Part shown: in pieces, positions 1-64,000 of the stretch
Position numbering within the stretch: position 1 is the first letter of the stretch
Layout: the number at the start of each line of letters is the position of its first letter
Origin: a virus
Taxonomy: Duplodnaviria; Heunggongvirae; Uroviricota; Caudoviricetes
DNA length: 64,000 bases
Direction: 5' to 3' (one strand)
Virus record (IMG/VR): IMGVR_UViG_3300044796_000394
Translations under genes and position numbers: made by a program
Notes under the pieces: model-generated
Database searches by the model: none
Told to the model about the DNA's origin: nothing
The model's input: only the letters and a program-made list of their open reading frames with translations

Positions 1-99
1 GTCGCCGTTCTGGATGCCTTCGAGAAGACCAATGTCGCCCCATCGCTTGGATAGGACTGCCGCTTCGTTGAGATAGTGGCTGTTAAGATTCATTTGCAT
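1..99 (-). CDS. Major capsid protein (T4 gp23-like), 5' end only; runs off the window
   Basis: Manual translation MQMNLNSHYLNEAAVLSKRWGDIGLLEGIQNGD resembles the W..xGLLEGL N-terminus of large-phage gp23. It has a GAGGA RBS and lies directly downstream of protease and scaffold genes (gp21-gp22-gp23 order). Confidence 0.8.
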   Translation of the reverse strand, partial: MQMNLNSHYLNEAAVLSKRWGDIGLLEGIQNGD

Positions 100-135
100 A
101 AACTAATATTTCCTCTGGGTTAACCTTTAAGCTAT

Positions 136-1104
136 TTATTTAGAAGTCCGCAGCGGTCTGTCTTCATCACGGGAACGTCCCGTTTGACCTGACAAGTATT
201 TCCAGTCTGCGTAAATTTCTTCACCAGCATGTTCAACAATCGTGTTGCTGTTGGTGTTTGCTACGGGTTCACCAGAAGCATCCTTCGTTTCGCCGATCAC
301 TACACGACGATTCTCAGTATTGCCTTCACCCCGTCCCTCTGCCTTGCGTGCTTTTTCTAATCTCACATTGCGTTCATTGCTCTTGTTTTCGCTGATGAGC
401 GAATGCTGATGTTTCACAGCTTCGGTCAAACGAGTATTGTCTGTTGCCAAACGCATACTCTTAGCTTCCAAAATCTTGATCTGAGCCTTTTGCTCATCGA
501 GTTGCTTGTTCAGGTTCTCGACTCTTGAGGAAGTCGCAACAGCGAAATCTTCATCGGACAGATAGTTTTGGGCGACTTCGAGAATTCTCTCAAAAGCCAA
601 TTTGTGTTCGGTGACGGCTGGATCGTTCATTACGTCCTTCTTGGCCATCTCGTAATATTTTTCGCCTTGGATTGCCAAGAACTGATCAATCTTGTCGACC
701 ATGTAATCTCGGACTTCGGCCAACCGCTTGTCGTATTCTTCGTAAAGACTTACTTCGAGCGTGTCGTTCTTTGAACGTTCTTCTTGGAGCATTTGGTAGG
801 CTTCTTCATAGCCTTCTTCCAAAGCTGCATCAAATTCTTCTTTTTGAACCGCTAAGCGATCACGCAAGTCAGTGATGATTTCCCACGCTTGGGCATAACC
901 ACGCTCTGCGACTTGTTCGTCAGAAGTTTTTTCTTCTTCGACAGTCTTATATGCTTCGCTAAGCTTGTCGCTATATTCTGCTTCTAATTCCTTGGTTGCT
1001 TCTTCGAGGAAGTTGGAAATAGCCGTAGAAACTTCCTTTTGAGCATCTTCAGGGAGAAGACCAGCCATAGCTTTCATGATCTGCTCGGTACTCTTGTTTG
1101 CCAT
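136..1104 (-). CDS. Prohead core scaffold protein (T4 gp22-like)
   Basis: Acidic coiled-coil protein of 322 aa between the prohead protease and capsid genes; several L/I-x-E sites. Confidence 0.75.
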   Translation of the reverse strand: MANKSTEQIMKAMAGLLPEDAQKEVSTAISNFLEEATKELEAEYSDKLSEAYKTVEEEKTSDEQVAERGYAQAWEIITDLRDRLAVQKEEFDAALEEGYEEAYQMLQEERSKNDTLEVSLYEEYDKRLAEVRDYMVDKIDQFLAIQGEKYYEMAKKDVMNDPAVTEHKLAFERILEVAQNYLSDEDFAVATSSRVENLNKQLDEQKAQIKILEAKSMRLATDNTRLTEAVKHQHSLISENKSNERNVRLEKARKAEGRGEGNTENRRVVIGETKDASGEPVANTNSNTIVEHAGEEIYADWKYLSGQTGRSRDEDRPLRTSK

Positions 1105-1393
1105 TGATAATCTCTCCTAAGCCTTATGCTGCTATTCAGTTCAACCTTATATATGCAGCGACGTTAAACTTTTTTCTGAAATTATGTCGCATCATGTCCA
1201 AACAGATGCTCGATAGAAATATGTATGCCGGTGCCTTCATTTTTAAACAACTTTTGCCACGATTCTTCGTGGCAAAATTTATGTCTCAAAAAGGCTTTTT
1301 CGCTGGCCACTGATTTCTTCGCCGTGACCGATTTAACCTTCAATTGGTGATGAGCTTATAATTAACATCACGCTGTTTTATATAGTGGTCTAA

Positions 1394-2044
1394 TTATGCT
1401 TTTTTGCGAATATCTTTTTTGATGCTCTGCATTTGATTATCCAAGGCCAAGCCGAAGTAAGAAACAAAAGCCTTACTGTTAACATTGTGATTTTCAACGA
1501 TTGGCTTGACTGGTTCAAAATTTTCACGTTTGCTTGAAACCTTATTCATCGGCTGTTGGAAAGCAGCATAAGTGCTAGGATCGGCAACGGCATCAAAAGT
1601 GATTAATTTGTAACTTTCGCCAATAACCAAAACGCCTTCATTGTTCGTTTGGCCATTACCAACACCACGACTACTAATACCAATACGACCACCGGCTTCC
1701 ATGATGCTCTTTAAGATCATGCCGCTTGGCGTACGAAGAATTTCGCCTTCACCCATCAACACATTACCTTCCCACCATAAGCGGGTAACAACGTGACTTG
1801 TATTGGCCAAGTGAATAATCGAATCCGTAGGGTGATCGAGTTCGCCGTAAAGCCCCTTGGAGCTAACTGTTTCTGCTAATTTTTCCACGTTCGATGCTAG
1901 AACGTCATACGGGTACATCCGCTTATTCTTATTGGTGGCATTGGCCTCTTGAAACTTACCCTGAAACTTGGTTCGTCCGTTAGTGGATTCACTCAAAGCA
2001 AAGGAAGTCCATCCGCAGCAGTCAATAAGGAGATGATCAGTCAT
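1394..2044 (-). CDS. Prohead maturation protease (T4 gp21-like)
   Basis: Motifs NKNKRMYP, GELDHP, IGISSRGVG and TFDAVADPS. Confidence 0.95.
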   Translation of the reverse strand: MTDHLLIDCCGWTSFALSESTNGRTKFQGKFQEANATNKNKRMYPYDVLASNVEKLAETVSSKGLYGELDHPTDSIIHLANTSHVVTRLWWEGNVLMGEGEILRTPSGMILKSIMEAGGRIGISSRGVGNGQTNNEGVLVIGESYKLITFDAVADPSTYAAFQQPMNKVSSKRENFEPVKPIVENHNVNSKAFVSYFGLALDNQMQSIKKDIRKKA

Positions 2045-2134
2045 ATTTTTTACACTCCAAATCTATTACACACTTTGTCTCTATATTTATGCCGGAAGCA
2101 GCGAAAATGTTGGACAAGCAGATTACATTAACTT

Positions 2135-3115
2135 GTGAACGAAATCTTATTAGGTGATTGTTTGGATAATATTAAGAAGATTGAGGACAACTCAATTGAC
2201 ATAATAATTACCGATCCCCCTTATTGGCTTGGCTCTAAATTCAAAATAGACGCCCAAGGTCAATACGTTGGCACCACCACCGACTGTAAACACACCGGCA
2301 CAACTTGGAAAATTGGCGATGGCTACTGGCTCGAAGCCATATTCAAAGAATTCTTTAGAGTTATAAAGCATGGAAGTTTTGTTTTGTTGTTCAGCATCGA
2401 TAGATTCATTGACCTGCCAACCTATAATGCTCGCCGTAACGGTTTCGACGTCTGCCAGTCCGTTTACTGGAAATTCAAACAAGGAATGCCCAAGGGCACC
2501 AATACGAGCAAAAGAGTGGACGCTTTGATCCTTCAAGGAAACGCCGGTACACGTTCGCTTAGAAAGCAAGAGTTTGACAATCCATCCGGTAAGGAAATTG
2601 AAGTCAAATCAGGCAGCAACGGCTTTTCCCACGACGTTAAACTTATCAACAGAAAATCAGAAACAGTGCCACTAACGGATGCCGGTAAAAAGTACGCAGG
2701 CTCAGTTTATGGATTGGCTTGCTTGGCTCCTGAAATCGAAGTAATCGGCGTATATCGCAAACCGGCCAAGTACGACAACATGGCCACAGATGCCGCTAAA
2801 TCGCTTGAAGACCCCACTGTACGGGCAGCAGCGGTCTACGTAGACAGATACAAAGAGAAATACGGCAAGTTTCCGGGTCAAGTGCTAGAAGTTAACAAAC
2901 CGAATTCCACGGAACGCAACGGACACCCCACACAGAAGCCTGTACAACTCATGGAGGACTTGATTATGCTGTTCAGCAACGACGACGACATTGTGCTCGA
3001 TCCCTTTTGCGGTTCGGGTACAACGCTTGTAGCGGCTAAGAAAATGGATAGAAAATACTTGGGATTTGAAATTAATGAAACATTCAAGAATATTGCCGAT
3101 GAGAGGTTAAAGTAA
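2135..3115 (+). CDS. DNA N6-adenine/N4-cytosine methyltransferase (beta class)
   Basis: N-terminal DPPY; HPTQKP and DPFCGSGTT near the C-terminus. Confidence 0.93.
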   Translation: MNEILLGDCLDNIKKIEDNSIDIIITDPPYWLGSKFKIDAQGQYVGTTTDCKHTGTTWKIGDGYWLEAIFKEFFRVIKHGSFVLLFSIDRFIDLPTYNARRNGFDVCQSVYWKFKQGMPKGTNTSKRVDALILQGNAGTRSLRKQEFDNPSGKEIEVKSGSNGFSHDVKLINRKSETVPLTDAGKKYAGSVYGLACLAPEIEVIGVYRKPAKYDNMATDAAKSLEDPTVRAAAVYVDRYKEKYGKFPGQVLEVNKPNSTERNGHPTQKPVQLMEDLIMLFSNDDDIVLDPFCGSGTTLVAAKKMDRKYLGFEINETFKNIADERLK

Positions 3116-3142
3116 AAAAGCCCGGCAATGCCGGGCTTTTTT
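3114..3142. terminator. Bidirectional intrinsic terminator
   Basis: A6-GCCCGGC-AAT-GCCGGGC-T6 between convergent genes. Confidence 0.88.
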
Positions 3143-3147
3143 GTAGT

Positions 3148-5058
3148 TTACTCAACTGCGTTCTTAGGATCAACCAACTGCTTAGGGATCAAAGCCTTTG
3201 GCACGTATGGGTTTTGGAGACCCGGCCACGTATCGCCTGAGCCATTGCCCCATTGATCGTCGTCTGCTACGCTTTCGGCACCCTTCATAACGTAATCGCC
3301 GTAAGGCTTTGGAACGTTCGGGTTTTCGAGTGATGGCCATACATCCTTGCCACCCTTGTTACCCCAACTTCTGTTGCGGGCTTCTTCGGAATTAGCGTGG
3401 CTGTACTTCATTTTCTCTTGGCCGATTTGAGGAGCTGGATCGTCCCAATCACCGGGGAACTTGCTAGGAATACCATCAACCTTAGCGTTGGTAGCCATTT
3501 GAGGGTGATCACCGACTACCGTATCATGTGGGGTCTTAACCACAGTCCAAGTATCGCTTGCACCCGGCAAGTTGGCTTCTACAACATTTCTCAACCAGTC
3601 AGCAACTTCAACTGCGAATTCTACTGAACCAGCAGCCTTGCCACCGAGTACCAATTCCAATTCTGATACAATTTCGCTGGCTTCCGAACGAACTTCATCG
3701 TTGCGGCTTTCCAATGCGATCTTGCGAACATCGAGGACGGCATTGTAAAGGTCTTCGTAAACCTTCATTTCCGTAGCAATTGATTCATCCAGTGAAGGGA
3801 AGTAGTTGCCCATAGCCGATTGGAAATCCACGAAAGCGTCTTTGCTTTCTACTGGAGTCACATTGGCGAGAGTGTAAAGTTTTTCTACTCGTTCGCTATA
3901 AGCGTGGTGAGCAGTTCTCAAAATACCTTCTGCCATGAAGCTACAAGTATTGTCGTCAAAGTTAACAACACCGGCGTTTTCCAAAGCCGTTCCGATTGTC
4001 TTGGCCAACTCTTGTTGAGTCAAGAAAAGAACGCTTGGGAAGTTTTGAACAACGCTACCCAAAGTATCTTCGAGGGCAGCAGTGTCAGACAGATTGTTGT
4101 GTCTCTTGAGTTCTGAAACAGCCTTTGCGAAACCTGCGTCATTAGCCAAACGCAAACCAGCTTCACGCATAACCTTCGGGCTATCTTGCTTGATCATCTT
4201 GTCAAAGTGCATCTTGATGAGCTTGGCTTCATTGCGAGCCTTGGTCGTTGGGATGCTAACAGAGGTCAAGTTGCCCTTGGCGTCTTGGCGAGTAATTGAT
4301 TCACTCAATACATAACCATTTTCAACAATGTCAGCGTATTGGAATACGTTTTCGGTCAAGGTCAACCACTCGTTGAGATGCTTCTTGCCACGACCGTATT
4401 GCTTGCCACCGCTCAAAGCGTGAAGGCGGCTATAAGAATGGCTGTTAACCTTACGACGGGATCGTTCGGAAGCCAATTGTGAATGACGCTTCTTTCCACC
4501 AGCCTTGTAAGATGCACCGTGAAGTCTGTGAGCCTTCTTAGCTGCTGCTGACTTCTTAGGATCTTTAGCACCCTTGCGAACGAAAACCTTCGGGCCATTG
4601 TGGCCACGGGTTCCATACAAGCGAACGTGTGCTTCATCAAGAGGATCAGCTTCTGAAGGAACAAGAGTGCCTTCACGCTTGTACTTGTCGGAAGCCAATT
4701 CCATGTATTTTTCAAGTAAGCCAGCTGCATTCGCATCTTTATCTTCGAGAATGGCTGACAAGAGATCGTTAACAACTTCACGACGCTTGCTGTTGGCAGA
4801 AGCTTCGTCAATAACGAGTTCTTCAATGTTATCGAAGGTAATTCTTTCGCCTTCGACTCTATAATCCGAACGAAGGAAAGTTCCATCGCCCTTTTGGTAA
4901 ATGACATTTTGATCGTTAACTGATTCCAGAACCAGCGACTCAACACCCAAGGTGCGTGCCAAATGGTCTTGAGCCTCGATCAACTCGTTCACAACCGTTG
5001 ACAGAGAATCCTCTTTCATCGTCTCGAAATCTTTGTAATCTACAAGCTTTCTTTTCAT
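3148..5058 (-). CDS. Large hypothetical protein, probable head-associated virion protein
   Basis: 636-aa ORF with a GGAG RBS in the head module; contains a basic Lys/Arg/His-rich insert, several LxE sites and Pro/Trp C-terminal quasi-repeats. Confidence 0.6.
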   Translation of the reverse strand: MKRKLVDYKDFETMKEDSLSTVVNELIEAQDHLARTLGVESLVLESVNDQNVIYQKGDGTFLRSDYRVEGERITFDNIEELVIDEASANSKRREVVNDLLSAILEDKDANAAGLLEKYMELASDKYKREGTLVPSEADPLDEAHVRLYGTRGHNGPKVFVRKGAKDPKKSAAAKKAHRLHGASYKAGGKKRHSQLASERSRRKVNSHSYSRLHALSGGKQYGRGKKHLNEWLTLTENVFQYADIVENGYVLSESITRQDAKGNLTSVSIPTTKARNEAKLIKMHFDKMIKQDSPKVMREAGLRLANDAGFAKAVSELKRHNNLSDTAALEDTLGSVVQNFPSVLFLTQQELAKTIGTALENAGVVNFDDNTCSFMAEGILRTAHHAYSERVEKLYTLANVTPVESKDAFVDFQSAMGNYFPSLDESIATEMKVYEDLYNAVLDVRKIALESRNDEVRSEASEIVSELELVLGGKAAGSVEFAVEVADWLRNVVEANLPGASDTWTVVKTPHDTVVGDHPQMATNAKVDGIPSKFPGDWDDPAPQIGQEKMKYSHANSEEARNRSWGNKGGKDVWPSLENPNVPKPYGDYVMKGAESVADDDQWGNGSGDTWPGLQNPYVPKALIPKQLVDPKNAVE

Positions 5059-5173
5059 CTGATAACTCCTAAACGCTTGGCCGACAAGGTCGCTACTAAA
5101 TCCCCTGCGGAGTGTACGAACTTATCATATATACACCCTCAGCTAATTTTTTGCTTTAAATCTAAATATCATT

Positions 5174-5530
5174 ATGACAAACTTAAAACGAGCGGGATTG
5201 TTAACCCTTAATCAATTTCGAGAAACAGCACTCGGCGATATGAAGGGTGAGATAAGTAGTGACACTAACAAAGAAGTTGCAGACGAAATCCTTGAATTAC
5301 TCAAAGATTTTGATGAAAATTTTCGTATTCTTTTTGTATCTACCATTCACGAAGGTCGTAAACAACAATCCTTTTTAGATGCGTTGAAGAAAATGACCAG
5401 TCTGCTCAAAACTTTAAAGCAATTGCCAGACGAACGCAAAAAAGATGGTGAAAAAGATCCGTTGTCTAATACGGTAGCTAGACCACACGATGGCCCAGAC
5501 GGTCCCGATGGCGCAGGTAATGGTGGTTAA
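5174..5530 (+). CDS. Hypothetical protein
   Basis: 118-aa ORF preceded by a TAAATA box. Confidence 0.6.
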   Translation: MTNLKRAGLLTLNQFRETALGDMKGEISSDTNKEVADEILELLKDFDENFRILFVSTIHEGRKQQSFLDALKKMTSLLKTLKQLPDERKKDGEKDPLSNTVARPHDGPDGPDGAGNGG

Positions 5531-5548
5531 TCTCTAATTGGACTGGTA

Positions 5549-7003
5549 ATGAAAAATTTTAACGAATGGGTTTTACTAGAAGCCGAAACTACTCCGCAAG
5601 GCAAAGTACAAAGTGTTGAAGAATATTTGACAAAGTCTTGGCATCCATTAATTGCACAAGGTAATTACCTAGTTTACATCCCCGATGTTCACTATCGCCC
5701 AGACCTCCAAAACGCTGGTCCAAAAGATAGTAGTGGTGGAACAGGGCGACGAGATATAAGTGCCTACAATCACGATCAAAGAGGAACAACCCTTTTTGGT
5801 TTGGCCGAATTTCTGAACAATGGTTTTAAGATCATCGAAGGCGAAATGGTTCATATCTCAAACCATTCGGTTTTACTTGTAAGTATCGACCCCAAATCTA
5901 ATATTCAATTTCTGGACGCCAAAAACGATCAAACGAACCCTTGGCGTTGGATTACTGAAAGATTGTCTGATTACAAGCATTATGCTAAATCTCTCAAATT
6001 GTCACCTGAGCAACACAAAGACTTGGCTTATGATATGGCGGAAGTTGAAAAAGAAATTATGTCGTGGTACAAACAAGGAACATATCCTAACGGCAGAGTA
6101 GCAGATGATAGAAAAATGCCACCAACAGATTTTCGGTTAAAGAAAATGCTTTGGCTTATTAATGTTCAAATTCCTAGCATCATTGGACATTATTCTGACA
6201 ATAAACATAAAGTCAACATACCAAAATATAATACGTATTATGATGACCGGGGATCACCGTGGTCACGCAATATCCCTGCTAGAAAAGTCGATGTAGACGT
6301 TATCAGTCATTCGGGGCCATTGTCTACGACCAAATGGGCTATCGCCTTCAACCCAAAGGCTATGCGAAAAGTTGACTCGGTTGTACTTCCAAGTTCGTTC
6401 AGCGGATTGAAAAAAACTAATGCCGATCCGGTTACAGGAAAACAAAATCTAATTGTCCAATCACCGCAAAGTAAGCAATATCTTGGCTTTGATGCCAAGA
6501 TTAACAAGGGACTTCAAGAAATTACTGAGTTGATTAACAATATGTTGGAATGGGATGAAAGAATAACAGATGTTCAAGGCGGTATTAGAACGAAGAAAGA
6601 CGTTATTAGTAAACTCAAGAAAGTTGGTGATTTAGCTACTTCGTTGGCAAGATCACAGCCTAATGAAGTGGAAGAATTAGAAAAGAGATTCCAACACATT
6701 CTTGATCAAATTGATAATGAAGCCGTGTACAATGATACCGAAGATGATTATGGTGAGTTCACACAGCATCTTAACGATGAATGCCGTGAAGAATTACGTC
6801 CTCATTTCAACAGACAAATTGGTGTTCGGAGAAAAGACATTGCTCCCGAAGAAGACGACGCCTTTGAAGATGCCATTGAAAAATGTATGGATGCCAAACG
6901 GCAAGAATACGAAGATGATAGTGATAGAAAGCATTGGGGAGACATAGTAAATGCGTTTCGCAAAGTCATCCAGAATATCCAATCTCTCAAGACATCGCAA
7001 TAG
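5549..7003 (+). CDS. Hypothetical protein, putative internal head protein
   Basis: 484 aa; N-terminus MKNFNEWVLLEA resembles a T4 capsid-targeting sequence. Confidence 0.6.
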   Translation: MKNFNEWVLLEAETTPQGKVQSVEEYLTKSWHPLIAQGNYLVYIPDVHYRPDLQNAGPKDSSGGTGRRDISAYNHDQRGTTLFGLAEFLNNGFKIIEGEMVHISNHSVLLVSIDPKSNIQFLDAKNDQTNPWRWITERLSDYKHYAKSLKLSPEQHKDLAYDMAEVEKEIMSWYKQGTYPNGRVADDRKMPPTDFRLKKMLWLINVQIPSIIGHYSDNKHKVNIPKYNTYYDDRGSPWSRNIPARKVDVDVISHSGPLSTTKWAIAFNPKAMRKVDSVVLPSSFSGLKKTNADPVTGKQNLIVQSPQSKQYLGFDAKINKGLQEITELINNMLEWDERITDVQGGIRTKKDVISKLKKVGDLATSLARSQPNEVEELEKRFQHILDQIDNEAVYNDTEDDYGEFTQHLNDECREELRPHFNRQIGVRRKDIAPEEDDAFEDAIEKCMDAKRQEYEDDSDRKHWGDIVNAFRKVIQNIQSLKTSQ

Positions 7004-7661
7004 TATCGTAGTCGTTATCAACAGCCCATTGTGCTAAATCATGAAGGGCTTTGATGTTTCTCTGAATTCTTTCCTTGTCCACACCGCCGAAATGTACATC
7101 GGCCTTCCCCGGCTTTTTATCAACCTTGGCAGGCTCAACAGCCTTATCAATCTGGAAATCATTAATGGATTGAATCTTCCACAACAATTCTCTTGATTGA
7201 AGTGACTGTACCCCTCGCATACCCATTAATTGCAACACCAAATCAGCCATGTCGTTGCTCATGTTAACTTCCGGTGCCCGATTCTGACTATCCGGAATTT
7301 CTACATCAATACGATAAACGACATCGGGATGGAACGTTCCGCTTTGTTCCTTGCGGAATTTCCCATGTTTAACACCCATTTCCCCAATGGCATAAACAGC
7401 ACCATTGACAATTTTAGCCCACTCTGTTTCAGGCACGCCAGTAGGGTACAGGTTCATAGTACCTTTTTTCAAATGAGTATTCAAACCATCAATGGTAAAA
7501 ATACCTTCGGGATTGGTAGCTTTTTGACTCAAAGGTGCGTGTTGGTGAAGCCAAGCACGCACCTTATAGCCAAGGTCGGCGATGTCCTTAACATCGCTTG
7601 CCTCATATCCCTCTGGTTCAAACGTTACGCTTTCCGTTAACCACTTTTTGAAATTATTCAC
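6987..7661 (-). CDS. Hypothetical protein, putative internal head protein
   Basis: 224 aa; N-terminus xNNFKKWLTES; overlaps the portal stop. Confidence 0.6.
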   Translation of the reverse strand: MNNFKKWLTESVTFEPEGYEASDVKDIADLGYKVRAWLHQHAPLSQKATNPEGIFTIDGLNTHLKKGTMNLYPTGVPETEWAKIVNGAVYAIGEMGVKHGKFRKEQSGTFHPDVVYRIDVEIPDSQNRAPEVNMSNDMADLVLQLMGMRGVQSLQSRELLWKIQSINDFQIDKAVEPAKVDKKPGKADVHFGGVDKERIQRNIKALHDLAQWAVDNDYDTIAMS

Positions 7662-10194
7662 CTTCTACCTCGCTGGCATCAATTTCTTCGTCGTCAATTC
7701 CTTGCGACAAATCGTAAATTTCCAAATCGTACATCTTCAACTCATCGTCAGTTGGATCAGGCAATTCTACTACTTCAGGCTTCTCTGGTTGACCGTACGT
7801 GTCTTGTGCTTCGGCTCCAGGCTGTTGATCGCCCCCCGCATCCATTTCGCCACCTGTAGGCGGTTGATCTGGAGGCGGTTGCTGCCCGCTCATATCATTT
7901 GGTACTGGCCCGCCTGCTTGTGATCCCAATTCATTGCCCGGTGCTTGCGGCATAGCCACACCCAACAATTGAGGATTTTGACTCATTACTTGCAGCTTCA
8001 GTTCTTGCAGCTTCTGAATCATTGAACGAGCGACTTTTTCCTTCGCCTTTTCCAACGGTTCGTGCATAACATCCGTCAACAAGTCCAAGTCAGAATAAAC
8101 CATCGTACCCTTCAAGGTGGAAAGACGGTTAACACGGGCATCCTTGATTTCGTTTTCTGAGATTTCACGGTAGTGAGATGGAGCAGTCATCTTGATCTGC
8201 AAATCATCAAACAAATCACTTGGATAGCCACGCAATTGTAAGTGTCGAATAGCAACCTGAACCAGTCCACTCGCAACGTTTCTTTGTAGCCTCTCAACCA
8301 ATCTCGCAAACTTAACATCAACACTGGATAACGTCACTTTGGTGATTGAAGGATCGTCTTGTGCCATGTAGTTTCTTGGGAAACACATTGAGATAAACAA
8401 CTTGTTTCTGAAGTACAAGGCATCGTCAATTTCGCCTAAGTTTTGGGCACCGGGCAATGTTTCAACCCGTGTATTAGAATTCGGACGCAATGGAATCCAG
8501 AAGTCTTCATCGGCTGTCGGTGGCGTATTTCTTTCATCAACTGGCCCTGCACCCGACTGACCACCCTTAGAAGTAAATACCTTTTTCTTACGGAATTGAT
8601 CTTTCAATCGTTCCATGAAAGCTTCAGTTTTGAACGATGATAATTGACCAACATCGATGTAAAAGACCCGTCTTTCCGGCGCACGTGAAAGACGATAGAT
8701 TAACATACTATCTTCCATCAACTTCAATTGGTGCGCTGGGCCACGTGCTGCTTCAATCAAACTCACTCCATAAGGGAAAAACGTCTTGCGATTTCCGCCA
8801 ATACTAAAGTGTACGATAGATTGAGGTTGGAATCTGATAGCCGTTGCCTGCATCAATTCCGCTTCTGTAGCCTTCGTTACGTCAACCTTAGCTAAACTCT
8901 GATAATCAGGCCCATCTTTGGCTTGTTGGAATTCAATAGTCTTGCCTTTGATCGTATCAATACGATAAATACTTTCAGGTGGAAGTACTTGTACTTTCAA
9001 AATACCTAACTTGGGTTCATCGGAATCAATGACGAGTTCAATGAAGTGATCGCCATAAAGGAACAAGTCCCGGCACCAGCTCCAAATATTTTCGTCAAGG
9101 TTAATCATCGTCGGATGAAAAAAGAGGAATTCCAATTCTTCTTTGATGTCCGGATTTTTGCAGATGATATCGAGCATGTGCCCGTTCTCACCGATCTGGC
9201 AATTATGAAATACGCCGATGTCAGTACAGAAATTTTCGTGCTGATCTACGGAAAGATCGTAAACGTCCTCTTCGGCACCTTCCCAAGTAGCCAATACGGT
9301 TACGTAATCGGGAATCTCGCCTAAATGCTGGCATTCACGATAGCAAAAACCTTCGTATCTCAATCTTTCGGAAAGGGTATCCCAATCCTTACCGAAGAAC
9401 TCAGCGACTTGTTTGGTTTTCAATCCACCGGCAATGGATCTAACAATCTTGTATAGATTTTCTTTTTGTGTTTCGCCGGTACGCCATTCTTCAATGAAAT
9501 CACGTTCCGTCATCCAGCCTTTGTTATGGGTGAAAATACGTGGGAATTGTTTGCGTTTGGCACAAGCAAAAGTTTTTTCTGGCCGTTTGCGGTAGAAAGG
9601 CATCATACGATCACCCTTCTTTAACTGCCCCGCTTCAATCCATTCACCATTTCTCAACAAAACCCTATGGTCAGCAGTACAGCGGAATTGCGCACCGTCT
9701 GAAACGGTTACAACAACAGTTTTAGACTTCTTGACAATGCGTGGATGATGTGCCCAACCGAGTGTGTAATCTTGCTTGCCAAAATCGTAACAATATACGA
9801 GGAACTTTTCCCCTGTCATCTTGCGGGCAGCGAGGTCTTTAATTTCAATAAAGCCGAATGGAGTAGCAACTTTGGTATGTCCAGCAACGCAGGCTTCGTC
9901 AGCGAAAATCGTAATAGCATTTTCAATTTCGGGTACTGTTCTTAATCTTTCGTATTCTTTATATCGGCTTTGACGGTTTGTTACGCTGGATAAATCGATG
10001 AAGTCATTGCTGTCACGAAGCCTTACAACACCCCTACTACCACCAAAATATTCACCACTTTGACGAATGTCTTGAATGGCGTCTGGAACGGTAACGCCCG
10101 CACCTTCAATATCGTGAGTTACTTCACGCCGACGGATGGGATCAAGCTCACCTTGAAACTGCCATACCTTGTACAAATCACTCCAAAACGGCAT
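7654..10194 (-). CDS. Portal protein (T4 gp20-like) containing an intein
   Basis: Motifs PYGVSLIEAAR, LMEDSMLIYRLSRAPERRVFYIDVG, EDFWIP and ETLPGAQNLGEIDD. Confidence 0.95.
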   Translation of the reverse strand: MPFWSDLYKVWQFQGELDPIRRREVTHDIEGAGVTVPDAIQDIRQSGEYFGGSRGVVRLRDSNDFIDLSSVTNRQSRYKEYERLRTVPEIENAITIFADEACVAGHTKVATPFGFIEIKDLAARKMTGEKFLVYCYDFGKQDYTLGWAHHPRIVKKSKTVVVTVSDGAQFRCTADHRVLLRNGEWIEAGQLKKGDRMMPFYRKRPEKTFACAKRKQFPRIFTHNKGWMTERDFIEEWRTGETQKENLYKIVRSIAGGLKTKQVAEFFGKDWDTLSERLRYEGFCYRECQHLGEIPDYVTVLATWEGAEEDVYDLSVDQHENFCTDIGVFHNCQIGENGHMLDIICKNPDIKEELEFLFFHPTMINLDENIWSWCRDLFLYGDHFIELVIDSDEPKLGILKVQVLPPESIYRIDTIKGKTIEFQQAKDGPDYQSLAKVDVTKATEAELMQATAIRFQPQSIVHFSIGGNRKTFFPYGVSLIEAARGPAHQLKLMEDSMLIYRLSRAPERRVFYIDVGQLSSFKTEAFMERLKDQFRKKKVFTSKGGQSGAGPVDERNTPPTADEDFWIPLRPNSNTRVETLPGAQNLGEIDDALYFRNKLFISMCFPRNYMAQDDPSITKVTLSSVDVKFARLVERLQRNVASGLVQVAIRHLQLRGYPSDLFDDLQIKMTAPSHYREISENEIKDARVNRLSTLKGTMVYSDLDLLTDVMHEPLEKAKEKVARSMIQKLQELKLQVMSQNPQLLGVAMPQAPGNELGSQAGGPVPNDMSGQQPPPDQPPTGGEMDAGGDQQPGAEAQDTYGQPEKPEVVELPDPTDDELKMYDLEIYDLSQGIDDEEIDASEVEGE
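9202..9891 (-). mobile_element. Intein (230 aa) in the portal gene
   Basis: Starts CVAGHTKV, has block B CTADHRVL and block F VYDLSVDQHENF, ends FHN followed by Cys+1. Confidence 0.92.
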
Positions 10195-10311
10195 ATTCTT
10201 TACTCTCTTATTATGCTTTCAATGCTATCATAGTTAACTTTCTTCAATTGGCAGAAAGACTATGTTTCAAATATATAGCTCAAAAAGACGAAACCATCAG
10301 ACCTATTATCG

Positions 10312-10761
10312 ATGAAATACATTTTAATTCACACCCACCACGGCTCCCCTTACGATGTTTTGGTGGAATATTTCAGCAAAGTTCCCGGTGTTTGGGCGGG
10401 GGAAACCGGCAAAAACTATAAACAAGTTAAAGATTTGACCGATCTTCAAAATATGGACAAGCGTGCCATCAAGTTCGTTGATGTCATCTTAGAAAACAAG
10501 CAAATCCAATCTCCGGTGATCGAAAAATTGACGCTCAACATCTTTCTGATGGGTAACGAAGTGGGATCGCAAGACTATTTACGGTTCAGGCTGAGAAGAA
10601 TGTACGAGATTTGGCGAAGGAATGGGGGAATAGTTTTAGGCCCAACCATCGATGAATGGGCAAAGATCGAGAATTTGTACGATAGAAAAATTGACAAAGT
10701 GGAATTGAAGAATAGCGAAATCATTGACAAGTACTTATCAAAATTTCTACTACATATGTGA
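10312..10761 (+). CDS. Hypothetical protein
   Basis: 149-aa ORF. Confidence 0.55.
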   Translation: MKYILIHTHHGSPYDVLVEYFSKVPGVWAGETGKNYKQVKDLTDLQNMDKRAIKFVDVILENKQIQSPVIEKLTLNIFLMGNEVGSQDYLRFRLRRMYEIWRRNGGIVLGPTIDEWAKIENLYDRKIDKVELKNSEIIDKYLSKFLLHM

Positions 10762-10991
10762 TGGAAAGTTTCAAAAATTGGATGGAAGGTGAATACGGCA
10801 CTTCGGCTTATGGGTTTGTTGGGGCTTGGGCCTCTTCTTCTGGGAACTCTAACCCACAAGGGGCGAATGACGAAACATTTGCCAAGCAGGGTGTTAAATC
10901 AAACTACACAGCAGTGGATATGCAAAAAAAATTGCCGCCGAAAAATCGGCGGCAACCATTAGGCAACATTAGTGCCCGAATTGGCGTTTGA
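10758..10991 (+). CDS. Small hypothetical protein with a capsid-targeting-like N-terminus
   Basis: MESFKNWMEGE; coupled to the upstream stop. Confidence 0.55.
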   Translation: MMESFKNWMEGEYGTSAYGFVGAWASSSGNSNPQGANDETFAKQGVKSNYTAVDMQKKLPPKNRRQPLGNISARIGV

Positions 10992-11217
10992 TAGCATCTT
11001 GCTGTAGCCTTTGAATTCTGCGTCTTTCAGCAGAAGGATCTAAGGTTGGTCGTGGTAGCGAAAGATTGGAGTCATTCGGTGCCATGCTAAATGGTGGTTG
11101 AACAATTCCCGGTGGTGGCGCAACAAATGGCCTACGAGGGGCTTGTAAATTCGCTCTAGCCCGTTGTTGTTGTTGGCGAAAATTGTTGTTCCCGCCGCTT
11201 CGACAGCTACATCCCAT
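10969..11217 (-). CDS. Small hypothetical protein (MGCSC..., Gln/Pro/Arg-rich)
   Basis: Strong GGAGG RBS upstream; 82 aa. Confidence 0.65.
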   Translation of the reverse strand: MGCSCRSGGNNNFRQQQQRARANLQAPRRPFVAPPPGIVQPPFSMAPNDSNLSLPRPTLDPSAERRRIQRLQQDAIKRQFGH

Positions 11218-11238
11218 AAATAATACCTCCTGTATTAT

Positions 11239-12330
11239 TTAGTAGCAACTCGTTATCTTCGCTTTTGCTTTACTTGCTTCCATCAAATGGGATGATACAA
11301 ATCTCTTTAACACATCGCTAGGGATTGCTTTATTCAGATTGTTGTCATGTGGAATGCCACAACCATACAGAGTAGGACATAGAACTTTTTGCCCGACAGG
11401 TCGCTTGCGATGATGAAGGAAATCAATAATCGCTTCCTTAAACTTGTCAAAAAAGGCAGCGGGCGATGAGTCTTTCACGTTATCGTAAAGCCCAAACGCT
11501 GCGATTTGTTGTACAACGGTATCCAGAACGAATTCTACCGGTACTCGCCGCTTTCCTGTCCCAACACGACTGAAATCAATGAACCATGAGTAGGTATCGG
11601 GGTCGTAGTGGAATAAGGGGTTCTGTTGTCCAAGTTTGACATGTAAATCAATGTACCCTTGCAGGTCAACTAAATGCATGTGTCCCTTGGCCAAATAGAA
11701 GCAATGATAGTAATACCCAATCAAACTGCGGTAAGTTAATATCAAAGTATTCCGCTGACGGCGGGGACGATACAATTCGTTTCTCAGACAATTCGTGCAG
11801 AAGATTTGACCAACCGGAACCACACTCTTATTGAAGGCGGTAATGGACTTGGACAAAATCGTATTCTTTTCACAGCAATTACAAACGCAAGCAACACGGG
11901 TACCAATGGCCAAATCATCATCCCCCGAAAAATTAGTGATTGTCACTTTCTTGATTTCGGGCTTGGTGGCATTCGGCATTCCTACAACTGCCGGAGGCGT
12001 TGTGGGATAAGAACGTGTTCTTGAACTAACACTAGATGTTGTTGAAGTTGTTGAAACATCAAAATTGGGCATCCCCGGATCAATTAACTTTATCGTCTCT
12101 TTGGCAGCATCGGAGAAAGCTTTATTACTTCCTTTCACCAAATCATGCAGGTGCATTAAGATGCCCCACGCTGCCCGTCCCACTTTGCCACATGCTTTTA
12201 TGCAAGTGATGCGATAGGACTCAGTGTATTGAGGATTGGCAATGTCTTCATACAACTCTGAAAGAGTCATATCGCCCTCAACATCGGGGCATACGACATT
12301 AGTGCCATTCGCAAGTAGTACTTGTCCCAT
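11239..12330 (-). CDS. Hypothetical protein with a Cys-rich, possibly Zn-binding region
   Basis: 363 aa; CVCNCC and FCTNC motifs. Confidence 0.65.
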   Translation of the reverse strand: MGQVLLANGTNVVCPDVEGDMTLSELYEDIANPQYTESYRITCIKACGKVGRAAWGILMHLHDLVKGSNKAFSDAAKETIKLIDPGMPNFDVSTTSTTSSVSSRTRSYPTTPPAVVGMPNATKPEIKKVTITNFSGDDDLAIGTRVACVCNCCEKNTILSKSITAFNKSVVPVGQIFCTNCLRNELYRPRRQRNTLILTYRSLIGYYYHCFYLAKGHMHLVDLQGYIDLHVKLGQQNPLFHYDPDTYSWFIDFSRVGTGKRRVPVEFVLDTVVQQIAAFGLYDNVKDSSPAAFFDKFKEAIIDFLHHRKRPVGQKVLCPTLYGCGIPHDNNLNKAIPSDVLKRFVSSHLMEASKAKAKITSCY

Positions 12331-12427
12331 AGGATTGTAACCCGTTCATTAAATCAATGCAGGGAATTTTTGTCGGATACTCATATATAACTCAAGCGAT
12401 AGTGATTATCTATAGGAGTTTAATACA

Positions 12428-12637
12428 ATGAGAGACTTTCACGACTGGATGAAAGATAACGGCAAGAAGATTGAAATCAGTGAAGGTAGTGCGAAACGTG
12501 CTGGTGTACGAGCACATGCTTATCCTCCTGCTTACAATCGGGCACAATACGCAGGTGTCAAAAATGACAACCCTGCCGCTTTGACGCCAACGGCTGCTGA
12601 TGCTGCCTATTACTTGACCAATAAAGACGCCGACTAA
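12428..12637 (+). CDS. Small hypothetical protein with a capsid-targeting-like N-terminus
   Basis: MRDFHDWMK...ISE; AGGAG RBS. Confidence 0.6.
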   Translation: MRDFHDWMKDNGKKIEISEGSAKRAGVRAHAYPPAYNRAQYAGVKNDNPAALTPTAADAAYYLTNKDAD

Positions 12638-12656
12638 ATTTTAGTAAGTTAAACTA

Positions 12657-12687
12657 AGCCCCCGGTTTTTCCGGGGGTTTTCGTTTT
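12657..12687. terminator. Intrinsic terminator between convergent genes
   Basis: CCCCCGG-TTTTT-CCGGGGG hairpin followed by T-rich sequence. Confidence 0.7.
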
Positions 12688-13421
12688 TACACAAGTTCGT
12701 GAAACCAAGTTCTCACAAACTTAAACTTTTTCACGGCCCATCCAGCTTTTGTCAAATCAAATTTTTCATCTGGCTTGCAAACGTATTCTTCATTTTGCTC
12801 GGCGTAACCCAACTGCCATACGTGATCTTCGGGCATTTCAATTACAACACTTTCCTTGAAATACTCCAATGCCACTTTCATCGGCAAATTCTCAATCGCC
12901 TCACGCCACATTTGAGGCTTGGAAACAAAGAAAATTTGATTGAGTGTCCTGCGTTCATCAATAACGTAAATTGGAACTTGGCTTTGCATTAAGTATAGAA
13001 CCGCTTCGGACTTTCCTGAGTCTTCTTCTGCGATTGCTACACTGATGGGTTTAGAGCAATAGTTAATGGGCGTTGAATAATCAAAACCTGCCGTGTATTC
13101 CTTACTGACTGCCATATTGTAGATGGTTTCAGTAATATTTTGACCGCTGAATTTTGGGTGTGGAAATGCCAAATCTCCCTTAAAACAGACAGATACTTTT
13201 TTTGAAACATCTACGCCGTGCTCTACAAAACCAGAATGTGGCGGTTGATCATTTTCAGTTGCCGACTGTCTTAATTTCGTCAGGATTTGTTCACTCACTG
13301 CTGGATTACGACTTTGACCGACACAACCAGAAAAACCCGCATTCAAACTCACATACTTCATACTGTGCACCTTAAAGCAAAAAAGAGGCCGTTTGGCCCC
13401 TTTATTACTACGAGATGTCAT
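12687..13421 (-). CDS. Hypothetical protein (true start may be MKYVSL near 13361)
   Basis: Long ORF in line with the upstream minus-strand gene. Confidence 0.55.
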   Translation of the reverse strand: MTSRSNKGAKRPLFCFKVHSMKYVSLNAGFSGCVGQSRNPAVSEQILTKLRQSATENDQPPHSGFVEHGVDVSKKVSVCFKGDLAFPHPKFSGQNITETIYNMAVSKEYTAGFDYSTPINYCSKPISVAIAEEDSGKSEAVLYLMQSQVPIYVIDERRTLNQIFFVSKPQMWREAIENLPMKVALEYFKESVVIEMPEDHVWQLGYAEQNEEYVCKPDEKFDLTKAGWAVKKFKFVRTWFHELV

Positions 13422-13425
13422 TCAG

Positions 13426-14001
13426 TTAATCAAGGAGAAGTCGGACGCCTTCAAGCGGGTTCTCGTTCAATTTCTTTTTCTTCTTGTCTTTTGCGTCTTC
13501 TTCATTTAGTTTGTCGTTACGCATAACGAATTCAACTTGTCCCTCTGTAGTAATGAGTGGGGGTTGTTCAGTAATCAATTTTTCTTCCATAGCCTTTACC
13601 TCGCTCACGAGTAAGAGTTGACCGGTTTGAATCATTGGCAAATATTGGGCGTTACCGGTAAATTCACCACCCACAGGAATCGCCTTGCCATCATTAAGGT
13701 ATAGATTGTCTAAAGTGCGATTCTTGAAAACGAAAGTTTGTTCTGTTAGTACTGTTCCATCGTTCTCAGCCAACTTCTTAACAAGGCGAAGTTCCCCGGA
13801 CTGAACTAACTGCATGTAATAATCATCACCAACGAATTGTCCCTTGTGAGGAATATTTCGTACGTTTGAAGCGGTTGGGCGTGGCAATTGATATGAGCCA
13901 GCGGTATTGTTTTGGAATAAGAAACTTCCGGCACCGCTCATGTCGTGATCACGTTTAGCTAATTGTTGAGCTTTGCGAAGTTGCTTTCGTGGGTTCATCA
14001 T
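13426..14001 (-). CDS. Hypothetical protein with an internal duplicated domain
   Basis: FLFQNNT...GQFVGDDYYMQLVQSGELRLV is repeated as FVFKNRT...GEFTGNAQYLPMIQTGQLLLV; LTE/ITE/LNE sites. Confidence 0.65.
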   Translation of the reverse strand: MMNPRKQLRKAQQLAKRDHDMSGAGSFLFQNNTAGSYQLPRPTASNVRNIPHKGQFVGDDYYMQLVQSGELRLVKKLAENDGTVLTEQTFVFKNRTLDNLYLNDGKAIPVGGEFTGNAQYLPMIQTGQLLLVSEVKAMEEKLITEQPPLITTEGQVEFVMRNDKLNEEDAKDKKKKKLNENPLEGVRLLLD

Positions 14002-14077
14002 TCTTTTGGTCTTCTTTCTTGCGTAATATACCTTAATATATAGTTCCTAAACCATTTTTTCAGGAGAGCAGACCACT

Positions 14078-14629
14078 ATGTCGAAAACAACTACCGAACC
14101 GGCCAAATGGCACAAGATTTACCGAGACAATGAAGACAAGTGCTTCTTTGTCGGAAAAGACGGAAAATCCGGCCTTGCCCGCTCCGAGTACGATTGGCGA
14201 ACCACCGATTCACTTTCACGGGAATCTGGGTTAACCAAGCGGGAATGTGAAGAAATCCTCGATTTCTACGCCAAGAAGGGTGTCGTCATCCAACATTCAG
14301 GCGGCGAAAAGTGGGGTTATTGGGAACGAGTCGGTGTACCGAAGTCGGAAACCGATCCGATTGCCAAGGATCACCAAGATCGCACCGACCGTCAAGTTGC
14401 GGTTAACGGTGGCGCCAAGAAACCCACCCTTCCCGGTGGAACCAGCGTTATCGCCGCACCGGCACCCGCCCCCGGAACAGCTCCTGCTCCTGCTCCCGGT
14501 ACTGGTACCACCGGTGCTCCCAAGGCTCCCGCCAAGAAACCCGTAACTGGAACCAGTGGTGGCAATGCGGGAATTGGTGCCCCCATTTCTGCGAAACCCG
14601 CCGTCAAAAAGCCAGTAGCGACTCCTTAA
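14078..14629 (+). CDS. Hypothetical protein with a possible N-terminal winged helix and Pro/Ala/Gly-rich tail
   Basis: AGGAG RBS; WRTTDSLSRESGLTKRECEEIL; APAPAPGT repeats. Confidence 0.65.
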   Translation: MSKTTTEPAKWHKIYRDNEDKCFFVGKDGKSGLARSEYDWRTTDSLSRESGLTKRECEEILDFYAKKGVVIQHSGGEKWGYWERVGVPKSETDPIAKDHQDRTDRQVAVNGGAKKPTLPGGTSVIAAPAPAPGTAPAPAPGTGTTGAPKAPAKKPVTGTSGGNAGIGAPISAKPAVKKPVATP

Positions 14630-14671
14630 TGTTTAATGTTCACAACAGTTATACCAATACTATGTTGAGGT

Positions 14672-16084
14672 ATGACTGTTGTAGACAAAGACATTCCATC
14701 GAATCGCAAATTGCTTGGCCAATTCCTCACGCCCCTCGACGTAGCTCAATTCTGCGTAGATCGTATCGACACCGATGCTGATCTAATCGTAGAACCGAGT
14801 TGCGGCGAGGGTGTGTTTTTGGATCTGCTAAGAAAAAAATTCCCCGAAGCACATATCATTGGCAACGAATTAGATCCCGATCTTATGGCCAATTATCAGG
14901 GCGAAGAGCATATCTTAAATCAAAATTTTTACGATATGAAATCTTTGCCACCTGCACGCAAGGTAGCATTCGTCGGAAATCCACCGTACAGAAGTCCGGC
15001 ACTATCACTCAAAACTCACAACGCATATATGAATATGTTGCGAAATGAGGCCAATATTGGCGGTGTACGTGAAGAAGCTGTGCTGTTCATCCTTCACACA
15101 TTCTATCTGGCCGAGTCTCTTGGATACGACTGTGAAGCACATTACATTTTGCCTCGTGCCATCTTTCAGAACAACTCAAAAGTATTCACAAAGTTCGCAA
15201 ACTTATTGAATGAAAAATTTGGTGTAAGAGCCGTCTACGATCTTGGGAAAACATTCGACTCCGTATCTCGCAATCTGGTTTTTGTTTCAATGACAAAAGG
15301 CCCGAAATCTAAAACCATCAACGTCAATGATGAACCCAGAGAAGATTGGCTAGGTGCCGGAGCCGACATCATACCCTTCCAAAAGATTTTCAAAAAAACG
15401 TATCTCGGTTCCGTTCCATGTGAAAGCATTTTTCTGTCTTGCGCCAATGAATCCAAAGAAGAATTTAAAAATAGACTCGCCCATTTATTTAATACAGAAG
15501 TCAATACCAATAATATCGTAGACCTTTTATCGTACAAGGGCGAACCACATCTAAGGGCACTCAAAAAAAGAAGCGTAGAAAAAGTTAACGTGGTGCTGGA
15601 TTACATCAAAGAAGCCAAGAAACTTGTTGCTCTTGAAGATTTTAGCAATTCGGTGTATTATCAACCGATAAGACACAGACATGAAAACCGCTGGTATTTC
15701 AGGCATAATGCTCTCAAGAAAGCGTCATTCGTTTATCAAATAAACTCAAATCCCTGTCCATCGTTTTCTTTCCCCGGAAATCCTAGTAGTTCTTCCAAGG
15801 ATTACTTTGTTTATTGCGATTACGACATTAACAGAAATAGCGGGCCAGGCGCACAACGTCTTGTACCAATAGAAAATGTAGAAAACAACTTGACTGATTG
15901 GTTCAAAGATTACTGGCAATCCAATACAAAATTGGCCTTGAATTTAGTGATAGATTATTTACAATGGGTAGGTGAGTCGGAGTGGTACAAGACCACCAAG
16001 AAAATGAATGAGCGGTTTTACTTCGGAATCCCCGTTAATTTTTTGAAAGAATTCCATGCCCAGAAAAGTACTCGTAGTGGGTGA
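14672..16084 (+). CDS. N6-adenine DNA methyltransferase (gamma class, Eco57I/TaqI-like)
   Basis: Motifs GQFLTP, EPSCGEGVF and GNPPY. Confidence 0.88.
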   Translation: MTVVDKDIPSNRKLLGQFLTPLDVAQFCVDRIDTDADLIVEPSCGEGVFLDLLRKKFPEAHIIGNELDPDLMANYQGEEHILNQNFYDMKSLPPARKVAFVGNPPYRSPALSLKTHNAYMNMLRNEANIGGVREEAVLFILHTFYLAESLGYDCEAHYILPRAIFQNNSKVFTKFANLLNEKFGVRAVYDLGKTFDSVSRNLVFVSMTKGPKSKTINVNDEPREDWLGAGADIIPFQKIFKKTYLGSVPCESIFLSCANESKEEFKNRLAHLFNTEVNTNNIVDLLSYKGEPHLRALKKRSVEKVNVVLDYIKEAKKLVALEDFSNSVYYQPIRHRHENRWYFRHNALKKASFVYQINSNPCPSFSFPGNPSSSSKDYFVYCDYDINRNSGPGAQRLVPIENVENNLTDWFKDYWQSNTKLALNLVIDYLQWVGESEWYKTTKKMNERFYFGIPVNFLKEFHAQKSTRSG

Positions 16085-16694
16085 ACAAGAGAACCAGAGT
16101 TACTACGAGCCGTTTTCCGATTTCGGGGAAGCGGCGTATGATTGTGAAATCCTCTGGACAAATCCTCACTCTATCGCTTTGGTTGTATTTACAGGCGGTG
16201 CTGACGTAAGTCCATCACTGTATGATGAAGAAGCAAATATCGGAACATTCACATCGCCACGGCGTGACATCTTCGAAATGATCGCCTTCACCAAAGCACG
16301 TTCGTATAGCCTGCGAATGGCGGGAATTTGCCGTGGGGCACAATTCTTAAATGTGATGGCAGGCGGGAAGATGATCCAGCACGTTGACAGCCACGGCAAC
16401 TACCACTCAATGACGACCATTGACGGCGAAGAAATGGAAGTCAGCAGCACTCACCACCAAATGATTATCCCACCAAAGCAAGATGCCCTTTTAGTGGGTT
16501 GGTCTTCGGTACGGCGCAGCGGTGTTTACTTGGGTGCCAAAGGCCCAACTGACGTTCCCGAAAAGGAAACCGAAGTTATCTACTTGCCAAAAATCAATGC
16601 GGTCGGGATGCAATATCACCCCGAAAGCATGAGCGTCCACAGCAAGGGTTTCCAATACGCTGCAACGCTAGTCAAGAAGTACCTGTATGATTAA
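16056..16694 (+). CDS. Class I glutamine amidotransferase / peptidase C26 (gamma-glutamyl hydrolase-like)
   Basis: Motifs FTGGADVSP, GICRGAQ, STHHQ and QYHPE. Confidence 0.9.
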   Translation: MPRKVLVVGEQENQSYYEPFSDFGEAAYDCEILWTNPHSIALVVFTGGADVSPSLYDEEANIGTFTSPRRDIFEMIAFTKARSYSLRMAGICRGAQFLNVMAGGKMIQHVDSHGNYHSMTTIDGEEMEVSSTHHQMIIPPKQDALLVGWSSVRRSGVYLGAKGPTDVPEKETEVIYLPKINAVGMQYHPESMSVHSKGFQYAATLVKKYLYD

Positions 16695-16758
16695 TCTTGA
16701 CAAAATGCCGTGTTCATGATATGCTCTGTGAGTGTTTTTACACCATTGGAGAAAAATC

Positions 16759-16899
16759 ATGGCTTCGTTCGGTGACGGTATCAAGTTCGATGCTGGCAAG
16801 GCATCCAATTTGGGATGTTTAGGCTGTTCCGTTATCATCATCTTGGGAATGATGGTGGTCGGACTTACGGGAACTGTCATCTACCTGTTGTGTCGTTAA
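16759..16899 (+). CDS. Small membrane protein (46 aa; not in the ORF track)
   Basis: GGAG RBS; MASFGDGIKFDAGKASNLGCLGCSVIIILGMMVVGLTGTVIYLLCR; TTGACA about 60 nt upstream. Confidence 0.55.
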   Translation: MASFGDGIKFDAGKASNLGCLGCSVIIILGMMVVGLTGTVIYLLCR

Positions 16900-16900
16900 C

Positions 16901-16929
16901 AAAAAAAGCCCGGCAATGCCGGGCTTTTT
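16901..16929. terminator. Bidirectional intrinsic terminator
   Basis: Same GCCCGGC-AAT-GCCGGGC hairpin as at 3114-3142, with A and T tracts. Confidence 0.88.
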
Positions 16930-16932
16930 CGT

Positions 16933-18975
16933 TTAATGTCCAAATCCAAATTTCTTTGGAATCCATTTATTGGTTTTCTTATCATAAGCCCATATGTGTA
17001 ATGGTGGGGCTTTTTCAGTAGGCATCGGTGCCCGCTTAACTTTCTTCGGCTTTTCAGCAGCAGGTTCAGGGTCATCACCGAACAAATTCGTACTCTTAAG
17101 ACTTGCAGGACGCAAAGGCTCTTCCTTGGGTTTAGGTTCGGCCTTCGGCTCTTTGATTTTCTTTGGAGCCGGTGGGGTATGCGCTGCCGTCTGCGTCATA
17201 ACATCAATTGCCTTCTTTGGCACATCCTTCTTGATTTCAGTTGCACCAGAATTACTCTTACGCTTCTCAATAATGCTTTGAGCCATGTGCTGTAGTGCGA
17301 TAGGCATACCCTTGCTTCTGATCTTATCTGGGTTCATTTCACCCAATTTGATAAGCATCTTGCCCAACATTTCAGCCGCCGCATCGAGCTTGGTATCACT
17401 GTACCCAAACTCTTTATCAGCACGCAAATTGGTAACAAGCCAAGACTTGTAAGTTTTCACCATTTCCGGCGTAACGTGAACGTCCGCTGCTTCCGCTTCG
17501 GTTGGAATCTTGAAATCCCGTAACTCTTTTTCAGCATCATCACGATTATCGTCATCACGTTTGTGATCCCGACCAGCCATCGCCGACATATCTGTATCAT
17601 TATTTTTAGAATGTTTGAGATAAGTGCTGATTTCTTGTGTTGCTACCTGTCGTGCTTTGTTAATCCGAAAATCTTGATCGGCATATTCGGCACTACCAAC
17701 AACAGCATCACTGCTTAAGGAGTCCATAGCCGCTTGTTCCAATTGATCCAAGCTATCGCCCAATGGCTGATTGGTTTGGCCTTGCATAAATCTCAAAGCG
17801 ATTTTGGCACCGGCGTTGGCATCGTGTTGAAGGATCGACATCCAATCCATCGAAGGGTCCATATTCTTCTTGAAACGAGAACTCGCCTTATTGAGTGATG
17901 GTACATTTTCAGGATCGCTAAGGTGTTTGTTTTGACCATCAATCCACTTCTGGATTAAATCAAACTTATGACCAGCAACCTTCTTCGCCGTATCCACAGT
18001 ACTACCAGCCTTGAACCCCGGATGATAAGTACCACGTTCCATCCAACGCATCGCTGAGACACGGGGTAATGGGTTGTCGTAGAAGTTAACACCCTTGTCT
18101 TTCAAATCTTCAAGTCTTTGTTTCAATGCTTCAATGTGAACGGGAATCGGAATTGTTCGGCCTCCACCAACCTCCCAATCCATCACTTCACCAGCCTTAT
18201 GACCCTTAGAAGGCATCATAGCCTTGGGATCATTAACCAAGTGACCGCTATACCGTCTCATGAAAGCAGGAACCAAAACCCTCTTCAATTCATCAGGCGA
18301 TAATTGGCTTTTGAAAGCTTGAATAAATTCGTGATCGTTCTCATCGAGATAAATTGGTTCTTTGACCTTAACACCGCCACGGTGATCTTCGGCATTACTT
18401 GATCCAAAACCGCCAACGTGAGTTACGAATGGTTTCCGTCCACCAGATGTAGCTGTAAGGTTCGGCTTGTAATCCTTCAAAGCATAAGCCTGTGAAAGTT
18501 CAGGAACCTTATCACTGTCGTGGAAATAGGAATTGCCCAACCACTCTTTGGCAGTACGAGTGGAAGAATCACGAGTCAAGTTAATCTTGGCAGGATCATA
18601 TCCCAAATCTTCAAGCTTCTGTAAAAGTTGCTTAGAGTGCGTATCAACCTCTAAATCAAAGCGGATTGGAATAAAATCTTTTTTGCCTTTGGTTTTTTCA
18701 AATTGCGTTTGAATGGAAATGTTTCTTTTGGATGGATCTGGTTTTTGAAGAACCTTCTCACTGTACCGATAAGCAACGGCTTTCGCCAATACCACGCCCA
18801 ATAAACGCCGCATTTCTTCGCCGCTATATTTGTCACCGTAATTTTGTGTTACGTAATCGGCAATCGGTTTTAGGTAAGCAGTATCCGCATCATCGAAGTA
18901 AATTTCCTTGCCGAATGGAACGGCGGGCATTTCGACGAGCAGTCTGTGCTCAAAATATTTTTTGAAATTCATCAT
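16933..18975 (-). CDS. Large hypothetical protein, putative internal head protein
   Basis: N-terminus MMNFKKYFEHRLLVE; repeated IYFDDAD/IYLDEND domain. Confidence 0.6.
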   Translation of the reverse strand: MMNFKKYFEHRLLVEMPAVPFGKEIYFDDADTAYLKPIADYVTQNYGDKYSGEEMRRLLGVVLAKAVAYRYSEKVLQKPDPSKRNISIQTQFEKTKGKKDFIPIRFDLEVDTHSKQLLQKLEDLGYDPAKINLTRDSSTRTAKEWLGNSYFHDSDKVPELSQAYALKDYKPNLTATSGGRKPFVTHVGGFGSSNAEDHRGGVKVKEPIYLDENDHEFIQAFKSQLSPDELKRVLVPAFMRRYSGHLVNDPKAMMPSKGHKAGEVMDWEVGGGRTIPIPVHIEALKQRLEDLKDKGVNFYDNPLPRVSAMRWMERGTYHPGFKAGSTVDTAKKVAGHKFDLIQKWIDGQNKHLSDPENVPSLNKASSRFKKNMDPSMDWMSILQHDANAGAKIALRFMQGQTNQPLGDSLDQLEQAAMDSLSSDAVVGSAEYADQDFRINKARQVATQEISTYLKHSKNNDTDMSAMAGRDHKRDDDNRDDAEKELRDFKIPTEAEAADVHVTPEMVKTYKSWLVTNLRADKEFGYSDTKLDAAAEMLGKMLIKLGEMNPDKIRSKGMPIALQHMAQSIIEKRKSNSGATEIKKDVPKKAIDVMTQTAAHTPPAPKKIKEPKAEPKPKEEPLRPASLKSTNLFGDDPEPAAEKPKKVKRAPMPTEKAPPLHIWAYDKKTNKWIPKKFGFGH

Positions 18976-19002
18976 GGCCTCTCTCATTATATATTATCTA
19001 TC

Positions 19003-19920
19003 ATGGATTTCATGGGTTCTAAAAAAAGACTTGTTGCCGAAATCGAAAAGTACGTCATCGGAACAACTGTTTTGGATGCTTGTTGCGGTTCCGGCGCTGT
19101 ATCGCAACATCTCGCCAAGTTGGGCAAACACGTAATTGCCTCTGATTTATTACATTTTCCCGGTACCATTGTCAGAGGCTCCATAGGGTTAACCGACTCA
19201 CAAAAAAAATCTGCCGACCAATTTATTGAGTACGCAAATACCCTCAAAGGTAAACAGGGATTTTTCTACAACAACTACAGCAACGAAAGAACTTACTTCC
19301 TTCCCCACAATGCAGCCTTCTTAGATCATATCCGTGAAGAAATCGAAAACGTATCCGACTCCAAACTTAAGGATTATCTATTGTATTGCGGCTTAGAAGC
19401 AATGAGTCGTGTACAAAATGTTTGCGGCATGCAAGCGTGCTTCCTCAAACACTTCAAACGAACAGCGAAATTAACTATATTTTTACGGGAAGAACCGATC
19501 TATTCAGGACAAGCCGAGTTCATCAGACAAAACGCTATACAAACCGTACAAGAAAGAAAATTTGATACTGTTTACATAGACCCGCCGTATACCGAAAGAC
19601 AATACGGAAAGACCTATCATCTGTACGAAACTTTTATACGGAATGATAACCCTGAAATCTTCGGCAAAACAGGACAACGAAAAACTCTTGAAGAACCGAG
19701 TGAATTCTGTCAGATTTACAAATACGAACAAGCCTTTGTTAACTTCGTTGCCAATTGTTCGGGACGGGTGATTATCAGCTATAACTCCGAAGGAAACATG
19801 AAGAAAGAAAGGTTCGTAGAGTTATTTTCGCCCAAAGTGATTGAAATGCCGCTTCCAAAGTACAATTCTCACGGTAAGTCAGGGATAGTTTCGGAATATC
19901 TTTTCGTGATTGATAAATAA
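19003..19920 (+). CDS. DNA adenine methyltransferase (D12/alpha class, FokI/NlaIII-like)
   Basis: Motifs FMGSKKRL, DACCGSGAVS, YIDPPY and ISYNSEG. Confidence 0.92.
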   Translation: MDFMGSKKRLVAEIEKYVIGTTVLDACCGSGAVSQHLAKLGKHVIASDLLHFPGTIVRGSIGLTDSQKKSADQFIEYANTLKGKQGFFYNNYSNERTYFLPHNAAFLDHIREEIENVSDSKLKDYLLYCGLEAMSRVQNVCGMQACFLKHFKRTAKLTIFLREEPIYSGQAEFIRQNAIQTVQERKFDTVYIDPPYTERQYGKTYHLYETFIRNDNPEIFGKTGQRKTLEEPSEFCQIYKYEQAFVNFVANCSGRVIISYNSEGNMKKERFVELFSPKVIEMPLPKYNSHGKSGIVSEYLFVIDK

Positions 19921-19923
19921 GAT

Positions 19924-20814
19924 ATGCCCAACTGCTTCGCAAATACCCTGCTCATTAGCCGCCCCACCCAAAACGGTCGTGGAACGTGCGGCCCATCATG
20001 TGGTGTCAACGGTGGAGGTGATTGTAACACCCCCGGCCTCAGCCCACGCCGCAAACGAGATGCCGTTATCGATGAACTTAAGGACTACGTCTTGCTTATG
20101 CTCGGCGGGCCTGTCATCGGCATAGAACTGGACGATCAGCAACTTGATATGGCCGTCAAGCAAACGCTCAAGATTATGGAATACTTTGCCCCACGGGAAT
20201 ATTTCACCTATTATACATTCAGTACAACCCCCGGCCAAAGTGTTTATGAGATGCCTCCCGATGTCGGATACGTCCGCCACGTGGCCTACCGTGAAACTAC
20301 CGAATACGGCTTTCAAGCAGAAGATTTAGGCGGTTCTATCCCCCTTGAGTACTTCTATCCGGGTGGTTCGGGAGGCGGCAGTGGTGGTCTTGGCGGATTC
20401 ATGAACCCAATTCAACCATTATGGGGCAGCGCCGGTGAATGGGTGTTGTACAAAAACTACGAAAGAATGTATACTCGTTTGAGTAGCTCGCTTGGCGGTT
20501 GGGAATGGGTTAACGGATATAGACACATTAAACTCTATCCAATTCCTTTCCGTCCAACCCGTGTTATTGTTCACTACATGCAGAAATGTAAGGATTGGGA
20601 AGACATCACTCTGGCGATGAATGAGGGTGCGTTGGCCCATGCGAAGATGATGCTTGGATTAATTCGTCGTAAATATACCAATCCGCCCGGCCCCGGTGGT
20701 GGCATTCAATTGGACGGCGCTCAAATGTACCAAGAAGGCAAAGAAGAATACGAAAAATGGAAAGAAGAATTGATTTACAAATGGGGTGACATCCTCCCCA
20801 TTTCTCTTGGATAG
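19924..20814 (+). CDS. Neck protein (T4 gp13-like)
   Basis: LKDYVLLMLGGPVIGIELDDQQLD and C-terminal KY..PGPGGGIQLDG motifs. Confidence 0.8.
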   Translation: MPNCFANTLLISRPTQNGRGTCGPSCGVNGGGDCNTPGLSPRRKRDAVIDELKDYVLLMLGGPVIGIELDDQQLDMAVKQTLKIMEYFAPREYFTYYTFSTTPGQSVYEMPPDVGYVRHVAYRETTEYGFQAEDLGGSIPLEYFYPGGSGGGSGGLGGFMNPIQPLWGSAGEWVLYKNYERMYTRLSSSLGGWEWVNGYRHIKLYPIPFRPTRVIVHYMQKCKDWEDITLAMNEGALAHAKMMLGLIRRKYTNPPGPGGGIQLDGAQMYQEGKEEYEKWKEELIYKWGDILPISLG

Positions 20815-20836
20815 TGCTGCCTGTAATCTTGGGTTG

Positions 20837-20878
20837 AAAAATCTCCTTATACACTATAATGGTTGTAAGGAGATTTTT
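20837..20878 (+). promoter_or_regulatory. RBS-sequestering hairpin with TATAAT in its loop, upstream of the HNH gene
   Basis: AAAAATCTCCTTATA pairs with TGTAAGGAGATTTTT, which covers the AAGGAG SD. Confidence 0.7.
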
Positions 20879-20880
20879 TT

Positions 20881-21645
20881 ATGAAACGAACACAAAAAGA
20901 AGTTGAAGGTTATTTTGAATCACAAGGCTGCAAGCTATTGGATGAATATACCGGTTGTATGAAGCCCATGAAATACCAATGTAAGTGTGAGAGAGAAGAT
21001 TATAAATCTTGGAATAAATTCAAAGATAGAGGACACAGATGTGGCTATTGTCATGAAACCGGCAGAAAGAAAAAGTTAACTTTTGAAGAAGCTAAAAAAG
21101 AATTCGATGATAGAGGATTTGAATTAATTGAAACAGAATACAAGAATGTCAGCTATCCAATGTCATATCGATGCAAATGTGGAAATATCTCACGTATTTG
21201 TATAACAAGTTTGCGAAATAACGCCTCATGCTATGAATGTGGTCTTAATAAAAACAAAAAAGAAAATCATCATATGTGGATTGAAGATAGATCGCAAAAA
21301 GCAGAATACGATCTTATCAAAAAGAAATGTTATAAAGCTTTAAGAAAAAGTCTCAAAGCAGTATGTCGCTACAAGACATCTCGTACTGAATACATGTTGG
21401 GATATTCACCCAAACAGCTTCAAGAACATTTAAAGAGCCACCCCAATTGGCAAAGTGTGAAAAATGGCAAATGGCATTTAGATCATATATTTCCAATTAA
21501 TGCCTTTAAGGAGCATGGAATTGATGATTTGAAAATCATTAACTGTTTGGAAAACCTTCAACCGATGGAAGGAAGAGCGAATATTAGCAAAGGCAGGAAA
21601 TATAATGAGAAAGAGTTCTTGGATTGGCTAAATAAGAAACAATGA
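20881..21645 (+). CDS. HNH-family putative homing endonuclease
   Basis: Two CxC...CxxC repeats followed by WHLDHIFP...NLQP...NISK. Confidence 0.8.
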   Translation: MKRTQKEVEGYFESQGCKLLDEYTGCMKPMKYQCKCEREDYKSWNKFKDRGHRCGYCHETGRKKKLTFEEAKKEFDDRGFELIETEYKNVSYPMSYRCKCGNISRICITSLRNNASCYECGLNKNKKENHHMWIEDRSQKAEYDLIKKKCYKALRKSLKAVCRYKTSRTEYMLGYSPKQLQEHLKSHPNWQSVKNGKWHLDHIFPINAFKEHGIDDLKIINCLENLQPMEGRANISKGRKYNEKEFLDWLNKKQ

Positions 21646-22409
21646 GTGAATATTGGATTCAAGATGGCGGCGACGTAGATTATGCCGATGGTGACATAGG
21701 TGATATGAACCATGAAGCCATCGTCATTCGTACCGTACAAGGCAGAATAATCGATACGGCATCATCAAAGTATCATTTGAGAAATAATCATGGCGGGTAT
21801 TTTGATGCCGACTCCCAATGGGACGAATTTCAAAATGCCTTAGCAATGGAATTCGCCAAGGAAATGATTGAAGCTAAGCCAGCCAATCAAAAAAAGATAG
21901 AAAAATCGGTTCATTACGATCCTGAGCCGTTTTTCAAGGCAGCATTAAAGCAATGCGGTGTCAAACAACCAGAATACGATGTCGCAAACGGCGTTGGCGA
22001 TGCTCGTGATTACGCTATGGAACGTTGGGGATGGAAAACCTATCGTAACGGCAACGTTGATACTTGGCGACTGACTCGTAAAGACATGCAGGATATTATC
22101 AAAGGATTAGATGCCATTTCAGACGCAGATGGTTGGTCAGAGAAAAAATTTAAAAAGTATCGTTTCACAATTAACGTGTTTTCAACCAAAAAGCACTTCT
22201 ATCTAACAGTAGAACAAATGGAAAAATGGATCAGTAATCCAACTGCTACGATTGCCCAAGATAGTGCTACCGACATTTATGGAGCAAATCAAGATTTAGC
22301 CAAAAGTCTGATGCATCCTCATTACCACAATCGGCCCGGTGTTAATCCTTTTGGCGATAGCGTGCTATATTCTTTTAAGGCGTTTTTAGAGAGCATCAAT
22401 GGAAAATAA
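21642..22409 (+). CDS. Hypothetical protein
   Basis: 255 aa; ends in a SFKAFLES motif; preceded by TAAATA. Confidence 0.6.
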   Translation: MSEYWIQDGGDVDYADGDIGDMNHEAIVIRTVQGRIIDTASSKYHLRNNHGGYFDADSQWDEFQNALAMEFAKEMIEAKPANQKKIEKSVHYDPEPFFKAALKQCGVKQPEYDVANGVGDARDYAMERWGWKTYRNGNVDTWRLTRKDMQDIIKGLDAISDADGWSEKKFKKYRFTINVFSTKKHFYLTVEQMEKWISNPTATIAQDSATDIYGANQDLAKSLMHPHYHNRPGVNPFGDSVLYSFKAFLESINGK

Positions 22410-22926
22410 AAAATTTGAAGAGTGGATGAAAGAGAAAGAACCGGATCTTTTAGAAGATTCGGGTCGTTACAGCGTAGAAGTTAACTACCGAACCAGCTAT
22501 TCAGAAGTCATTGACAACTACGCCCGCTTGACTCTGGGATACGTTTCAGCCGGATTAAAGAACGTCGGCTACCACGTACGCAATCTCTACACCGAAAAAC
22601 CCTACCGCATCCTCGTCAGCACCCGCAATTGGGATGATGGCGAATGGGTAGGTGTACTCTTATTCAATAGCCAAGAAAAGGTATTTGTAATTGCCAAAGG
22701 TCATTACAACAAAGACCGAAAAACTGTTTCAATTCAATCATCGCATAAAGCACAGGGAAATACGCCAGCGGAATTGACAAAGGAAATGCGGAACTTGACC
22801 GAGAAATTGAAGAAAGAAAATCCGAGAGGCAGTAACACTCTGGAGCCAGCACCGATGAAGCGTGGGCCGAAACCGAAGTTCATGCAGAAGATCAACAAAA
22901 TCCAAGGGCCATTCAAGCCTTATTAA
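22399..22926 (+). CDS. Hypothetical protein with a capsid-targeting-like N-terminus
   Basis: KKFEEWMKE...LLED. Confidence 0.6.
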   Translation: MENKKFEEWMKEKEPDLLEDSGRYSVEVNYRTSYSEVIDNYARLTLGYVSAGLKNVGYHVRNLYTEKPYRILVSTRNWDDGEWVGVLLFNSQEKVFVIAKGHYNKDRKTVSIQSSHKAQGNTPAELTKEMRNLTEKLKKENPRGSNTLEPAPMKRGPKPKFMQKINKIQGPFKPY

Positions 22927-22982
22927 ATATTTTATGTATCCCCCGGATATATACATTAGGCTTATCCAGAGGAGAGAACATA

Positions 22983-23237
22983 ATGAACACACTTAAAGAA
23001 ATGCGAGAAAAAATTCTCGATGAAATGGAGAATATTCCACGACGACCACAAGAAACTCAAAGTCCATTAAGAGAACTTTATTGGTCAAAGATGATGCACA
23101 ATCGTGGAAAAAATGGGGCCAATCTGTCTCATTTTGAAATTTTCAAAGAATGCTTAACTGAATTACAAGCACGGTATCCAAACTTAAATTTTAAATACAA
23201 TACAGACTTTTTTAACCATCCGGGGAATAGATATTAA
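22983..23237 (+). CDS. Hypothetical protein
   Basis: GAGGAG RBS; 84 aa. Confidence 0.6.
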   Translation: MNTLKEMREKILDEMENIPRRPQETQSPLRELYWSKMMHNRGKNGANLSHFEIFKECLTELQARYPNLNFKYNTDFFNHPGNRY

Positions 23238-23242
23238 AAGAA

Positions 23243-23266
23243 GCAAGCCTTCAATTGAAGGCTTGC
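23243..23266. repeat. Perfect 24-bp palindrome upstream of the tRNA
   Basis: GCAAGCCTTCAATTGAAGGCTTGC. Confidence 0.8.
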
Positions 23267-23275
23267 CAAATGATA

Positions 23276-23387
23276 GGAAAGTTGGCTGAGAGGTTTAAGG
23301 CTCTCGACTGAAAATCGAGCGATCCAACGGGGTGTGTCTGATAACTTGCCCCCAGTAGATTCGTGGGTTCGAATCCCGCACTTTCCG
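23276..23387 (+). tRNA. Atypical tRNA: GAA (Phe) anticodon on a Ser-like class II body with a 43-nt variable arm; CCA not encoded
   Basis: Acceptor stem GGAAAGT/ACTTTCC plus G73; D arm GCTGAGAGGTTTAAGGC; anticodon arm CTCGA-CTGAAAA-TCGAG; T arm GTGGG-TTCGAAT-CCCGC. Confidence 0.85.
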
Positions 23388-23443
23388 TTTACATATTATA
23401 TATTAGCGATATTTGAATTTTATTTTTCAAAATATTAATCTAT

Positions 23444-23608
23444 TTAAATCACAACTTCGGTAGGTGCCCAATCCAATTTCGGCAGTTCTGTTTCCAATAA
23501 ACGTTGAGCGAGTTTTTCAATTCGCTCAACTTCTTCTGTTTTGTTTTTGACTTTTTTTGATTCCAACCATATTTCCTTGATCATCAATCTTTCGTATTCG
23601 TCAAGCAT
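23444..23608 (-). CDS. Small hypothetical protein (MLDEYERL...)
   Basis: ATG immediately after the upstream stop; the longer track start overlaps the upstream gene. Confidence 0.5.
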   Translation of the reverse strand: MLDEYERLMIKEIWLESKKVKNKTEEVERIEKLAQRLLETELPKLDWAPTEVVI

Positions 23609-23609
23609 A

Positions 23610-24158
23610 TCATCTCTCGATAAAGTTCGGATTGTAGAGATATTTTTTCTGCAATTTGTTATAAACGTATTTGTAAACCTTGGGAGCATCTGCCGTACTG
23701 CCTTGCCATACATCTTGATGGAATGGACTTAATCTATGACCCAGAATTTCTGCTTGCGGAACTTCGCCTTTGGCGGCATGTGCATTGGCATACAAATCCG
23801 GTGACGAAGGACGAGATATTGGTTTAGGGGGCGTATAAACAGGTCGTTGTGCCGGTTGGGGGACTCTGTTACTCTTGCTGTTGGATACAGTGGTTTTGAG
23901 ATACTGATCAATACCATCAAGCATAATGGCAGAAACGGCTTGTGGTGTTAATTGCCCTCGTCCTGATTTTTCTTTGATTGTAGCTTGAACCATATTCCAC
24001 CAAGAATCACCCAATGTAGGACTGGCTAATACCTTATTGACCTTCTCTTTATCATGCGGACTCATTATTTGATGAGCCTGCATGGCCAAGTTTTCAACAC
24101 CTTGATTATCTTCGTGTAAAGTAATAGATTTCTTAAAGTAAAATTCTTGCCATTTCAT
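23610..24158 (-). CDS. Hypothetical protein with a capsid-targeting-like N-terminus
   Basis: MKWQEFYF...LHED; TAAATA box 7 nt upstream. Confidence 0.6.
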   Translation of the reverse strand: MKWQEFYFKKSITLHEDNQGVENLAMQAHQIMSPHDKEKVNKVLASPTLGDSWWNMVQATIKEKSGRGQLTPQAVSAIMLDGIDQYLKTTVSNSKSNRVPQPAQRPVYTPPKPISRPSSPDLYANAHAAKGEVPQAEILGHRLSPFHQDVWQGSTADAPKVYKYVYNKLQKKYLYNPNFIER

Positions 24159-24188
24159 ATGCTGGTATTTACCTATGAAGATAGAAAA

Positions 24189-24839
24189 TCAATAAGCTTT
24201 AAATTTTTCATTGATTTTTTCTATCGCTTCTACTGGATCGGCATGAGACAGAATTGGTCTACCGACAACAAAATAATCGGCATTAATATCAACATCCGCC
24301 AAACGCTTTTGATCGTCAAATGCTACTTTACCAAACGGACGGAAGCCGGGACAAATCGCTTTTAGGTCTAATGCTTTGTATATATCGCATTCACGACCAG
24401 CGCAGACCACAGTGGTAATACCAATTTCACGGAATGTTTCTGTAAATCTCTGTACTGGATAACCACGGTAGATAGTTCTCACAGAATCATCGTCGAGGCT
24501 CGTCAGTGTCGTTACAGCGGCAATGGTGGTCTTTCTACCCGAAACAGCATTGAGAGCGTGTTTGAGCATATCGGCCCCGCCACTAGCGTGTACTGTGATA
24601 ATACTGGCACCGGCTTTGGATAATCTTGATGCAGCGTTGAAAACCGTACCGGGCGTGTCGTGAAGTTTAGGATCGGCAAAAACTTCGCCGTAATTGCGTA
24701 ATTCTTTAATGACCTGAACGCCGTATTCCAGCAATAGATCATTAACTTTAAATCCCCACACTTTACCAGAAAACATTTTGGCAAAACCAATGGCTGTTTC
24801 CATTGGCATATCATCCAATGCGACAATTAACTGTTTCAT
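24189..24839 (-). CDS. pyrF: Orotidine-5'-phosphate decarboxylase
   Basis: Motifs LIVALD, DPKLHDTPGTV, ITVHASGG, PGFR and VVGRPI. Confidence 0.93.
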   Translation of the reverse strand: MKQLIVALDDMPMETAIGFAKMFSGKVWGFKVNDLLLEYGVQVIKELRNYGEVFADPKLHDTPGTVFNAASRLSKAGASIITVHASGGADMLKHALNAVSGRKTTIAAVTTLTSLDDDSVRTIYRGYPVQRFTETFREIGITTVVCAGRECDIYKALDLKAICPGFRPFGKVAFDDQKRLADVDINADYFVVGRPILSHADPVEAIEKINEKFKAY

Positions 24840-24864
24840 GAGAATCCCGCTATACTAAGGAGGA

Positions 24865-25125
24865 TTGTACTATAATCCAAAAAGTATAGGAAATAAAGGC
24901 CAATTAATGTTTGTATACTCTCGTATGATTGACAACAATGTTTGTCAATATTACCACAACAGTGTCAAAAGATCAGCTATCTATTTTTTTGGTGATAATT
25001 GGCAAATGCGATTACTAGACAAAAATAGAGTCATAGAAACAATCGAAGAATGTTCCCATGACTCTATGCATGCTAATATTGAAACTATGAAAAGATGGAT
25101 TATCTTAGGTGAAATTAGTCGCTAA
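24865..25125 (+). CDS. Hypothetical protein (start possibly 24907)
   Basis: Short ORF between oppositely oriented genes. Confidence 0.4.
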   Translation: MYYNPKSIGNKGQLMFVYSRMIDNNVCQYYHNSVKRSAIYFFGDNWQMRLLDKNRVIETIEECSHDSMHANIETMKRWIILGEISR

Positions 25126-25915
25126 TCTTAGTTAACAGGGTTTCAAAACATTTTTCCCAATCGCCCTTGATCAATCTAGTTGTCGGATACCACAAACCAT
25201 CCCATCTCGCATCTGGCTCATCCGGCCCTAATAGTACATACGTCCGTTTACCCATAGCACCCGCTAAATGAACCGCACCCGTATCCACAGATACTACATA
25301 ATCCAGCGAATTGATCAATTTAGCAGTATCGTACCAGTCAGTGATCGTAACGCCATTGAGAGGAAAATCTTCGGCACCTTTAACCAAATCCCAATTATTG
25401 ATACTTGGCTGAATGTGGAAAAGGTTAACGCCTTTGTCTACAAGTGGCTTAAAGAATTTCAGAGGACAGGATCGTTGAACATTTCTCGGATGGTCTGGAT
25501 TGCCTTCCCAAGCAATACCGACATTGATCCCCTTGGGAATTTCCGTCTTTTCCGTCAGAATAATATAAGGTTCCAACGGAATTGGTTTATGTAACAAGAA
25601 AGGCAGACTTAGAGAACATATGTGGTAATCATTATAAGGCAGCACATCACCGCCTTTTTCCAAAAAGCCATACCCCAAGTGTTTTACGATACGCTCCATT
25701 TCCATCGGTGCGTGCAGCGTAATAGACTTAGGGGTTTGTTCCTTCAAAAAACGCAGGAATCGCAAAAACATAATCTGATCGCCAATTCCCTGCTCCATGT
25801 ATACAATAACATCTTTATTGTTAAGATTTTCACCGTACCACCGACGACTATACAAGTAAGTCTTTCGGTAGTACTCCATTTTTGGTTCGCTAAATCGTTC
25901 TATGTAATCACGCAT
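25115..25915 (-). CDS. Glycosyltransferase, GT9-like domain of the type usually fused to TPRs
   Basis: Motifs EQGIGDQIMFLRF, VGIAWEGNP and VVSVDTGAVHLAGAMG. Confidence 0.85.
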   Translation of the reverse strand: MRDYIERFSEPKMEYYRKTYLYSRRWYGENLNNKDVIVYMEQGIGDQIMFLRFLRFLKEQTPKSITLHAPMEMERIVKHLGYGFLEKGGDVLPYNDYHICSLSLPFLLHKPIPLEPYIILTEKTEIPKGINVGIAWEGNPDHPRNVQRSCPLKFFKPLVDKGVNLFHIQPSINNWDLVKGAEDFPLNGVTITDWYDTAKLINSLDYVVSVDTGAVHLAGAMGKRTYVLLGPDEPDARWDGLWYPTTRLIKGDWEKCFETLLTKISD

Positions 25916-25919
25916 GATA

Positions 25920-26432
25920 TTACTTCTTTTCAATAACGAAATCAAAAGTTCCCATATCGCCCGCTTGATTGATAACACGGCTCTTATCAAACCAGTGATC
26001 CGTCTCATTGTATTTGTCATCAGCAAAATACAACTGCGTAGTTAAGTTTTTGTAGCTCTTTAGGGAAACCTTGGCGTGAATGTGCGAACAGCGGAATTCA
26101 GTTTCGGAGATTGAGTAATCGCCGGGAATAATCGTATGAAGCGAGTACTTGCCATCTTTATCTGTAATGACCTTACCACGGAAGTTAAAGCCATCATTGT
26201 CATAAACGCCCGCTGCATCGGCTTGCCAGAAATCCAAGAGGACACCACCTACAGGATCACCGTTAACATCAAGTACTCGACCTGACAAATGAAGTGATGG
26301 TTGTTCGCAGAGAGTGTTGCGGAAAGGCGCCTTCGCTTTGTAAAACGGCCCTAGAATATCAGCACCAGTAGGAGTGAGCATTTCGGAAGCCTTTTTGGTA
26401 ATAAACTTTTGATATTCAAAATTCTGTGTCAT
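25920..26432 (-). CDS. Intradiol ring-cleavage dioxygenase family protein
   Basis: Motifs GPFY, SGRVLD, DFWQADAAGVY, TIIPGDY, RCSHIH and LTTQLYF. Confidence 0.9.
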   Translation of the reverse strand: MTQNFEYQKFITKKASEMLTPTGADILGPFYKAKAPFRNTLCEQPSLHLSGRVLDVNGDPVGGVLLDFWQADAAGVYDNDGFNFRGKVITDKDGKYSLHTIIPGDYSISETEFRCSHIHAKVSLKSYKNLTTQLYFADDKYNETDHWFDKSRVINQAGDMGTFDFVIEKK

Positions 26433-26449
26433 TGTACTTTATCTTTTCA

Positions 26450-26986
26450 TTAGAAAATAGGGTAATCTCTCTTAGGCTGAGGTACGTTTCCTTCACCTGT
26501 CGTTGTCGTTTCTTGGAATCTCTCACAAATAATCTGTAAGTGGAGAGCACCCCACATTTGGAACTGAGTTAACCTAGTATCTACTACCACCCAATTTTCA
26601 CTTAGGTGTGGCGTATGGATTCTGGAGCCACGTTTGGGTTGATGCCCAATCGCTGCTACCACGGCTCGTACATTACACTCAAACACCACATCGCCAATCC
26701 CATCGATACCGAATTGGGTTGAAGGATTTTGCGGTTCAATTGGTTCGTACATTCCGAAAATTTGAATTGGCACAGGACTCCACAACTTACTACGATCTTC
26801 TACGTAAAGTGGGTCAATGTTTTGTATTTGAATCAGCACTTCGTAATAAAACAAAGGACTGCCATAAGCCATAATGAGCTCTTGGTCATAACGATTGAAT
26901 AGATCGTGAGCCTGATTCATCGGGTCAAATTGGTTAATTGAACCGGTGAGTTGATAGGGAGTGCCATCTGGATTGCGGATTGCCAT
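26450..26986 (-). CDS. Neck/head-closure protein (T4 gp14-like)
   Basis: ELIMAYGSPLFYY, DPLYVED, QFGID, PKRGSRI and FQMWG motifs fit the gp14 family. Confidence 0.65.
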   Translation of the reverse strand: MAIRNPDGTPYQLTGSINQFDPMNQAHDLFNRYDQELIMAYGSPLFYYEVLIQIQNIDPLYVEDRSKLWSPVPIQIFGMYEPIEPQNPSTQFGIDGIGDVVFECNVRAVVAAIGHQPKRGSRIHTPHLSENWVVVDTRLTQFQMWGALHLQIICERFQETTTTGEGNVPQPKRDYPIF

Positions 26987-27001
26987 ACTATATTTATCGT
27001 T

Positions 27002-27379
27002 ATGAAGAAATATTCAACAATCACAATGATCAATAAAAACACGGAGTTAGTTGCCGAAAGACCTATCCTGCGTCCCTATTTGAATAATGGAAAATTAAGC
27101 TTTGAATTTGCTGATAATAATGACTTGGAAAAATTAGGCAAATATCTTTCCGAATATTACAATAAACCTGACTTTAATCCAAAATTAGTACCACCGTTAA
27201 GTTTGTTTTACAAAACTTACGAAGAGGGTCAACTTGAAACAATGTGGATTATCAAAGGTGCTCAGTTAATTGATCTCATTTTTGATGCAGTAGACTTCAC
27301 AGAATTGCCAACTCTTGAACTCGTATTTTCATTCTCAGATTACACATTTAGAAATGTCTACCTAGAACATATCGTCTAA
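27002..27379 (+). CDS. Hypothetical protein
   Basis: ORF from the MKKYST start. Confidence 0.5.
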   Translation: MKKYSTITMINKNTELVAERPILRPYLNNGKLSFEFADNNDLEKLGKYLSEYYNKPDFNPKLVPPLSLFYKTYEEGQLETMWIIKGAQLIDLIFDAVDFTELPTLELVFSFSDYTFRNVYLEHIV

Positions 27380-27778
27380 TTACTTGGCACCCAATACAGG
27401 TGTAATCTTAATTCTTTGACCCGAAGAACCATCTAACATTACCGGAGCGTTAGGAAATCTTTCGGCAAGCAAAACAGTTGTACCAGCATTGTCGGTAATC
27501 ATATAACCGTAAGTGATAACTGCGCTGTTGAATGTCCAAATCTGTTCAGCAAAAACCGCCGTATAATTACCAGTCAAGTCGTCAATGACGTAATCCCAAT
27601 CACTAGGGGATAGCAATTTCGTTGTGTAATCCGGATGAATAACTTCTTGATATATGCCTGAATTATCAGTCTTACTTGGCGTATGATCGTTAGAATAAAG
27701 CTTCAATCGCAAAATCTGATTTTGCGTCATTGTGCCTAAAATGAAAAGCTGGCCGTTTAATAATGTGGTGAAACTCAT
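27380..27778 (-). CDS. Putative virion structural protein (tail-fibre-associated type)
   Basis: LKLYSNDHTP...YQEV...WTF...YGY...LLAERF pattern typical of small phage structural proteins. Confidence 0.55.
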   Translation of the reverse strand: MSFTTLLNGQLFILGTMTQNQILRLKLYSNDHTPSKTDNSGIYQEVIHPDYTTKLLSPSDWDYVIDDLTGNYTAVFAEQIWTFNSAVITYGYMITDNAGTTVLLAERFPNAPVMLDGSSGQRIKITPVLGAK

Positions 27779-27840
27779 ATTTGATATATAGTTAATCGAA
27801 AAATTAACGTCTAACGTCTCAATAAGAAAAGGAGGTTAAT

Positions 27841-28380
27841 TTGACAATCAAAAAAAAAGATGGAACGGATTTTCGCCTCCAAGGGCCAAATCCCATCATG
27901 ACAGAACAAGAGTTGTGGGACAAATACACTTTGCACAACTTTGCGAGTGACGAAGAGTTCATTCACGCAGCGCCAACACTTCCAACATTTGAAAGTTTGG
28001 ATGATGTTCAAACCGAAGAAATTGAAGTATCCGTTAAAGAAACTCCTGTACCACCACAACCACCTAAAAAGAAGCACCCCGACAAAAATACTATTCGTGT
28101 TTTGTGTTTGCCAGCAACCTTCCAGCAAACCATAGATCCTGTTTATGGTGAAACAAAAAGCACGCTTATGTACGGACGACAATTTGCTTTTGATTGCGAG
28201 GTCGAAGATACCAACGACATAACCTGTCGCCTAAAAACGAACCTTATGATGGTGGAAAAACAAAGCATCATATTCTTTCCAAAAGAAAGACGTTGGTGGA
28301 AAGTTGCTTCGGCAGAAAAGAATAAAGATGTTCTTATATTGAATTGTTTGTTATCCGACATTCAACCATCGTTTACCTAA
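27841..28380 (+). CDS. Hypothetical protein; N-terminus resembles that of the gp14-like protein
   Basis: AGGAGG RBS; TIKKKDGTDFRLQG versus AIRNPDGTPYQLTG; DPVYGE motif. Confidence 0.6.
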   Translation: MTIKKKDGTDFRLQGPNPIMTEQELWDKYTLHNFASDEEFIHAAPTLPTFESLDDVQTEEIEVSVKETPVPPQPPKKKHPDKNTIRVLCLPATFQQTIDPVYGETKSTLMYGRQFAFDCEVEDTNDITCRLKTNLMMVEKQSIIFFPKERRWWKVASAEKNKDVLILNCLLSDIQPSFT

Positions 28381-28630
28381 CTTCATTGGTCAGTTGTAGG
28401 CTAATACCGTGCTTTTCAAATTCTTCACGGCAATCATCATACGCTTTTAGATAACCTGCTTCATAAACATCAATCATCATTTGAACGAAATTGCGAAAAT
28501 CGGTTTCTGTAATAATTTGATGCGCAGTTCGCTCTAAAATATCATTATGATTTTCTGCTTTCTCGGTACCCATGAACTTAACTGTATATTCTTTGATAGC
28601 TACCAAATAGCGGTTCGGCGTTTGAAACAA
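28373..28630 (-). CDS. Hypothetical protein
   Basis: 85-aa ORF. Confidence 0.5.
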   Translation of the reverse strand: MFQTPNRYLVAIKEYTVKFMGTEKAENHNDILERTAHQIITETDFRNFVQMMIDVYEAGYLKAYDDCREEFEKHGISLQLTNEVR

Positions 28631-28638
28631 GGTTCACC

Positions 28639-29211
28639 TCACAAAATTTTGTATTTTTTCTTGGGCCTGAAAACGATTTTGCCCGACTCAACCAACCAAC
28701 TCATTCTCTCATAAATATTGTCTGGTCTGGTTTTTAACTCTTCTGCATTATTGGATATATACTCGTTAAATACATTCACCTTTGATTGATCTTCATTATT
28801 CATAGGTCGGACAACCGCTGTTCTTTTGACCACTAACAACATAGCAATAGGGTCGTGTTTCTTAACCTTTAAATCGGTTTTTGCGAACCATAATCTCAAC
28901 CCACCTATCCACCAATCGGTCTGAAATCCGGTTGGCATAACCACTGGTGCTTGGCCCGTAATTGCCAAGGGGTGTGTTACCAAAACTAAATTCGTATCAT
29001 CCGGAGTCAACAATTCGGCCTTAATATTTAATTCATAAATACCCGGAAAGATTTCGGTCGGATTCCATTCTTCGCCCGGAAACAACAACTCATACGCCGA
29101 TGAAGCCATATCCCTGTAGCAGCCGTGAAGATACGGTTGTTGTTCGCCGCCTTTCAAATTAGGCGTACTAATTTGAAAGGGGCGTATCCAATCTTGGCTA
29201 AACTTGATCAT
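28639..29211 (-). CDS. Hypothetical protein (possibly DUF6065 / dUTPase-like fold)
   Basis: P...QTDWW...KKHDPIAMLLVVKR pattern. Confidence 0.45.
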   Translation of the reverse strand: MIKFSQDWIRPFQISTPNLKGGEQQPYLHGCYRDMASSAYELLFPGEEWNPTEIFPGIYELNIKAELLTPDDTNLVLVTHPLAITGQAPVVMPTGFQTDWWIGGLRLWFAKTDLKVKKHDPIAMLLVVKRTAVVRPMNNEDQSKVNVFNEYISNNAEELKTRPDNIYERMSWLVESGKIVFRPKKKYKIL

Positions 29212-29232
29212 GTATACCTAAATAGGAGTTAT

Positions 29233-30207
29233 ATGTCGGATAAATTTCTCAATGACTGTGCCGAACCTAATCCAATAGATCCAAGACTGGATATTGATCC
29301 TGTTAATCCCGATTGTCCAGATTGCGACCGGGAGCCAAGCCAAAAAGACGTTCCCCTTCTTCAAGATAACCGACATAACAAAACCGGCCTTGGCAGAGCG
29401 GCCAATTGCGATCCTATGCAATCTGGTCATATTGTTGACGACTTCAAGCAAGACCCAAAAAGACTCCAAGAACCTTGGATGGCTTCTTATATTCCACGTT
29501 ATAGCAAAGCTAAGCGTGGTTGTGATGAAGCTGTTAAAGATTTATTTGAAGACATTGTGGTTATTGACGAGCAAGGTAGTGCACATAAAGTTCCGATTAT
29601 ATGGGCAACACAAGAGCGGGCAGTAGCAGCAATCATTCAGCCAAACGTTCGAAAAGACGATAGTACGGTAGTGGATCGCATACGTTTACCTATGCTGGCA
29701 ATCTATGATAGCGACTTTTCTATCAATAACGACAGATACATTTATCACGGTGCCGTTGACTATCTTCGCAATCGCCGTGCCGATGGTAAACCGGGCCTAA
29801 CAACTCAAGAAGAACGACCACGTGATACCATCTTTGGTGTAACCCGTGGTTTGCCAGTGGACATTGGATATACGCTGTTTGCGTGGACTCTTTACAAAGA
29901 GGATATGAACCAGATCCTAGAGCAAATTGTATTAAAATTTTCACCGATAGCATACATAAAAGTGCAAGGCGTATATTGGGAGACAATCGTTAAGCTTGAG
30001 TCGATAGCCAACAATGAAAACTTGGAACCCGGCGGAAATAATCTCCGTGTTATCAAGTGGCAATTCAACTTGCGTGCCGAAACGTTTATTCCACAACCGA
30101 TTGTTCGTAAGAAGTCAGTTCTTCAAACGAGAATCAATGTGGTAGACGATATCGACGACAAGGAAATTACCGGCATCATTGCCAGACTTGAAACTTCGGC
30201 GGAATGA
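29233..30207 (+). CDS. Tail terminator/sheath stabiliser (T4 gp15-like)
   Basis: KVPIIWATQER, IRLPMLAI, PVDIGYTL and DMNQILEQI motifs; AGGAG RBS; upstream of the sheath gene. Confidence 0.8.
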   Translation: MSDKFLNDCAEPNPIDPRLDIDPVNPDCPDCDREPSQKDVPLLQDNRHNKTGLGRAANCDPMQSGHIVDDFKQDPKRLQEPWMASYIPRYSKAKRGCDEAVKDLFEDIVVIDEQGSAHKVPIIWATQERAVAAIIQPNVRKDDSTVVDRIRLPMLAIYDSDFSINNDRYIYHGAVDYLRNRRADGKPGLTTQEERPRDTIFGVTRGLPVDIGYTLFAWTLYKEDMNQILEQIVLKFSPIAYIKVQGVYWETIVKLESIANNENLEPGGNNLRVIKWQFNLRAETFIPQPIVRKKSVLQTRINVVDDIDDKEITGIIARLETSAE

Positions 30208-30217
30208 AAAAACAGAC

Positions 30218-30421
30218 ATGATTGAAATTACAAATACGCAAATGGGTCCGATACAAATTGTGGTTCGCTCAAAACGAAAGTTAAGGGCATTCACAACAAT
30301 GACCATCCCTGGCCGTGGGTCGAGTAAAAATAAAGTTTACATCGAGGATGAGTCGGTCACTGATTATATACAGTTAGTGGAAAAACACGGCCTAATTTCC
30401 ACAAGGCGAATTACAGAGTAA
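30218..30421 (+). CDS. Small hypothetical protein
   Basis: MIEITN... ORF between gp15 and sheath. Confidence 0.55.
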   Translation: MIEITNTQMGPIQIVVRSKRKLRAFTTMTIPGRGSSKNKVYIEDESVTDYIQLVEKHGLISTRRITE

Positions 30422-30439
30422 AGTAGGGAGATCTAAACA

Positions 30440-32821
30440 ATGTCATTAAAAGGTTTTCCGCCTTCCAACCTAATCAGTCCGAGCGTACGGATTTCTGAAG
30501 TCGATTTGAGCTTCCTACCGGCAGTTCAGACGGGGCACCGGGCGGGATTAGTTGGTTTTGCGAGCAAAGGGCCAATTAACAACCCGACTTTGGTAAGTTC
30601 TGTGAATGAACTTCATACCATCTTCGGACATCCGCATCCAGACGTAGGCGATCCCTACCTGATTTATGCGGCAGAGCAGTACTTGCAATTCGGCAGTGAG
30701 TTATTCATTGTTCGTGTTGGTAGCATTGACCCTGTTGATAGCGAAGCGGCGTTGGTTGCCTCTGTAGATATTCCTACGGCTGGTGGCCCGGTTCAAATTT
30801 TGTCGAATGTTGCCGGTCCTTATACCTTCCCCGACGATGCGTTTTTCCGTTGGAAGTTAAATGGAATTCTGGCTTCTAAGACTTTGGTTGTGTTGGCGGG
30901 AACATTCTCAGTCACCGACCTTGTTAACAATCTTAACGCCCAATTGACTCCCGCTATTGACGGTATTGAGTTCTTTTGGACGAACCCTGACTCTGTGACG
31001 GGTGCTGCTCAATCCACAAGTAAAATTGCGGTCGAGTCAGTATTCAGCTATGGTGTTAACTCTTCCATTGAATTCGTATCCGTTCAATCTTCATTGTATG
31101 GCCCTCAATGGGACAACGGTGGATTATCTTGGGTAGCTCCTATCTCTGGTCTCGGCCAAGGTATGACTGACGCCAACCAAACAGGTACTATTGGTCGTTA
31201 TCCTAACAACTCATCGCAAACTCTTGGAAATTACGATTTCACTGGATTGTCTGGACTTAACCTCCAAATCGTAATTGACGGTACTGATAATATCTTGATC
31301 GATAATATCGTTCAAGTGGTTGATATTGATGAAAGTGCCCAAACCACTCAAGACGTTGTAGATTTTATCAACAACCAAATTGATGTTGGTGATATTCCCG
31401 GTGGGTTCGTGGCTGTTGTTTCTAGCAACTTCCTCAAACTTCAAACCTTACATACTGGTGCAGGTGCGAGACTGTTGGTGAAAACCTCTAGCACCGCTGA
31501 TGCTTTGTTCGGTTTGGACAATGACACCCACACTGGTACAAGTCCAGCAGGAGTTTCAGGTACTTCAAACTACACTGCCGGTAGAGTAACCGGTTCGGTT
31601 AATAGTGGTGGTACGGTTTGTTTCAGCTTGAGTGCTGACTCCGCTGGTATTGATGGAAATCAAACGCAAGTTAAGATTACGAACAACATTGTTGATGGTA
31701 ATTTCACGCTCGAAGTTTATTCTTATGGAAGCCAAGTTGAACAATTTGGTCTCTTGAGCAAGGATGAAACCAACACTTACTTTGTTGAATCTTATCTGTC
31801 GCTGGTTTCAAATTACGTTCGTGTTGCCAACAATGACAATACTTTGGCGTTGCCTGCGAATGGCATCTATCAATTGGCCGGTGGTAGCGATGGTATTCCT
31901 GCCGATCCTGATAGCCAAGACATTCTGTTGATTGGTAGTGCCACCTCAATGACCGGACTTCAAGCGTTGTCCGATCCAGAGCAAGTTGACATTGACCTCG
32001 TAGCAGTTCCGGGGCACCCAAGTACAGCCAACATTCTCGGATTGTTGGACTTCTGTGAAAACGTGCGTGAAGACTGTTTCTCTGTCATTGAACCTCCATT
32101 CGGCTTGAGTGTAACGGAAATTATTCACTGGCAGAATGGTACTCACCCGCTCAACGACACAAGATTTGATAGCAACTTTGGTTCGCTTTACTGGCCGTGG
32201 GTTAAAGTTCGTGATACCTTCAACCGTGTTGATGTATGGGTTCCGCCAGCAGGCGTTGTATTGGGTGCTATCGCAAGATCAGACACCATTGCGGCTCCTT
32301 GGATCGCACCAGCAGGCACCACCCGTGGTCTCTGCCCAACAGTCCTCGACGTATTCACCCGTCCTACGCTTGCAGAGCGGGACTCAATGTATGGAAATCG
32401 CAATGCGGTCAATCCGATTGTTAACTTCCCAGACATTGAAGCATTCGTCATTATGGGTAACAAGACGCTTCAACGCCTTCCATCGGCTTTGGATCGCATC
32501 AATGTTCGCCGGATGATGTTGTATGTTGAAAAACAAATCAAGAATGCTTCACGTGATCTGTTGTTTGAACCTAATGACTCTGTCACGTGGTCGAGATTCG
32601 TCTCAATCGCCACTGGTATTCTTGACACGGTTAAGAACGGTCGTGGCATCACAGACTACAAAGTTCAATGTGACGATCAATTGAATACCGCCGATGTAGT
32701 AGATCGCAATGAAATGCGAGCAAGAATTGGCATCATCCCGACTAAGGCAGTTGAGTTCATCTTCATTGAGTTCTCGATCTTCCGAACGGGAACTGCTTTC
32801 ACCGAGAGCACAACTTTCTAA
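30440..32821 (+). CDS. Contractile tail sheath protein (gp18-like)
   Basis: Motifs SPSVRISEVD, GFASKGP, YWPWV, PWIAPAG, AVNPI, RINVRR, LFEPND and EFIFIEF. Confidence 0.96.
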   Translation: MSLKGFPPSNLISPSVRISEVDLSFLPAVQTGHRAGLVGFASKGPINNPTLVSSVNELHTIFGHPHPDVGDPYLIYAAEQYLQFGSELFIVRVGSIDPVDSEAALVASVDIPTAGGPVQILSNVAGPYTFPDDAFFRWKLNGILASKTLVVLAGTFSVTDLVNNLNAQLTPAIDGIEFFWTNPDSVTGAAQSTSKIAVESVFSYGVNSSIEFVSVQSSLYGPQWDNGGLSWVAPISGLGQGMTDANQTGTIGRYPNNSSQTLGNYDFTGLSGLNLQIVIDGTDNILIDNIVQVVDIDESAQTTQDVVDFINNQIDVGDIPGGFVAVVSSNFLKLQTLHTGAGARLLVKTSSTADALFGLDNDTHTGTSPAGVSGTSNYTAGRVTGSVNSGGTVCFSLSADSAGIDGNQTQVKITNNIVDGNFTLEVYSYGSQVEQFGLLSKDETNTYFVESYLSLVSNYVRVANNDNTLALPANGIYQLAGGSDGIPADPDSQDILLIGSATSMTGLQALSDPEQVDIDLVAVPGHPSTANILGLLDFCENVREDCFSVIEPPFGLSVTEIIHWQNGTHPLNDTRFDSNFGSLYWPWVKVRDTFNRVDVWVPPAGVVLGAIARSDTIAAPWIAPAGTTRGLCPTVLDVFTRPTLAERDSMYGNRNAVNPIVNFPDIEAFVIMGNKTLQRLPSALDRINVRRMMLYVEKQIKNASRDLLFEPNDSVTWSRFVSIATGILDTVKNGRGITDYKVQCDDQLNTADVVDRNEMRARIGIIPTKAVEFIFIEFSIFRTGTAFTESTTF

Positions 32822-32832
32822 TAGGAATAAAT

Positions 32833-33453
32833 ATGGCAAGAAATTCTTGTACTGATTATACAACGTCTGCGAATACCGTATTTAGCAGCACCCCCGCTGC
32901 CAGTGGCAACATGGGCATCGGGGCTTTGGGTGATCAGAACACTCTGTTGAAACGGAAGTTTCGGTTCCTCTTTGGTATCGATTTCTGTAATCACTCTAAG
33001 CAAGTCAGTCCTTCATTCGTCAAGATGGCTTCACGGCCTGACATTACGATTGAAGACACTGAGTTGCACTTTTTGAATGAAACGACTTGGATTCCCGGCA
33101 AAGCCAAATGGGAAACCATCACGGTAACCTACTACGACGTAGCAGGTGCTCAAAATGCGGGTCTGTATTCGTGGCTTGCTACGGTATATGACTTTACTAG
33201 CCAATGTCGCACAATGGCCTCCAAGCCAATTGACTACGCTGGTACGGCACACCTAGTTATGTTGGATGGTTGCGGCAACCCACTTGAAAAATGGACACTC
33301 GGCAACTTGTGGCCAACCTCAGTCAAGTTCGGTGAAGTAGGCTACGACTCAAGTGATGTAGCTGAAGTAGAACTGACTTTGCGTTATTCAAACGTAACTT
33401 ACGTCAGCTTCTGTGGCCCACAACCTGATATTTGCCCTTGCTCAACCTGCTAA
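32833..33453 (+). CDS. Tail tube protein (gp19-like) 1
   Basis: KRKFRF, WETITVTYYD and WPTSVKFGEVGY...LTLRY motifs; directly follows the sheath gene. Confidence 0.88.
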   Translation: MARNSCTDYTTSANTVFSSTPAASGNMGIGALGDQNTLLKRKFRFLFGIDFCNHSKQVSPSFVKMASRPDITIEDTELHFLNETTWIPGKAKWETITVTYYDVAGAQNAGLYSWLATVYDFTSQCRTMASKPIDYAGTAHLVMLDGCGNPLEKWTLGNLWPTSVKFGEVGYDSSDVAEVELTLRYSNVTYVSFCGPQPDICPCSTC

Positions 33454-33457
33454 TCCA

Positions 33458-33488
33458 ATAGTAGACAATACAAAGTATTGTCTACTAT
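33458..33488. repeat. 14-bp perfect inverted repeat between the two tube genes
   Basis: ATAGTAGACAATAC-AAA-GTATTGTCTACTAT. Confidence 0.75.
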
Positions 33489-33496
33489 CTTAATAC

Positions 33497-34072
33497 ATGG
33501 CTAGAAACTTATTAGAAATTGATCCGGCGAGTCAGACCGATTGTAACATCATGGGTCTGTCTCATGGGTTAAATCTTAACGAACTCTCTCCAAAGCAAAA
33601 GCACCGTTGGTTGTTCAGCATTCCTGATGTGTCTGCTCAACCCAATAGTACCAAGACTCTACCGCCACGTAAAGGCGCACGTCCCGGCGTGTCTTTTAAA
33701 GAACAAGAATTCCAACATCTTTCCGAAACGATTTATTATCCACTCAAAGCTGAATGGAAAACGGTCAACCTCGTACTTTATGACATTAGATGTAACAAGA
33801 ATCCTGTTTTTGATTGGCTAAGACGGATATACACACTTTCCAATAACAGTAGCAACAGTTTAACATTTAATCCTTGCCAACTTCTAGGTAGCGAGTTCAA
33901 AAAGGACAAAGCCCTTTTGGAACTTTACGACGGTTGTGGCAACACATTAGAACAATGGACTTTTGAGAACATTTACCCAAGTAGCATTGATTGGGGTGAT
34001 CTGGATATGGACTCATCCGATATAGTCGTGGTCGATCTCACACTCAGATACGACAGAGCATACATGTCATAA
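33497..34072 (+). CDS. Tail tube protein (gp19-like) 2
   Basis: PKQKHRW, DGCGNTLEQW and YPSSIDWGDLD...LTLRYD motifs; paralog of the upstream gene. Confidence 0.85.
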   Translation: MARNLLEIDPASQTDCNIMGLSHGLNLNELSPKQKHRWLFSIPDVSAQPNSTKTLPPRKGARPGVSFKEQEFQHLSETIYYPLKAEWKTVNLVLYDIRCNKNPVFDWLRRIYTLSNNSSNSLTFNPCQLLGSEFKKDKALLELYDGCGNTLEQWTFENIYPSSIDWGDLDMDSSDIVVVDLTLRYDRAYMS

Positions 34073-34078
34073 ATTTTG

Positions 34079-34107
34079 TTGACATATTCCTTCGTTTAAG
34101 TTATCAT
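34079..34107 (+). promoter_or_regulatory. Sigma70-type (early) promoter
   Basis: TTGACA-17 nt-TATCAT upstream of ORF 34140. Confidence 0.7.
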
Positions 34108-34139
34108 GTTTCCTTGTAATTTATTCATGGAGATGCGAT

Positions 34140-34676
34140 ATGTCTAACGTTGCCGTACCCAAGAATCTTGGAAAATTGTCAGCAACAAAAATTGTTTATT
34201 ATGCCATGAGCAAAGGATTAACTACAAGCAAAGACATTAGGGCATTTTTTGACAAATGCGACAAGACAGGCAGACGAAAAACTATCGTAATGGGCAAAGG
34301 GACTTTATCTACCGTCCGATCACAATACCTACTCTCAGTTCGCACTCATAATCCCGATCTCGATAATAAAATCTGCGAAATATTTGACAATGGATTCCTT
34401 GGGAATCTAATAGATGCCATTATCGTCAAGCCGGGCATTAGTAGAAGTGAAATTCGGGTATTCTTATACGGCACTATAAAAAGAGTGTTATCTGATACTA
34501 CTCTCAGCGAGTTGAAAGAAGCAGAAATTCTTACTTGCGAGATGGCTACAACAGGACATCCAAGCCAATTAATGCCAATTGACATTAAACAATTAAAAAA
34601 ACATCAACTGTATTATCACCTCGAAACACTCAAGCAAAGATATACCAAAAAAGAAATTCTAGATGCATTGCGTTAA
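34140..34676 (+). CDS. Hypothetical protein
   Basis: GGAG RBS; has its own promoter and terminator. Confidence 0.6.
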   Translation: MSNVAVPKNLGKLSATKIVYYAMSKGLTTSKDIRAFFDKCDKTGRRKTIVMGKGTLSTVRSQYLLSVRTHNPDLDNKICEIFDNGFLGNLIDAIIVKPGISRSEIRVFLYGTIKRVLSDTTLSELKEAEILTCEMATTGHPSQLMPIDIKQLKKHQLYYHLETLKQRYTKKEILDALR

Positions 34677-34678
34677 AC

Positions 34679-34707
34679 AAAAAACCCCTCGTTTAGAGGG
34701 GTTTTTT
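34679..34707. terminator. Bidirectional intrinsic terminator
   Basis: A6-CCCCTC-loop-GAGGGG-T6. Confidence 0.8.
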
Positions 34708-34712
34708 ATAAG

Positions 34713-34910
34713 TTATTCTAATACAATTGCACCGTTAACTTTTGTTTTTACAATAGCAAACAAATCAACGTCCACGTTGCCTGTATCCAAGGTGTCAAAG
34801 TCCATGCCATAAATGTCACGACCAACCACCCGATAAGCCTCTTCTTCATTCTTGGCATTCACAACAAATACCCGACTTGAAGATGATTCAATAGCTACAA
34901 ACTGTTTCAT
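34713..34910 (-). CDS. Hypothetical protein
   Basis: 65 aa with an AAGGGA RBS. Confidence 0.55.
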   Translation of the reverse strand: MKQFVAIESSSSRVFVVNAKNEEEAYRVVGRDIYGMDFDTLDTGNVDVDLFAIVKTKVNGAIVLE

Positions 34911-34919
34911 AAGTTCCCT

Positions 34920-35144
34920 TTAAAATTCAATTCCAAGTACCTTTCGGCATTCGGCCAGTGCTTCTTCCAATTGTTTTGTCTTCCAAGCAAGTACACGACA
35001 GGCACCACTTTTGTTAAGTCTGCCTTTCTTAGTGTAAACCTTGTTTTCGTTTCCCAAAAGAGCTTCAATCAATTCCCCATGTCCACTTTCCATGAGCTTT
35101 TGAATTAACTCGCCCCGCTCCAACAAGTCAACCATGTTAGTCAT
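34920..35144 (-). CDS. Hypothetical protein, possible HTH
   Basis: YTKKGRLNKSGACRVLAWK; downstream of the late sigma gene. Confidence 0.6.
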   Translation of the reverse strand: MTNMVDLLERGELIQKLMESGHGELIEALLGNENKVYTKKGRLNKSGACRVLAWKTKQLEEALAECRKVLGIEF

Positions 35145-35214
35145 AATTTGCCCCGATGTGATTTATTGATGCTTTAATATAGTAACGGGCAATACCCCAA
35201 GTTAAGTTTTTTTA

Positions 35215-35670
35215 TTATTGTTCGTGACTTTCAATTTTGATTTCAGGTTTTTTATAGTTGTTTTTCTTTCTGGCCTTCATCGAATTGGTCTGACGATCAG
35301 AAGTTTTTTCCGATAGATGGTCATGGTAACGAATCTTCAGTTCATTATAATTTTTAGCAGTCCTGTAAAGTTGACGGAAGTGATTTAAAATAATCGTCGT
35401 ACAAAAGTTAAATGCACGACCCTTCTCTGGATCAAATCTATGCAGTTTTTCAAAGCAAATCAGCACACCTTCCTGCAAAGCATCATCCTTATCAACCAAC
35501 TGAAAACGAAACGCCCTAATGATATTCTTGGCAAGAAGATAAAAAGCTTCAGCTAATTCCACCCGTGCCTCTGCGAATTCTTTAGAGTTTTCCCCTAAAT
35601 TATCCTTGGTGGATTTGAAGCGACCGATAATCGCTTCGAACATGTGGTTATTCAAATATTCGATTTTCAT
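35215..35670 (-). CDS. Late-transcription sigma factor (T4 gp55-like)
   Basis: YLNN, DDALQEG...RFDPEKGRAFNFCTTIILNHF. Confidence 0.85.
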   Translation of the reverse strand: MKIEYLNNHMFEAIIGRFKSTKDNLGENSKEFAEARVELAEAFYLLAKNIIRAFRFQLVDKDDALQEGVLICFEKLHRFDPEKGRAFNFCTTIILNHFRQLYRTAKNYNELKIRYHDHLSEKTSDRQTNSMKARKKNNYKKPEIKIESHEQ

Positions 35671-35776
35671 AGGATTCCGGTTCTAAAAAAATTGTGAGAC
35701 TTGGCTATTAATTATTATGTATGCCACTTTCCATTAAAATAGAAAGAGTCGTTCTAAAATTATTAAAATCAATAAA

Positions 35777-35971
35777 TTGTTTACCGAAATGTTAAACAAT
35801 CCTTTCGCCGCCAAGGTCTATCGTGACATTGCGAAGTGTTATGCGGATGCAGGATATGTTAACGAGGCCACCGTTTTTTCGGAATTAGCCCAAGAGGTTT
35901 TTGATGAGTATCACAGCGCAAATCATTCTGATGCCGGGAGAGAACCTAACGAAAACGCTGGAAAGCCTTGA
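35777..35971 (+). CDS. Small hypothetical protein
   Basis: Short ORF overlapping the start of the next gene. Confidence 0.4.
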   Translation: MFTEMLNNPFAAKVYRDIAKCYADAGYVNEATVFSELAQEVFDEYHSANHSDAGREPNENAGKP

Positions 35972-36755
35972 CGGTCAAGTTTCTCACGCTTTGATCGGAC
36001 TCTACAAAGATGCTCATGTGGAAAAGCTCCCAAATTGGTGCAAGACCAAACCTGTCAACTCTCATTTCAACGAATGGCGCAACCAGAACCTCAAAGGCCA
36101 AACCCTTATCATCAATCCGGGGGAAGAACTGTCCGGCGATTTGGACATAGCAGAAGGAACGTACAGAGTATACGTCATGGATGAAATGTCAGTGTCAAAG
36201 GAAACTCGTATCGTTCAACCGGGCGACGGCAAATTCGTCAATCCAATTTACGAATGCTTTGATACGCCGCAAAGAAAAGAACTAGTTAACGTTTTTATCA
36301 AACCCATAGCAACGGGAAGTCATTTGGATTTAGTTGAAAAGTGGATCAAAGAAGAACCCGGTTCATGCGAAGCGGATTACTACAAAGCATTTGAATTGCT
36401 TAGTAAGAACGACACCAAGGGCTTCATCAAACAGGGCGAGTACTTCTTGTTCCGTACGGGCGAGAAGAACCGATCTTCCATGATCATGATGAAATACTAT
36501 TTGGGCGTGATGTTGTTGAGAGACGGACAACCCAACAAAGCAGCGAGCTACTTAATGGCGGGATTGGAAATGGCACCAACAATGGCAGAGTTTTGGTGCG
36601 GATTAGGAGATTGCTTCCGCAAGACGGGTCAAGCAATGAAAGCGATGAGAATGTACAAGAATGCTATTATTATGGGCAAGAAAAGAGATACTCAAGATGA
36701 CCTTCCAATCATCTTGAGTATGTATGAAGAATATCCTCAAGGGATGTTTTCATAA
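35904..36755 (+). CDS. TPR protein with a degenerate glycosyltransferase-like N-terminus
   Basis: C-terminal TPR (APTMAEFWCGLGDCF...AMRMYKNA); the N-terminus resembles an eroded GT2 domain. Confidence 0.6.
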   Translation: MSITAQIILMPGENLTKTLESLDGQVSHALIGLYKDAHVEKLPNWCKTKPVNSHFNEWRNQNLKGQTLIINPGEELSGDLDIAEGTYRVYVMDEMSVSKETRIVQPGDGKFVNPIYECFDTPQRKELVNVFIKPIATGSHLDLVEKWIKEEPGSCEADYYKAFELLSKNDTKGFIKQGEYFLFRTGEKNRSSMIMMKYYLGVMLLRDGQPNKAASYLMAGLEMAPTMAEFWCGLGDCFRKTGQAMKAMRMYKNAIIMGKKRDTQDDLPIILSMYEEYPQGMFS

Positions 36756-37462
36756 ACTTGATTTTGAGAATATCTAATCACTTCCAAAGCTTGTTTTTCG
36801 TTACATCCATATAATCCCGAACCCCAAGCAGCATTGAGTTCAATCGCTGCCCAACCTCGATCCTTAATGACACCAACATCAATCACAATAGCTTTGGGTG
36901 TTTCTACTGATTGAAGAACTGATTCGGCAAATGCCACAGCTTCTTGTTTTTCTGGAAATGACGAATACCAATCTTCATCTTTTTGAAGCAGTCCATGCCG
37001 AAGATAAACCGATAAAGTTAACACCTTGCCGTTCAAGGCGAAACACCGAAATTCCTTTTCCCATTCTACTGATTCTTGTACCAAAACTGATATGTTGCCT
37101 TCAATATACTCTGGCAACTTATCATATACCTTGGCAGCGAACGATTTGTCATTGGGCGGCTTAACAAAACACGGAAGATGTTTTTTGGCATCTTCAAATG
37201 TCGTTAATAAAATTTCACGTTTTCTGAATTCCTCTGGCAACCTAACCAACCAGTCGTCAGGCGGCTCATTGGCTATTATACCTAATTGATCCGCAATCAT
37301 TGGTGTAAACAGCGATTCAACGTAAAGTACAGGATCGAAAAGAGGCTTATCGGGCAATCGCCAATTCTGCAATCGCTCAACATTCCAGCCCAATTCATGA
37401 GCCGTACGCCAAAGGCGTTGACTGTCACTGGTGTAACGAGAAGATAAGATAAGTGTCGGCAT
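36737..37462 (-). CDS. ATP-grasp domain protein (R2K clade / DUF4343-like)
   Basis: Motifs FVKPPNDKSF, EFRCF and IDVG...IELNAAWGSGLY. Confidence 0.85.
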   Translation of the reverse strand: MPTLILSSRYTSDSQRLWRTAHELGWNVERLQNWRLPDKPLFDPVLYVESLFTPMIADQLGIIANEPPDDWLVRLPEEFRKREILLTTFEDAKKHLPCFVKPPNDKSFAAKVYDKLPEYIEGNISVLVQESVEWEKEFRCFALNGKVLTLSVYLRHGLLQKDEDWYSSFPEKQEAVAFAESVLQSVETPKAIVIDVGVIKDRGWAAIELNAAWGSGLYGCNEKQALEVIRYSQNQVYENIP

Positions 37463-37463
37463 A

Positions 37464-37805
37464 TTAACCCCATATTCCAAAGCATTCATAGAAACCATTT
37501 AAGTCTGATCGAAAGATGTAGGCGGTGATTTCTTCACCGTCATGGTCGCCTTTCATTTCTACAAACTCTCTGTCATACAGGGCTTCGTGTAAATCAATTT
37601 CTTCAACATCTTCGTCGGGAACATCCCAAAGTTCGCCCTCTACCGAATAGCCATCCCCATCCGGAACAAGAGCCGGAAATTTGCCATTTTCAAACAGCCG
37701 GTAACACTCTTTTGTTTCGGCTTCGTTATCTACCAGTGTCGCATTTTCCAAATAATGGTTGTTGCGGTGCCCGGACTTTAACGTACCATAAACGAAAAGA
37801 AGCAT
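37464..37805 (-). CDS. Gamma-glutamylcyclotransferase (AIG2/GGACT-like)
   Basis: LFVYGTLKSG, FPAL, VEGELW and LDxxE-like motifs. Confidence 0.92.
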   Translation of the reverse strand: MLLFVYGTLKSGHRNNHYLENATLVDNEAETKECYRLFENGKFPALVPDGDGYSVEGELWDVPDEDVEEIDLHEALYDREFVEMKGDHDGEEITAYIFRSDLNGFYECFGIWG

Positions 37806-37807
37806 AA

Positions 37808-38074
37808 TTAGCCCTTTCTCTTGGGTTTGGGTTTACTCATTGCTTCAACTGCTGCTTGTAGGGCTTTTTTCGCTTTTTTCGCCTTTTTGGGCGGTGAAAT
37901 CCAAGATCCATGTGCAGGGTCCCACGCATAAATATGACCACTTTGCAGATCAACAAAAGCCCACTTGTCCGGACAGTGCGTTTTGATCGGACCAAGCGGA
38001 AAAGTTTCTACGTATTCTTTAACGATTTCGCCTGTCAGCAATTTCGTTTCGTATTTCGGCGTCATTTTTGTCAT
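37808..38074 (-). CDS. Hypothetical protein
   Basis: KTHCPDKWAFVDLQSG; translationally coupled to the upstream gene. Confidence 0.6.
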   Translation of the reverse strand: MTKMTPKYETKLLTGEIVKEYVETFPLGPIKTHCPDKWAFVDLQSGHIYAWDPAHGSWISPPKKAKKAKKALQAAVEAMSKPKPKRKG

Positions 38075-38829
38075 GGCAAAATCTCCAAAACGGCTTTCAA
38101 GATCGGAACAACATCGCACTTATAGATACCAGCTCCGTTGATCGGGCCGATTTCCATAAGTTTGAATCCATCATCCGTTAAGGCAACATCAGCTACATAT
38201 AATGGATGCGGATGCCACTTGGACGCTTCAATAAGATCGGCAGCAGCTTTCGGAAAACCATTTTCAGTTAACAGTCCACCTTCGCTGTATAGACTTCCCG
38301 TTATGACTTTGCCATTGGCCACAATCATACGGAATTCTTTTTTGATGACTTCAGGACGAGAAACAACACACAAAGTATCGTCTTTGGTGTTATACGTTCT
38401 GGCGTTCTTTTCCCATACCTTGTAATAATCCTTTTCAATCACCGCACCCGTAAACGTCTTATCGTTTGAATCGGGACGAATGAACATCCTATTATTAACA
38501 CCGAACATCTCATACAATTCATCCTTCAACCTCACCACTTCGGCGAATGGATAGAAGGCATACCGCTGTTGTACAAGGTCTTTGCCCCAATAAGGGTAAT
38601 AACCTTGGCAGGAAAGTTTGTGCCAGTCACACCACAGCGTCGGGCAATCAGGACGAGTCTGTAACTGTTTGATGAAATTGAGAGAACCGAAGAAAGTAGC
38701 CGGTTTGGGAAGGTCTTTTGTTTTGGCGTTAATGATCTGAACGTCCATGCCTAATTCTTGCGCAGCGTACCCCATCCGGTTGACTTCCCGGTGATCGTAA
38801 ACATGTTCTTCTATGAGGAGCGTTGGCAT
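38071..38829 (-). CDS. ATP-grasp domain protein (R2K clade / DUF4343-like), second copy
   Basis: Motifs FIRPDSNDKTFTG, EFR and ADVA...MEIG...AGIY. Confidence 0.85.
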   Translation of the reverse strand: MPTLLIEEHVYDHREVNRMGYAAQELGMDVQIINAKTKDLPKPATFFGSLNFIKQLQTRPDCPTLWCDWHKLSCQGYYPYWGKDLVQQRYAFYPFAEVVRLKDELYEMFGVNNRMFIRPDSNDKTFTGAVIEKDYYKVWEKNARTYNTKDDTLCVVSRPEVIKKEFRMIVANGKVITGSLYSEGGLLTENGFPKAAADLIEASKWHPHPLYVADVALTDDGFKLMEIGPINGAGIYKCDVVPILKAVLEILP

Positions 38830-38831
38830 GT

Positions 38832-39083
38832 CTATCTTTTATCAATTTGTTCATTATCGAGCTTGTCTTTAATGGACTGCTCATAGCGTGCGCCGAGATT
38901 CATTGCCGCACAGAAAGCATCCGCATCTTCTTGCCAAGCGAACGTTAACTCTGCGTTGTGCTTCATCATCAATACGCTCTTCTTTTTGGTGTTCATGATA
39001 CGGAAGTACTTCATCATCATACCCGGCCCCGCACCATCGGATCGAACGTAAGAAGATTCCATAACAACGTAAGCGTTACTCAT
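38832..39083 (-). CDS. Hypothetical protein
   Basis: 83 aa; GAGG RBS. Confidence 0.55.
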   Translation of the reverse strand: MSNAYVVMESSYVRSDGAGPGMMMKYFRIMNTKKKSVLMMKHNAELTFAWQEDADAFCAAMNLGARYEQSIKDKLDNEQIDKR

Positions 39084-39125
39084 GACAAACCCTCATGTGT
39101 TTATCCATGATAACACATTAGTAAA

Positions 39126-39704
39126 TTAAAATAAAGAGTTAAGATCGTTGACAATTGCTGTAACCTGATCTTGGAAACGGGCAATCTGTACAATCTTACG
39201 ACCACTTGGCAGCTTGTTTAACTCTTTTTCTAACTCATGGATTGTCGTATTGATGATCTTCCAATTCATTTGATTATCACGACTTTGCTGCATGACATCT
39301 TCGGCTGAACCAGTTGGCGAGACGGCAAAAATCGCATCAATGTCATTAACGACAACAGTGATCTTATCCCTGAATCGGGATGCTGCCATCATTCTCTTGC
39401 CCTTTGGAACTTCTTTCAAACGATCATTCAAATTGAAAACGTTACAATTAATAACCTTCCAATCGTTTCTGACTGCCTTGCGTTCCGCTTCTTCCTCTTC
39501 GGGCGTAATGACTTCTTTGGTTGGGAAATAAGACTGCAAACGATCCTTGTACTTTAACAAGGATCGCAGAAAGGTCATATTACATCCACAACCGGGATCT
39601 TTCAAAAATGATTTGATTTGCTCTGCGGACTCTGGAAACAGGTCTTGGAAACGCTTGTCCCAAAGTGCCTGTTTCAGATCCATTATCGTTACTTTATTCT
39701 TCAT
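39126..39704 (-). CDS. Hypothetical protein with two tandem ~47-aa repeats
   Basis: WKVINC...SRFRDKITVVVND and WKIINT...ARFQDQVTAIVND; also a PGCGCN motif. Confidence 0.65.
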   Translation of the reverse strand: MKNKVTIMDLKQALWDKRFQDLFPESAEQIKSFLKDPGCGCNMTFLRSLLKYKDRLQSYFPTKEVITPEEEEAERKAVRNDWKVINCNVFNLNDRLKEVPKGKRMMAASRFRDKITVVVNDIDAIFAVSPTGSAEDVMQQSRDNQMNWKIINTTIHELEKELNKLPSGRKIVQIARFQDQVTAIVNDLNSLF

Positions 39705-40083
39705 CCGAATCCTCAAAAGTCGTCAATGAGACAATGTACACGTAGATAGCAGCGAATACCGGGGACAATAGGCTAATCATAAAGCCCCATACTAATGCCC
39801 AAAGTTCAAACCGACCGAACTCAGGCCCGAAGCCAGCGAACCGAGCAATAGCGAAAACGGCCAAGCCGCTCCAGAATCCGTTGCACTGGTGACAGTTCAT
39901 CATTTCTACGACTTTATCAAAGAACCATTCCAAGCACGAATAGTTTCCCCATCGCTTTTGTGGTGCTCCGTTTTCGTTTTCTTTAAAAATTAACCAATAC
40001 TTGAACGAACTCGCAATTGAGCTGTCGGCAAGAAGGTGGCTCAAACCGATACCACCTAAAATCATAAGTACAAAATTCAGCAT
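39694..40083 (-). CDS. Membrane protein, DUF1360-like
   Basis: Hydrophobic helices and a CHQCNGFW motif. Confidence 0.65.
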   Translation of the reverse strand: MLNFVLMILGGIGLSHLLADSSIASSFKYWLIFKENENGAPQKRWGNYSCLEWFFDKVVEMMNCHQCNGFWSGLAVFAIARFAGFGPEFGRFELWALVWGFMISLLSPVFAAIYVYIVSLTTFEDSDEE

Positions 40084-40086
40084 ATT

Positions 40087-40479
40087 TTACCGCCATGTGG
40101 ATAGATAAAGTTGATCCCCTTCTCGATAGACGAAAAACGCTTCCTTTATAATGGTCTCTGCGTTCAGTGTTTTCTCTGCTTCGCCTATCAAACAATTGTA
40201 GTGTTCAACTACATTAGTTGATATTTTCTCCACAACAACAACTTCGCCGAAATAGTCGGAAAGTAATTTAACTTCATCCCCATCGACGGTGTTCAAAAAA
40301 TCCAATATGACTTTTTGTCCCATCGCTTTCAGATCGGGCGACTGTTTGGATAAAGCCCATGTGTGGAAGAGGTGTTTTCGTTTAGGGAATTTTTTGCGCA
40401 ACTCGCTATCTTCAAAAACGAGTTTTTCAACATTATAAAGGGTAATTGTTTTAGCCATCATTATATTACAGTGGCACAA
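40087..40479 (-). CDS. Hypothetical protein
   Basis: About 125-aa ORF. Confidence 0.55.
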   Translation of the reverse strand: MCHCNIMMAKTITLYNVEKLVFEDSELRKKFPKRKHLFHTWALSKQSPDLKAMGQKVILDFLNTVDGDEVKLLSDYFGEVVVVEKISTNVVEHYNCLIGEAEKTLNAETIIKEAFFVYREGDQLYLSTWR

Positions 40480-40496
40480 CCTAGAGAGTTAAAAAA

Positions 40497-41579
40497 ATGA
40501 GTGAAGATAAATCTTTCAAGCAACAACGTAAGCCAACTAACCCGTTGGAAGGCTTTAATTTGGATGATGCTGCTGGTGTCATGGATAAGATCAAAAATTT
40601 AGAAAAGAACTATCAGGCATCCGACCCCTTGGCAGAGAAGCTAGGTGGCAATATGCCTTTCGGACTAGAAGGAAACGTGCCTCCCGAAGTTGCTAACATG
40701 TTTAAGAAAGACGGACTTTCGCAAATCAACAAGCAACCCGAACCAGCTCCCGCACGACCAATATCTCGTCCCAAAGTTAATAATACCAAACTTGATGAAC
40801 TCCTTCAAGCTCTCAAACCTTCTACCGCTCAGTACGAAGAAGCCATTCTCCCATCGTACTCCAAATTTTACAACAACGGTGAAGCACCCGAAGGTGGCAT
40901 CATTCACGTACGACGAATGACCGGTGATGAAGAAGAAATTTTAGGTACGCCTCGGTTCTTGAAAAAAGGCCAAGCAGTTGACATGATCTTTGAAAATTGC
41001 GTTAAGGAAAAAATCAGTCCTCAACATTGGTTAACTGTTGATAGAACTTATCTCTTGATGTATCTTCGTGGCATCTCATTGGGTACGCAATACGACGTTG
41101 AATTAACTTGTCCAATGTGTTCGGCGAGATTTGAATCCGTTATCGATTTGGATACTTTGCGAGTTCGCTATTGCCCGAAGGATTTCAATCAAGATTCATT
41201 GAAAGGTGAATTGCCGATCAGTAAGTTCAAGTTTGAGTACAGATTGCCAACCATTGTTGATGAAATGAAAATTGGCGAATACTACGACAAGGTGATCAAG
41301 GAAAATCGCCAAGACGACAGCGCCACGTTCCGCTTGGCAACACTGATCGAGGAAATTGAAGGCTTGGATGAATTTTTCGCCTTGATGGAGTTAATCAAAG
41401 CGTTGCCGATTGTTGATTTTGCTTACTTGAGAGAAATCGTCAGCGACTCTTTGTTTGGAACTGAAACCAAAGTTGATCAATATTGCTTAGCTTGTGACAA
41501 AGAATTCAAGACGGAGTTGCCGCTGGGAGCAAGTTTTTTCTTCCCCCGCCGGAAGAAGGCAAGCCCAACCCGAGCTTAA
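40497..41579 (+). CDS. Baseplate hub / tail assembly protein (T4 gp26-like)
   Basis: LPS...Y, MTGDEEEIL, DRTYLLMYLRGISLG, two CxxC motifs and a terminal SFFFP. Confidence 0.8.
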   Translation: MSEDKSFKQQRKPTNPLEGFNLDDAAGVMDKIKNLEKNYQASDPLAEKLGGNMPFGLEGNVPPEVANMFKKDGLSQINKQPEPAPARPISRPKVNNTKLDELLQALKPSTAQYEEAILPSYSKFYNNGEAPEGGIIHVRRMTGDEEEILGTPRFLKKGQAVDMIFENCVKEKISPQHWLTVDRTYLLMYLRGISLGTQYDVELTCPMCSARFESVIDLDTLRVRYCPKDFNQDSLKGELPISKFKFEYRLPTIVDEMKIGEYYDKVIKENRQDDSATFRLATLIEEIEGLDEFFALMELIKALPIVDFAYLREIVSDSLFGTETKVDQYCLACDKEFKTELPLGASFFFPRRKKASPTRA

Positions 41580-41596
41580 GGATCAAAAAGCAGCTA

Positions 41597-41755
41597 ATGG
41601 AGGAGCAGTGGTTTTTCCTTTATAATTTCCACATGTCTCCACAGGAAACAAAGAAAATACCGATCTTTGATCGCAAATGGTTTATAGATAGATTTGTGGC
41701 ACAAAAAGCCAAAGAACAAGAAGCCTACGAACGTGAAGTTAAAAAGAAGCATTAA
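41597..41755 (+). CDS. gp51-like small protein (52 aa; not in the ORF track), possibly made as a -1 frameshift extension of the upstream gene
   Basis: MEEQWFFLYNFHMSPQETKKIPIFDRKWFIDRF...; this frame is open back through T TTT TTC at 41534-41540. Confidence 0.7.
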   Translation: MEEQWFFLYNFHMSPQETKKIPIFDRKWFIDRFVAQKAKEQEAYEREVKKKH

Positions 41756-41756
41756 A

Positions 41757-41861
41757 ATGAAAAATACCTTAATTTTTATTATGATGATCGTATTATTGAT
41801 AGTTCTTTTTTACGCTGGCTTGTGGTCATTGATTTACTTGGGACAACATTATGGAAGTTGA
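41757..41861 (+). CDS. Small membrane peptide (34 aa)
   Basis: MKNTLIFIMMIVLLIVLFYAGLWSLIYLGQHYGS. Confidence 0.4.
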   Translation: MKNTLIFIMMIVLLIVLFYAGLWSLIYLGQHYGS

Positions 41862-41862
41862 A

Positions 41863-41907
41863 TCACGGAAAAAAATAAAATCACGGATTGATCTAAATTC
41901 ACGGATT
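41863..41907 (+). repeat. Three TCACGGA direct repeats at an exact 18-bp period
   Basis: Copies start at 41863, 41881 and 41899, just upstream of an HTH gene. Confidence 0.85.
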
Positions 41908-41934
41908 ACCTTTCTACATACATTAGGATAGCGA

Positions 41935-42612
41935 ATGACCAACATTAGCATCAACAAAGCCGCTGCCATTCTTAACCTTCATGTTGATACGTTAAGAGAT
42001 TTGGACAGACGTGGTATTTTGATAGCGAATAAAACGACGGGTGGACATCGTCGCTATAACTCATTAGAGGTTTTTAAATTGGCGAACAAAAAAAATGGTA
42101 ATTTGACCAAATTCGAACGAACAATGTTGGCAACCAATTATTGGATACTGGCGTTGGGAAATTCGAAAGAAAAAGCTGAGTGGGAACGTAAAGCCGAAGC
42201 AGTTCTTTATGGTTATGAAGCAGAATATTTTCTTGATATGGATGATGACGTTTTATCATCAGATGATTGCCATGAAGTATCTGCTATTATGCAAATGTAT
42301 TGGATTGGACAACGAGAATATCAAAAATTGGATGATAAGTCTGGTATTACCGAATACCATATGACCAATTTAGGTTTTTCGGATGACAATCGTGCTGGAT
42401 ATGCACGATACCGAAAAAATGAAGATGGCCAAGAGTTATTTCAAGGCTTGGTTTCCGAATGTAAGGATTTCACCAAAATGGTTCCCAATGGTCTTGAGAT
42501 GGCCAGATACAGAAAAATGCTTTTGAGATGGAATTCAATCCAAAAAAATAAGAACATTGGTAAATTCGTTGATAAAGAAGATTTGATTGAAGTATTTGTC
42601 AATACCCACTAA
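41935..42612 (+). CDS. IS607-TnpA/MerR-type HTH fused to a YfbU-like domain
   Basis: ISINKAAAILNLHVDTLRDLD...TTGGHRRY, then LTKFERTMLATNY...GY...DCHEVSAIMQMY...LGF...YRKML, which resembles YfbU. Confidence 0.75.
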   Translation: MTNISINKAAAILNLHVDTLRDLDRRGILIANKTTGGHRRYNSLEVFKLANKKNGNLTKFERTMLATNYWILALGNSKEKAEWERKAEAVLYGYEAEYFLDMDDDVLSSDDCHEVSAIMQMYWIGQREYQKLDDKSGITEYHMTNLGFSDDNRAGYARYRKNEDGQELFQGLVSECKDFTKMVPNGLEMARYRKMLLRWNSIQKNKNIGKFVDKEDLIEVFVNTH

Positions 42613-42613
42613 T

Positions 42614-43492
42614 ATGAACCATGTAACATGGAGTCGTAAAATTAAAAAAAGAGACAAGATGTGCCAAACATGTGGCACATCTTGTCGCCTTGTCGCTCAT
42701 CATATTAAATCATGGGTTCAATATCCAGAATTTAGATATGATTTAACTAATGGCAAAACTCTATGCGAACAATGTCACAAAGACATAAAAATCAAACAAA
42801 ACCCCGCACAAAAACAAAGCAACCAAGATTATTCACAATTCGAACCAACTGGAGAAAAATACCATTATTGGAATGTGTTAAATAGCCAAGAACGGCGAGG
42901 TAAAAAATATTTCATTCTTTGTAAATGCAATTGTGGAACTATCAAATTCGTAGAAAAATGTGGACTCAAAAAAGGCAAAAGTAAAAGTTGTGGATGTTTT
43001 AAAAAAGAAATATTAATCCAAAATTTTTCTGGTAAAAACAATCCACAATATACTCATGGTCAATCGTTAAGAAAATCTTGGACAAAAGAATATCGTTGTT
43101 GGGTTGATATTAAAACTAGATGTTATAATGACAACCGTAGAGGATATGAGAATTATGGCGGCAGAGGAATTAAAATGTGTGAAACATGGTTGAATGATTT
43201 TGAACATTTTTTTGCCGATATGGGTAAAGCACCATCACCCAAACACGAGTTAGATAGAATTGATGTTAACGGCAATTATGAAAAAAACAATTGTCGATGG
43301 ATAACACATAGTCAAAATTGTTTAAATACCACCAAAAATAAATTTATAACATTGAATAACAAAACTCAAACATACGTTGAGTGGGAAAGAGAACTCCAAT
43401 TGACACGTGGTACAATAAGTCGTCGTGTTAAAAAAGGATATTCAATTGAACGGTGTTTGTCACCTGTGAAGGAGAGCAAAAATGAAGGATAG
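42614..43492 (+). CDS. HNH homing endonuclease (two nuclease-like modules)
   Basis: CQTCG...AHHIK...NGKTLCEQCH, then CKCNCG...SCGC, YGGRGI and LDRIDVNGNYEKNNCRW. Confidence 0.88.
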   Translation: MNHVTWSRKIKKRDKMCQTCGTSCRLVAHHIKSWVQYPEFRYDLTNGKTLCEQCHKDIKIKQNPAQKQSNQDYSQFEPTGEKYHYWNVLNSQERRGKKYFILCKCNCGTIKFVEKCGLKKGKSKSCGCFKKEILIQNFSGKNNPQYTHGQSLRKSWTKEYRCWVDIKTRCYNDNRRGYENYGGRGIKMCETWLNDFEHFFADMGKAPSPKHELDRIDVNGNYEKNNCRWITHSQNCLNTTKNKFITLNNKTQTYVEWERELQLTRGTISRRVKKGYSIERCLSPVKESKNEG

Positions 43493-44210
43493 AGCACAAA
43501 ATCCAGTAGTCGGTGATGAAATTCTGTTAAAGATGTTCGCAAGAAATTCGAACAATCTAGCGGACGTTTACAGTATTTCATCCGTTGACATCTACAAGAG
43601 AGAATGTACTGAAAAAACCTGTGATAATCCCGAAGGCAACATTCTTATTGAGTCGCTGACGGATTGTGTAGCCCGTACGGATACCGGAACCTATCAAGTT
43701 ATTCTAGGAACTTCGGCACCACAATACACCATCGGAAAGTATCACGATGTTTGGAACGTTATCTTCAAAGCAGGAGACGATGTAGCCAAGGTTAAACAAA
43801 ACTTTAGCATCTATCCCGACCTGTGGATTACAAGCCCCACTCCGGTAGTGTACAGTTTTGACTTCTCATTCACACCGAATAGAATCAGACAGGGTTCAAT
43901 CAAGTGGCTTATCATTCAAATTACACCTAATGTACCGAGGGCAACCGACTTACAGAGGTATTACGAGAATGTCGCCATTTCAGCAGACTTAAAGATCAGC
44001 ATTGAACAGAATTGCGGGCCATGTACACCAGCGGAACGGGACTTACGAATGATCGTGGATTGCGAACCAGTAACGACAAGGGACAAGGTGTTCGCCTACT
44101 ACAAACTGGATACGACCGAAATGGACTGTGGCATCTACGACGTTACGTTTACGTTGGACTTTGCCGGAAACCGGGAAGTGAGTCCCATCCAACAGTTTCA
44201 GATATATTAA
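43482..44210 (+). CDS. Hypothetical protein, probably structural (beta-rich)
   Basis: 242 aa; AAGGAG RBS; GTY, YHDVW and GIYDV motifs. Confidence 0.6.
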   Translation: MKDRAQNPVVGDEILLKMFARNSNNLADVYSISSVDIYKRECTEKTCDNPEGNILIESLTDCVARTDTGTYQVILGTSAPQYTIGKYHDVWNVIFKAGDDVAKVKQNFSIYPDLWITSPTPVVYSFDFSFTPNRIRQGSIKWLIIQITPNVPRATDLQRYYENVAISADLKISIEQNCGPCTPAERDLRMIVDCEPVTTRDKVFAYYKLDTTEMDCGIYDVTFTLDFAGNREVSPIQQFQIY

Positions 44211-44232
44211 GTCGCCTGCTAAATACAACACC

Positions 44233-44787
44233 ATGAGTAATGACGACGACGATTTTGATGTAGAAGACATACTTGGAAATCTTAACAAAAAAGACTCCAA
44301 GAAAAAGAAGATCAATAGCAAACGCAAAGGCAACAATGGCGAGCTAGACCTGATCCTTTCTTTGACCGCTCGTTTTCCCGGCAAGACATTTTTCCGTGTC
44401 GTAGGCAGTGGAAACCGTGGCTCGCAAGTTAGCTTGGGCGAACACAAGGAAATGTTCACTGGTGATATTGTCTGCCCACCTAATTTCAAATTTACCATTG
44501 AATGCAAATACGGATATGACGGTGTAGAAATGTTGTCGTTCTTTCCGGACGGACATCGTCAGGTCAACGAATGGATCAAACAAGCCGCAAGGGATGCCGG
44601 TAGCCTCAACAAACAACCTTTACTCTGTTGGCGCAAGCCCCGTCAACCTTGGCTGGCCTTCATCAAATGGGAAATGTTACAAGCAATCACCCCGCAACCT
44701 CTACACCATATGAGGTATAAGGATTACGGGGTTCTCTCTCTTAGCTCTCTGCTAACCCAACCGGATGAATTCTGGTTCAAGTCCTAA
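44233..44787 (+). CDS. PD-(D/E)XK nuclease, Holliday-junction-resolvase-like
   Basis: NSKRKGNNGE, GDI and FTIECK motifs; W..QA..D. Confidence 0.8.
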   Translation: MSNDDDDFDVEDILGNLNKKDSKKKKINSKRKGNNGELDLILSLTARFPGKTFFRVVGSGNRGSQVSLGEHKEMFTGDIVCPPNFKFTIECKYGYDGVEMLSFFPDGHRQVNEWIKQAARDAGSLNKQPLLCWRKPRQPWLAFIKWEMLQAITPQPLHHMRYKDYGVLSLSSLLTQPDEFWFKS

Positions 44788-45038
44788 TATTTTGGTGCTG
44801 GTGTACCTTCAACGAAACCCTTGTTCCATGCCTGATCTAGTTCGGCATCATATTGGGTGTATTTGGTATGATTGAGAGTGTACGGATTGTCTAGGGACGA
44901 CAATCGCTTCTGTCCGGCCATAAGTCCCGTGTCGTGGGCTTGCTTGATTTGTTCGGCTCTCTGTGCTTCACTTTGACAACCACAGATAAACATTAACGTC
45001 AACAATAACAATACTTTTTTCAACATTTGGTACTCCAA
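44784..45038 (-). CDS. Putative lipoprotein
   Basis: KKVLLLLTLMFICGC signal peptide/lipobox. Confidence 0.6.
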   Translation of the reverse strand: MEYQMLKKVLLLLTLMFICGCQSEAQRAEQIKQAHDTGLMAGQKRLSSLDNPYTLNHTKYTQYDAELDQAWNKGFVEGTPAPKY

Positions 45039-45072
45039 AAAACGCCCGCCGAATGGCGGGCGTTGGTTTTTT
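45037..45072. terminator. Intrinsic terminator
   Basis: AACGCCCGCC-GAAT-GGCGGGCGTT with flanking A/T tracts. Confidence 0.75.
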
Positions 45073-45299
45073 CACTGTTCGCTAATCGTCAGAGTTACTG
45101 TCGCTGAATGGGCCTCACTGCGAATCAGTGAGACCTTATCCATGATTCGCCGGAACTCTTCGGCGGTCATGTTTTTCGCTTGGATGGAGTTGTAAACCCC
45201 GGTGCGAAAACTTTCAAGCGACTTCACCATTTTGTCGTAAATGGCGTCAAACTGTTTAAGCTGTTCCACTTTGTACCCCCAAGGAACGGATGACTTCAA
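45072..45299 (-). CDS. Hypothetical protein
   Basis: Short ORF overlapping the end of the amidotransferase gene. Confidence 0.4.
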   Translation of the reverse strand: MKSSVPWGYKVEQLKQFDAIYDKMVKSLESFRTGVYNSIQAKNMTAEEFRRIMDKVSLIRSEAHSATVTLTISEQ

Positions 45300-46617
45300 A
45301 TTGGTCGATGATCTGACTCAACTCTCTGTTGCTCAGATGATTGCGAGCGGCTTCATCATGAACGCTCTTCTTGAGAACAGTTAAGTCCCCCAAGATTCCA
45401 TCCACATTTTTGCGGAACAACTCAAAGTCGATGTCGCCCTCAAAGGGCAGGTCTTGTGCTGTAACAACGACGCCGTTTTTCAACTCTTCTTCGCCGGGTT
45501 CCCGACTCACCGCATCGCTTCTTGGAGGGAGGGTATGCCCGTTGTTGACGCTATTTCTAGCGGGGTTCCCCACCTTTTTTTTTTCGCCCGCTGGCACAGT
45601 AGGAGTAGTCGGCTCTTCCTTCAAATCAGGCGGTACGGATTCGTCCGATTTGAGACGACACAAGACCTTCATCGGGGGCAGAGACACTTCAACCGGCTTC
45701 TTGAAGTTAAGTTTGTCATCCTCGTCTTCGGCTTGCCAGTGATCGATGTGCTTCGTCTTCGTGATCTTGAACTTACGAATCTGCCAAGGCTTGTTTGGGC
45801 CTTCTTCGTTTTCGTCCGTAGACAGGAGCCAGACTTGGTAGGGAGGGAACTCGATGATAACGTGATCGGCTGTGACGTAATCCTTAGCCGAAGGCGTATC
45901 TTCGATAACCGACCGCCAGATTTCGGCAGTGGAACAGAAGAAGATTTGGCCGAGCGTTTTCCGCATGTCGATCACCCACAGAGGGCGTTCTTCATCACGG
46001 AACAACCAGAGGTAGCGGGAATTGTCGTCCCCACGCTCTGCGATTGCCACGGCCATTGCGCCATAGTTAACACGGCTGAAGATTTCCTTCATACCGAGCA
46101 ACCGTTCGGCCAAAAACGTCGACATGGTAGGGAACTCTTCTTTGAGTTGAGTTTCCCGTTCCTTGGCGATGACTCTTGACGATTCGAACATGCGGAGCAA
46201 GATTTCGCTGTCACAATCGCTTTCAATGGAATACCGACCCTTCAAGGCCGAGAATTCCGGAATCTTCCCGTTGTGTACCATTGCGACACGACGGTCGTCT
46301 GATACGTGCGGGTGATTGTTCTTGTTAATTCTTTCCGGCCCGCCACCGACCGAAGTCGCCCGACAGTGACCGATGAACAAATCGACGCCGCCTTGAATGA
46401 AAGCGGGAACGTCTTTTTGCCAAATGTCTTGTTTAATGTACTCGGAACTCTTTTTGGGTTCCTTGTCGTACATGATCGAACCATCCGCAACCGAACAACC
46501 GTAAAAACCGGATGCGTCAGTGCCACGAGGTTCAGTTTTAACGAACAACTTGTTGAGCAAGTCGTAGGTTACTTTGGGGTCTTTGCTCACCCCAATAAAG
46601 CCGAAGATTCCGCACAA
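45256..46617 (-). CDS. Class II (Ntn) glutamine amidotransferase domain protein
   Basis: N-terminal CGIFG; RGTDASG, GHCRATS, NNHPH, HNG and CDSEI motifs. Confidence 0.9.
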   Translation of the reverse strand: MCGIFGFIGVSKDPKVTYDLLNKLFVKTEPRGTDASGFYGCSVADGSIMYDKEPKKSSEYIKQDIWQKDVPAFIQGGVDLFIGHCRATSVGGGPERINKNNHPHVSDDRRVAMVHNGKIPEFSALKGRYSIESDCDSEILLRMFESSRVIAKERETQLKEEFPTMSTFLAERLLGMKEIFSRVNYGAMAVAIAERGDDNSRYLWLFRDEERPLWVIDMRKTLGQIFFCSTAEIWRSVIEDTPSAKDYVTADHVIIEFPPYQVWLLSTDENEEGPNKPWQIRKFKITKTKHIDHWQAEDEDDKLNFKKPVEVSLPPMKVLCRLKSDESVPPDLKEEPTTPTVPAGEKKKVGNPARNSVNNGHTLPPRSDAVSREPGEEELKNGVVVTAQDLPFEGDIDFELFRKNVDGILGDLTVLKKSVHDEAARNHLSNRELSQIIDQFEVIRSLGVQSGTA

Positions 46618-46699
46618 AGTATCGCTCCTTTTTGTTCGTTCAAAACTCTGCGGGTGATTCGCAACTGTTTAGAACAGTTTAACATTTTAGAAAATACTA

Positions 46700-47119
46700 T
46701 CAAGCCCCAATGTTTTCTGGCGCCAGTCCATTTTCCGGCGATTCTTCTTCATCAGCATCTTGATCAGATGCCAAATCGTTAACGGGCACTTCGGAATCTT
46801 GGGTGATTTTCTCAATGACTGCAACCGCTCCAGCCAGTATACCAGACATATCTGATTTTTCATCTATAGCTTTACAGATGGCTACACCGACTTTTTGAAG
46901 CGATTTTAGAGAATTAAGATCCTCATCATCCCACCTACCATGTACAACACGACGAATTTGATTGATAATACCTTGGCTCGCACGAATCAAGGCACGATTA
47001 CCTAAATTCGGCGCATCTTCAGACAAACTCTGTAACGCAGACAAGATGTCTCCGACTTTTTGACCTAAATAATATTTGTTCTCATTAATGAGAAAGTTTT
47101 TGAAATGAATAGCTGCCAT
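46700..47119 (-). CDS. Hypothetical protein with a capsid-targeting-like N-terminus
   Basis: MAAIHFKNFLINEN; TATATA box 5 nt upstream. Confidence 0.6.
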   Translation of the reverse strand: MAAIHFKNFLINENKYYLGQKVGDILSALQSLSEDAPNLGNRALIRASQGIINQIRRVVHGRWDDEDLNSLKSLQKVGVAICKAIDEKSDMSGILAGAVAVIEKITQDSEVPVNDLASDQDADEEESPENGLAPENIGA

Positions 47120-47136
47120 ATTCTTATATAGTAGCC

Positions 47137-48159
47137 TTACAAAGCATATCGCAGCCAAATCGGCATCACACGCTGCAAGTAGTCCATGAACTTCCACAAT
47201 CCTATCCGACTGTCATTGTGGCCGTAACGATCCGTATAAGTTTCAGGAAATGCCATACCACAACCAAACAATCCCGGTGCAATAATGCCAGTTCTTGTAT
47301 CGTAAGTCAATTTCGCATTTTCACTGTACATGAATTCTTTGACCCTAATTCTCTTTGGAATAAATCCCGTAGCTACAACGATTTTATCACAAAACTTAAC
47401 ATTTTCTGTGAACGTTGATCTCACCAAATTGGGAATTTTCTTTCCAATTACCATCGTTTTCGTCCACTCTGCAACTTCGCCCTTCAACCCCTTATCATCG
47501 TACAAGGTATGATCTTCAAACTTAACAGCAAAACAAAACGGACTGCGGTAAACATTGGTGACTTTTTTGACCGGTAACTCAATGAGATTTTTAACGACTA
47601 ACATCGCTGAATGTGACGATCCAACAACCGCCACCTTATCTTCTTCAACAAAAGCTTCCCGACACTTTTCTGAATCAAGGGCAACTTCCAACGGAATCAT
47701 TTTTGGTCGTTTGATAAACTCATTATTTTCAATCTTATAAGTACCACCCGAAGCCATAATAATATTTTTGGCAAAGTAAACGGCCTTGTTTTGCATCGTT
47801 ACCTGCCAGCCACCTTCGCCTTCTTCAAGATCAACAACTTTACCCTTAATCGTTGGAATTTGTGATTTTAAGTTGTCCGTAACATCCATCAAAGGTTCGA
47901 TAATGTACTTTAATTGACAATTTGAATCAGGCGGCAATTCAAACAGTTCATGCTGAGGATGGTTTCCGAAAGACTTACAAGCAGTCAAAAACCTAACAAA
48001 CAACTCCACACGAGTATTGCTTGGTACATTTCGCCACTTGGAAAAATTGCCGACTTCAAAACTCTCATCAATCCAAACAACATCTTGTTTATTATCCAAA
48101 AGTTGTCCAACCGCTGCAATTCCTGCCGGGCCTGCACCAATGACTATCCAATCACTCAT
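47137..48159 (-). CDS. FAD-dependent pyridine nucleotide-disulphide oxidoreductase family protein
   Basis: VIGAGPAG, VAVVGSSHSA, ATGF and GLFGCGMAFPE motifs. Confidence 0.88.
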   Translation of the reverse strand: MSDWIVIGAGPAGIAAVGQLLDNKQDVVWIDESFEVGNFSKWRNVPSNTRVELFVRFLTACKSFGNHPQHELFELPPDSNCQLKYIIEPLMDVTDNLKSQIPTIKGKVVDLEEGEGGWQVTMQNKAVYFAKNIIMASGGTYKIENNEFIKRPKMIPLEVALDSEKCREAFVEEDKVAVVGSSHSAMLVVKNLIELPVKKVTNVYRSPFCFAVKFEDHTLYDDKGLKGEVAEWTKTMVIGKKIPNLVRSTFTENVKFCDKIVVATGFIPKRIRVKEFMYSENAKLTYDTRTGIIAPGLFGCGMAFPETYTDRYGHNDSRIGLWKFMDYLQRVMPIWLRYAL

Positions 48160-48176
48160 TATAATATCCTTGGAAA

Positions 48177-48377
48177 TTAATACTTCAAATCCTCGCCAGC
48201 CAGAACAGCTTCGAGCGGATTATAACATGCCTTATTCCATTTGTTCCATTGCGGAACAGTTACCCTAGCCTTGCAAGCAGGACACCAACGTTGACAACAA
48301 GCCGTTTCATCCAAATCATGATCCAATTCGTTTTGTGCCCAACGCAACACTTCCAACAAATCATTTTTAGTATTCAC
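48177..48377 (-). CDS. Small hypothetical protein
   Basis: CC..WCPAC motif; part of a coupled minus-strand run. Confidence 0.5.
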   Translation of the reverse strand: MNTKNDLLEVLRWAQNELDHDLDETACCQRWCPACKARVTVPQWNKWNKACYNPLEAVLAGEDLKY

Positions 48378-48380
48378 GAC

Positions 48381-48803
48381 TCAATCCTCGGAAATCAACA
48401 ACTTTTTTGGCGTTGGTTTTTTCTTTTTACCAACTCTAATTTGCAAATCTTTGTCCCACATGTTAAACATGTAGATGCCGGGCAAATCCTGCTCAAATGC
48501 CCGAAGACGATAACCCCACCCATCATCGCCAATCTCTGTTACGACGGCACGAATGCAATCTTTCATCAAGGTTGGTGAAGTCGAAACAACATAGACCTTG
48601 TCGCCAACTTTAAACTTCTCAGTCTTTCGCCACAATTTCAAAGTTTCTTCCGCACACTTGAGATGCTCTTCAGTGTACTCAAAAGAAAAAGGATTGCATT
48701 CGATTTTCCGTTCTTGACACAGTTTCCTGAAATGAGCCTTGGCATCTTTGCCAAGCATTTCAATCGTATCCACCTTCAACATGACTTTGGTTTGAATGCT
48801 CAT
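48381..48803 (-). CDS. Hypothetical protein
   Basis: KFKVGDKV (SH3-like) segment. Confidence 0.6.
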   Translation of the reverse strand: MSIQTKVMLKVDTIEMLGKDAKAHFRKLCQERKIECNPFSFEYTEEHLKCAEETLKLWRKTEKFKVGDKVYVVSTSPTLMKDCIRAVVTEIGDDGWGYRLRAFEQDLPGIYMFNMWDKDLQIRVGKKKKPTPKKLLISED

Positions 48804-49081
48804 CTCTTGAGCTCCACAACTTTTTTGATTTGGAACTTTGGCAAAACGGATTCGTTATCAATGTACTCAGTTGCCAGAGCAATTGCCTCTTCCCCCGACA
48901 TTCTGGGATGTTGATAAACGAGATTGTAAAAGATTTCCGCCCGCCGAGCTGTTCTCGCAGCATCATCAGGATCGGTGGCACTGTAAATTTCCTTGCCGAT
49001 GACACCCGTTGTTTCAACGAGGTACTTCTTCTTCGACCACTGGCTCATTCTTGATCCCCTTGCGTTCCATTGCGATTTCAA
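48800..49081 (-). CDS. Hypothetical protein (start likely near 49048)
   Basis: Overlaps the end of pyrG and the start of the next gene. Confidence 0.5.
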   Translation of the reverse strand: MKSQWNARGSRMSQWSKKKYLVETTGVIGKEIYSATDPDDAARTARRAEIFYNLVYQHPRMSGEEAIALATEYIDNESVLPKFQIKKVVELKR

Positions 49082-50669
49082 TTAACTTGTGAAACAAAGG
49101 CGAAGAATTACCCAGACGACTCTTGAACTCTGGATGCGCCTGAACTCCCACAAAGAATGGATGCACCTTTGTATCTAATTCCATCACTTCAATCAATCCC
49201 GTTTGAGGATTGGTACCAGACACCTTAAACCCATGTTCAGTAAATTGCCCTGTGTACGCAGCATTAACTTCATAACGGTGCCGGTGTCTTTCGGAAATTA
49301 ACTTCTTTCCGTACGCCTTATATGCCAACGAGTCCTTAACCAACTCACAATCATAAGCACCCAATCTCAACGTTCCGGACTTGGTCTTAACACTTTGTTG
49401 CCCTTCAATGTAATGTACAACGTGCGAACCCTTCGTTGCGCTGAATTCTTGACTCGTAGCATCCTCAATGCCAATATGACGAGCAAATTCAATCACCGCA
49501 CATTGCAACCCCAAGCAGATGCCAAGGAAAGGTATCTTACGTTCCCGTACATACTCAATCGCCCTAATCTTGCCCTCTACTCCACGATTGTCAAAGCCGC
49601 CCGGTACAATCACACAGTCAATTCCCTCAAAGAACTTCTGCATACCTCTGAGAGTATGACATTCTTCCAATCGCTCAGCCTCAATCCAACGAATATTCGC
49701 TTTGGCATTGTTACTCACCGCTGCATGATAAATGGCTTCCTTCAAACTGAGGTACGCATCCGTCATACTGGTGTACTTGCCAATGATGCCTATATTCAAA
49801 TGTGGCATGTCTTTGGCGTTAACGTACTTCTCTACCAATTCCCGATATTTATGGATTCTAACCCCCGTACGACGCAAATGGAACCTATCTGCGATCAGAT
49901 CATCCACATGTCTCGTATAGAACGTAATCGGAACTTCGTACACGCTGCTAGTGTCTGGAGCATCGAATACCGCTTCCTTGGAAATCCCTGTTAACTCAGA
50001 AATCTTGGCAAGCAACTTTTCGGGGCATGGCCGATCAGTACGACAAATCAAAACATCAGGAAACAAACCAAATTGCTGTAATTCCGTAATGCTCTTCTGT
50101 AACGGCTTAGTTTTGAATTCCCCAATCGTGTTAACCCACAAAATCGGGGCAACATGGCAAAGCATGACGTTATTTGGGCCGTGCTTATGTCGGAATTGCT
50201 GAATGGCCATCATGAAGTGGCCGCTTTCCAAATCGCCTACAGTACCACCGATTTCAACGATCACGATGTCATGGTCTTTACCGAAGTCTTCTAGGATTGC
50301 GTGAATTTTATTGGTGACGTGGGGATGGATTTGAATTGTTTGACCGAGATACTTGCCTTCTTTCTCTTCATCAAAAACCTGTGAGAGAAGGTGGCCGTTA
50401 GTACAGATGTTCTTTTGTGAGACCTCGATACCAGTGATGCGTTCGTAAGTTCCTAAATCCAAGTCGGTTTCGGAACCATCGTCGCACACAAGGCATTCAC
50501 CATGCTGGTACGGTGAAAGTGTGGATGCCGATCTGTTGAGATAGGGGTCGAATTTGATGATATTAATTTTTTCCCCCCGCATCTTCAAAAGCAAACCGAT
50601 AGAAGCCGCCGACACACCCTTACCACAACCACTGATTACGCCGCCTGTCACAAAAATATATTTGCACAT
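49014..50669 (-). CDS. pyrG: CTP synthase
   Basis: KYIFVTGGVISGCGKG, DPYLN, EIGGTVGD, KTKP, GICLGLQ, RHRHRYEVN and QAHPEF motifs. Confidence 0.98.
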   Translation of the reverse strand: MCKYIFVTGGVISGCGKGVSAASIGLLLKMRGEKINIIKFDPYLNRSASTLSPYQHGECLVCDDGSETDLDLGTYERITGIEVSQKNICTNGHLLSQVFDEEKEGKYLGQTIQIHPHVTNKIHAILEDFGKDHDIVIVEIGGTVGDLESGHFMMAIQQFRHKHGPNNVMLCHVAPILWVNTIGEFKTKPLQKSITELQQFGLFPDVLICRTDRPCPEKLLAKISELTGISKEAVFDAPDTSSVYEVPITFYTRHVDDLIADRFHLRRTGVRIHKYRELVEKYVNAKDMPHLNIGIIGKYTSMTDAYLSLKEAIYHAAVSNNAKANIRWIEAERLEECHTLRGMQKFFEGIDCVIVPGGFDNRGVEGKIRAIEYVRERKIPFLGICLGLQCAVIEFARHIGIEDATSQEFSATKGSHVVHYIEGQQSVKTKSGTLRLGAYDCELVKDSLAYKAYGKKLISERHRHRYEVNAAYTGQFTEHGFKVSGTNPQTGLIEVMELDTKVHPFFVGVQAHPEFKSRLGNSSPLFHKLIEIAMERKGIKNEPVVEEEVPR

Positions 50670-50817
50670 TATTCTGTTGCCTCTTCCTTCTGTAATGGTT
50701 GGGCACTCCCAAAGCCATATGTTTAACCTATATCTACAGTTAGTGTATTACACCAAGAATGATATTACCATTTTTGCCTATATAATCAACCCCATCACCC
50801 TTCAACGAGGTGTCCCA

Positions 50818-51228
50818 TTGCCATTCAACGTCATTTGTGAAAAATTAGCAAAAAAAGTAACTACGTGGGCTGGTTCCACCAATGCCACTATACTTGCTTT
50901 TGCTCTTATTATCAGTTGGACAATCGGGGGACTCTTTGAGGGCTTTTCCGATTCTTACCAAATGATAATTAATACCGGTACCACCATCATCACTTTCCTG
51001 ATGGTATTCCTCATCCAGCGTACCCAAAACAAAGACTCAACCGCAATACAACTCAAACTCAATGAACTCATCGCTTCCGTGGATGGTTCCAGCAACCGTT
51101 TACTCAATATCGAAGACCTATCCGAGTCTGATATCGAAATACTGCGCAAGAGGTACCGTAGTCTGGCTCTAAGAACCAAATCCGACGATAACTTTACGAG
51201 TCGTCACACAATCGAAGAGATTGAATGA
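50818..51228 (+). CDS. Low-affinity iron permease (Fet4-like) family protein
   Basis: FSDSYQMIINTGTTIITFLMVFLIQRTQNKD..AIQLKLNELI; TTG start behind GAGG. Confidence 0.88.
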   Translation: MPFNVICEKLAKKVTTWAGSTNATILAFALIISWTIGGLFEGFSDSYQMIINTGTTIITFLMVFLIQRTQNKDSTAIQLKLNELIASVDGSSNRLLNIEDLSESDIEILRKRYRSLALRTKSDDNFTSRHTIEEIE

Positions 51229-51229
51229 C

Positions 51230-51916
51230 TTACAGTTTCTCTTTGAATGAAAACATGACCGCACCCCAGAGACGAGGATTGGAAATAACAGGCTTGAACT
51301 CTACCTTCTTACGCTTCTTAGCGACTTGATAGCATACTACGATACGGACATCATTGCCGTCACCATAGTTCGTTCCGCTGTCATGAATGAGATTCCAGTC
51401 ACTTGGAATCGTTACAGAGTCAGAATAAGCAGAGCCGCCAATAGCGAGAACTCCGTAAACCAACCAATTCTTGTGCCCTACCTTGAAAGTACCAGCATCC
51501 ACAGCAGCATTAACTGTTGAGGAATAAGCACTGCTCATCTTTTCAAAGGTTCCAATATTGTACCACTCATCATTAGCAATCAAGCGGTGTTTGGAAAGTT
51601 GGTGAGCCACAGTTACCGTAGTATCAACATTGACCACCGCTGCCAATTTGCTGAATACCGACAAGGCAAAAGTTCCGAACAAAACCTCTTTGATGAGGTT
51701 ATAGGAACTTCCTTGGGTGTCAGTACAAGTTGCGGCGGTTGTGTGACCAGTATCACCGGGGCCAGCAACGTGCATTACAAAGTTCGTGTAATTAACAGCC
51801 GTGACTTCGGTTGGAGCCGTTTCTGCTGTTACGGCAATCGTAGTTGTCGTAGTATCAGAACCTGCACTAACGGCTGTCGGGCCAAATGAGCGGTCGAATG
51901 TAATCTTATGTGCCAT
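51230..51916 (-). CDS. Putative virion structural protein (Thr/Ala-rich)
   Basis: Beta-rich composition; TAAATA box and AAGGA RBS upstream. Confidence 0.55.
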   Translation of the reverse strand: MAHKITFDRSFGPTAVSAGSDTTTTTIAVTAETAPTEVTAVNYTNFVMHVAGPGDTGHTTAATCTDTQGSSYNLIKEVLFGTFALSVFSKLAAVVNVDTTVTVAHQLSKHRLIANDEWYNIGTFEKMSSAYSSTVNAAVDAGTFKVGHKNWLVYGVLAIGGSAYSDSVTIPSDWNLIHDSGTNYGDGNDVRIVVCYQVAKKRKKVEFKPVISNPRLWGAVMFSFKEKL

Positions 51917-52018
51917 GAATTTTTCCTTTAACTTATTTATCCCGAAGCCAAAAATCTCTACAGTAGGTTAGTAAAACTTATGAAATCTAATTTTCTATTT
52001 AGCTATCTAAATATCACC

Positions 52019-52273
52019 ATGCTAAAATTTAACGAATATCACCAAATCCAAGAGTCTGCCGTAAACGAAATTCTCGTTAATCCTGCACTCAAACTCAAAA
52101 TTCGCAAGAATCAATTTGGTGAGTTTGAAGTACGTGTTTTGAGACTCGTTGGCAAAGTATGGCGTTCCAACGAAAAGGAAACTGCCTTTATGAGCGATCT
52201 TCAAGATGCCATTGGTACGATGCAAGATATGGCACGGAGGATGACCGTTTCCTCCGCACCAAATCAAGCTTAA
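52019..52273 (+). CDS. Hypothetical protein with a capsid-targeting-like N-terminus
   Basis: MLKFNEYHQIQES; TAAATA box 5 nt upstream. Confidence 0.6.
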   Translation: MLKFNEYHQIQESAVNEILVNPALKLKIRKNQFGEFEVRVLRLVGKVWRSNEKETAFMSDLQDAIGTMQDMARRMTVSSAPNQA

Positions 52274-54544
52274 CTAGAACGAAACGGCACAAGCGCCTCC
52301 TGCACAAGCTGCCTCTCCAATCAAGTTAGTTTCATCACTATCTTCGGTGAGTGAGGCGTAATCAACGTGCTTCCATTCACGCTTTAAGTCACACCACATT
52401 TTCCAATTGCTGACTTCTTTCAAGCAATAAATCATTCTACCTTTGTCGCCACTAAAGTAGCGGTCGGCAAATTGTTCTGCCCGACGTACCCAATCTATTT
52501 TCAGATCGTATTTGTTTAACCAATTAGGATTGTCCGGCTTTGCAACTTTATTAATACCACGCAAAGTATCACAAGCAACCCACAAGCTATCAAAAGCGTG
52601 AAGGCCATCCACAATTAACCCTGATGCGAAGATAGAGGCATCTCCATACTTGGCAACCAATTCTTCCGGCGTACTCACAGCACAGAACGGAGCTTGCGGA
52701 TAATCCAAATCACCAGTTGAAGGCAACAAACTGATACCTGCGAAGAATTCACGATTGTCATAGATGTAATTTTCTACTTCATCCCATTCTTCAGGTTTAA
52801 CTGAAACGGTATTAGAAACATTGTGACGAAGCCAAGGCTGCGCACATCGTTCAAGTCTAGTACCGGCACTCACCCAATTCTGTTGTGTCAATTTGACAAA
52901 CTTCAAAAGGTTAATAGCGCTGATATGCTCTTTCGTCAAAGCCTTATCATCAACTTCAATACAGAACGTCAAGATGGAATCATGACCATTCTTTGACCAA
53001 ACACTCTTTTCACAAGCCAACGGATTGACATCAGCAAAGAATTTCAATGGTGCTTCAAGGTTGTTACCCTGTACTCGTCGGAAATATCTCTTGCTGTGGT
53101 GAGGGTGGACGCCCGATGACGTTCCCAACATACAACTTGTCGTACCAGCAGGCTTGATACAAGTGCATCTGGCAGCAGGATTGATCCCCAACTCTACCGC
53201 AAATTCACCGTTAACTTCCTTGATAATTTCAGCCATCTTACGCTGAATATCAGGACTGAACATCACTCTGGAATTTTCCATCATTCCCGTAATACTGACG
53301 CCCAACAACGCTTCTCTAGCCGTAATCCGCTCACTGACTTCACCCAGATAAGGGAAAGACGTATAGCTGGCTTGGAGCGTACCGATGATAGCACCTGCAC
53401 GAGCAGCTACCTCAAAATCTTCTTCATTCTCAATCATCTTGCCGTTGATTTCGGTCAAGTTACAGAACTGCCAACCACTGTTTCCAAATTCATCATAAGC
53501 GTACAGGGCGATTTCAACGCAAGGGTTGAAACCACATTCTTCGCTGTCCGACCAGATGAATCCGGGTTCGCCGTATTCCTTAACCCAAGTCATCAGGTTT
53601 TTGAATTGCTCTTTGGTGGTCTTATTACGAATTAACAAGGCACTATTGTTGCTTCTTGCTCGTTGTGGGTTTTCATAGAACCAGTTACCGGTCTTGGCCT
53701 TGGCCATTTCCATATCGTCTGGACTGAATAAACAGATCGTAGCCGAACGACGAACACCACCGCTGAGAACGGCATCGGATGCGTACATCACAATGTCGTA
53801 AGCATCAATAGGTCTTAGAGCAACCGTTTCCGGGTTAATTGTAATTCTAGCGTGTAGTTCATTCTTGACAACTACTTCCGGTGTATTCAATTCGCTATCG
53901 CACTTTATGTCAAACTTAAGACGATTATCAAGCAGCTTGCGAATTAACTCTAATGATTTTTCCAGCGGTTCAGGGCCGGGGCATTTACCTGAGCCTGATG
54001 ACAGTGGGGTACCTTTAGGGCTGATGTTGGCGTAATCGAATTCAACCGTGTAGCCGAAGTAATCGGAGTCTGGATTCGTGTAGGAATCGATGAGGACGCC
54101 TAGAGAGTCGCCCCAACCTGCGATAGAATCGGGAATGAGGTATGTCATTCCACCATTGGCAGGTTTATGCAATACTGGCAACTTAGCAACGTGGTGCTTC
54201 TGTACAGAGAAACCTACGCCACTTCCGCAGAGGAGGAGGTAGAAGGCTTCTTGGAAAAAGCGTGGTCGGTCGCAATAAGAGAAACAGCAGTTGTAAATCC
54301 GAGCATTAACCTTTTCAATTGGCTTGCCACCGAATTGCAATGCTCGCTGAGAACCGAGTACTCTTTTTTCCAGTACACGATCAAAGGCCCAATTGATTTT
54401 TTCTTCGGCGTGTGAATGCTTTCTGATGTGCATTTGTCTGACACGATCTACCGCTTCTGGCCATGTTTCACGACGTTTTTTATCTTCTAGGTATCTTGCG
54501 TATTTGCTTGTGTATGTGTAATCTTGTAACGCTTCTACTGACAT
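52274..54544 (-). CDS. nrdJ: Ribonucleotide reductase, class II-like (adenosylcobalamin-dependent type)
   Basis: KYARY...RRETW, YNC, GGVRRSA, NPCVEI, CNLTEI, IKPAGTTS and C-terminal CAGGAC; no beta-subunit gene seen in the window. Confidence 0.85.
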   Translation of the reverse strand: MSVEALQDYTYTSKYARYLEDKKRRETWPEAVDRVRQMHIRKHSHAEEKINWAFDRVLEKRVLGSQRALQFGGKPIEKVNARIYNCCFSYCDRPRFFQEAFYLLLCGSGVGFSVQKHHVAKLPVLHKPANGGMTYLIPDSIAGWGDSLGVLIDSYTNPDSDYFGYTVEFDYANISPKGTPLSSGSGKCPGPEPLEKSLELIRKLLDNRLKFDIKCDSELNTPEVVVKNELHARITINPETVALRPIDAYDIVMYASDAVLSGGVRRSATICLFSPDDMEMAKAKTGNWFYENPQRARSNNSALLIRNKTTKEQFKNLMTWVKEYGEPGFIWSDSEECGFNPCVEIALYAYDEFGNSGWQFCNLTEINGKMIENEEDFEVAARAGAIIGTLQASYTSFPYLGEVSERITAREALLGVSITGMMENSRVMFSPDIQRKMAEIIKEVNGEFAVELGINPAARCTCIKPAGTTSCMLGTSSGVHPHHSKRYFRRVQGNNLEAPLKFFADVNPLACEKSVWSKNGHDSILTFCIEVDDKALTKEHISAINLLKFVKLTQQNWVSAGTRLERCAQPWLRHNVSNTVSVKPEEWDEVENYIYDNREFFAGISLLPSTGDLDYPQAPFCAVSTPEELVAKYGDASIFASGLIVDGLHAFDSLWVACDTLRGINKVAKPDNPNWLNKYDLKIDWVRRAEQFADRYFSGDKGRMIYCLKEVSNWKMWCDLKREWKHVDYASLTEDSDETNLIGEAACAGGACAVSF

Positions 54545-54598
54545 TCTGATCCTTAATTCTTAAACTTTGAGGGAAGGTATTTAAAGTGATACCGTCAA

Positions 54599-54778
54599 TT
54601 ATTCTTTAAATTGTTGAGCAAAAGAGTTCAAATCAATGAAATGTTCCTTTAAAATGCCCGGAAATGATTCTTCTGCTTGTTTTAGAATTTCGGCATCAGA
54701 CGGAGTAGTAAGACTTTCATGATCGGCAGCTTGGAACCAATACAAAATACGATTTGCATCTTCTTTAGTTAAATTCAT
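54599..54778 (-). CDS. Small hypothetical protein (59 aa; not in the ORF track)
   Basis: MNLTKEDANRILYWFQAADHES...; ATGA overlap with the last array gene; lacks the array tag. Confidence 0.55.
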   Translation of the reverse strand: MNLTKEDANRILYWFQAADHESLTTPSDAEILKQAEESFPGILKEHFIDLNSFAQQFKE

Positions 54779-54996
54779 TCTGACTCTTCTTTCAATATTT
54801 CACATTTGATTTTTGGTTTTTTTATTCTAATAAGCGGTGTTGTTAACAATATCGAATCCATTGACGGATAGGCTCTTCGTATCAGAGGCATATGCAAAGT
54901 CGGATACGTTAAAGTCGGATACGTTCTACGATTTTCCGGAATCTCTTTGAGTGGAATTTCCTTAAATCCTTTTAATTTTTCAATACGTTCTGGCAT
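54775..54996 (-). CDS. Tagged mini-gene 6 with a major-capsid (Gol-region)-like peptide
   Basis: MPLIRRAYPSM; tag IKKPKIKCEILKEE. Confidence 0.8.
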   Translation of the reverse strand: MPERIEKLKGFKEIPLKEIPENRRTYPTLTYPTLHMPLIRRAYPSMDSILLTTPLIRIKKPKIKCEILKEESE

Positions 54997-55319
54997 TATT
55001 CTTCCCCCAATATTTCACATTGGATTTTAGACTTTTTCAACACGTAAGGCTTAGTACACTCATAGGCATAACTGTATTCATCCTGCCATCGTTCATTGCC
55101 GTTAAAAGTTGTACCAGAACCAACACCACGGGAACTGATACCAACACGAGGCATGGGAACGGCCAAAATAGATGGATTTTGAGCCATGACTTCAAGTTTC
55201 AATTTCTGCAATTGCTTAATTTTCAATTCTGCTATTATTTTTTCTTGTTCTGTCTTTGTGAGCTCTTTGAATTCTTTCAAAAAATTCTCTACAATTCTAA
55301 TTTCACTTTCAGTTGGCAT
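54996..55319 (-). CDS. Tagged mini-gene 5 with portal-like and prohead-protease-like peptides
   Basis: IKQLQKLKLEVMAQNPSILAVPMP then RVGISSRGVGSG; tag LKKSKIQCEILGEE. Confidence 0.85.
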   Translation of the reverse strand: MPTESEIRIVENFLKEFKELTKTEQEKIIAELKIKQLQKLKLEVMAQNPSILAVPMPRVGISSRGVGSGTTFNGNERWQDEYSYAYECTKPYVLKKSKIQCEILGEE

Positions 55320-55630
55320 TATTCAATCTCCTTTAATATTTCGCATTTTATTTTTGATTTTTTGATACGAATGTAACCATAGTTAGTTTGCATGATAGGA
55401 TCTGCTGAATGTGAGACAGTTAATGGCTCGCCCCACGAATTTTGAAGAATAATCTCCCCACATGGATTTGCGCCAACATAATTAACAGAATGACTCCAAA
55501 CATTACGATCTGCAAACTGAGACGGAATATTAACTAGCGGTATACCCGATGACATACCATATTCAACTTCATCCCATTGTGATGACAATGATGATGAAAT
55601 TGATGTTGGCCACGTTGCATAAACTGGCAT
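55319..55630 (-). CDS. Tagged mini-gene 4 with tail-tube-like and RNR-like peptides
   Basis: WPTSI...WDEVEY and GANPCGEIIL; tag IKKSKIKCEILKEIE; start at the TAATG overlap. Confidence 0.8.
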   Translation of the reverse strand: MPVYATWPTSISSSLSSQWDEVEYGMSSGIPLVNIPSQFADRNVWSHSVNYVGANPCGEIILQNSWGEPLTVSHSADPIMQTNYGYIRIKKSKIKCEILKEIE

Positions 55631-55833
55631 TATTCTTCCCCTAATATTTCGCAAGTAATTTTTGGTTTTGGAAAATATGATCCAAAAACTTGTTGGTGGT
55701 AATCTGCTGGCAGTGCGTAATGATGCCTATAATTTTTGTTGAAAATTTGTGATTGTGTGATTCCACAATGTCTGTATAAAGCAGCCATCACCTCTCGCTT
55801 CAAAGCCTCCAAAGTTTCTTCTTCAGTTTTCAT
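55630..55833 (-). CDS. Tagged mini-gene 3
   Basis: EETLEALKREVMAAL; tag PKPKITCEILGEE. Confidence 0.8.
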   Translation of the reverse strand: MKTEEETLEALKREVMAALYRHCGITQSQIFNKNYRHHYALPADYHQQVFGSYFPKPKITCEILGEE

Positions 55834-56029
55834 CTGGCAGCTCCTTTAATATTTCGCATATGATCTTGGATTTCTTTTTCGATTTCTCCGAGCTCCAGCT
55901 ATGATCAAACGGATCGTGCCAAACGTAATCGTCAGAGTAAGAGTTGGCGTACGAATACGAATATAATGATGTTGATGCCGCTGGCACATCAACCGTGATG
56001 TTCATATCTTCAATAACAACTTGTGGCAT
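55823..56029 (-). CDS. Tagged mini-gene 2
   Basis: PQVVIEDMNITVDVPAA; tag KKKSKIICEILKE. Confidence 0.8.
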   Translation of the reverse strand: MPQVVIEDMNITVDVPAASTSLYSYSYANSYSDDYVWHDPFDHSWSSEKSKKKSKIICEILKELPDEN

Positions 56030-56253
56030 TACTCTTCCCCCAATATTTCACAGGTGATTTTAGACTTGATTTTAGGCTTAACAATTTGTTTGCCGTATCT
56101 TGTCAAGGTAGGTGTGGTGGCGATACCGTGGTAATACAATGGATTGACACGGGTACGGTAACTTTCACGGGCTGCTGTTTCGCTCGTATAATAATCATAA
56201 TACGAAGACAAGTTGATTGGCGTATTGCCTGTTTTTACTGCTTCTATTTTCAT
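56029..56253 (-). CDS. Tagged mini-gene 1 with sheath-like and capsid-C-terminus-like peptides
   Basis: RESYRTRVNPL and LTRYGKQIVKP; tag IKSKITCEILGEE; ATGA overlap with the SbcC-like stop. Confidence 0.8.
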   Translation of the reverse strand: MKIEAVKTGNTPINLSSYYDYYTSETAARESYRTRVNPLYYHGIATTPTLTRYGKQIVKPKIKSKITCEILGEE

Positions 56254-58196
56254 TTGATCCTACTTATTCCGTTTTCTTTAATGACTGTGATAGTATCGTA
56301 GTTACTTAACATTTCCAACAATTCAGGATCGTGTGTAGTCACCAAGACTTGACGATCTCTTGCCAATTCGCAAATCATGGCAAAAACGGATTGAATGCCC
56401 GGTCTGTCCAGATTTGTACCAACCTCATCCAGACTGACAAGACTCGGACAGGAACCAGCCGTTAAAGCGGTTACGTTTGCGAATCCCTGCGAAATACCCA
56501 AGCTGATGCGTTGATGTTCACCGCCAGACATTGCGCTGTGTACGAAAGGATCACCGTCTGGAGGATTCCTCTCAATCTTCTCAACCAATTCCGTATTGAA
56601 CTTAAGAGTGATCTTATTATCAATCAAGAATTGGAGCCAGAAGTTAATCTTGGCATTGAGCAATGGAACGATTTCATCAATGATAAACGACCGAATGCCC
56701 TTGTCGCCGAAACCCATAATCCAAAAATCGTAATATGGGATTTGAGAAGTATGCTCATCAACTTCCTTACGCTGCGACATCATCTTTTGACGATTGAAAT
56801 CTAATTCTGCTTCCAAATTGGCCAAGATCGGCCCATAAGGATCGCCTGCCTCGTACTCAGTTACTTTCTGCTCTAATTGTTCTGACAGTGTATCAATCTT
56901 TTGTTCGATAATCAATGCCGCTGCATTAGCATTCTTCTGAAAAGCCGCTGTCAACTGTGAACGCTTGGATTCCAACTCACGAATATTCCTCACGACACCC
57001 AATTCACGAATTTTGGCATTTTCAATCGCTTCAACAATAGCCGCAATCGCCCTATCGTACTTGCCCATCTTGACAGCCGCCGCATCCCAATCGGTCTGAT
57101 TCTTCTTGATCTCTTCCCTGATTTCAGCAATCTGATCCTCGTTATGGGAAATCACGTGCTGGAAATTTTCCTTGTTCACAACACCGAAACAAACCTTACA
57201 TTTAGTACCGTTACTCGTCGTCAAAGAATGGGTTTGTTGCTTCAATTCCTCAATGTCTTTTTCACTCTTCTTGATTGCGTAAGCGAGTTCTTTAGTTCCT
57301 AGCATCAACGTTTGACGATCTTCACGTACTTGACTGTGTTTCTTTTCCGCTTCTCGAATCGCTTCCTGTATCGCTTGACGAGATTTCGTTTTTTCTTGAA
57401 TCGACTCTTCAACCAAAGAAATGTTCTCGTAGCTACTCACCGAATCTGGCTGAATTTGGGCCATCTCCTCTTTTGCCCTAACAATCTGTAGCTTCAATCG
57501 CTCAATGCTGTTCATCTGGCCCATTCGCCAATCTTCACGCTGCTTTGAGATGTTGATAATTTGCCGTTCAGCAGTTTGAACATTAACAGAACTTTTTTCA
57601 TAAACTGCTTTGATGACTTCCAGCTTTTGAAGAATTACAGTTTTCCGCTTCTTCGCCGACTCACAAAACTTATTGTACTTGTCTAGAGACAACAAACTCT
57701 CTGCGATCTGCCTTTTTTCAGAAGGGTTGCACATCAAGAAAGGCTTAGCGTTATGCTGGCCGAAACAAACAATGTTAATGAAGGCATTGTAGTTCAGTTT
57801 GATGATCTTGTTGATTTCATCTTGGGTTGCAGGAATACCACCGAGCTTCTGTAAATCGCCATCCTTGTACAGAGTCAAATCGTTCTTTTCTCTTCTGCGA
57901 TTGATCACATAAGCGTGACCGTCCAATTCAAAGCCAATTTCAACTTCCAACTTGGACTTCATCTTAATGTTGATGACTTCGTATTGGTTGAGGCTCTTGA
58001 TCAGCTTGCCATAAAAGGCGTAAACAATGGCTTCTATGATGGTACTCTTACCAGCACCATTACTCGCATCTTTGCCAATATCAAGATTTTCACCTTTGAT
58101 ACAAACGATGTTGCCGTACTTTGTGAAATCGATGAAAAGAGGATTCTCGTTTCCGAACGATAAAAAGTTTGATGCTTTGATGTAATTGATTTTCAT
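56250..58196 (-). CDS. SMC/Rad50-family recombination nuclease ATPase subunit (gp46/SbcC-like)
   Basis: NFLSFG, NGAGKST, CKVC zinc hook, MSGGE, LDE and TH motifs. Confidence 0.95.
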   Translation of the reverse strand: MKINYIKASNFLSFGNENPLFIDFTKYGNIVCIKGENLDIGKDASNGAGKSTIIEAIVYAFYGKLIKSLNQYEVINIKMKSKLEVEIGFELDGHAYVINRRREKNDLTLYKDGDLQKLGGIPATQDEINKIIKLNYNAFINIVCFGQHNAKPFLMCNPSEKRQIAESLLSLDKYNKFCESAKKRKTVILQKLEVIKAVYEKSSVNVQTAERQIINISKQREDWRMGQMNSIERLKLQIVRAKEEMAQIQPDSVSSYENISLVEESIQEKTKSRQAIQEAIREAEKKHSQVREDRQTLMLGTKELAYAIKKSEKDIEELKQQTHSLTTSNGTKCKVCFGVVNKENFQHVISHNEDQIAEIREEIKKNQTDWDAAAVKMGKYDRAIAAIVEAIENAKIRELGVVRNIRELESKRSQLTAAFQKNANAAALIIEQKIDTLSEQLEQKVTEYEAGDPYGPILANLEAELDFNRQKMMSQRKEVDEHTSQIPYYDFWIMGFGDKGIRSFIIDEIVPLLNAKINFWLQFLIDNKITLKFNTELVEKIERNPPDGDPFVHSAMSGGEHQRISLGISQGFANVTALTAGSCPSLVSLDEVGTNLDRPGIQSVFAMICELARDRQVLVTTHDPELLEMLSNYDTITVIKENGISRIK

Positions 58197-59233
58197 TCGG
58201 CGCAAATCTCCTGTGCTATTTTGAGCAAGTCATTCGTGTCTAAATTTTGTGTATTGCTGGCAGAAATGAACCTTTGGAAAAGGTCGCCATCTTGCAAATT
58301 GAATTTGAGCATTCGATCTTCTTTGGATTCTTCTTTCGCAATGATTTCCTTCGGTAGAAATGTTACTTGTGAATCCGGTGATGTAGAACGTACCTTGCTC
58401 TGTAAATCTACTACGTCGGCAGAATTGAGGTCATCGACGTAAACCCTCACGAAATTGCGGCCCAAATCTTCGGGCAAATCCACAGCATCCAAAATCAAAT
58501 GCTTCGGTGAAAAATCATTAACTATCGCAATCGTTTCCAATGTTTCAGTATCCATCGCCAAGATGTGTTTTTCCTGAAAGGCTTCGTTAAATGTTAACTG
58601 TAATGGCGAACCGATGTACTCTACCTTGTCGGTCAATTTTTGGGCACCGTGATAGTGTCCCAAGAAAACTCTGTTCCATCCGTCAAAAAGATCACGGCTA
58701 ACAGGTACCATATCGTTTTCATTCTCAACCGATACTTCTGCTTTTGTTCTATGATTAAAGTTAAGTACGGCACCATCTACGGCAATATGACCAATCAATA
58801 CGTTAGACTTCTTCGCTTTCCAATTCTTTAGAGTATTAATTGGATTATGAGTGAAGGGCAAGAAGTCAATTGGGAAATCGCCGACCATCACGGTTGATGG
58901 TTCCGATACGACAGTAACGTTTTTAAGGGCAGCGAACGGATGTACACTAGAGATTTCTTTACTTTCGTAAAACCACAGATCGTGGTTGCCGAGTAGAAGA
59001 TAAAGATTAATGTCGGGATTGGCATTCAGAACATTGAATGTTTTGTTGTAAGCCAAAACTTGAATTTTTTGACGGTCTTGAAAGAGGTCGCCGCCAAAAA
59101 CGATATTTTTGATCTTCCGCTTGCGGGCCGTATCAAAAACCCACTGGAGGACTTTTAGACAATCCTCCAAGCGATCTTGACTACCTTTATGTGCTGCGAT
59201 GTGAACGTCTGAGAAAAATAAAATTTCGGGCAT
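58193..59233 (-). CDS. Mre11-family nuclease subunit (gp47/SbcD-like)
   Basis: SDVH, GGDLF, GNHD, GH, LGHYH and YIGSP motifs. Confidence 0.95.
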   Translation of the reverse strand: MPEILFFSDVHIAAHKGSQDRLEDCLKVLQWVFDTARKRKIKNIVFGGDLFQDRQKIQVLAYNKTFNVLNANPDINLYLLLGNHDLWFYESKEISSVHPFAALKNVTVVSEPSTVMVGDFPIDFLPFTHNPINTLKNWKAKKSNVLIGHIAVDGAVLNFNHRTKAEVSVENENDMVPVSRDLFDGWNRVFLGHYHGAQKLTDKVEYIGSPLQLTFNEAFQEKHILAMDTETLETIAIVNDFSPKHLILDAVDLPEDLGRNFVRVYVDDLNSADVVDLQSKVRSTSPDSQVTFLPKEIIAKEESKEDRMLKFNLQDGDLFQRFISASNTQNLDTNDLLKIAQEICAE

Positions 59234-59299
59234 AGAAGTACCGAGGGGTTATGTCGGTATATTCTAACGATAATCTTTTCATTTTCTATCTTACTTTTT

Positions 59300-59695
59300 T
59301 CACTTCAACAAACTCTTGGGCTTTTGCTCAACTTTGGCAACTTTATTTAACTTTGGATTGCGTTTTGAAACACTAATCTCATTGAAAAATTCGTTATACT
59401 TTTGATCGTCAGCGACACGTCTTAACACTTTCCAAACGTCGGCAATGGAAATGTTTTGGATAGGTACAGGAGTTGCCGGTGGTGGTGGTGCGCCCATTCC
59501 GCCCATATCACCGCCCATAGGAGGCCCGCCACCCATTCCGCCCATCATAGGATCAGCACCGGGAGCACCTCCCATCGCATCAGGGGCACCACCCATTTCA
59601 CCACCTGGAGCAGGCGGCATACCACCAGCCGGGGGCGGTGGACCAAGAGGAGCTTCGGTTAAGCGGGTACAGGCTTCATAAAAACTTTGCTTCAT
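59300..59695 (-). CDS. Hypothetical Gly/Pro/Met-rich protein with a capsid-targeting-like N-terminus
   Basis: MKQSFYEACTRLTEA; TAAATA box 7 nt upstream. Confidence 0.65.
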   Translation of the reverse strand: MKQSFYEACTRLTEAPLGPPPPAGGMPPAPGGEMGGAPDAMGGAPGADPMMGGMGGGPPMGGDMGGMGAPPPPATPVPIQNISIADVWKVLRRVADDQKYNEFFNEISVSKRNPKLNKVAKVEQKPKSLLK

Positions 59696-59807
59696 ATGAG
59701 ATTATTTAGTACTATTTTCTTGACTTATGAGAAAAATTATGAGATTATATTATCAACGCTGGTTGAGCCGGAACCAGTAACAACGTAGATTCTCAGGGGA
59801 GAAGACG

Positions 59808-60137
59808 ATGAAAAGACCACTTCAAGAACCCAAATCTCAGCGATACAGAGCAATTGCCGTCTTTGCCAGTGGCAAAGAAGGGTTGATAACGCTCGGTAGC
59901 AACTACGCCTTTGTACAGGAAAACTACGACGAAGCGTTTCACAAACTGTACGGCGTGGACAGCGAAGGGAACCAAACAGCGAGCATTAAGGAGGTTCATG
60001 TCCAGCAATGGCAAGGGCAATCCGATGTTGGCCGCTGGAATACCCTCAAGGTTCTTCCGGTGCCACAACCCGTCGTCATCGGCATCGGCGTACGCAAAAA
60101 GCCGGTTGAAACCGCTGCGGAACCGACCATCGGTTAA
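59808..60137 (+). CDS. Hypothetical protein
   Basis: GGGGAG RBS; 109 aa. Confidence 0.6.
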   Translation: MKRPLQEPKSQRYRAIAVFASGKEGLITLGSNYAFVQENYDEAFHKLYGVDSEGNQTASIKEVHVQQWQGQSDVGRWNTLKVLPVPQPVVIGIGVRKKPVETAAEPTIG

Positions 60138-60197
60138 ATAAAAAAATATTTTTCACAAAATCGGCGGATTTTTATCCGCCGATCATTATTTAACGGT

Positions 60198-60491
60198 ATG
60201 ATAAACGTTAAACCCCCAGATCCGTTTTGTGAAGCCGTATTAGGTGAATTCAAACCGGACAAAGTAAAAACAGACAAAGGCACTCTCGCCTTTGCACGCA
60301 AAGGCGAACTTTTCATCGCCGAAGAATACGCACAAAAATGGGTTGATCCCGTTACCTTCCAAAATAAATGGATCTTTGGAAATGTGAACCTAGTCGAATG
60401 GCGACTGGTAAGCAAATTGGATGGCTCGGTTAGCTACGAAAGGCAAATGGAACCTTGCCTCAAAGGTGGCAAACTTAAGGATATGCTCTAA
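60198..60491 (+). CDS. Hypothetical protein
   Basis: 97 aa; followed by a terminator. Confidence 0.55.
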   Translation: MINVKPPDPFCEAVLGEFKPDKVKTDKGTLAFARKGELFIAEEYAQKWVDPVTFQNKWIFGNVNLVEWRLVSKLDGSVSYERQMEPCLKGGKLKDML

Positions 60492-60494
60492 ACG

Positions 60495-60522
60495 AAAAAG
60501 CCCGGCTTAGCCGGGCTTTTTT
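60495..60522. terminator. Bidirectional intrinsic terminator
   Basis: A5-GCCCGGC-TTA-GCCGGGC-T6; same stem as at 3114 and 16901. Confidence 0.88.
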
Positions 60523-61925
60523 CATTCTTGTACAGTCACTTTATGCCCTTCGGCCTCAATGATCTTCACTCGCTTCCAAGAGTGCTTTTCCAGATAATCA
60601 TTGATTTCAAAGATAAAGTCATAATACTTTAAGTGATCCTTGTCATTCGCCATACGCAATCCACGACCAAATCTTTGAATAATCTGGTGGTCGGCCTGGC
60701 CCCCGCACGCATTTACGAGATTATGACAAAAGACGTTAATACCGGTATTGAAAATACCGGAAGTCGCAATCGCAACCAAATCGTCTTCATCGTGCTTCAA
60801 TCGGTCAATGATATATTTGCGAGTCTCTAGAGTATCCTCGCCTCGTACCCACAACGAACCGGGGATCAATTCCTGCAACCTGTCGCCGTGGGCAATTCTC
60901 TCAACAATTACCAAGGAACGACCTTTCAAGCCTTTCACTAGATCAGAAACCTGCTTATGAAAATGTTCATTTTCAGCAATACCAAATGTAACTGCATCCA
61001 AATAAATCGCATATGGAATCTTAGGTTCTGTGACTTTGGCAAAATAGCATTCCGCACTGGATAAAATGTTCCGATCTTGAAGTTCTTTGGTTGTTAACTT
61101 TCCACTCTCGGTGCTGTCGGTCAAGAAGGGAGGGCCAAACCATCCCTTGACATCATACATCTGGCTTTCATCCTTGCCTCCAAACTTGAACGGCGTAGCG
61201 CTCATTCCAATCCGTACAGAGCAATTCTTCATCGCAGCGTAAATCTTCTTCGGCACCTTGCTCATCATTTCATGGATTTCGTCCACGATCAACACTTGGA
61301 TTTTGCCGAGTACCGGTTTAAGTAAGTGGGCGCTCTGAGAAGTGCTACAAGTGATGTAATTCGGATCTTTCTTGGAACCGTACAGCCTACCGCATTCCAA
61401 TCCCAAAGACTTGATTTCTTCGTAGTTCTGATCCACCAGAGAGGTTTTATTGGCTAGAATAAGCGTTGGCGTCTTAGGCGGCAATGCCTTGACAATCGCC
61501 TTCATCGTATTGGTTTTACCAGATGAAGTCGGAGATGTAATGAGACCACGACTGTATTTGATTGTGTGGTTAACGTAATCAACTTGATAATCCCGAAGTT
61601 CCTTAACTGGATTCGGGCCTTCATTCAAGAAGTACTGATTGATGGAAGGAACACGCCAAGTGATTTTGTTACGAAAATCAGCGACCGTGTAAGGAGCACC
61701 CAACTCCTTCAAAGCACCCTTGACTTCCGGAAGCAGACCAGTTAAAAACCTACCGGAATCTTTCTTGAAGAAATCATCGTAACCGTCCCAGAGTTTTTGT
61801 TTATATCGAAAGTTGTGAAAGTAATTCTTGGCTCTGACCCGCAATGCTCTCCAAAGTATATGCTTCAAGCCCTCGTCTCCGGATTCCAACCAACTATAAT
61901 TGTTTTCTAACCGTAAATTGTTCAT
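60522..61925 (-). CDS. uvsW: SF2 DNA helicase (T4 UvsW-like)
   Basis: WDG, LRDYQ, PTSSGKT, DEIH, SATP and QRFGRGLR motifs. Confidence 0.9.
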   Translation of the reverse strand: MNNLRLENNYSWLESGDEGLKHILWRALRVRAKNYFHNFRYKQKLWDGYDDFFKKDSGRFLTGLLPEVKGALKELGAPYTVADFRNKITWRVPSINQYFLNEGPNPVKELRDYQVDYVNHTIKYSRGLITSPTSSGKTNTMKAIVKALPPKTPTLILANKTSLVDQNYEEIKSLGLECGRLYGSKKDPNYITCSTSQSAHLLKPVLGKIQVLIVDEIHEMMSKVPKKIYAAMKNCSVRIGMSATPFKFGGKDESQMYDVKGWFGPPFLTDSTESGKLTTKELQDRNILSSAECYFAKVTEPKIPYAIYLDAVTFGIAENEHFHKQVSDLVKGLKGRSLVIVERIAHGDRLQELIPGSLWVRGEDTLETRKYIIDRLKHDEDDLVAIATSGIFNTGINVFCHNLVNACGGQADHQIIQRFGRGLRMANDKDHLKYYDFIFEINDYLEKHSWKRVKIIEAEGHKVTVQE

Positions 61926-61963
61926 ATGAATAAGATACTAACATACAAACTAAAGAATGTCAA

Positions 61964-62533
61964 TTATTCTTTGAATTGTCCAGCAAGTAATTTGGGATAG
62001 CGACTTTTTGGCAACCACGGGGCAATCATACGAATTAACGTCTCAGTACCCGGAACCGTAAAGACAATCACATAACTCTTGCGTGATTTATTAATATTAC
62101 AAGGAATTTCAACCTCATTGAAATATTGTTCAATGATTTCATTGCCTTTTAAGCCAAAAGACTGCGTCCGAAGACAAGCGTTCTTCATCTTGCGGCCAAT
62201 CAGTGTGCCACTATCACCGTACCAAACTGCAAGCCCCATATCTCTCAACGGATCAAGCCATTCCATGCAAACTTGTTTTTTGCCGTCGGGATAGCAGAAT
62301 TTACGCAGATCGGTGAAAATTGGATGTGAAACAGAACGCCAAGTACAAGTCGTTCCACTGATATACCACGGTGTTGCGGCCCCGTAATGCGCAATTTCGC
62401 TCGCCTTGGTTTGAAGCCAAGATAAGTGCTTGCTGCTGTGTCTCATACACAAGTAGCTGTTCTTAGAGCCTTGGCAAATATATCCATTGCCAAGCAGCGT
62501 ACCCAAGACGATTTGTCTTTGATTGTCGTCCAT
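61964..62533 (-). CDS. LAGLIDADG-family endonuclease-like protein with altered catalytic motifs
   Basis: QIVLGTLLGNG and LAVWYGDSG; LRTQSF. Confidence 0.8.
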   Translation of the reverse strand: MDDNQRQIVLGTLLGNGYICQGSKNSYLCMRHSSKHLSWLQTKASEIAHYGAATPWYISGTTCTWRSVSHPIFTDLRKFCYPDGKKQVCMEWLDPLRDMGLAVWYGDSGTLIGRKMKNACLRTQSFGLKGNEIIEQYFNEVEIPCNINKSRKSYVIVFTVPGTETLIRMIAPWLPKSRYPKLLAGQFKE

Positions 62534-62647
62534 GACAATATCTATGCTCCGAAGCGATCAATTAAACATTAATGACATATATAAGAAAAGAGATATTACG
62601 ATCTTTATTAGACGACAGTTTGAAGGCGAGGAAGGTATATAAATTCT

Positions 62648-64000
62648 ATGAGACATTTAAAATTCCGAGAATTTCAAGAAGCTAAAGAAGCCAAAGAAAA
62701 GGGTTTGGCAACAGAACCCGCTGGTAAGCCGAACAATGCCCCGGATGGCGGCAAGGGTCCAGCCGTAGGCAAAGGCTTCGGAGATCAAAATGGTCTTGAA
62801 CCAAATAAAGAAAAAGACGGTGGCAAGGGTGCCAATGTCGGCAAGGGTTTGGGCGATGAAAAAGGTGTTATCACCAAAGATCAAGCCATTCCCAAAGAAG
62901 GCAAGACTGTAGAACTCATTAAGATTGATTCTGGCTTCATTGGCAAGGATTACAAGGGTTTTTTGGCTACCAAGTATGGGAACAAGGCCGAAGATACCAC
63001 CCAACCGTACGCTGACAAAGCCGACGATACCGGAGTTTATCTTTCCTCATCTTCCGAAGACCCAAAAAAAGGTTTAGCATTTGATGCGATGCCCGGAATG
63101 ACGGCAACCAATTCCGGTGGTGAAGAACCTAAGTTCAATTTCACGAAGAAAAACATTGCCAAATTAACGTCCGAAGAATTCCTCAAAGACACTCAAAAAT
63201 TGTCGCCTACTGATTTTGTTAATTATTACGCCGAGAATACTGAAGAAGAACCTTTACCTACGATTACCGACTTGAATGGTAATCAATTTACGCCAGATCC
63301 AAATCAAACAATTGAATATCTTGCTCACTTGGCAGCTAAAAACCCAAGATTGATGACTCGTTTTGTACGAGAAATCAAGAGACACGAAGGTGGCTTCAAC
63401 AAATTATTCAGTGAAAGCGCAGATCATCCAGAATTCGTTACGAATATGGTTGAGAGTATGTCAAAGCCTGAAACCGGCAAAAAGTTCTGTCATCGTATTG
63501 CCCGTGGTATGAATGATACCTACATGACGGCACTTGATAACTATGTTATGGAAAACAGGTTAAACGAAGAAGTACAGCCGAAAAAAGACCTATCTGTCGA
63601 AGACGGTGGGCCAGTCGGAAATCCTCCCGAAAATCCTTCGGGTATGTCTTCCCCACAAATGAAACAACCGCAAGGCGGGGCATTTGGTGGTGGTGGACCC
63701 GCACAACCCAACCTTCAACCTCCGGGCGGGGCAATGGGCGGCGGAGGACCGGCTGGCCCATCAGCTCCCCCACCGGGCGGCGCAATGGGCGGCGGCGGTG
63801 CAATGATGGGCGGACAAGCTACAGGGCCAGCAGCAGGCCCGGCAGGAATGGGCGGAATCGGCGGCGGGCCACCTTCATTGCCTCCTACCGGATTTGATGC
63901 CGGTGGTATGCAGCCCCCTCAACCAACAGCCAAGCTTAAAGGTGAAACGGCTCACGGTAACATGATTGAAAGCATGGGTGGTTTCCCTCACATGCACACC
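62648..64000 (+). CDS. Large hypothetical protein, 5' part (not in the ORF track; runs off the window); putative head protein
   Basis: MRHLKFREFQEAKEAK..., repeated DGGKG.xVGKG.GD and a Gly/Pro/Met-rich tract; no in-frame stop noticed. Confidence 0.7.
   Translation, partial: MRHLKFREFQEAKEAKEKGLATEPAGKPNNAPDGGKGPAVGKGFGDQNGLEPNKEKDGGKGANVGKGLGDEKGVITKDQAIPKEGKTVELIKIDSGFIGKDYKGFLATKYGNKAEDTTQPYADKADDTGVYLSSSSEDPKKGLAFDAMPGMTATNSGGEEPKFNFTKKNIAKLTSEEFLKDTQKLSPTDFVNYYAENTEEEPLPTITDLNGNQFTPDPNQTIEYLAHLAAKNPRLMTRFVREIKRHEGGFNKLFSESADHPEFVTNMVESMSKPETGKKFCHRIARGMNDTYMTALDNYVMENRLNEEVQPKKDLSVEDGGPVGNPPENPSGMSSPQMKQPQGGAFGGGGPAQPNLQPPGGAMGGGGPAGPSAPPPGGAMGGGGAMMGGQATGPAAGPAGMGGIGGGPPSLPPTGFDAGGMQPPQPTAKLKGETAHGNMIESMGGFPHMHT

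Follow-up and report, generated by a model that had tools for sequence, protein, structure and literature searches.

A short linear stretch of capsid sequence can act on a host factor by itself, as the T4 gp23 Gol region does in the system that also comprises EF-Tu and the Lit protease of e14. By one account, Gol function is defined by a gp23 peptide of 29 residues, and the Gol region, the most conserved part of gp23, binds EF-Tu (PMC3014915). Gol sits within the capsid protein and triggers defence. In contrast, the mini-gene at our locus that resembles the Gol-aligned segment (ORF F) is a separate gene, its capsid-like piece is about half as long as the Gol peptide and fused to a tag, and it is flanked by genes with other excerpts. 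A second likeness is to the ligands of Avs/STAND sensors: the abstract of a recent study names both capsid and portal as sensed classes of protein and does not name RNR (ribonucleotide reductase), and the sensors bind folded cores via extended interfaces (10.64898/2026.01.04.697583). In the same text, one 130-residue fragment sufficed to activate, not block, an Avs sensor, and the word ‘decoy’ occurs in its mass-spectrometry sense only. We rejected the peptides described below as ligands of this kind, which are complete folded cores, because the excerpts are 10–44 residues long, show no capsid or portal family hit and, in the case of ORF E, gave an Atlas model with a pLDDT of 0.44. CBASS, according to another report, senses protease activity and not a motif (10.64898/2026.03.04.709575).

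Anti-defence proteins that work as decoys or mimics, phage Ocr among them, resemble our locus in that a phage-made look-alike could titrate a defence, but Ocr is a single folded DNA mimic with neither a tag nor an array of protein excerpts (PMC12409349). The SPO1 Clp adaptor, a phage protein that redirects the Clp protease, is a precedent for a handle-type mechanism, yet it is one protein with no excerpt-plus-tag repertoire (PMC6873191). An ssrA-type or Clp degron would have fixed free C-terminal residues and a tmRNA that encodes it; the tag at our locus is followed by 3–9 variable residues, and the genome has a ClpP-like gene. The internal proteins of T4, which are packaged late proteins, carry an N-terminal capsid-targeting sequence that is cleaved. 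Our tag is likewise a short terminal peptide common to unrelated small proteins; identity with that sequence was rejected, since the shared peptide here is C-terminal. The T4 sequence is not fused to core-protein excerpts.

We found no description of tagged excerpt genes in the full-text literature, a search that most subscription papers lay outside, and no described anti-defence or assembly system in the literature searched combines a constant handle with variable excerpts of the phage’s own proteins. Two papers use ‘decoy’ for other things (PMC12409349, PMC11702601). New at this locus are its own tag, the tandem six-gene form in a replication operon and a chimera drawn from two sources, portal and protease. 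The feature is real and unusual, and the original prediction partly over-read it at the level of individual motifs.

Layout of the array and its shared tag

The window, which is the whole 64,000-nt stretch of DNA analysed here, belongs to a 174.7-kb virus record that is about 35% complete; the protein index lists the array ORFs on a 614-kb contig too. Genes for a gp23-type capsid, a T4-type portal, an S77 prohead protease, a sheath and two tube proteins are present, and the source is a huge T4-like phage. Its nearest relative in the annotated collection is LR756511.1, a 595-kb uncultured phage with a capsid identity of 68%. The portal gene contains an intein domain (PF14890).

Six tandem ORFs of 67–107 aa had been predicted between the SbcC-like and RNR genes, coupled by overlaps and unrelated to one another outside a C-terminal tag, and all of this is borne out on the minus strand (Table 1). 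The junctions are ATGA between sbcC and A, TAATG at A/B, C/D, D/E and E/F, and an 11-nt overlap at B/C, and the cargo regions do not align with one another. An untagged seventh ORF, G, joined to F by ATGA, had been missed. ORF A starts without a gap after the SbcC-like gene, ORF G ends 54 nt before the RNR gene, and four of the ORFs start with ATGCCA.

Table 1. Positions of the array, its excerpts and related features (window coordinates unless a C1 position is given).
Feature	Position	Strand	Evidence or remark
SbcC-like gene, upstream flank	56250..58205	-	phrog_77, E 2.4e-78; overlaps ORF A
ORF A, 74 aa, tagged	56029..56253	-	read from sequence
ORF B, 68 aa, tagged	55823..56029	-	source protein not detected
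ORF C, 67 aa, tagged	55630..55833	-	read from sequence
ORF D, 103 aa, tagged, ATG start	55319..55630	-	read from sequence
ORF E, 107 aa, tagged; combines a portal piece with a prohead-protease piece (chimera)	54996..55319	-	shuffle tests
Portal excerpt, E residues 12–55 (44 residues), clade-conserved C-terminal helical region	55155..55286	-	49 bits
Prohead-protease GISSRGVG motif, E residues 58–71	55107..55148	-	32 bits, 0/2000
ORF F, 73 aa, tagged	54775..54996	-	read from sequence
ORF G, 59 aa, without tag; closes the insertion	54599..54778	-	no homologue found
RNR gene, downstream flank	52274..54544	-	phrog_367, E 3.8e-99
Tag copies	A 56041..56067; others 55847-55873, 55642-55668, 55334-55360, 55008-55034, 54793-54819	-	K[SP]KIxCEIL
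Portal gene, family source of E excerpt	7654..10194	-	PF07230, E 6.5e-73
Prohead protease gene, family source of second E excerpt	1394..2044	-	PF03420, E 9.7e-25
ORF X, 66 aa, seventh tagged ORF, outside window	C1:130579-130779 (L083:2080-2280)	-	no excerpt detected
G013 tagged-gene examples	C1:351097-351617, 453477-453812, 517817-518784		

No such array followed sbcC in any of the 78 related SbcC loci listed (of 80), and in most of these the RNR gene begins 40–215 nt after sbcC; on this evidence the array is an insertion, about 1.65 kb long, that is specific to the lineage. Because an RNA-library run from a second study yielded identical contigs spanning 55290–55790 and 55791–56850, the stretch 55290–56850 is not an assembly artefact. 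In RNA run X2, window positions 1–20000 were evenly covered at a depth of about 5–14 and a 4-kb contig ran across opposed genes. This pattern resembles DNA carried in the library, and the coverage is not used here as expression evidence. A low-coverage bin at 59518–59851 in the RNA run proves nothing. Early expression may be suggested by the position of the array in a replication operon; a promoter scan returned 23 sites, none informative, against 16.3 ± 3.8 in shuffles, and did not support it.

The core of the predicted tag, K[SP]KIxCEIL, is present in 6/6 array ORFs. The trailing [GK]E[E], which had been counted with it, may not belong to the peptide, since the purine-rich stretch that would bind ribosomes for the following gene lies at the same place. 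When the tails of 204 small ORFs were clustered de novo, a single cluster emerged, of size 7. Its seventh member (ORF X) lies outside the window, between two genes that were labelled by eye as aminoacyl-tRNA-synthetase-like and phosphatase-like. Over the seven copies, 7/9 tag residues are invariant. Variable nucleotide sites at codon positions 1/2/3 number 3/1/8, that is, 8/9 third positions vary as against 1/9 second positions, and leucine is written TTG, TTA or CTC. This third-position variation suggests that the tag is constrained at the protein level, with the caveat that it was delimited at that level and the pattern is partly circular; an integron-like cassette array, in which the repeat would be conserved as DNA at all codon positions alike, was rejected on this concentration of changes at third positions. 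Duplication or conversion of DNA occurs as well, since A and E share a 44-nt stretch across the tag and junction that is 91% identical. The tag itself matched none of 172 clade families. A complex prediction for ORF G with the tag region scored 0.01 and its controls were not folded, so it is evidence neither way.

Searches for homologues returned little beyond this phage. Pfam, PHROGs and NCBIfam searches with A–G and X gave best E-values of 0.004–0.2, all short of the cut-off, and tblastn of A–G against annotated phages gave matches at E 3–10 or none. Word-indexed protein searches retained one of three candidates with E and one of 66 with the tag alignment, each time the phage’s own protein only. 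A full profile search of 1.84 billion representatives produced seven hits, namely six of the phage’s own tagged ORFs and one unrelated protein, a leucine-rich-repeat protein that scored via eight internal repeats. ORFs G, D and X were singletons in a cluster look-up, the Atlas searches gave no usable hit, and no relevant entry came up when the PDB was searched with the sequence of D. Tag DNA patterns had 2 and 0 matches in viral contigs, neither of the two a tagged small ORF. In metagenomes, the 118 loci covered of about 140 each had a single match, and no small ORF ending in the tag plus [GK]E was among them. The tag profile found 0/50 and 0/5 on related records, most of them incomplete, and a tag-like pattern run over the small ORFs of loci L001–L164 recovered ORF X alone. 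No orthologous array was found in these protein, viral-contig, metagenome and related-record searches, and by sequence searching this tag appears to be known from a single genome.

The variable parts of the tagged genes

The variable parts had been predicted to carry look-alikes of essential phage proteins. For ORF E this was upheld: its portal and prohead-protease pieces were each equalled in 0/300 shuffles against the phage’s 188 own proteins and in 0/2000 against 17 family profiles, which were built from fetched loci. Against the 188 proteins, E matched portal residues 721–761 (score 87) and protease residues 120–135 (score 61), and E alone beat the shuffles. The portal piece also gave 0/300 against 172 clade families. 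It lies nearer the clade consensus than the phage’s own portal does; eight relatives’ portals outscored the latter, which ranked 9 of 40. Identity between the portal piece and the phage’s portal gene was 19/23/12 of 31 at the three codon positions, and shared degenerate residues used different codons in 10/14 cases. A simple neutral model predicts about 17.7 identical third positions, more than the 12/31 observed (p 0.03). The protease piece shares 11/14 residues with the phage’s own protease.

The capsid motif in F held up in part. Residues 34–46 of F resemble a capsid segment whose aligned counterpart in T4 gp23 lies in the Gol region. The phage’s own capsid residues 64–76 align with residues 29–41 of the T4 gp23 chain, which are 94–106 in the full-length protein, and we take the limits of Gol in full-length gp23 to be 94–122. 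The position in gp23 is therefore that of Gol, but the 29-residue region with its 20-residue core is not reproduced, and we rejected F as a full Gol peptide: the match spans 13–16 residues, with 6/10 identical in its centre. The match was reached in 17/2000 shuffles across the 17 families and in 0/600 in a gapped regional test; the comparisons with the phage’s own proteins (85/300) and with 172 clade families (245/300) did not single it out.

Other motif assignments did not survive when taken singly, as A, B, C, D and X each fail against all families, whether own proteins, 17 families or 172 families. Residues 50–59 of A resemble the C-terminal TRYGK strand of gp23-type capsids (24/2000 for the same family, weak alone; 195/2000 for any of 17), and residues 5–34 of C weakly resemble the capsid backbone-helix region (34/2000 same family, 519/2000 any of 17). 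The NPCGEI of D resembles the RNR active-site loop, at 655/2000 across 17 families; RNR was the only PHROG hit of D (E 0.21 and 0.15), and one of its two tblastn hits was an annotated phage RNR at E 7. We regard the RNR match in D as suggestive. The tail-tube and sheath assignments for B were no better than chance (1874/2000 and 911/2000) after the tube and sheath profiles had been rebuilt with 21 and 10 sequences, and both were rejected. No excerpt was detectable in B or X, and the claim of a mimic in every ORF is not supported.

Taken together, the weaker ORFs pointed to the capsid. Capsid p-values were 0.014 for A, 0.021 for C, 0.026 for D, 0.001 for F and 0.94 for B, so that four of five array ORFs (A, C, D, F; not B) reached p ≤ 0.03, as against 4/74 untagged small ORFs (p 2e-4). 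In a combined-p ranking, which was designed after those matches had been seen, capsid headed the list of 17 families, both when A, B, C, D, F and X were combined (p 8e-5) and for A–D alone (0.0027, or about 0.05 after correction for 17). Among 172 families, an RNR family came first (0.0011) and capsid second (0.0081), and both miss Bonferroni. Regional capsid tests (32 run) gave 1/600 for the backbone helix in C, 14/600 for the C-terminal strand in A and 29/600 for residues 315–375 in D. F, C and A map onto three different capsid regions, two of which (backbone helix and C-terminus) are also fused to tags in relatives. In a top-three-segment test, the fit of A–D to virion families was not superior to their fit to control families (0.068 versus 0.049). 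The predicted architecture of constant tag plus excerpt thus stood for E and F, for A, C and D collectively and for relatives with other tags, and not for B and X. Judged from these comparisons, excerpts as cargo seem clear in E, moderate in F, collective in A, C and D, and absent from B and X.

Comparable genes in related huge phages

We fetched eight related records and clustered the tails of their small proteins de novo. In G013 (533 kb, capsid 75% identical), 15 small proteins end in [YWH]R[ST]IDD. Pieces of capsid, sheath or head protein were found in 6/15 of these tagged ORFs and in 3/488 untagged small ORFs (p 2e-8); the others carry non-virion pieces or nothing recognisable, and two match the conserved non-virion families f27 and f29. 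The capsid pieces show codon identities to the capsid gene such as 41/47/22 of 51. A targeted pattern found two counterpart genes with the same tag in G008, and G033 has a capsid piece carrying a G013-type tag. In G013 and G008, an LTRYG[KR] capsid strand lies shortly before the tag, the same placement as in ORF A, and codon periodicity is strong in these genes. A different tag, WxxEGF, ends a capsid excerpt in G051 (L426:1501-1740), and six small genes of G041 carry a tag of that type (C1:65804-66705, 78258, 211860, 217907, 403651), of which 0/6 qualified in the excerpt test. There was no de novo tag cluster in G001, G002, G003, G047, G007 or G008; five of the fetched records are without a tag cluster and mostly partial.

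The phage studied here also has small ORFs with one genome-wide C-terminal tag and cargo excerpts. The array, as far as these comparisons indicate, belongs to a recurring huge-phage design whose tags differ across the clade. At a 30-bit mark, 1/7 tagged ORFs here carry an excerpt as against 6/15 in G013; excerpts are fainter than in the relatives examined, which makes this locus less valuable as a first test example, and G013 is the better test case. LR756511.1 has an untagged 64-aa ORF ending in an LTRYG[KR]-type capsid strand. Untagged capsid-fragment genes also lie in its public unannotated record, at L415:1426-1932, L416:1444-1638 and L418:1441-1812.

Possible functions of the array

Our tentative preference, at rather less than an even chance, is that the mini-genes serve as bait for host anti-phage sensors and that the tag is their common handle; this function is predicted. 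The excerpts would bind host sensors of conserved head proteins, and the tag would route the bound sensor to sequestration or proteolysis. A fragment without a handle could set a sensor off instead of blocking it, hence the need for a handle in this model. That look-alikes which vary all carry the same handle suggests many ligands and one common reader. The phage’s own ClpP-like protein (PF00574; C1:139025-139609, L429) is one candidate endpoint, unlinked to the tag; a ClpX-like gene is present in G013. We favour bait because the excerpted proteins belong to sensed classes and one excerpt matches the Gol region, where a short peptide suffices. Translation of the genes, sensor binding and a single tag reader are presumed in this proposal, and the codon pattern and intact frames are consistent with selection on the cargo. 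Plain titration by look-alikes of 10–16 residues is doubtful for known sensors, since these read folds or protease activity. Several observations count against bait: B and X have no excerpt, the top-three-segment fit of A–D is no better than that of controls, RNR and capsid miss Bonferroni, the tagged genes of G013 are partly non-virion or unrecognisable, and those of G041 gave 0/6. Should the bait reading be right, every peptide would point to a surface that the hosts of huge phages detect, the tag would be a portable targeting signal, and what bacterial sensors see could be tested directly with genes of 70–107 aa.

A broader and unlikely extension is that huge phages keep an evolvable ‘antigen library’, in which the most conserved stretches of portal, protease, capsid and replication proteins, set on a lineage-specific handle, would act in a bait-and-degrade counter-defence that catches receptors early and passes them to a single disposal route. 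If true, the excerpts map the surfaces read by bacterial immunity, including undiscovered linear-peptide sensors.

We consider it equally unlikely that the products are dominant-negative pieces that bind their cognate proteins, either poisoning the assembly of co-infecting relatives or delaying the phage’s own head assembly, with the tag recruiting a remover or marking the peptides for timed destruction. The excerpts do derive from oligomeric proteins, the clade-conserved portal excerpt is matched better by the portals of eight relatives than by that of its own phage, and for the capsid excerpts of G013 and G008 the capsid of the same genome comes only 7th to 26th among 60. However, these margins between self and relative are small (1 to 11 score points for the capsid excerpts), the same motifs occur in the phage’s own proteins, so that self-poisoning would have to be avoided, and the protease and RNR motifs, which we take to be active-site elements, are poor candidates for assembly interfaces.

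The tag might instead be an address label for the virion, a phage compartment or a chaperone, with excerpts engaging folding or translation factors as Gol binds EF-Tu, which we judge improbable. The match of F to the Gol-aligned region agrees with this, as do the tags that relatives also place on proteins without excerpts, but F holds only about 13 of the 29 Gol residues and the array lies in a replication operon, not among late genes. L-x-E is the cleavage consensus of the T4 prohead protease. The tag end contains L-x-E, although its E residues overlap the ribosome-binding stretch of the next gene.

More improbable still is a by-product origin, in which recombination captured the fragments beside a repeated DNA element and the genes are now drifting. 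The 44-nt stretch shared by A and E and the four ATGCCA starts indicate that duplication of the unit took place at the DNA level, a single genome was found to have the array, and most excerpts are faint; against drift stand the third-position bias in the tag and the portal piece, six intact coupled frames and the codon periodicity of the G013 and G008 genes. Least probable, by a little, are ordinary tandem-duplicated, fast-evolving small proteins with a structural C-terminal strand, among which only E would be a true fusion and the rest chance: A, B, C, D and X fail individually across all families and F fails 2/4 tests, but capsid is enriched across A, C, D and F, in G013 and G008 the capsid strand of A recurs immediately ahead of another tag, and the cargo regions show no mutual alignment.

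Some minor features of these genomes were also recorded. ARAGORN, run on the about-35%-complete genome, called one tRNA and no tmRNA; in G007 it made a tmRNA call (L385:1789-2150), and an SmpB-like family (labelled by eye) is among the clade families. Several proteins of the window begin with an MKxFxEW/F-like sequence (5549–7661, 16933–18987, 51980–52273, 62648–64000), N-termini that we take to resemble the T4 capsid-targeting sequence. Upstream of sbcD, a 131-aa low-complexity ORF rich in Pro, Gly and Met occupies 59300–59695. Finally, an untagged 127-aa ORF on the minus strand (C1:78077-78460; L430:78-461) has no Pfam hit but gives a 33-bit match to the tail-tube profile over its N-terminal 32 residues; it is possibly a cut-down tube paralogue.

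Follow-up and report, generated by a model that had tools for sequence, protein, structure and literature searches.

Genomic setting of the mini-gene array

The window, a stretch of 64,000 nucleotides, is part of a 174.7-kb record of a huge uncultured phage (G000) with an estimated completeness of 35%, whose proteins are also present on a 614-kb contig. Its portal is 50.6% identical to that of LR756511.1, a 595-kb record that is the closest relative in the annotated collection (for the context of huge phages, see the available part of PMC7162821). The phage record carries a Gp23 capsid gene as well as the portal and prohead protease genes listed in Table 1. An intein occupies portal residues 154-331, and the same intein family was found in all 33 of 33 portal homologues. 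A second, diverged gene of the Gp23 family lies beyond the window, at G000:C1:102682-103641.

Six chained genes, m1 to m6, occupy 54775-56253, after the gp47-gp46 pair and before m7 and a ribonucleotide reductase (RNR) gene. The fifth of them, m5, has its ribosome-binding site inside the tail of the upstream gene. Eight residues of this shared tail were invariant in 7 of 7 copies, with synonymous variation at 7 of the eight, and the end of the tail doubles as the ribosome-binding site for the next gene. The GC content of the array was 0.33-0.41, compared with 0.42-0.50 in five core genes, and the bodies of the genes at 54775-56253 were rich in tyrosine (30 of 419 residues vs. 3.7% in long ORFs, p=5e-4). 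Promoter-like sites showed no excess in the array (17 sites vs. 12.8 +/- 3.0), and the same was true of terminator sites.

Table 1. Genes and gene pieces of the window to which the analysis refers
Feature	Position	Strand	Remarks
S77 prohead protease gene	1394..2044	-	motif at 1652-1687; comparison source for m5
T4-type portal gene, intein-bearing	7654..10194	-	crown end at 7948-8085; comparison source for m5
m7, last coupled ORF	54599..54778	-	tail absent; ORF coupling
m6, tailed	54775..54996	-	capsid-like PLIRRAYP at 54865-54888; rank 1/560, E 3.2
m5, chimeric mini-gene	54996..55319	-	107 aa; start overlaps upstream stop (TAATG)
m5, shared tail K-[SP]-K-I-x-C-E-I-L-[GK]-E	55002..55034	-	last codons are the Shine-Dalgarno site of the next gene
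m5, linker	55035..55100	-	three Tyr; predicted disordered; between protease piece and tail
m5, prohead-protease piece (residues 58-69)	55113..55148	-	weak similarity on to residue 73; holds likely catalytic-serine position
m5, portal-derived piece (residues 12-57)	55149..55286	-	last two crown helices and QNP turn; own portal 704-749
m4, tailed	55319..55630	-	RNR-like GANPCGEIIL at 55445-55474; phrog_367 E 0.21, not significant
m3, tailed	55630..55833	-	body without significant match
m2, tailed	55823..56029	-	body without significant match
m1, tailed	56029..56253	-	LTRYGK as in capsid C-terminus at 56089-56106; not significant
gp47-like phosphoesterase and gp46/SbcC-like ATPase genes	56250..59233	-	directly upstream of array; gp46 coupled to m1

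To reveal how widely the tail is distributed, several collections were searched. There was no match in the viral contigs, and 24 metagenome and 2 genome matches were obtained, none of which lay within a mini-gene array by translation. Among the 29 related records, weak, chance-like matches appeared in 2, and LR756511.1 gave none; nor was the array present at the syntenic site of LR756511.1. A tail-profile search of 1.84 billion proteins returned only 6 proteins, all from this genome, and this search is blind to independent members (leave-one-out E-values of 0.002-660). Sliding-clamp-binding C-termini of the T4 gp43/gp55/gp33 type carry a hydrophobic-aromatic, SLDFL-like motif; the tail contains no aromatic residue, and no PF09116 match was found in LR756511.1 or in G000 (35% complete), a search that a diverged clamp could escape.

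The initial annotation had singled out m5 as the strongest piece of evidence in the array, and m5 was indeed the only member with significant matches. In the capsid profile search m1 ranked 13 of 560, and neither m1 nor m6 was detected by Pfam Gp23. The capsid-like region of m6 is one that we take to correspond to the Gol peptide of T4. In a motif scan, each of five core motifs occurred exactly two times in the genome; the patterns were written after the matches had been seen, so this count carries no test. The motifs of m1, m4 and m6 are suggestive only as excerpts of other genes.

m5 is a chimera of portal and protease pieces

We found that m5 is a true chimera, in which a portal-crown piece and a protease active-site stretch (RVGISSRGVGSG) are joined in frame with zero spacer between them. 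The gapless portal match that had been reported was confirmed: 55149-55220, encoding m5 residues 34-57, aligned with portal residues 726-749 (7948-8019) at 15 of 24 amino acids. The extent given for it was too short, however, and with a profile of 34 portals the homology reached upstream to about residue 12-16. At the DNA level, the core matched the own portal at 47 of 72 nucleotides, with a different codon at 9 of the 15 identical residues. The match was significant by BLASTP (E 1.5e-6 among 364 genome ORFs), by the best ungapped score (87, against a shuffle maximum of 56, n=200) and by the portal profile, in which m5 ranked 1 of 560 small ORFs (E 5.8e-9). When the genome was scanned in all six frames with the portal alignment, only the portal and m5 were matched (m5 E 1.9e-8).

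Compared with the T4-type portal gp20 (PF07230, phrog_213), the homology of m5 residues 12-57 is to the final two helices of the crown, as found in the portals of this phage group. Residue 713 of the own portal aligns with T4 gp20 residue 494, within the crown, and the three-helix crown domain of gp20 comprises residues 451-524 and is the innermost part of the portal according to the available text of PMC4493910. No PF07230 match was obtained for m5, in which only the crown helices align and no clip, stem or wing. In an AF2 model, the own portal showed helices at 702-709, 714-739 and 741-744, with a local pLDDT of about 80 and a value of 57.6 for the whole model. For m5, AF2 gave helices at 4-19, 22-47 and 49-52 with a pLDDT of about 90, and values below 50 for residues 60-107; the helix pair equals that of the portal in length, in a fold biased toward the portal by the portal pieces in the m5 alignment. 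Residues 4-52 are predicted by this model to fold as a crown helix pair, and the remainder to be disordered.

The portal piece is by no means unchanged. m5 deviates at D12, R31, Q35 and G53, each of which is conserved in 99 of 99 portals, and is also altered at the nearly invariant Q43, G55 and K36, so that, of 18 portal positions with strong conservation, about 7 differ in m5. Ser50 and Ile51 of m5 are rare, yet present, among portals. The 7 changes that had no counterpart in an initial set of 34 portals did not cluster significantly on a helix face (p=0.06). With 46 residues, no clip, stem or wing and altered invariants, m5 differs from gp20 to the point that a portal ring is impossible.

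The protease piece is shorter. As had been noted initially, 55113-55148 matches the own protease at 10 of 12 residues (protease 120-131), and only the position in the source gene required correction by one base, to 1652-1687. The piece agreed with the protease gene at 28 of 36 nucleotides, with a different codon at 3 of the 10 identical residues. The support was weaker than for the portal piece, with a BLASTP E of 0.005 (among 364 genome ORFs), a best ungapped score of 61 against a shuffle maximum of 56 (n=200), and rank 1 of 560 small ORFs in the protease profile at E 0.031, the match being confined to residues 58-71. In a comparison set of 75 motif-bearing frames in 81 loci, the 12-mer was identical at 12 of 12 residues to the proteases of three relatives, L104, L108 and L115, with 6-9 of the 12 codons differing.

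The catalytic-serine motif RVGISSRG is present in m5. PDB 5JBL shows Ala at the first Ser of this motif, consistent with S140A, which is a dead mutant of the prohead protease in the available part of 10.64898/2026.03.04.709575. In comparison with T4-type gp21 (PF03420, phrog_207; PDB 5JBL), m5 holds only the 12-residue stretch around the likely catalytic serine, which is predicted to be disordered; it gave no PF03420 match and has neither the catalytic His and Asp nor the barrel. Because it contains no catalytic His/Asp and no full domain, m5 can be neither a protease nor a portal. In L088 and L090, at about position 18379, a 97-residue frame opens with a piece resembling the protease N-terminus (E 0.037).

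It is extremely improbable that an assembly chimera explains the junction in m5. A 120.6-kb Logan DNA contig of depth 17, built by a separate assembler, spans the array with 0 differences, and the frame, tail and coupling of m5 are all regular. In addition, the pieces are only 65-78% identical in DNA to the genome's own genes, and thus they are not misjoined copies of these. On the other side, this sole junction-spanning DNA run may be the source sample itself, and the contigs of an RNA-library run (X2) cover most of the array but not about 54906-55289, which includes the junction; an 80-kb record is present in that run too, which cannot serve as expression evidence. A further run (X3, small share) contributed a single contig of 496 bases, which resembles 54369-54812 at about 90%; no contig of this run covered m5, even when the likeness required was lowered to 80%.

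Origin of the two excerpts

The differences at synonymous positions had been taken to mean that m5 is not a recent copy of this genome's own genes, and our results agree: portal pS was 0.82-0.90 against self, and placement on the own branch was rejected (AU p=0.010). Synonymous sites of the portal piece were saturated against self, and against 99 distinct related portals pS had a minimum of 0.54 and a median of 0.80, while pN was at least 0.35 over the 46 codons. Placement together with the own portal and its nearest relative was not rejected (p=0.113), and many deep placements tied, in a test of 23 portals that left out P0041 and six mini-proteins and in which P0013 sat on a long, probably misaligned branch. 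A search for donors among the portals and proteases of the sampled relatives found none, and scans with gp46 or with the C-terminus of the portal as single proteins did not reveal a close relative. The saturated synonymous sites and the unsettled placement thus indicate either that the pieces are old or that their donor belongs to the same group but has not been sampled. The earlier inference that the similarity is kept at the protein level, or that the pieces came from a related phage, is consistent with the conservative changes and with the 12-mer found intact in the proteases of relatives.

The comparison with other portals bears on a different explanation, which we consider unlikely, namely that m5 is directed against rivals and that its crown helix pair would cap or poison the portal ring or prohead core of a co-infecting relative. 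In 31 of the 99 portals the sequence was closer to m5 than was the own portal (best 20/46 vs. own 17/46), and the upstream 17 residues of m5 gave a score of -6 with the own portal and scores of up to +27 with other portals; both observations count in favour of this explanation, as does the protease piece with 12/12 to relatives vs. 10/12 to self. In the available text of PMC4493910, a 24-residue T4 portal peptide, from the clip domain and not the crown, inhibits packaging in vitro. However, for the 24-residue core of m5 (15/24), self was as close as any of 34 portals, so self-poisoning would be expected, which argues against this explanation. In addition, m5 departs from all sampled portals at invariant residues, and the placement favours no foreign lineage.

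Selective constraints on m5

To evaluate constraint, the amino acid changes were compared with neutral simulation, and they were more conservative than expected (p=0.001 for both pieces; for the portal piece, p=0.016). The 7 portal changes without a counterpart in the initial set of 34 portals were conservative only to a marginal degree (p=0.053). At a nucleotide divergence of 0.15-0.25, the probability under neutrality was 0.004-0.023 for an unchanged protease 12-mer, if both pieces are equally old, and 0.06-0.14 for a 107-codon frame staying open. These sequence comparisons, which are indirect evidence, suggest that the m5 peptide is likely to be under selection, and the changed invariant portal residues also fit decay. 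No orthologue of m5 was found in the viral contigs, the protein collection (3 candidates), GenBank phages (E 10) or the ESM Atlas.

Another reading, a rather doubtful one in our judgement, is that the array is near-neutral cassette debris. The dual-coded tail, comprising the stop, the Shine-Dalgarno site and the next start, would then be a recombination and translation-coupling unit expressing whatever DNA precedes it, and the pieces of m5 would stem from a deletion in a captured head operon and be recognisable because their sources are conserved. Consistent with this, the portal-then-protease order is that of the head operon, a substantial share of the conserved portal positions is changed, no orthologue was found, most bodies match nothing, the tail ends in the next ribosome-binding site, and the array has a lower GC content than the core genes; an unsampled donor could explain the saturated synonymous sites. 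However, the conservative substitutions, the unchanged 12-mer and the open frame argue against debris, and so do the retention of K-x-K-I-x-C-E-I-L at the amino acid level and the recurrence of the crown excerpt at protein ends.

Recurrence of crown excerpts

A profile search of proteins of 25-188 aa gave 37 matches besides m5, comprising 10 small chimeras and 27 truncated or split portals. The 10 small chimeras contain the same crown excerpt with unrelated flanks, and 9 of the 10 end no more than 26 residues past QNP, an ending for which contig-edge effects are possible on short contigs. The protease motif and the m5 tail were absent from all 10. One of the chimeras is an intact coupled gene in L225, about 300 kb from its portal, against which pS was 0.71 and pN 0.16; it was 1 of 79 crown matches in 80 loci. 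Outside the portal gene, a portal excerpt was found in 0 of 29 related records, 28 of which are incomplete. In P0049 and P0061 (the latter being L225:1815-2150), the crown excerpt stands behind a twin-arginine-like hydrophobic leader, which suggests a membrane-anchored version of the excerpt.

In LR756511.1, we observed dispersed small genes with excerpts at 410484-410744, 224453-225196, 588014-588313 and 234344-235180. Portal excerpts in these small genes reached E 4e-7 and 2.5e-7 and a capsid C-terminal excerpt E 5e-11, and weaker capsid and portal N-terminal pieces stand side by side in small genes. None of the excerpt genes has the CEIL tail, and two open with twin-arginine-like leaders. 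One of them presumably carries a piece resembling a neck protein. A different C-terminus, C-x-C-D-I-x-x-L-M-x-x-G-C-K-C-G, is found on unrelated small proteins at 128081, 38362 and 82954 of LR756511.1 and at L225:636-998.

Possible roles of m5

As our preferred, if tentative, reading of the sequence evidence, we propose that m5 may be a tethered, non-catalytic decoy of prohead surfaces that counters host recognition. The donor of the captured excerpts would have been a member of the same huge-phage group, either older or not yet sampled. In T4, DNA-metabolism genes are expressed before heads assemble, and m5 would likewise be made with the gp47-gp46 operon before the head genes. The changed invariant residues would prevent m5 from entering the portal ring of the phage itself, and the shared tail would hold it on a putative common partner. 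The crown mimic and the exposed active-site peptide could then occupy host proteins that recognise head-assembly components. Such a role is consistent with the homology, the predicted helix pair of portal-like lengths, the conservative changes, the unchanged 12-mer, the conserved tail and the recurring crown excerpt, and the absence from 29 of 29 relatives' records and from the LR756511.1 site fits an accessory function.

What is known of sensors weakens the proposal: Avs4 grips the stem, clip and wing of the portal and is not known to read the crown. CBASS senses the activity of the prohead protease and not the motif, as stated in the available text of 10.64898/2026.03.04.709575; because activity is what CBASS reads, a dead 12-mer would not decoy it. 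A ligand mimic might trigger a sensor as easily as block it. The Gol peptide of gp23 activates Lit in the portion of PMC8829019 that was available.

Alternatively, m5 might modulate the phage's own assembly by binding crown or core partners and timing prohead initiation, with the L-x-E of the tail as a protease site; we regard this as distinctly improbable. The sources of both pieces function at the prohead stage, and within the portal the crown lies innermost. T4 gp21 cleaves after I/L-x-E (10.64898/2026.03.04.709575, available part), and L-[GK]-E occurs in 7 of 7 tails vs. 12 of 106 long ORFs (last 10 residues). However, the relatives build heads without a gene of the m5 type, and the operon to which m5 belongs is one of DNA metabolism, 47 kb away from the head genes. 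The Shine-Dalgarno overlap also explains L-[GK]-E, and a cut at this site would remove 1-6 residues only.

The decoy proposal may be extended to the array as a whole, in a version that we find doubtful: in huge T4-like phages, the tail cassette would capture conserved head-protein excerpts of relatives, stack them in one gene, as with the portal crown and the protease active site, and dock all the products on one partner, making the array a programmable library of peptide mimics that acts as a multivalent decoy or anti-rival weapon.

Comparison with known systems and significance

The direct fusion of portal and protease pieces is the special feature of m5, and the nearest printed design is that of the ankyrin ORFs of Bodo saltans virus (BsV). 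Like m5, these ORFs join an excerpt of an essential gene to a constant C-terminal module and form tandem arrays (PMC5871332, available part). They carry 5' fragments of essential viral genes, and in the same text a decoy role is put forward by the authors as a proposal (PMC5871332). The differences are clear, however: BsV, a giant virus of eukaryotes, has large ankyrin modules joined to fragments of replication enzymes, whereas here a phage uses an 11-residue dual-coded tail and virion-assembly excerpts, two of them fused in one gene. No Pfam ankyrin repeat was matched in m5.

Short excerpts of head proteins with effects of their own are also known, as in the proposal for m5, from the gp20 clip peptide 288-311 (available text of PMC4493910) and from Gol (available text of PMC8829019). 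These come from other regions and are synthetic or lie within the intact protein, whereas m5 is a separate gene. A search of open-access papers and bioRxiv showed no description of genes of this kind, although supplements of genome papers may list them. Likewise, no sensor directed at the crown of the portal or at the active-site loop of the protease turned up in searches of this scope.

If the array is selected and functional, it would map the head surfaces that hosts monitor or that can be attacked in rivals, and a functional m5 would point to the crown of the portal and the active-site loop of the protease. Each excerpt could then serve as bait in the search for sensors and assembly partners that are not yet known from uncultured huge phages. 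If the array is neutral, it would still show how a short dual-coded repeat allows phages to build new coupled genes out of scraps of foreign DNA.

PeSL cassettes of T4-type phages are non-coding promoter/stem-loop units between small variable genes. In both cases a repeated unit separates small genes, whereas the repeat of the array is a conserved peptide plus a ribosome-binding site.

Other features of the record

The seventh tail copy belongs to an isolated gene beyond the window (L025, G000:C1:130579-130779) with no recognisable excerpt. It lies between a 500-aa gene and a 213-aa ORF, and appears to supply the ribosome-binding site of the latter; from its motifs, we take the 500-aa neighbour to resemble an aspartyl-tRNA synthetase. 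The RNR gene at 52274-54544 showed a match to a B12-type insertion domain, and the syntenic site of LR756511.1 holds a different RNR pair; the array may have been acquired together with this RNR. A 28-bp repeat with 3 mismatches (minus strand, AAAGAATAATTGAC) was observed at 54594-54621, at the 3' end of m7, and at 61959-61986, at that of a LAGLIDADG endonuclease gene, and may be a shared promoter element.
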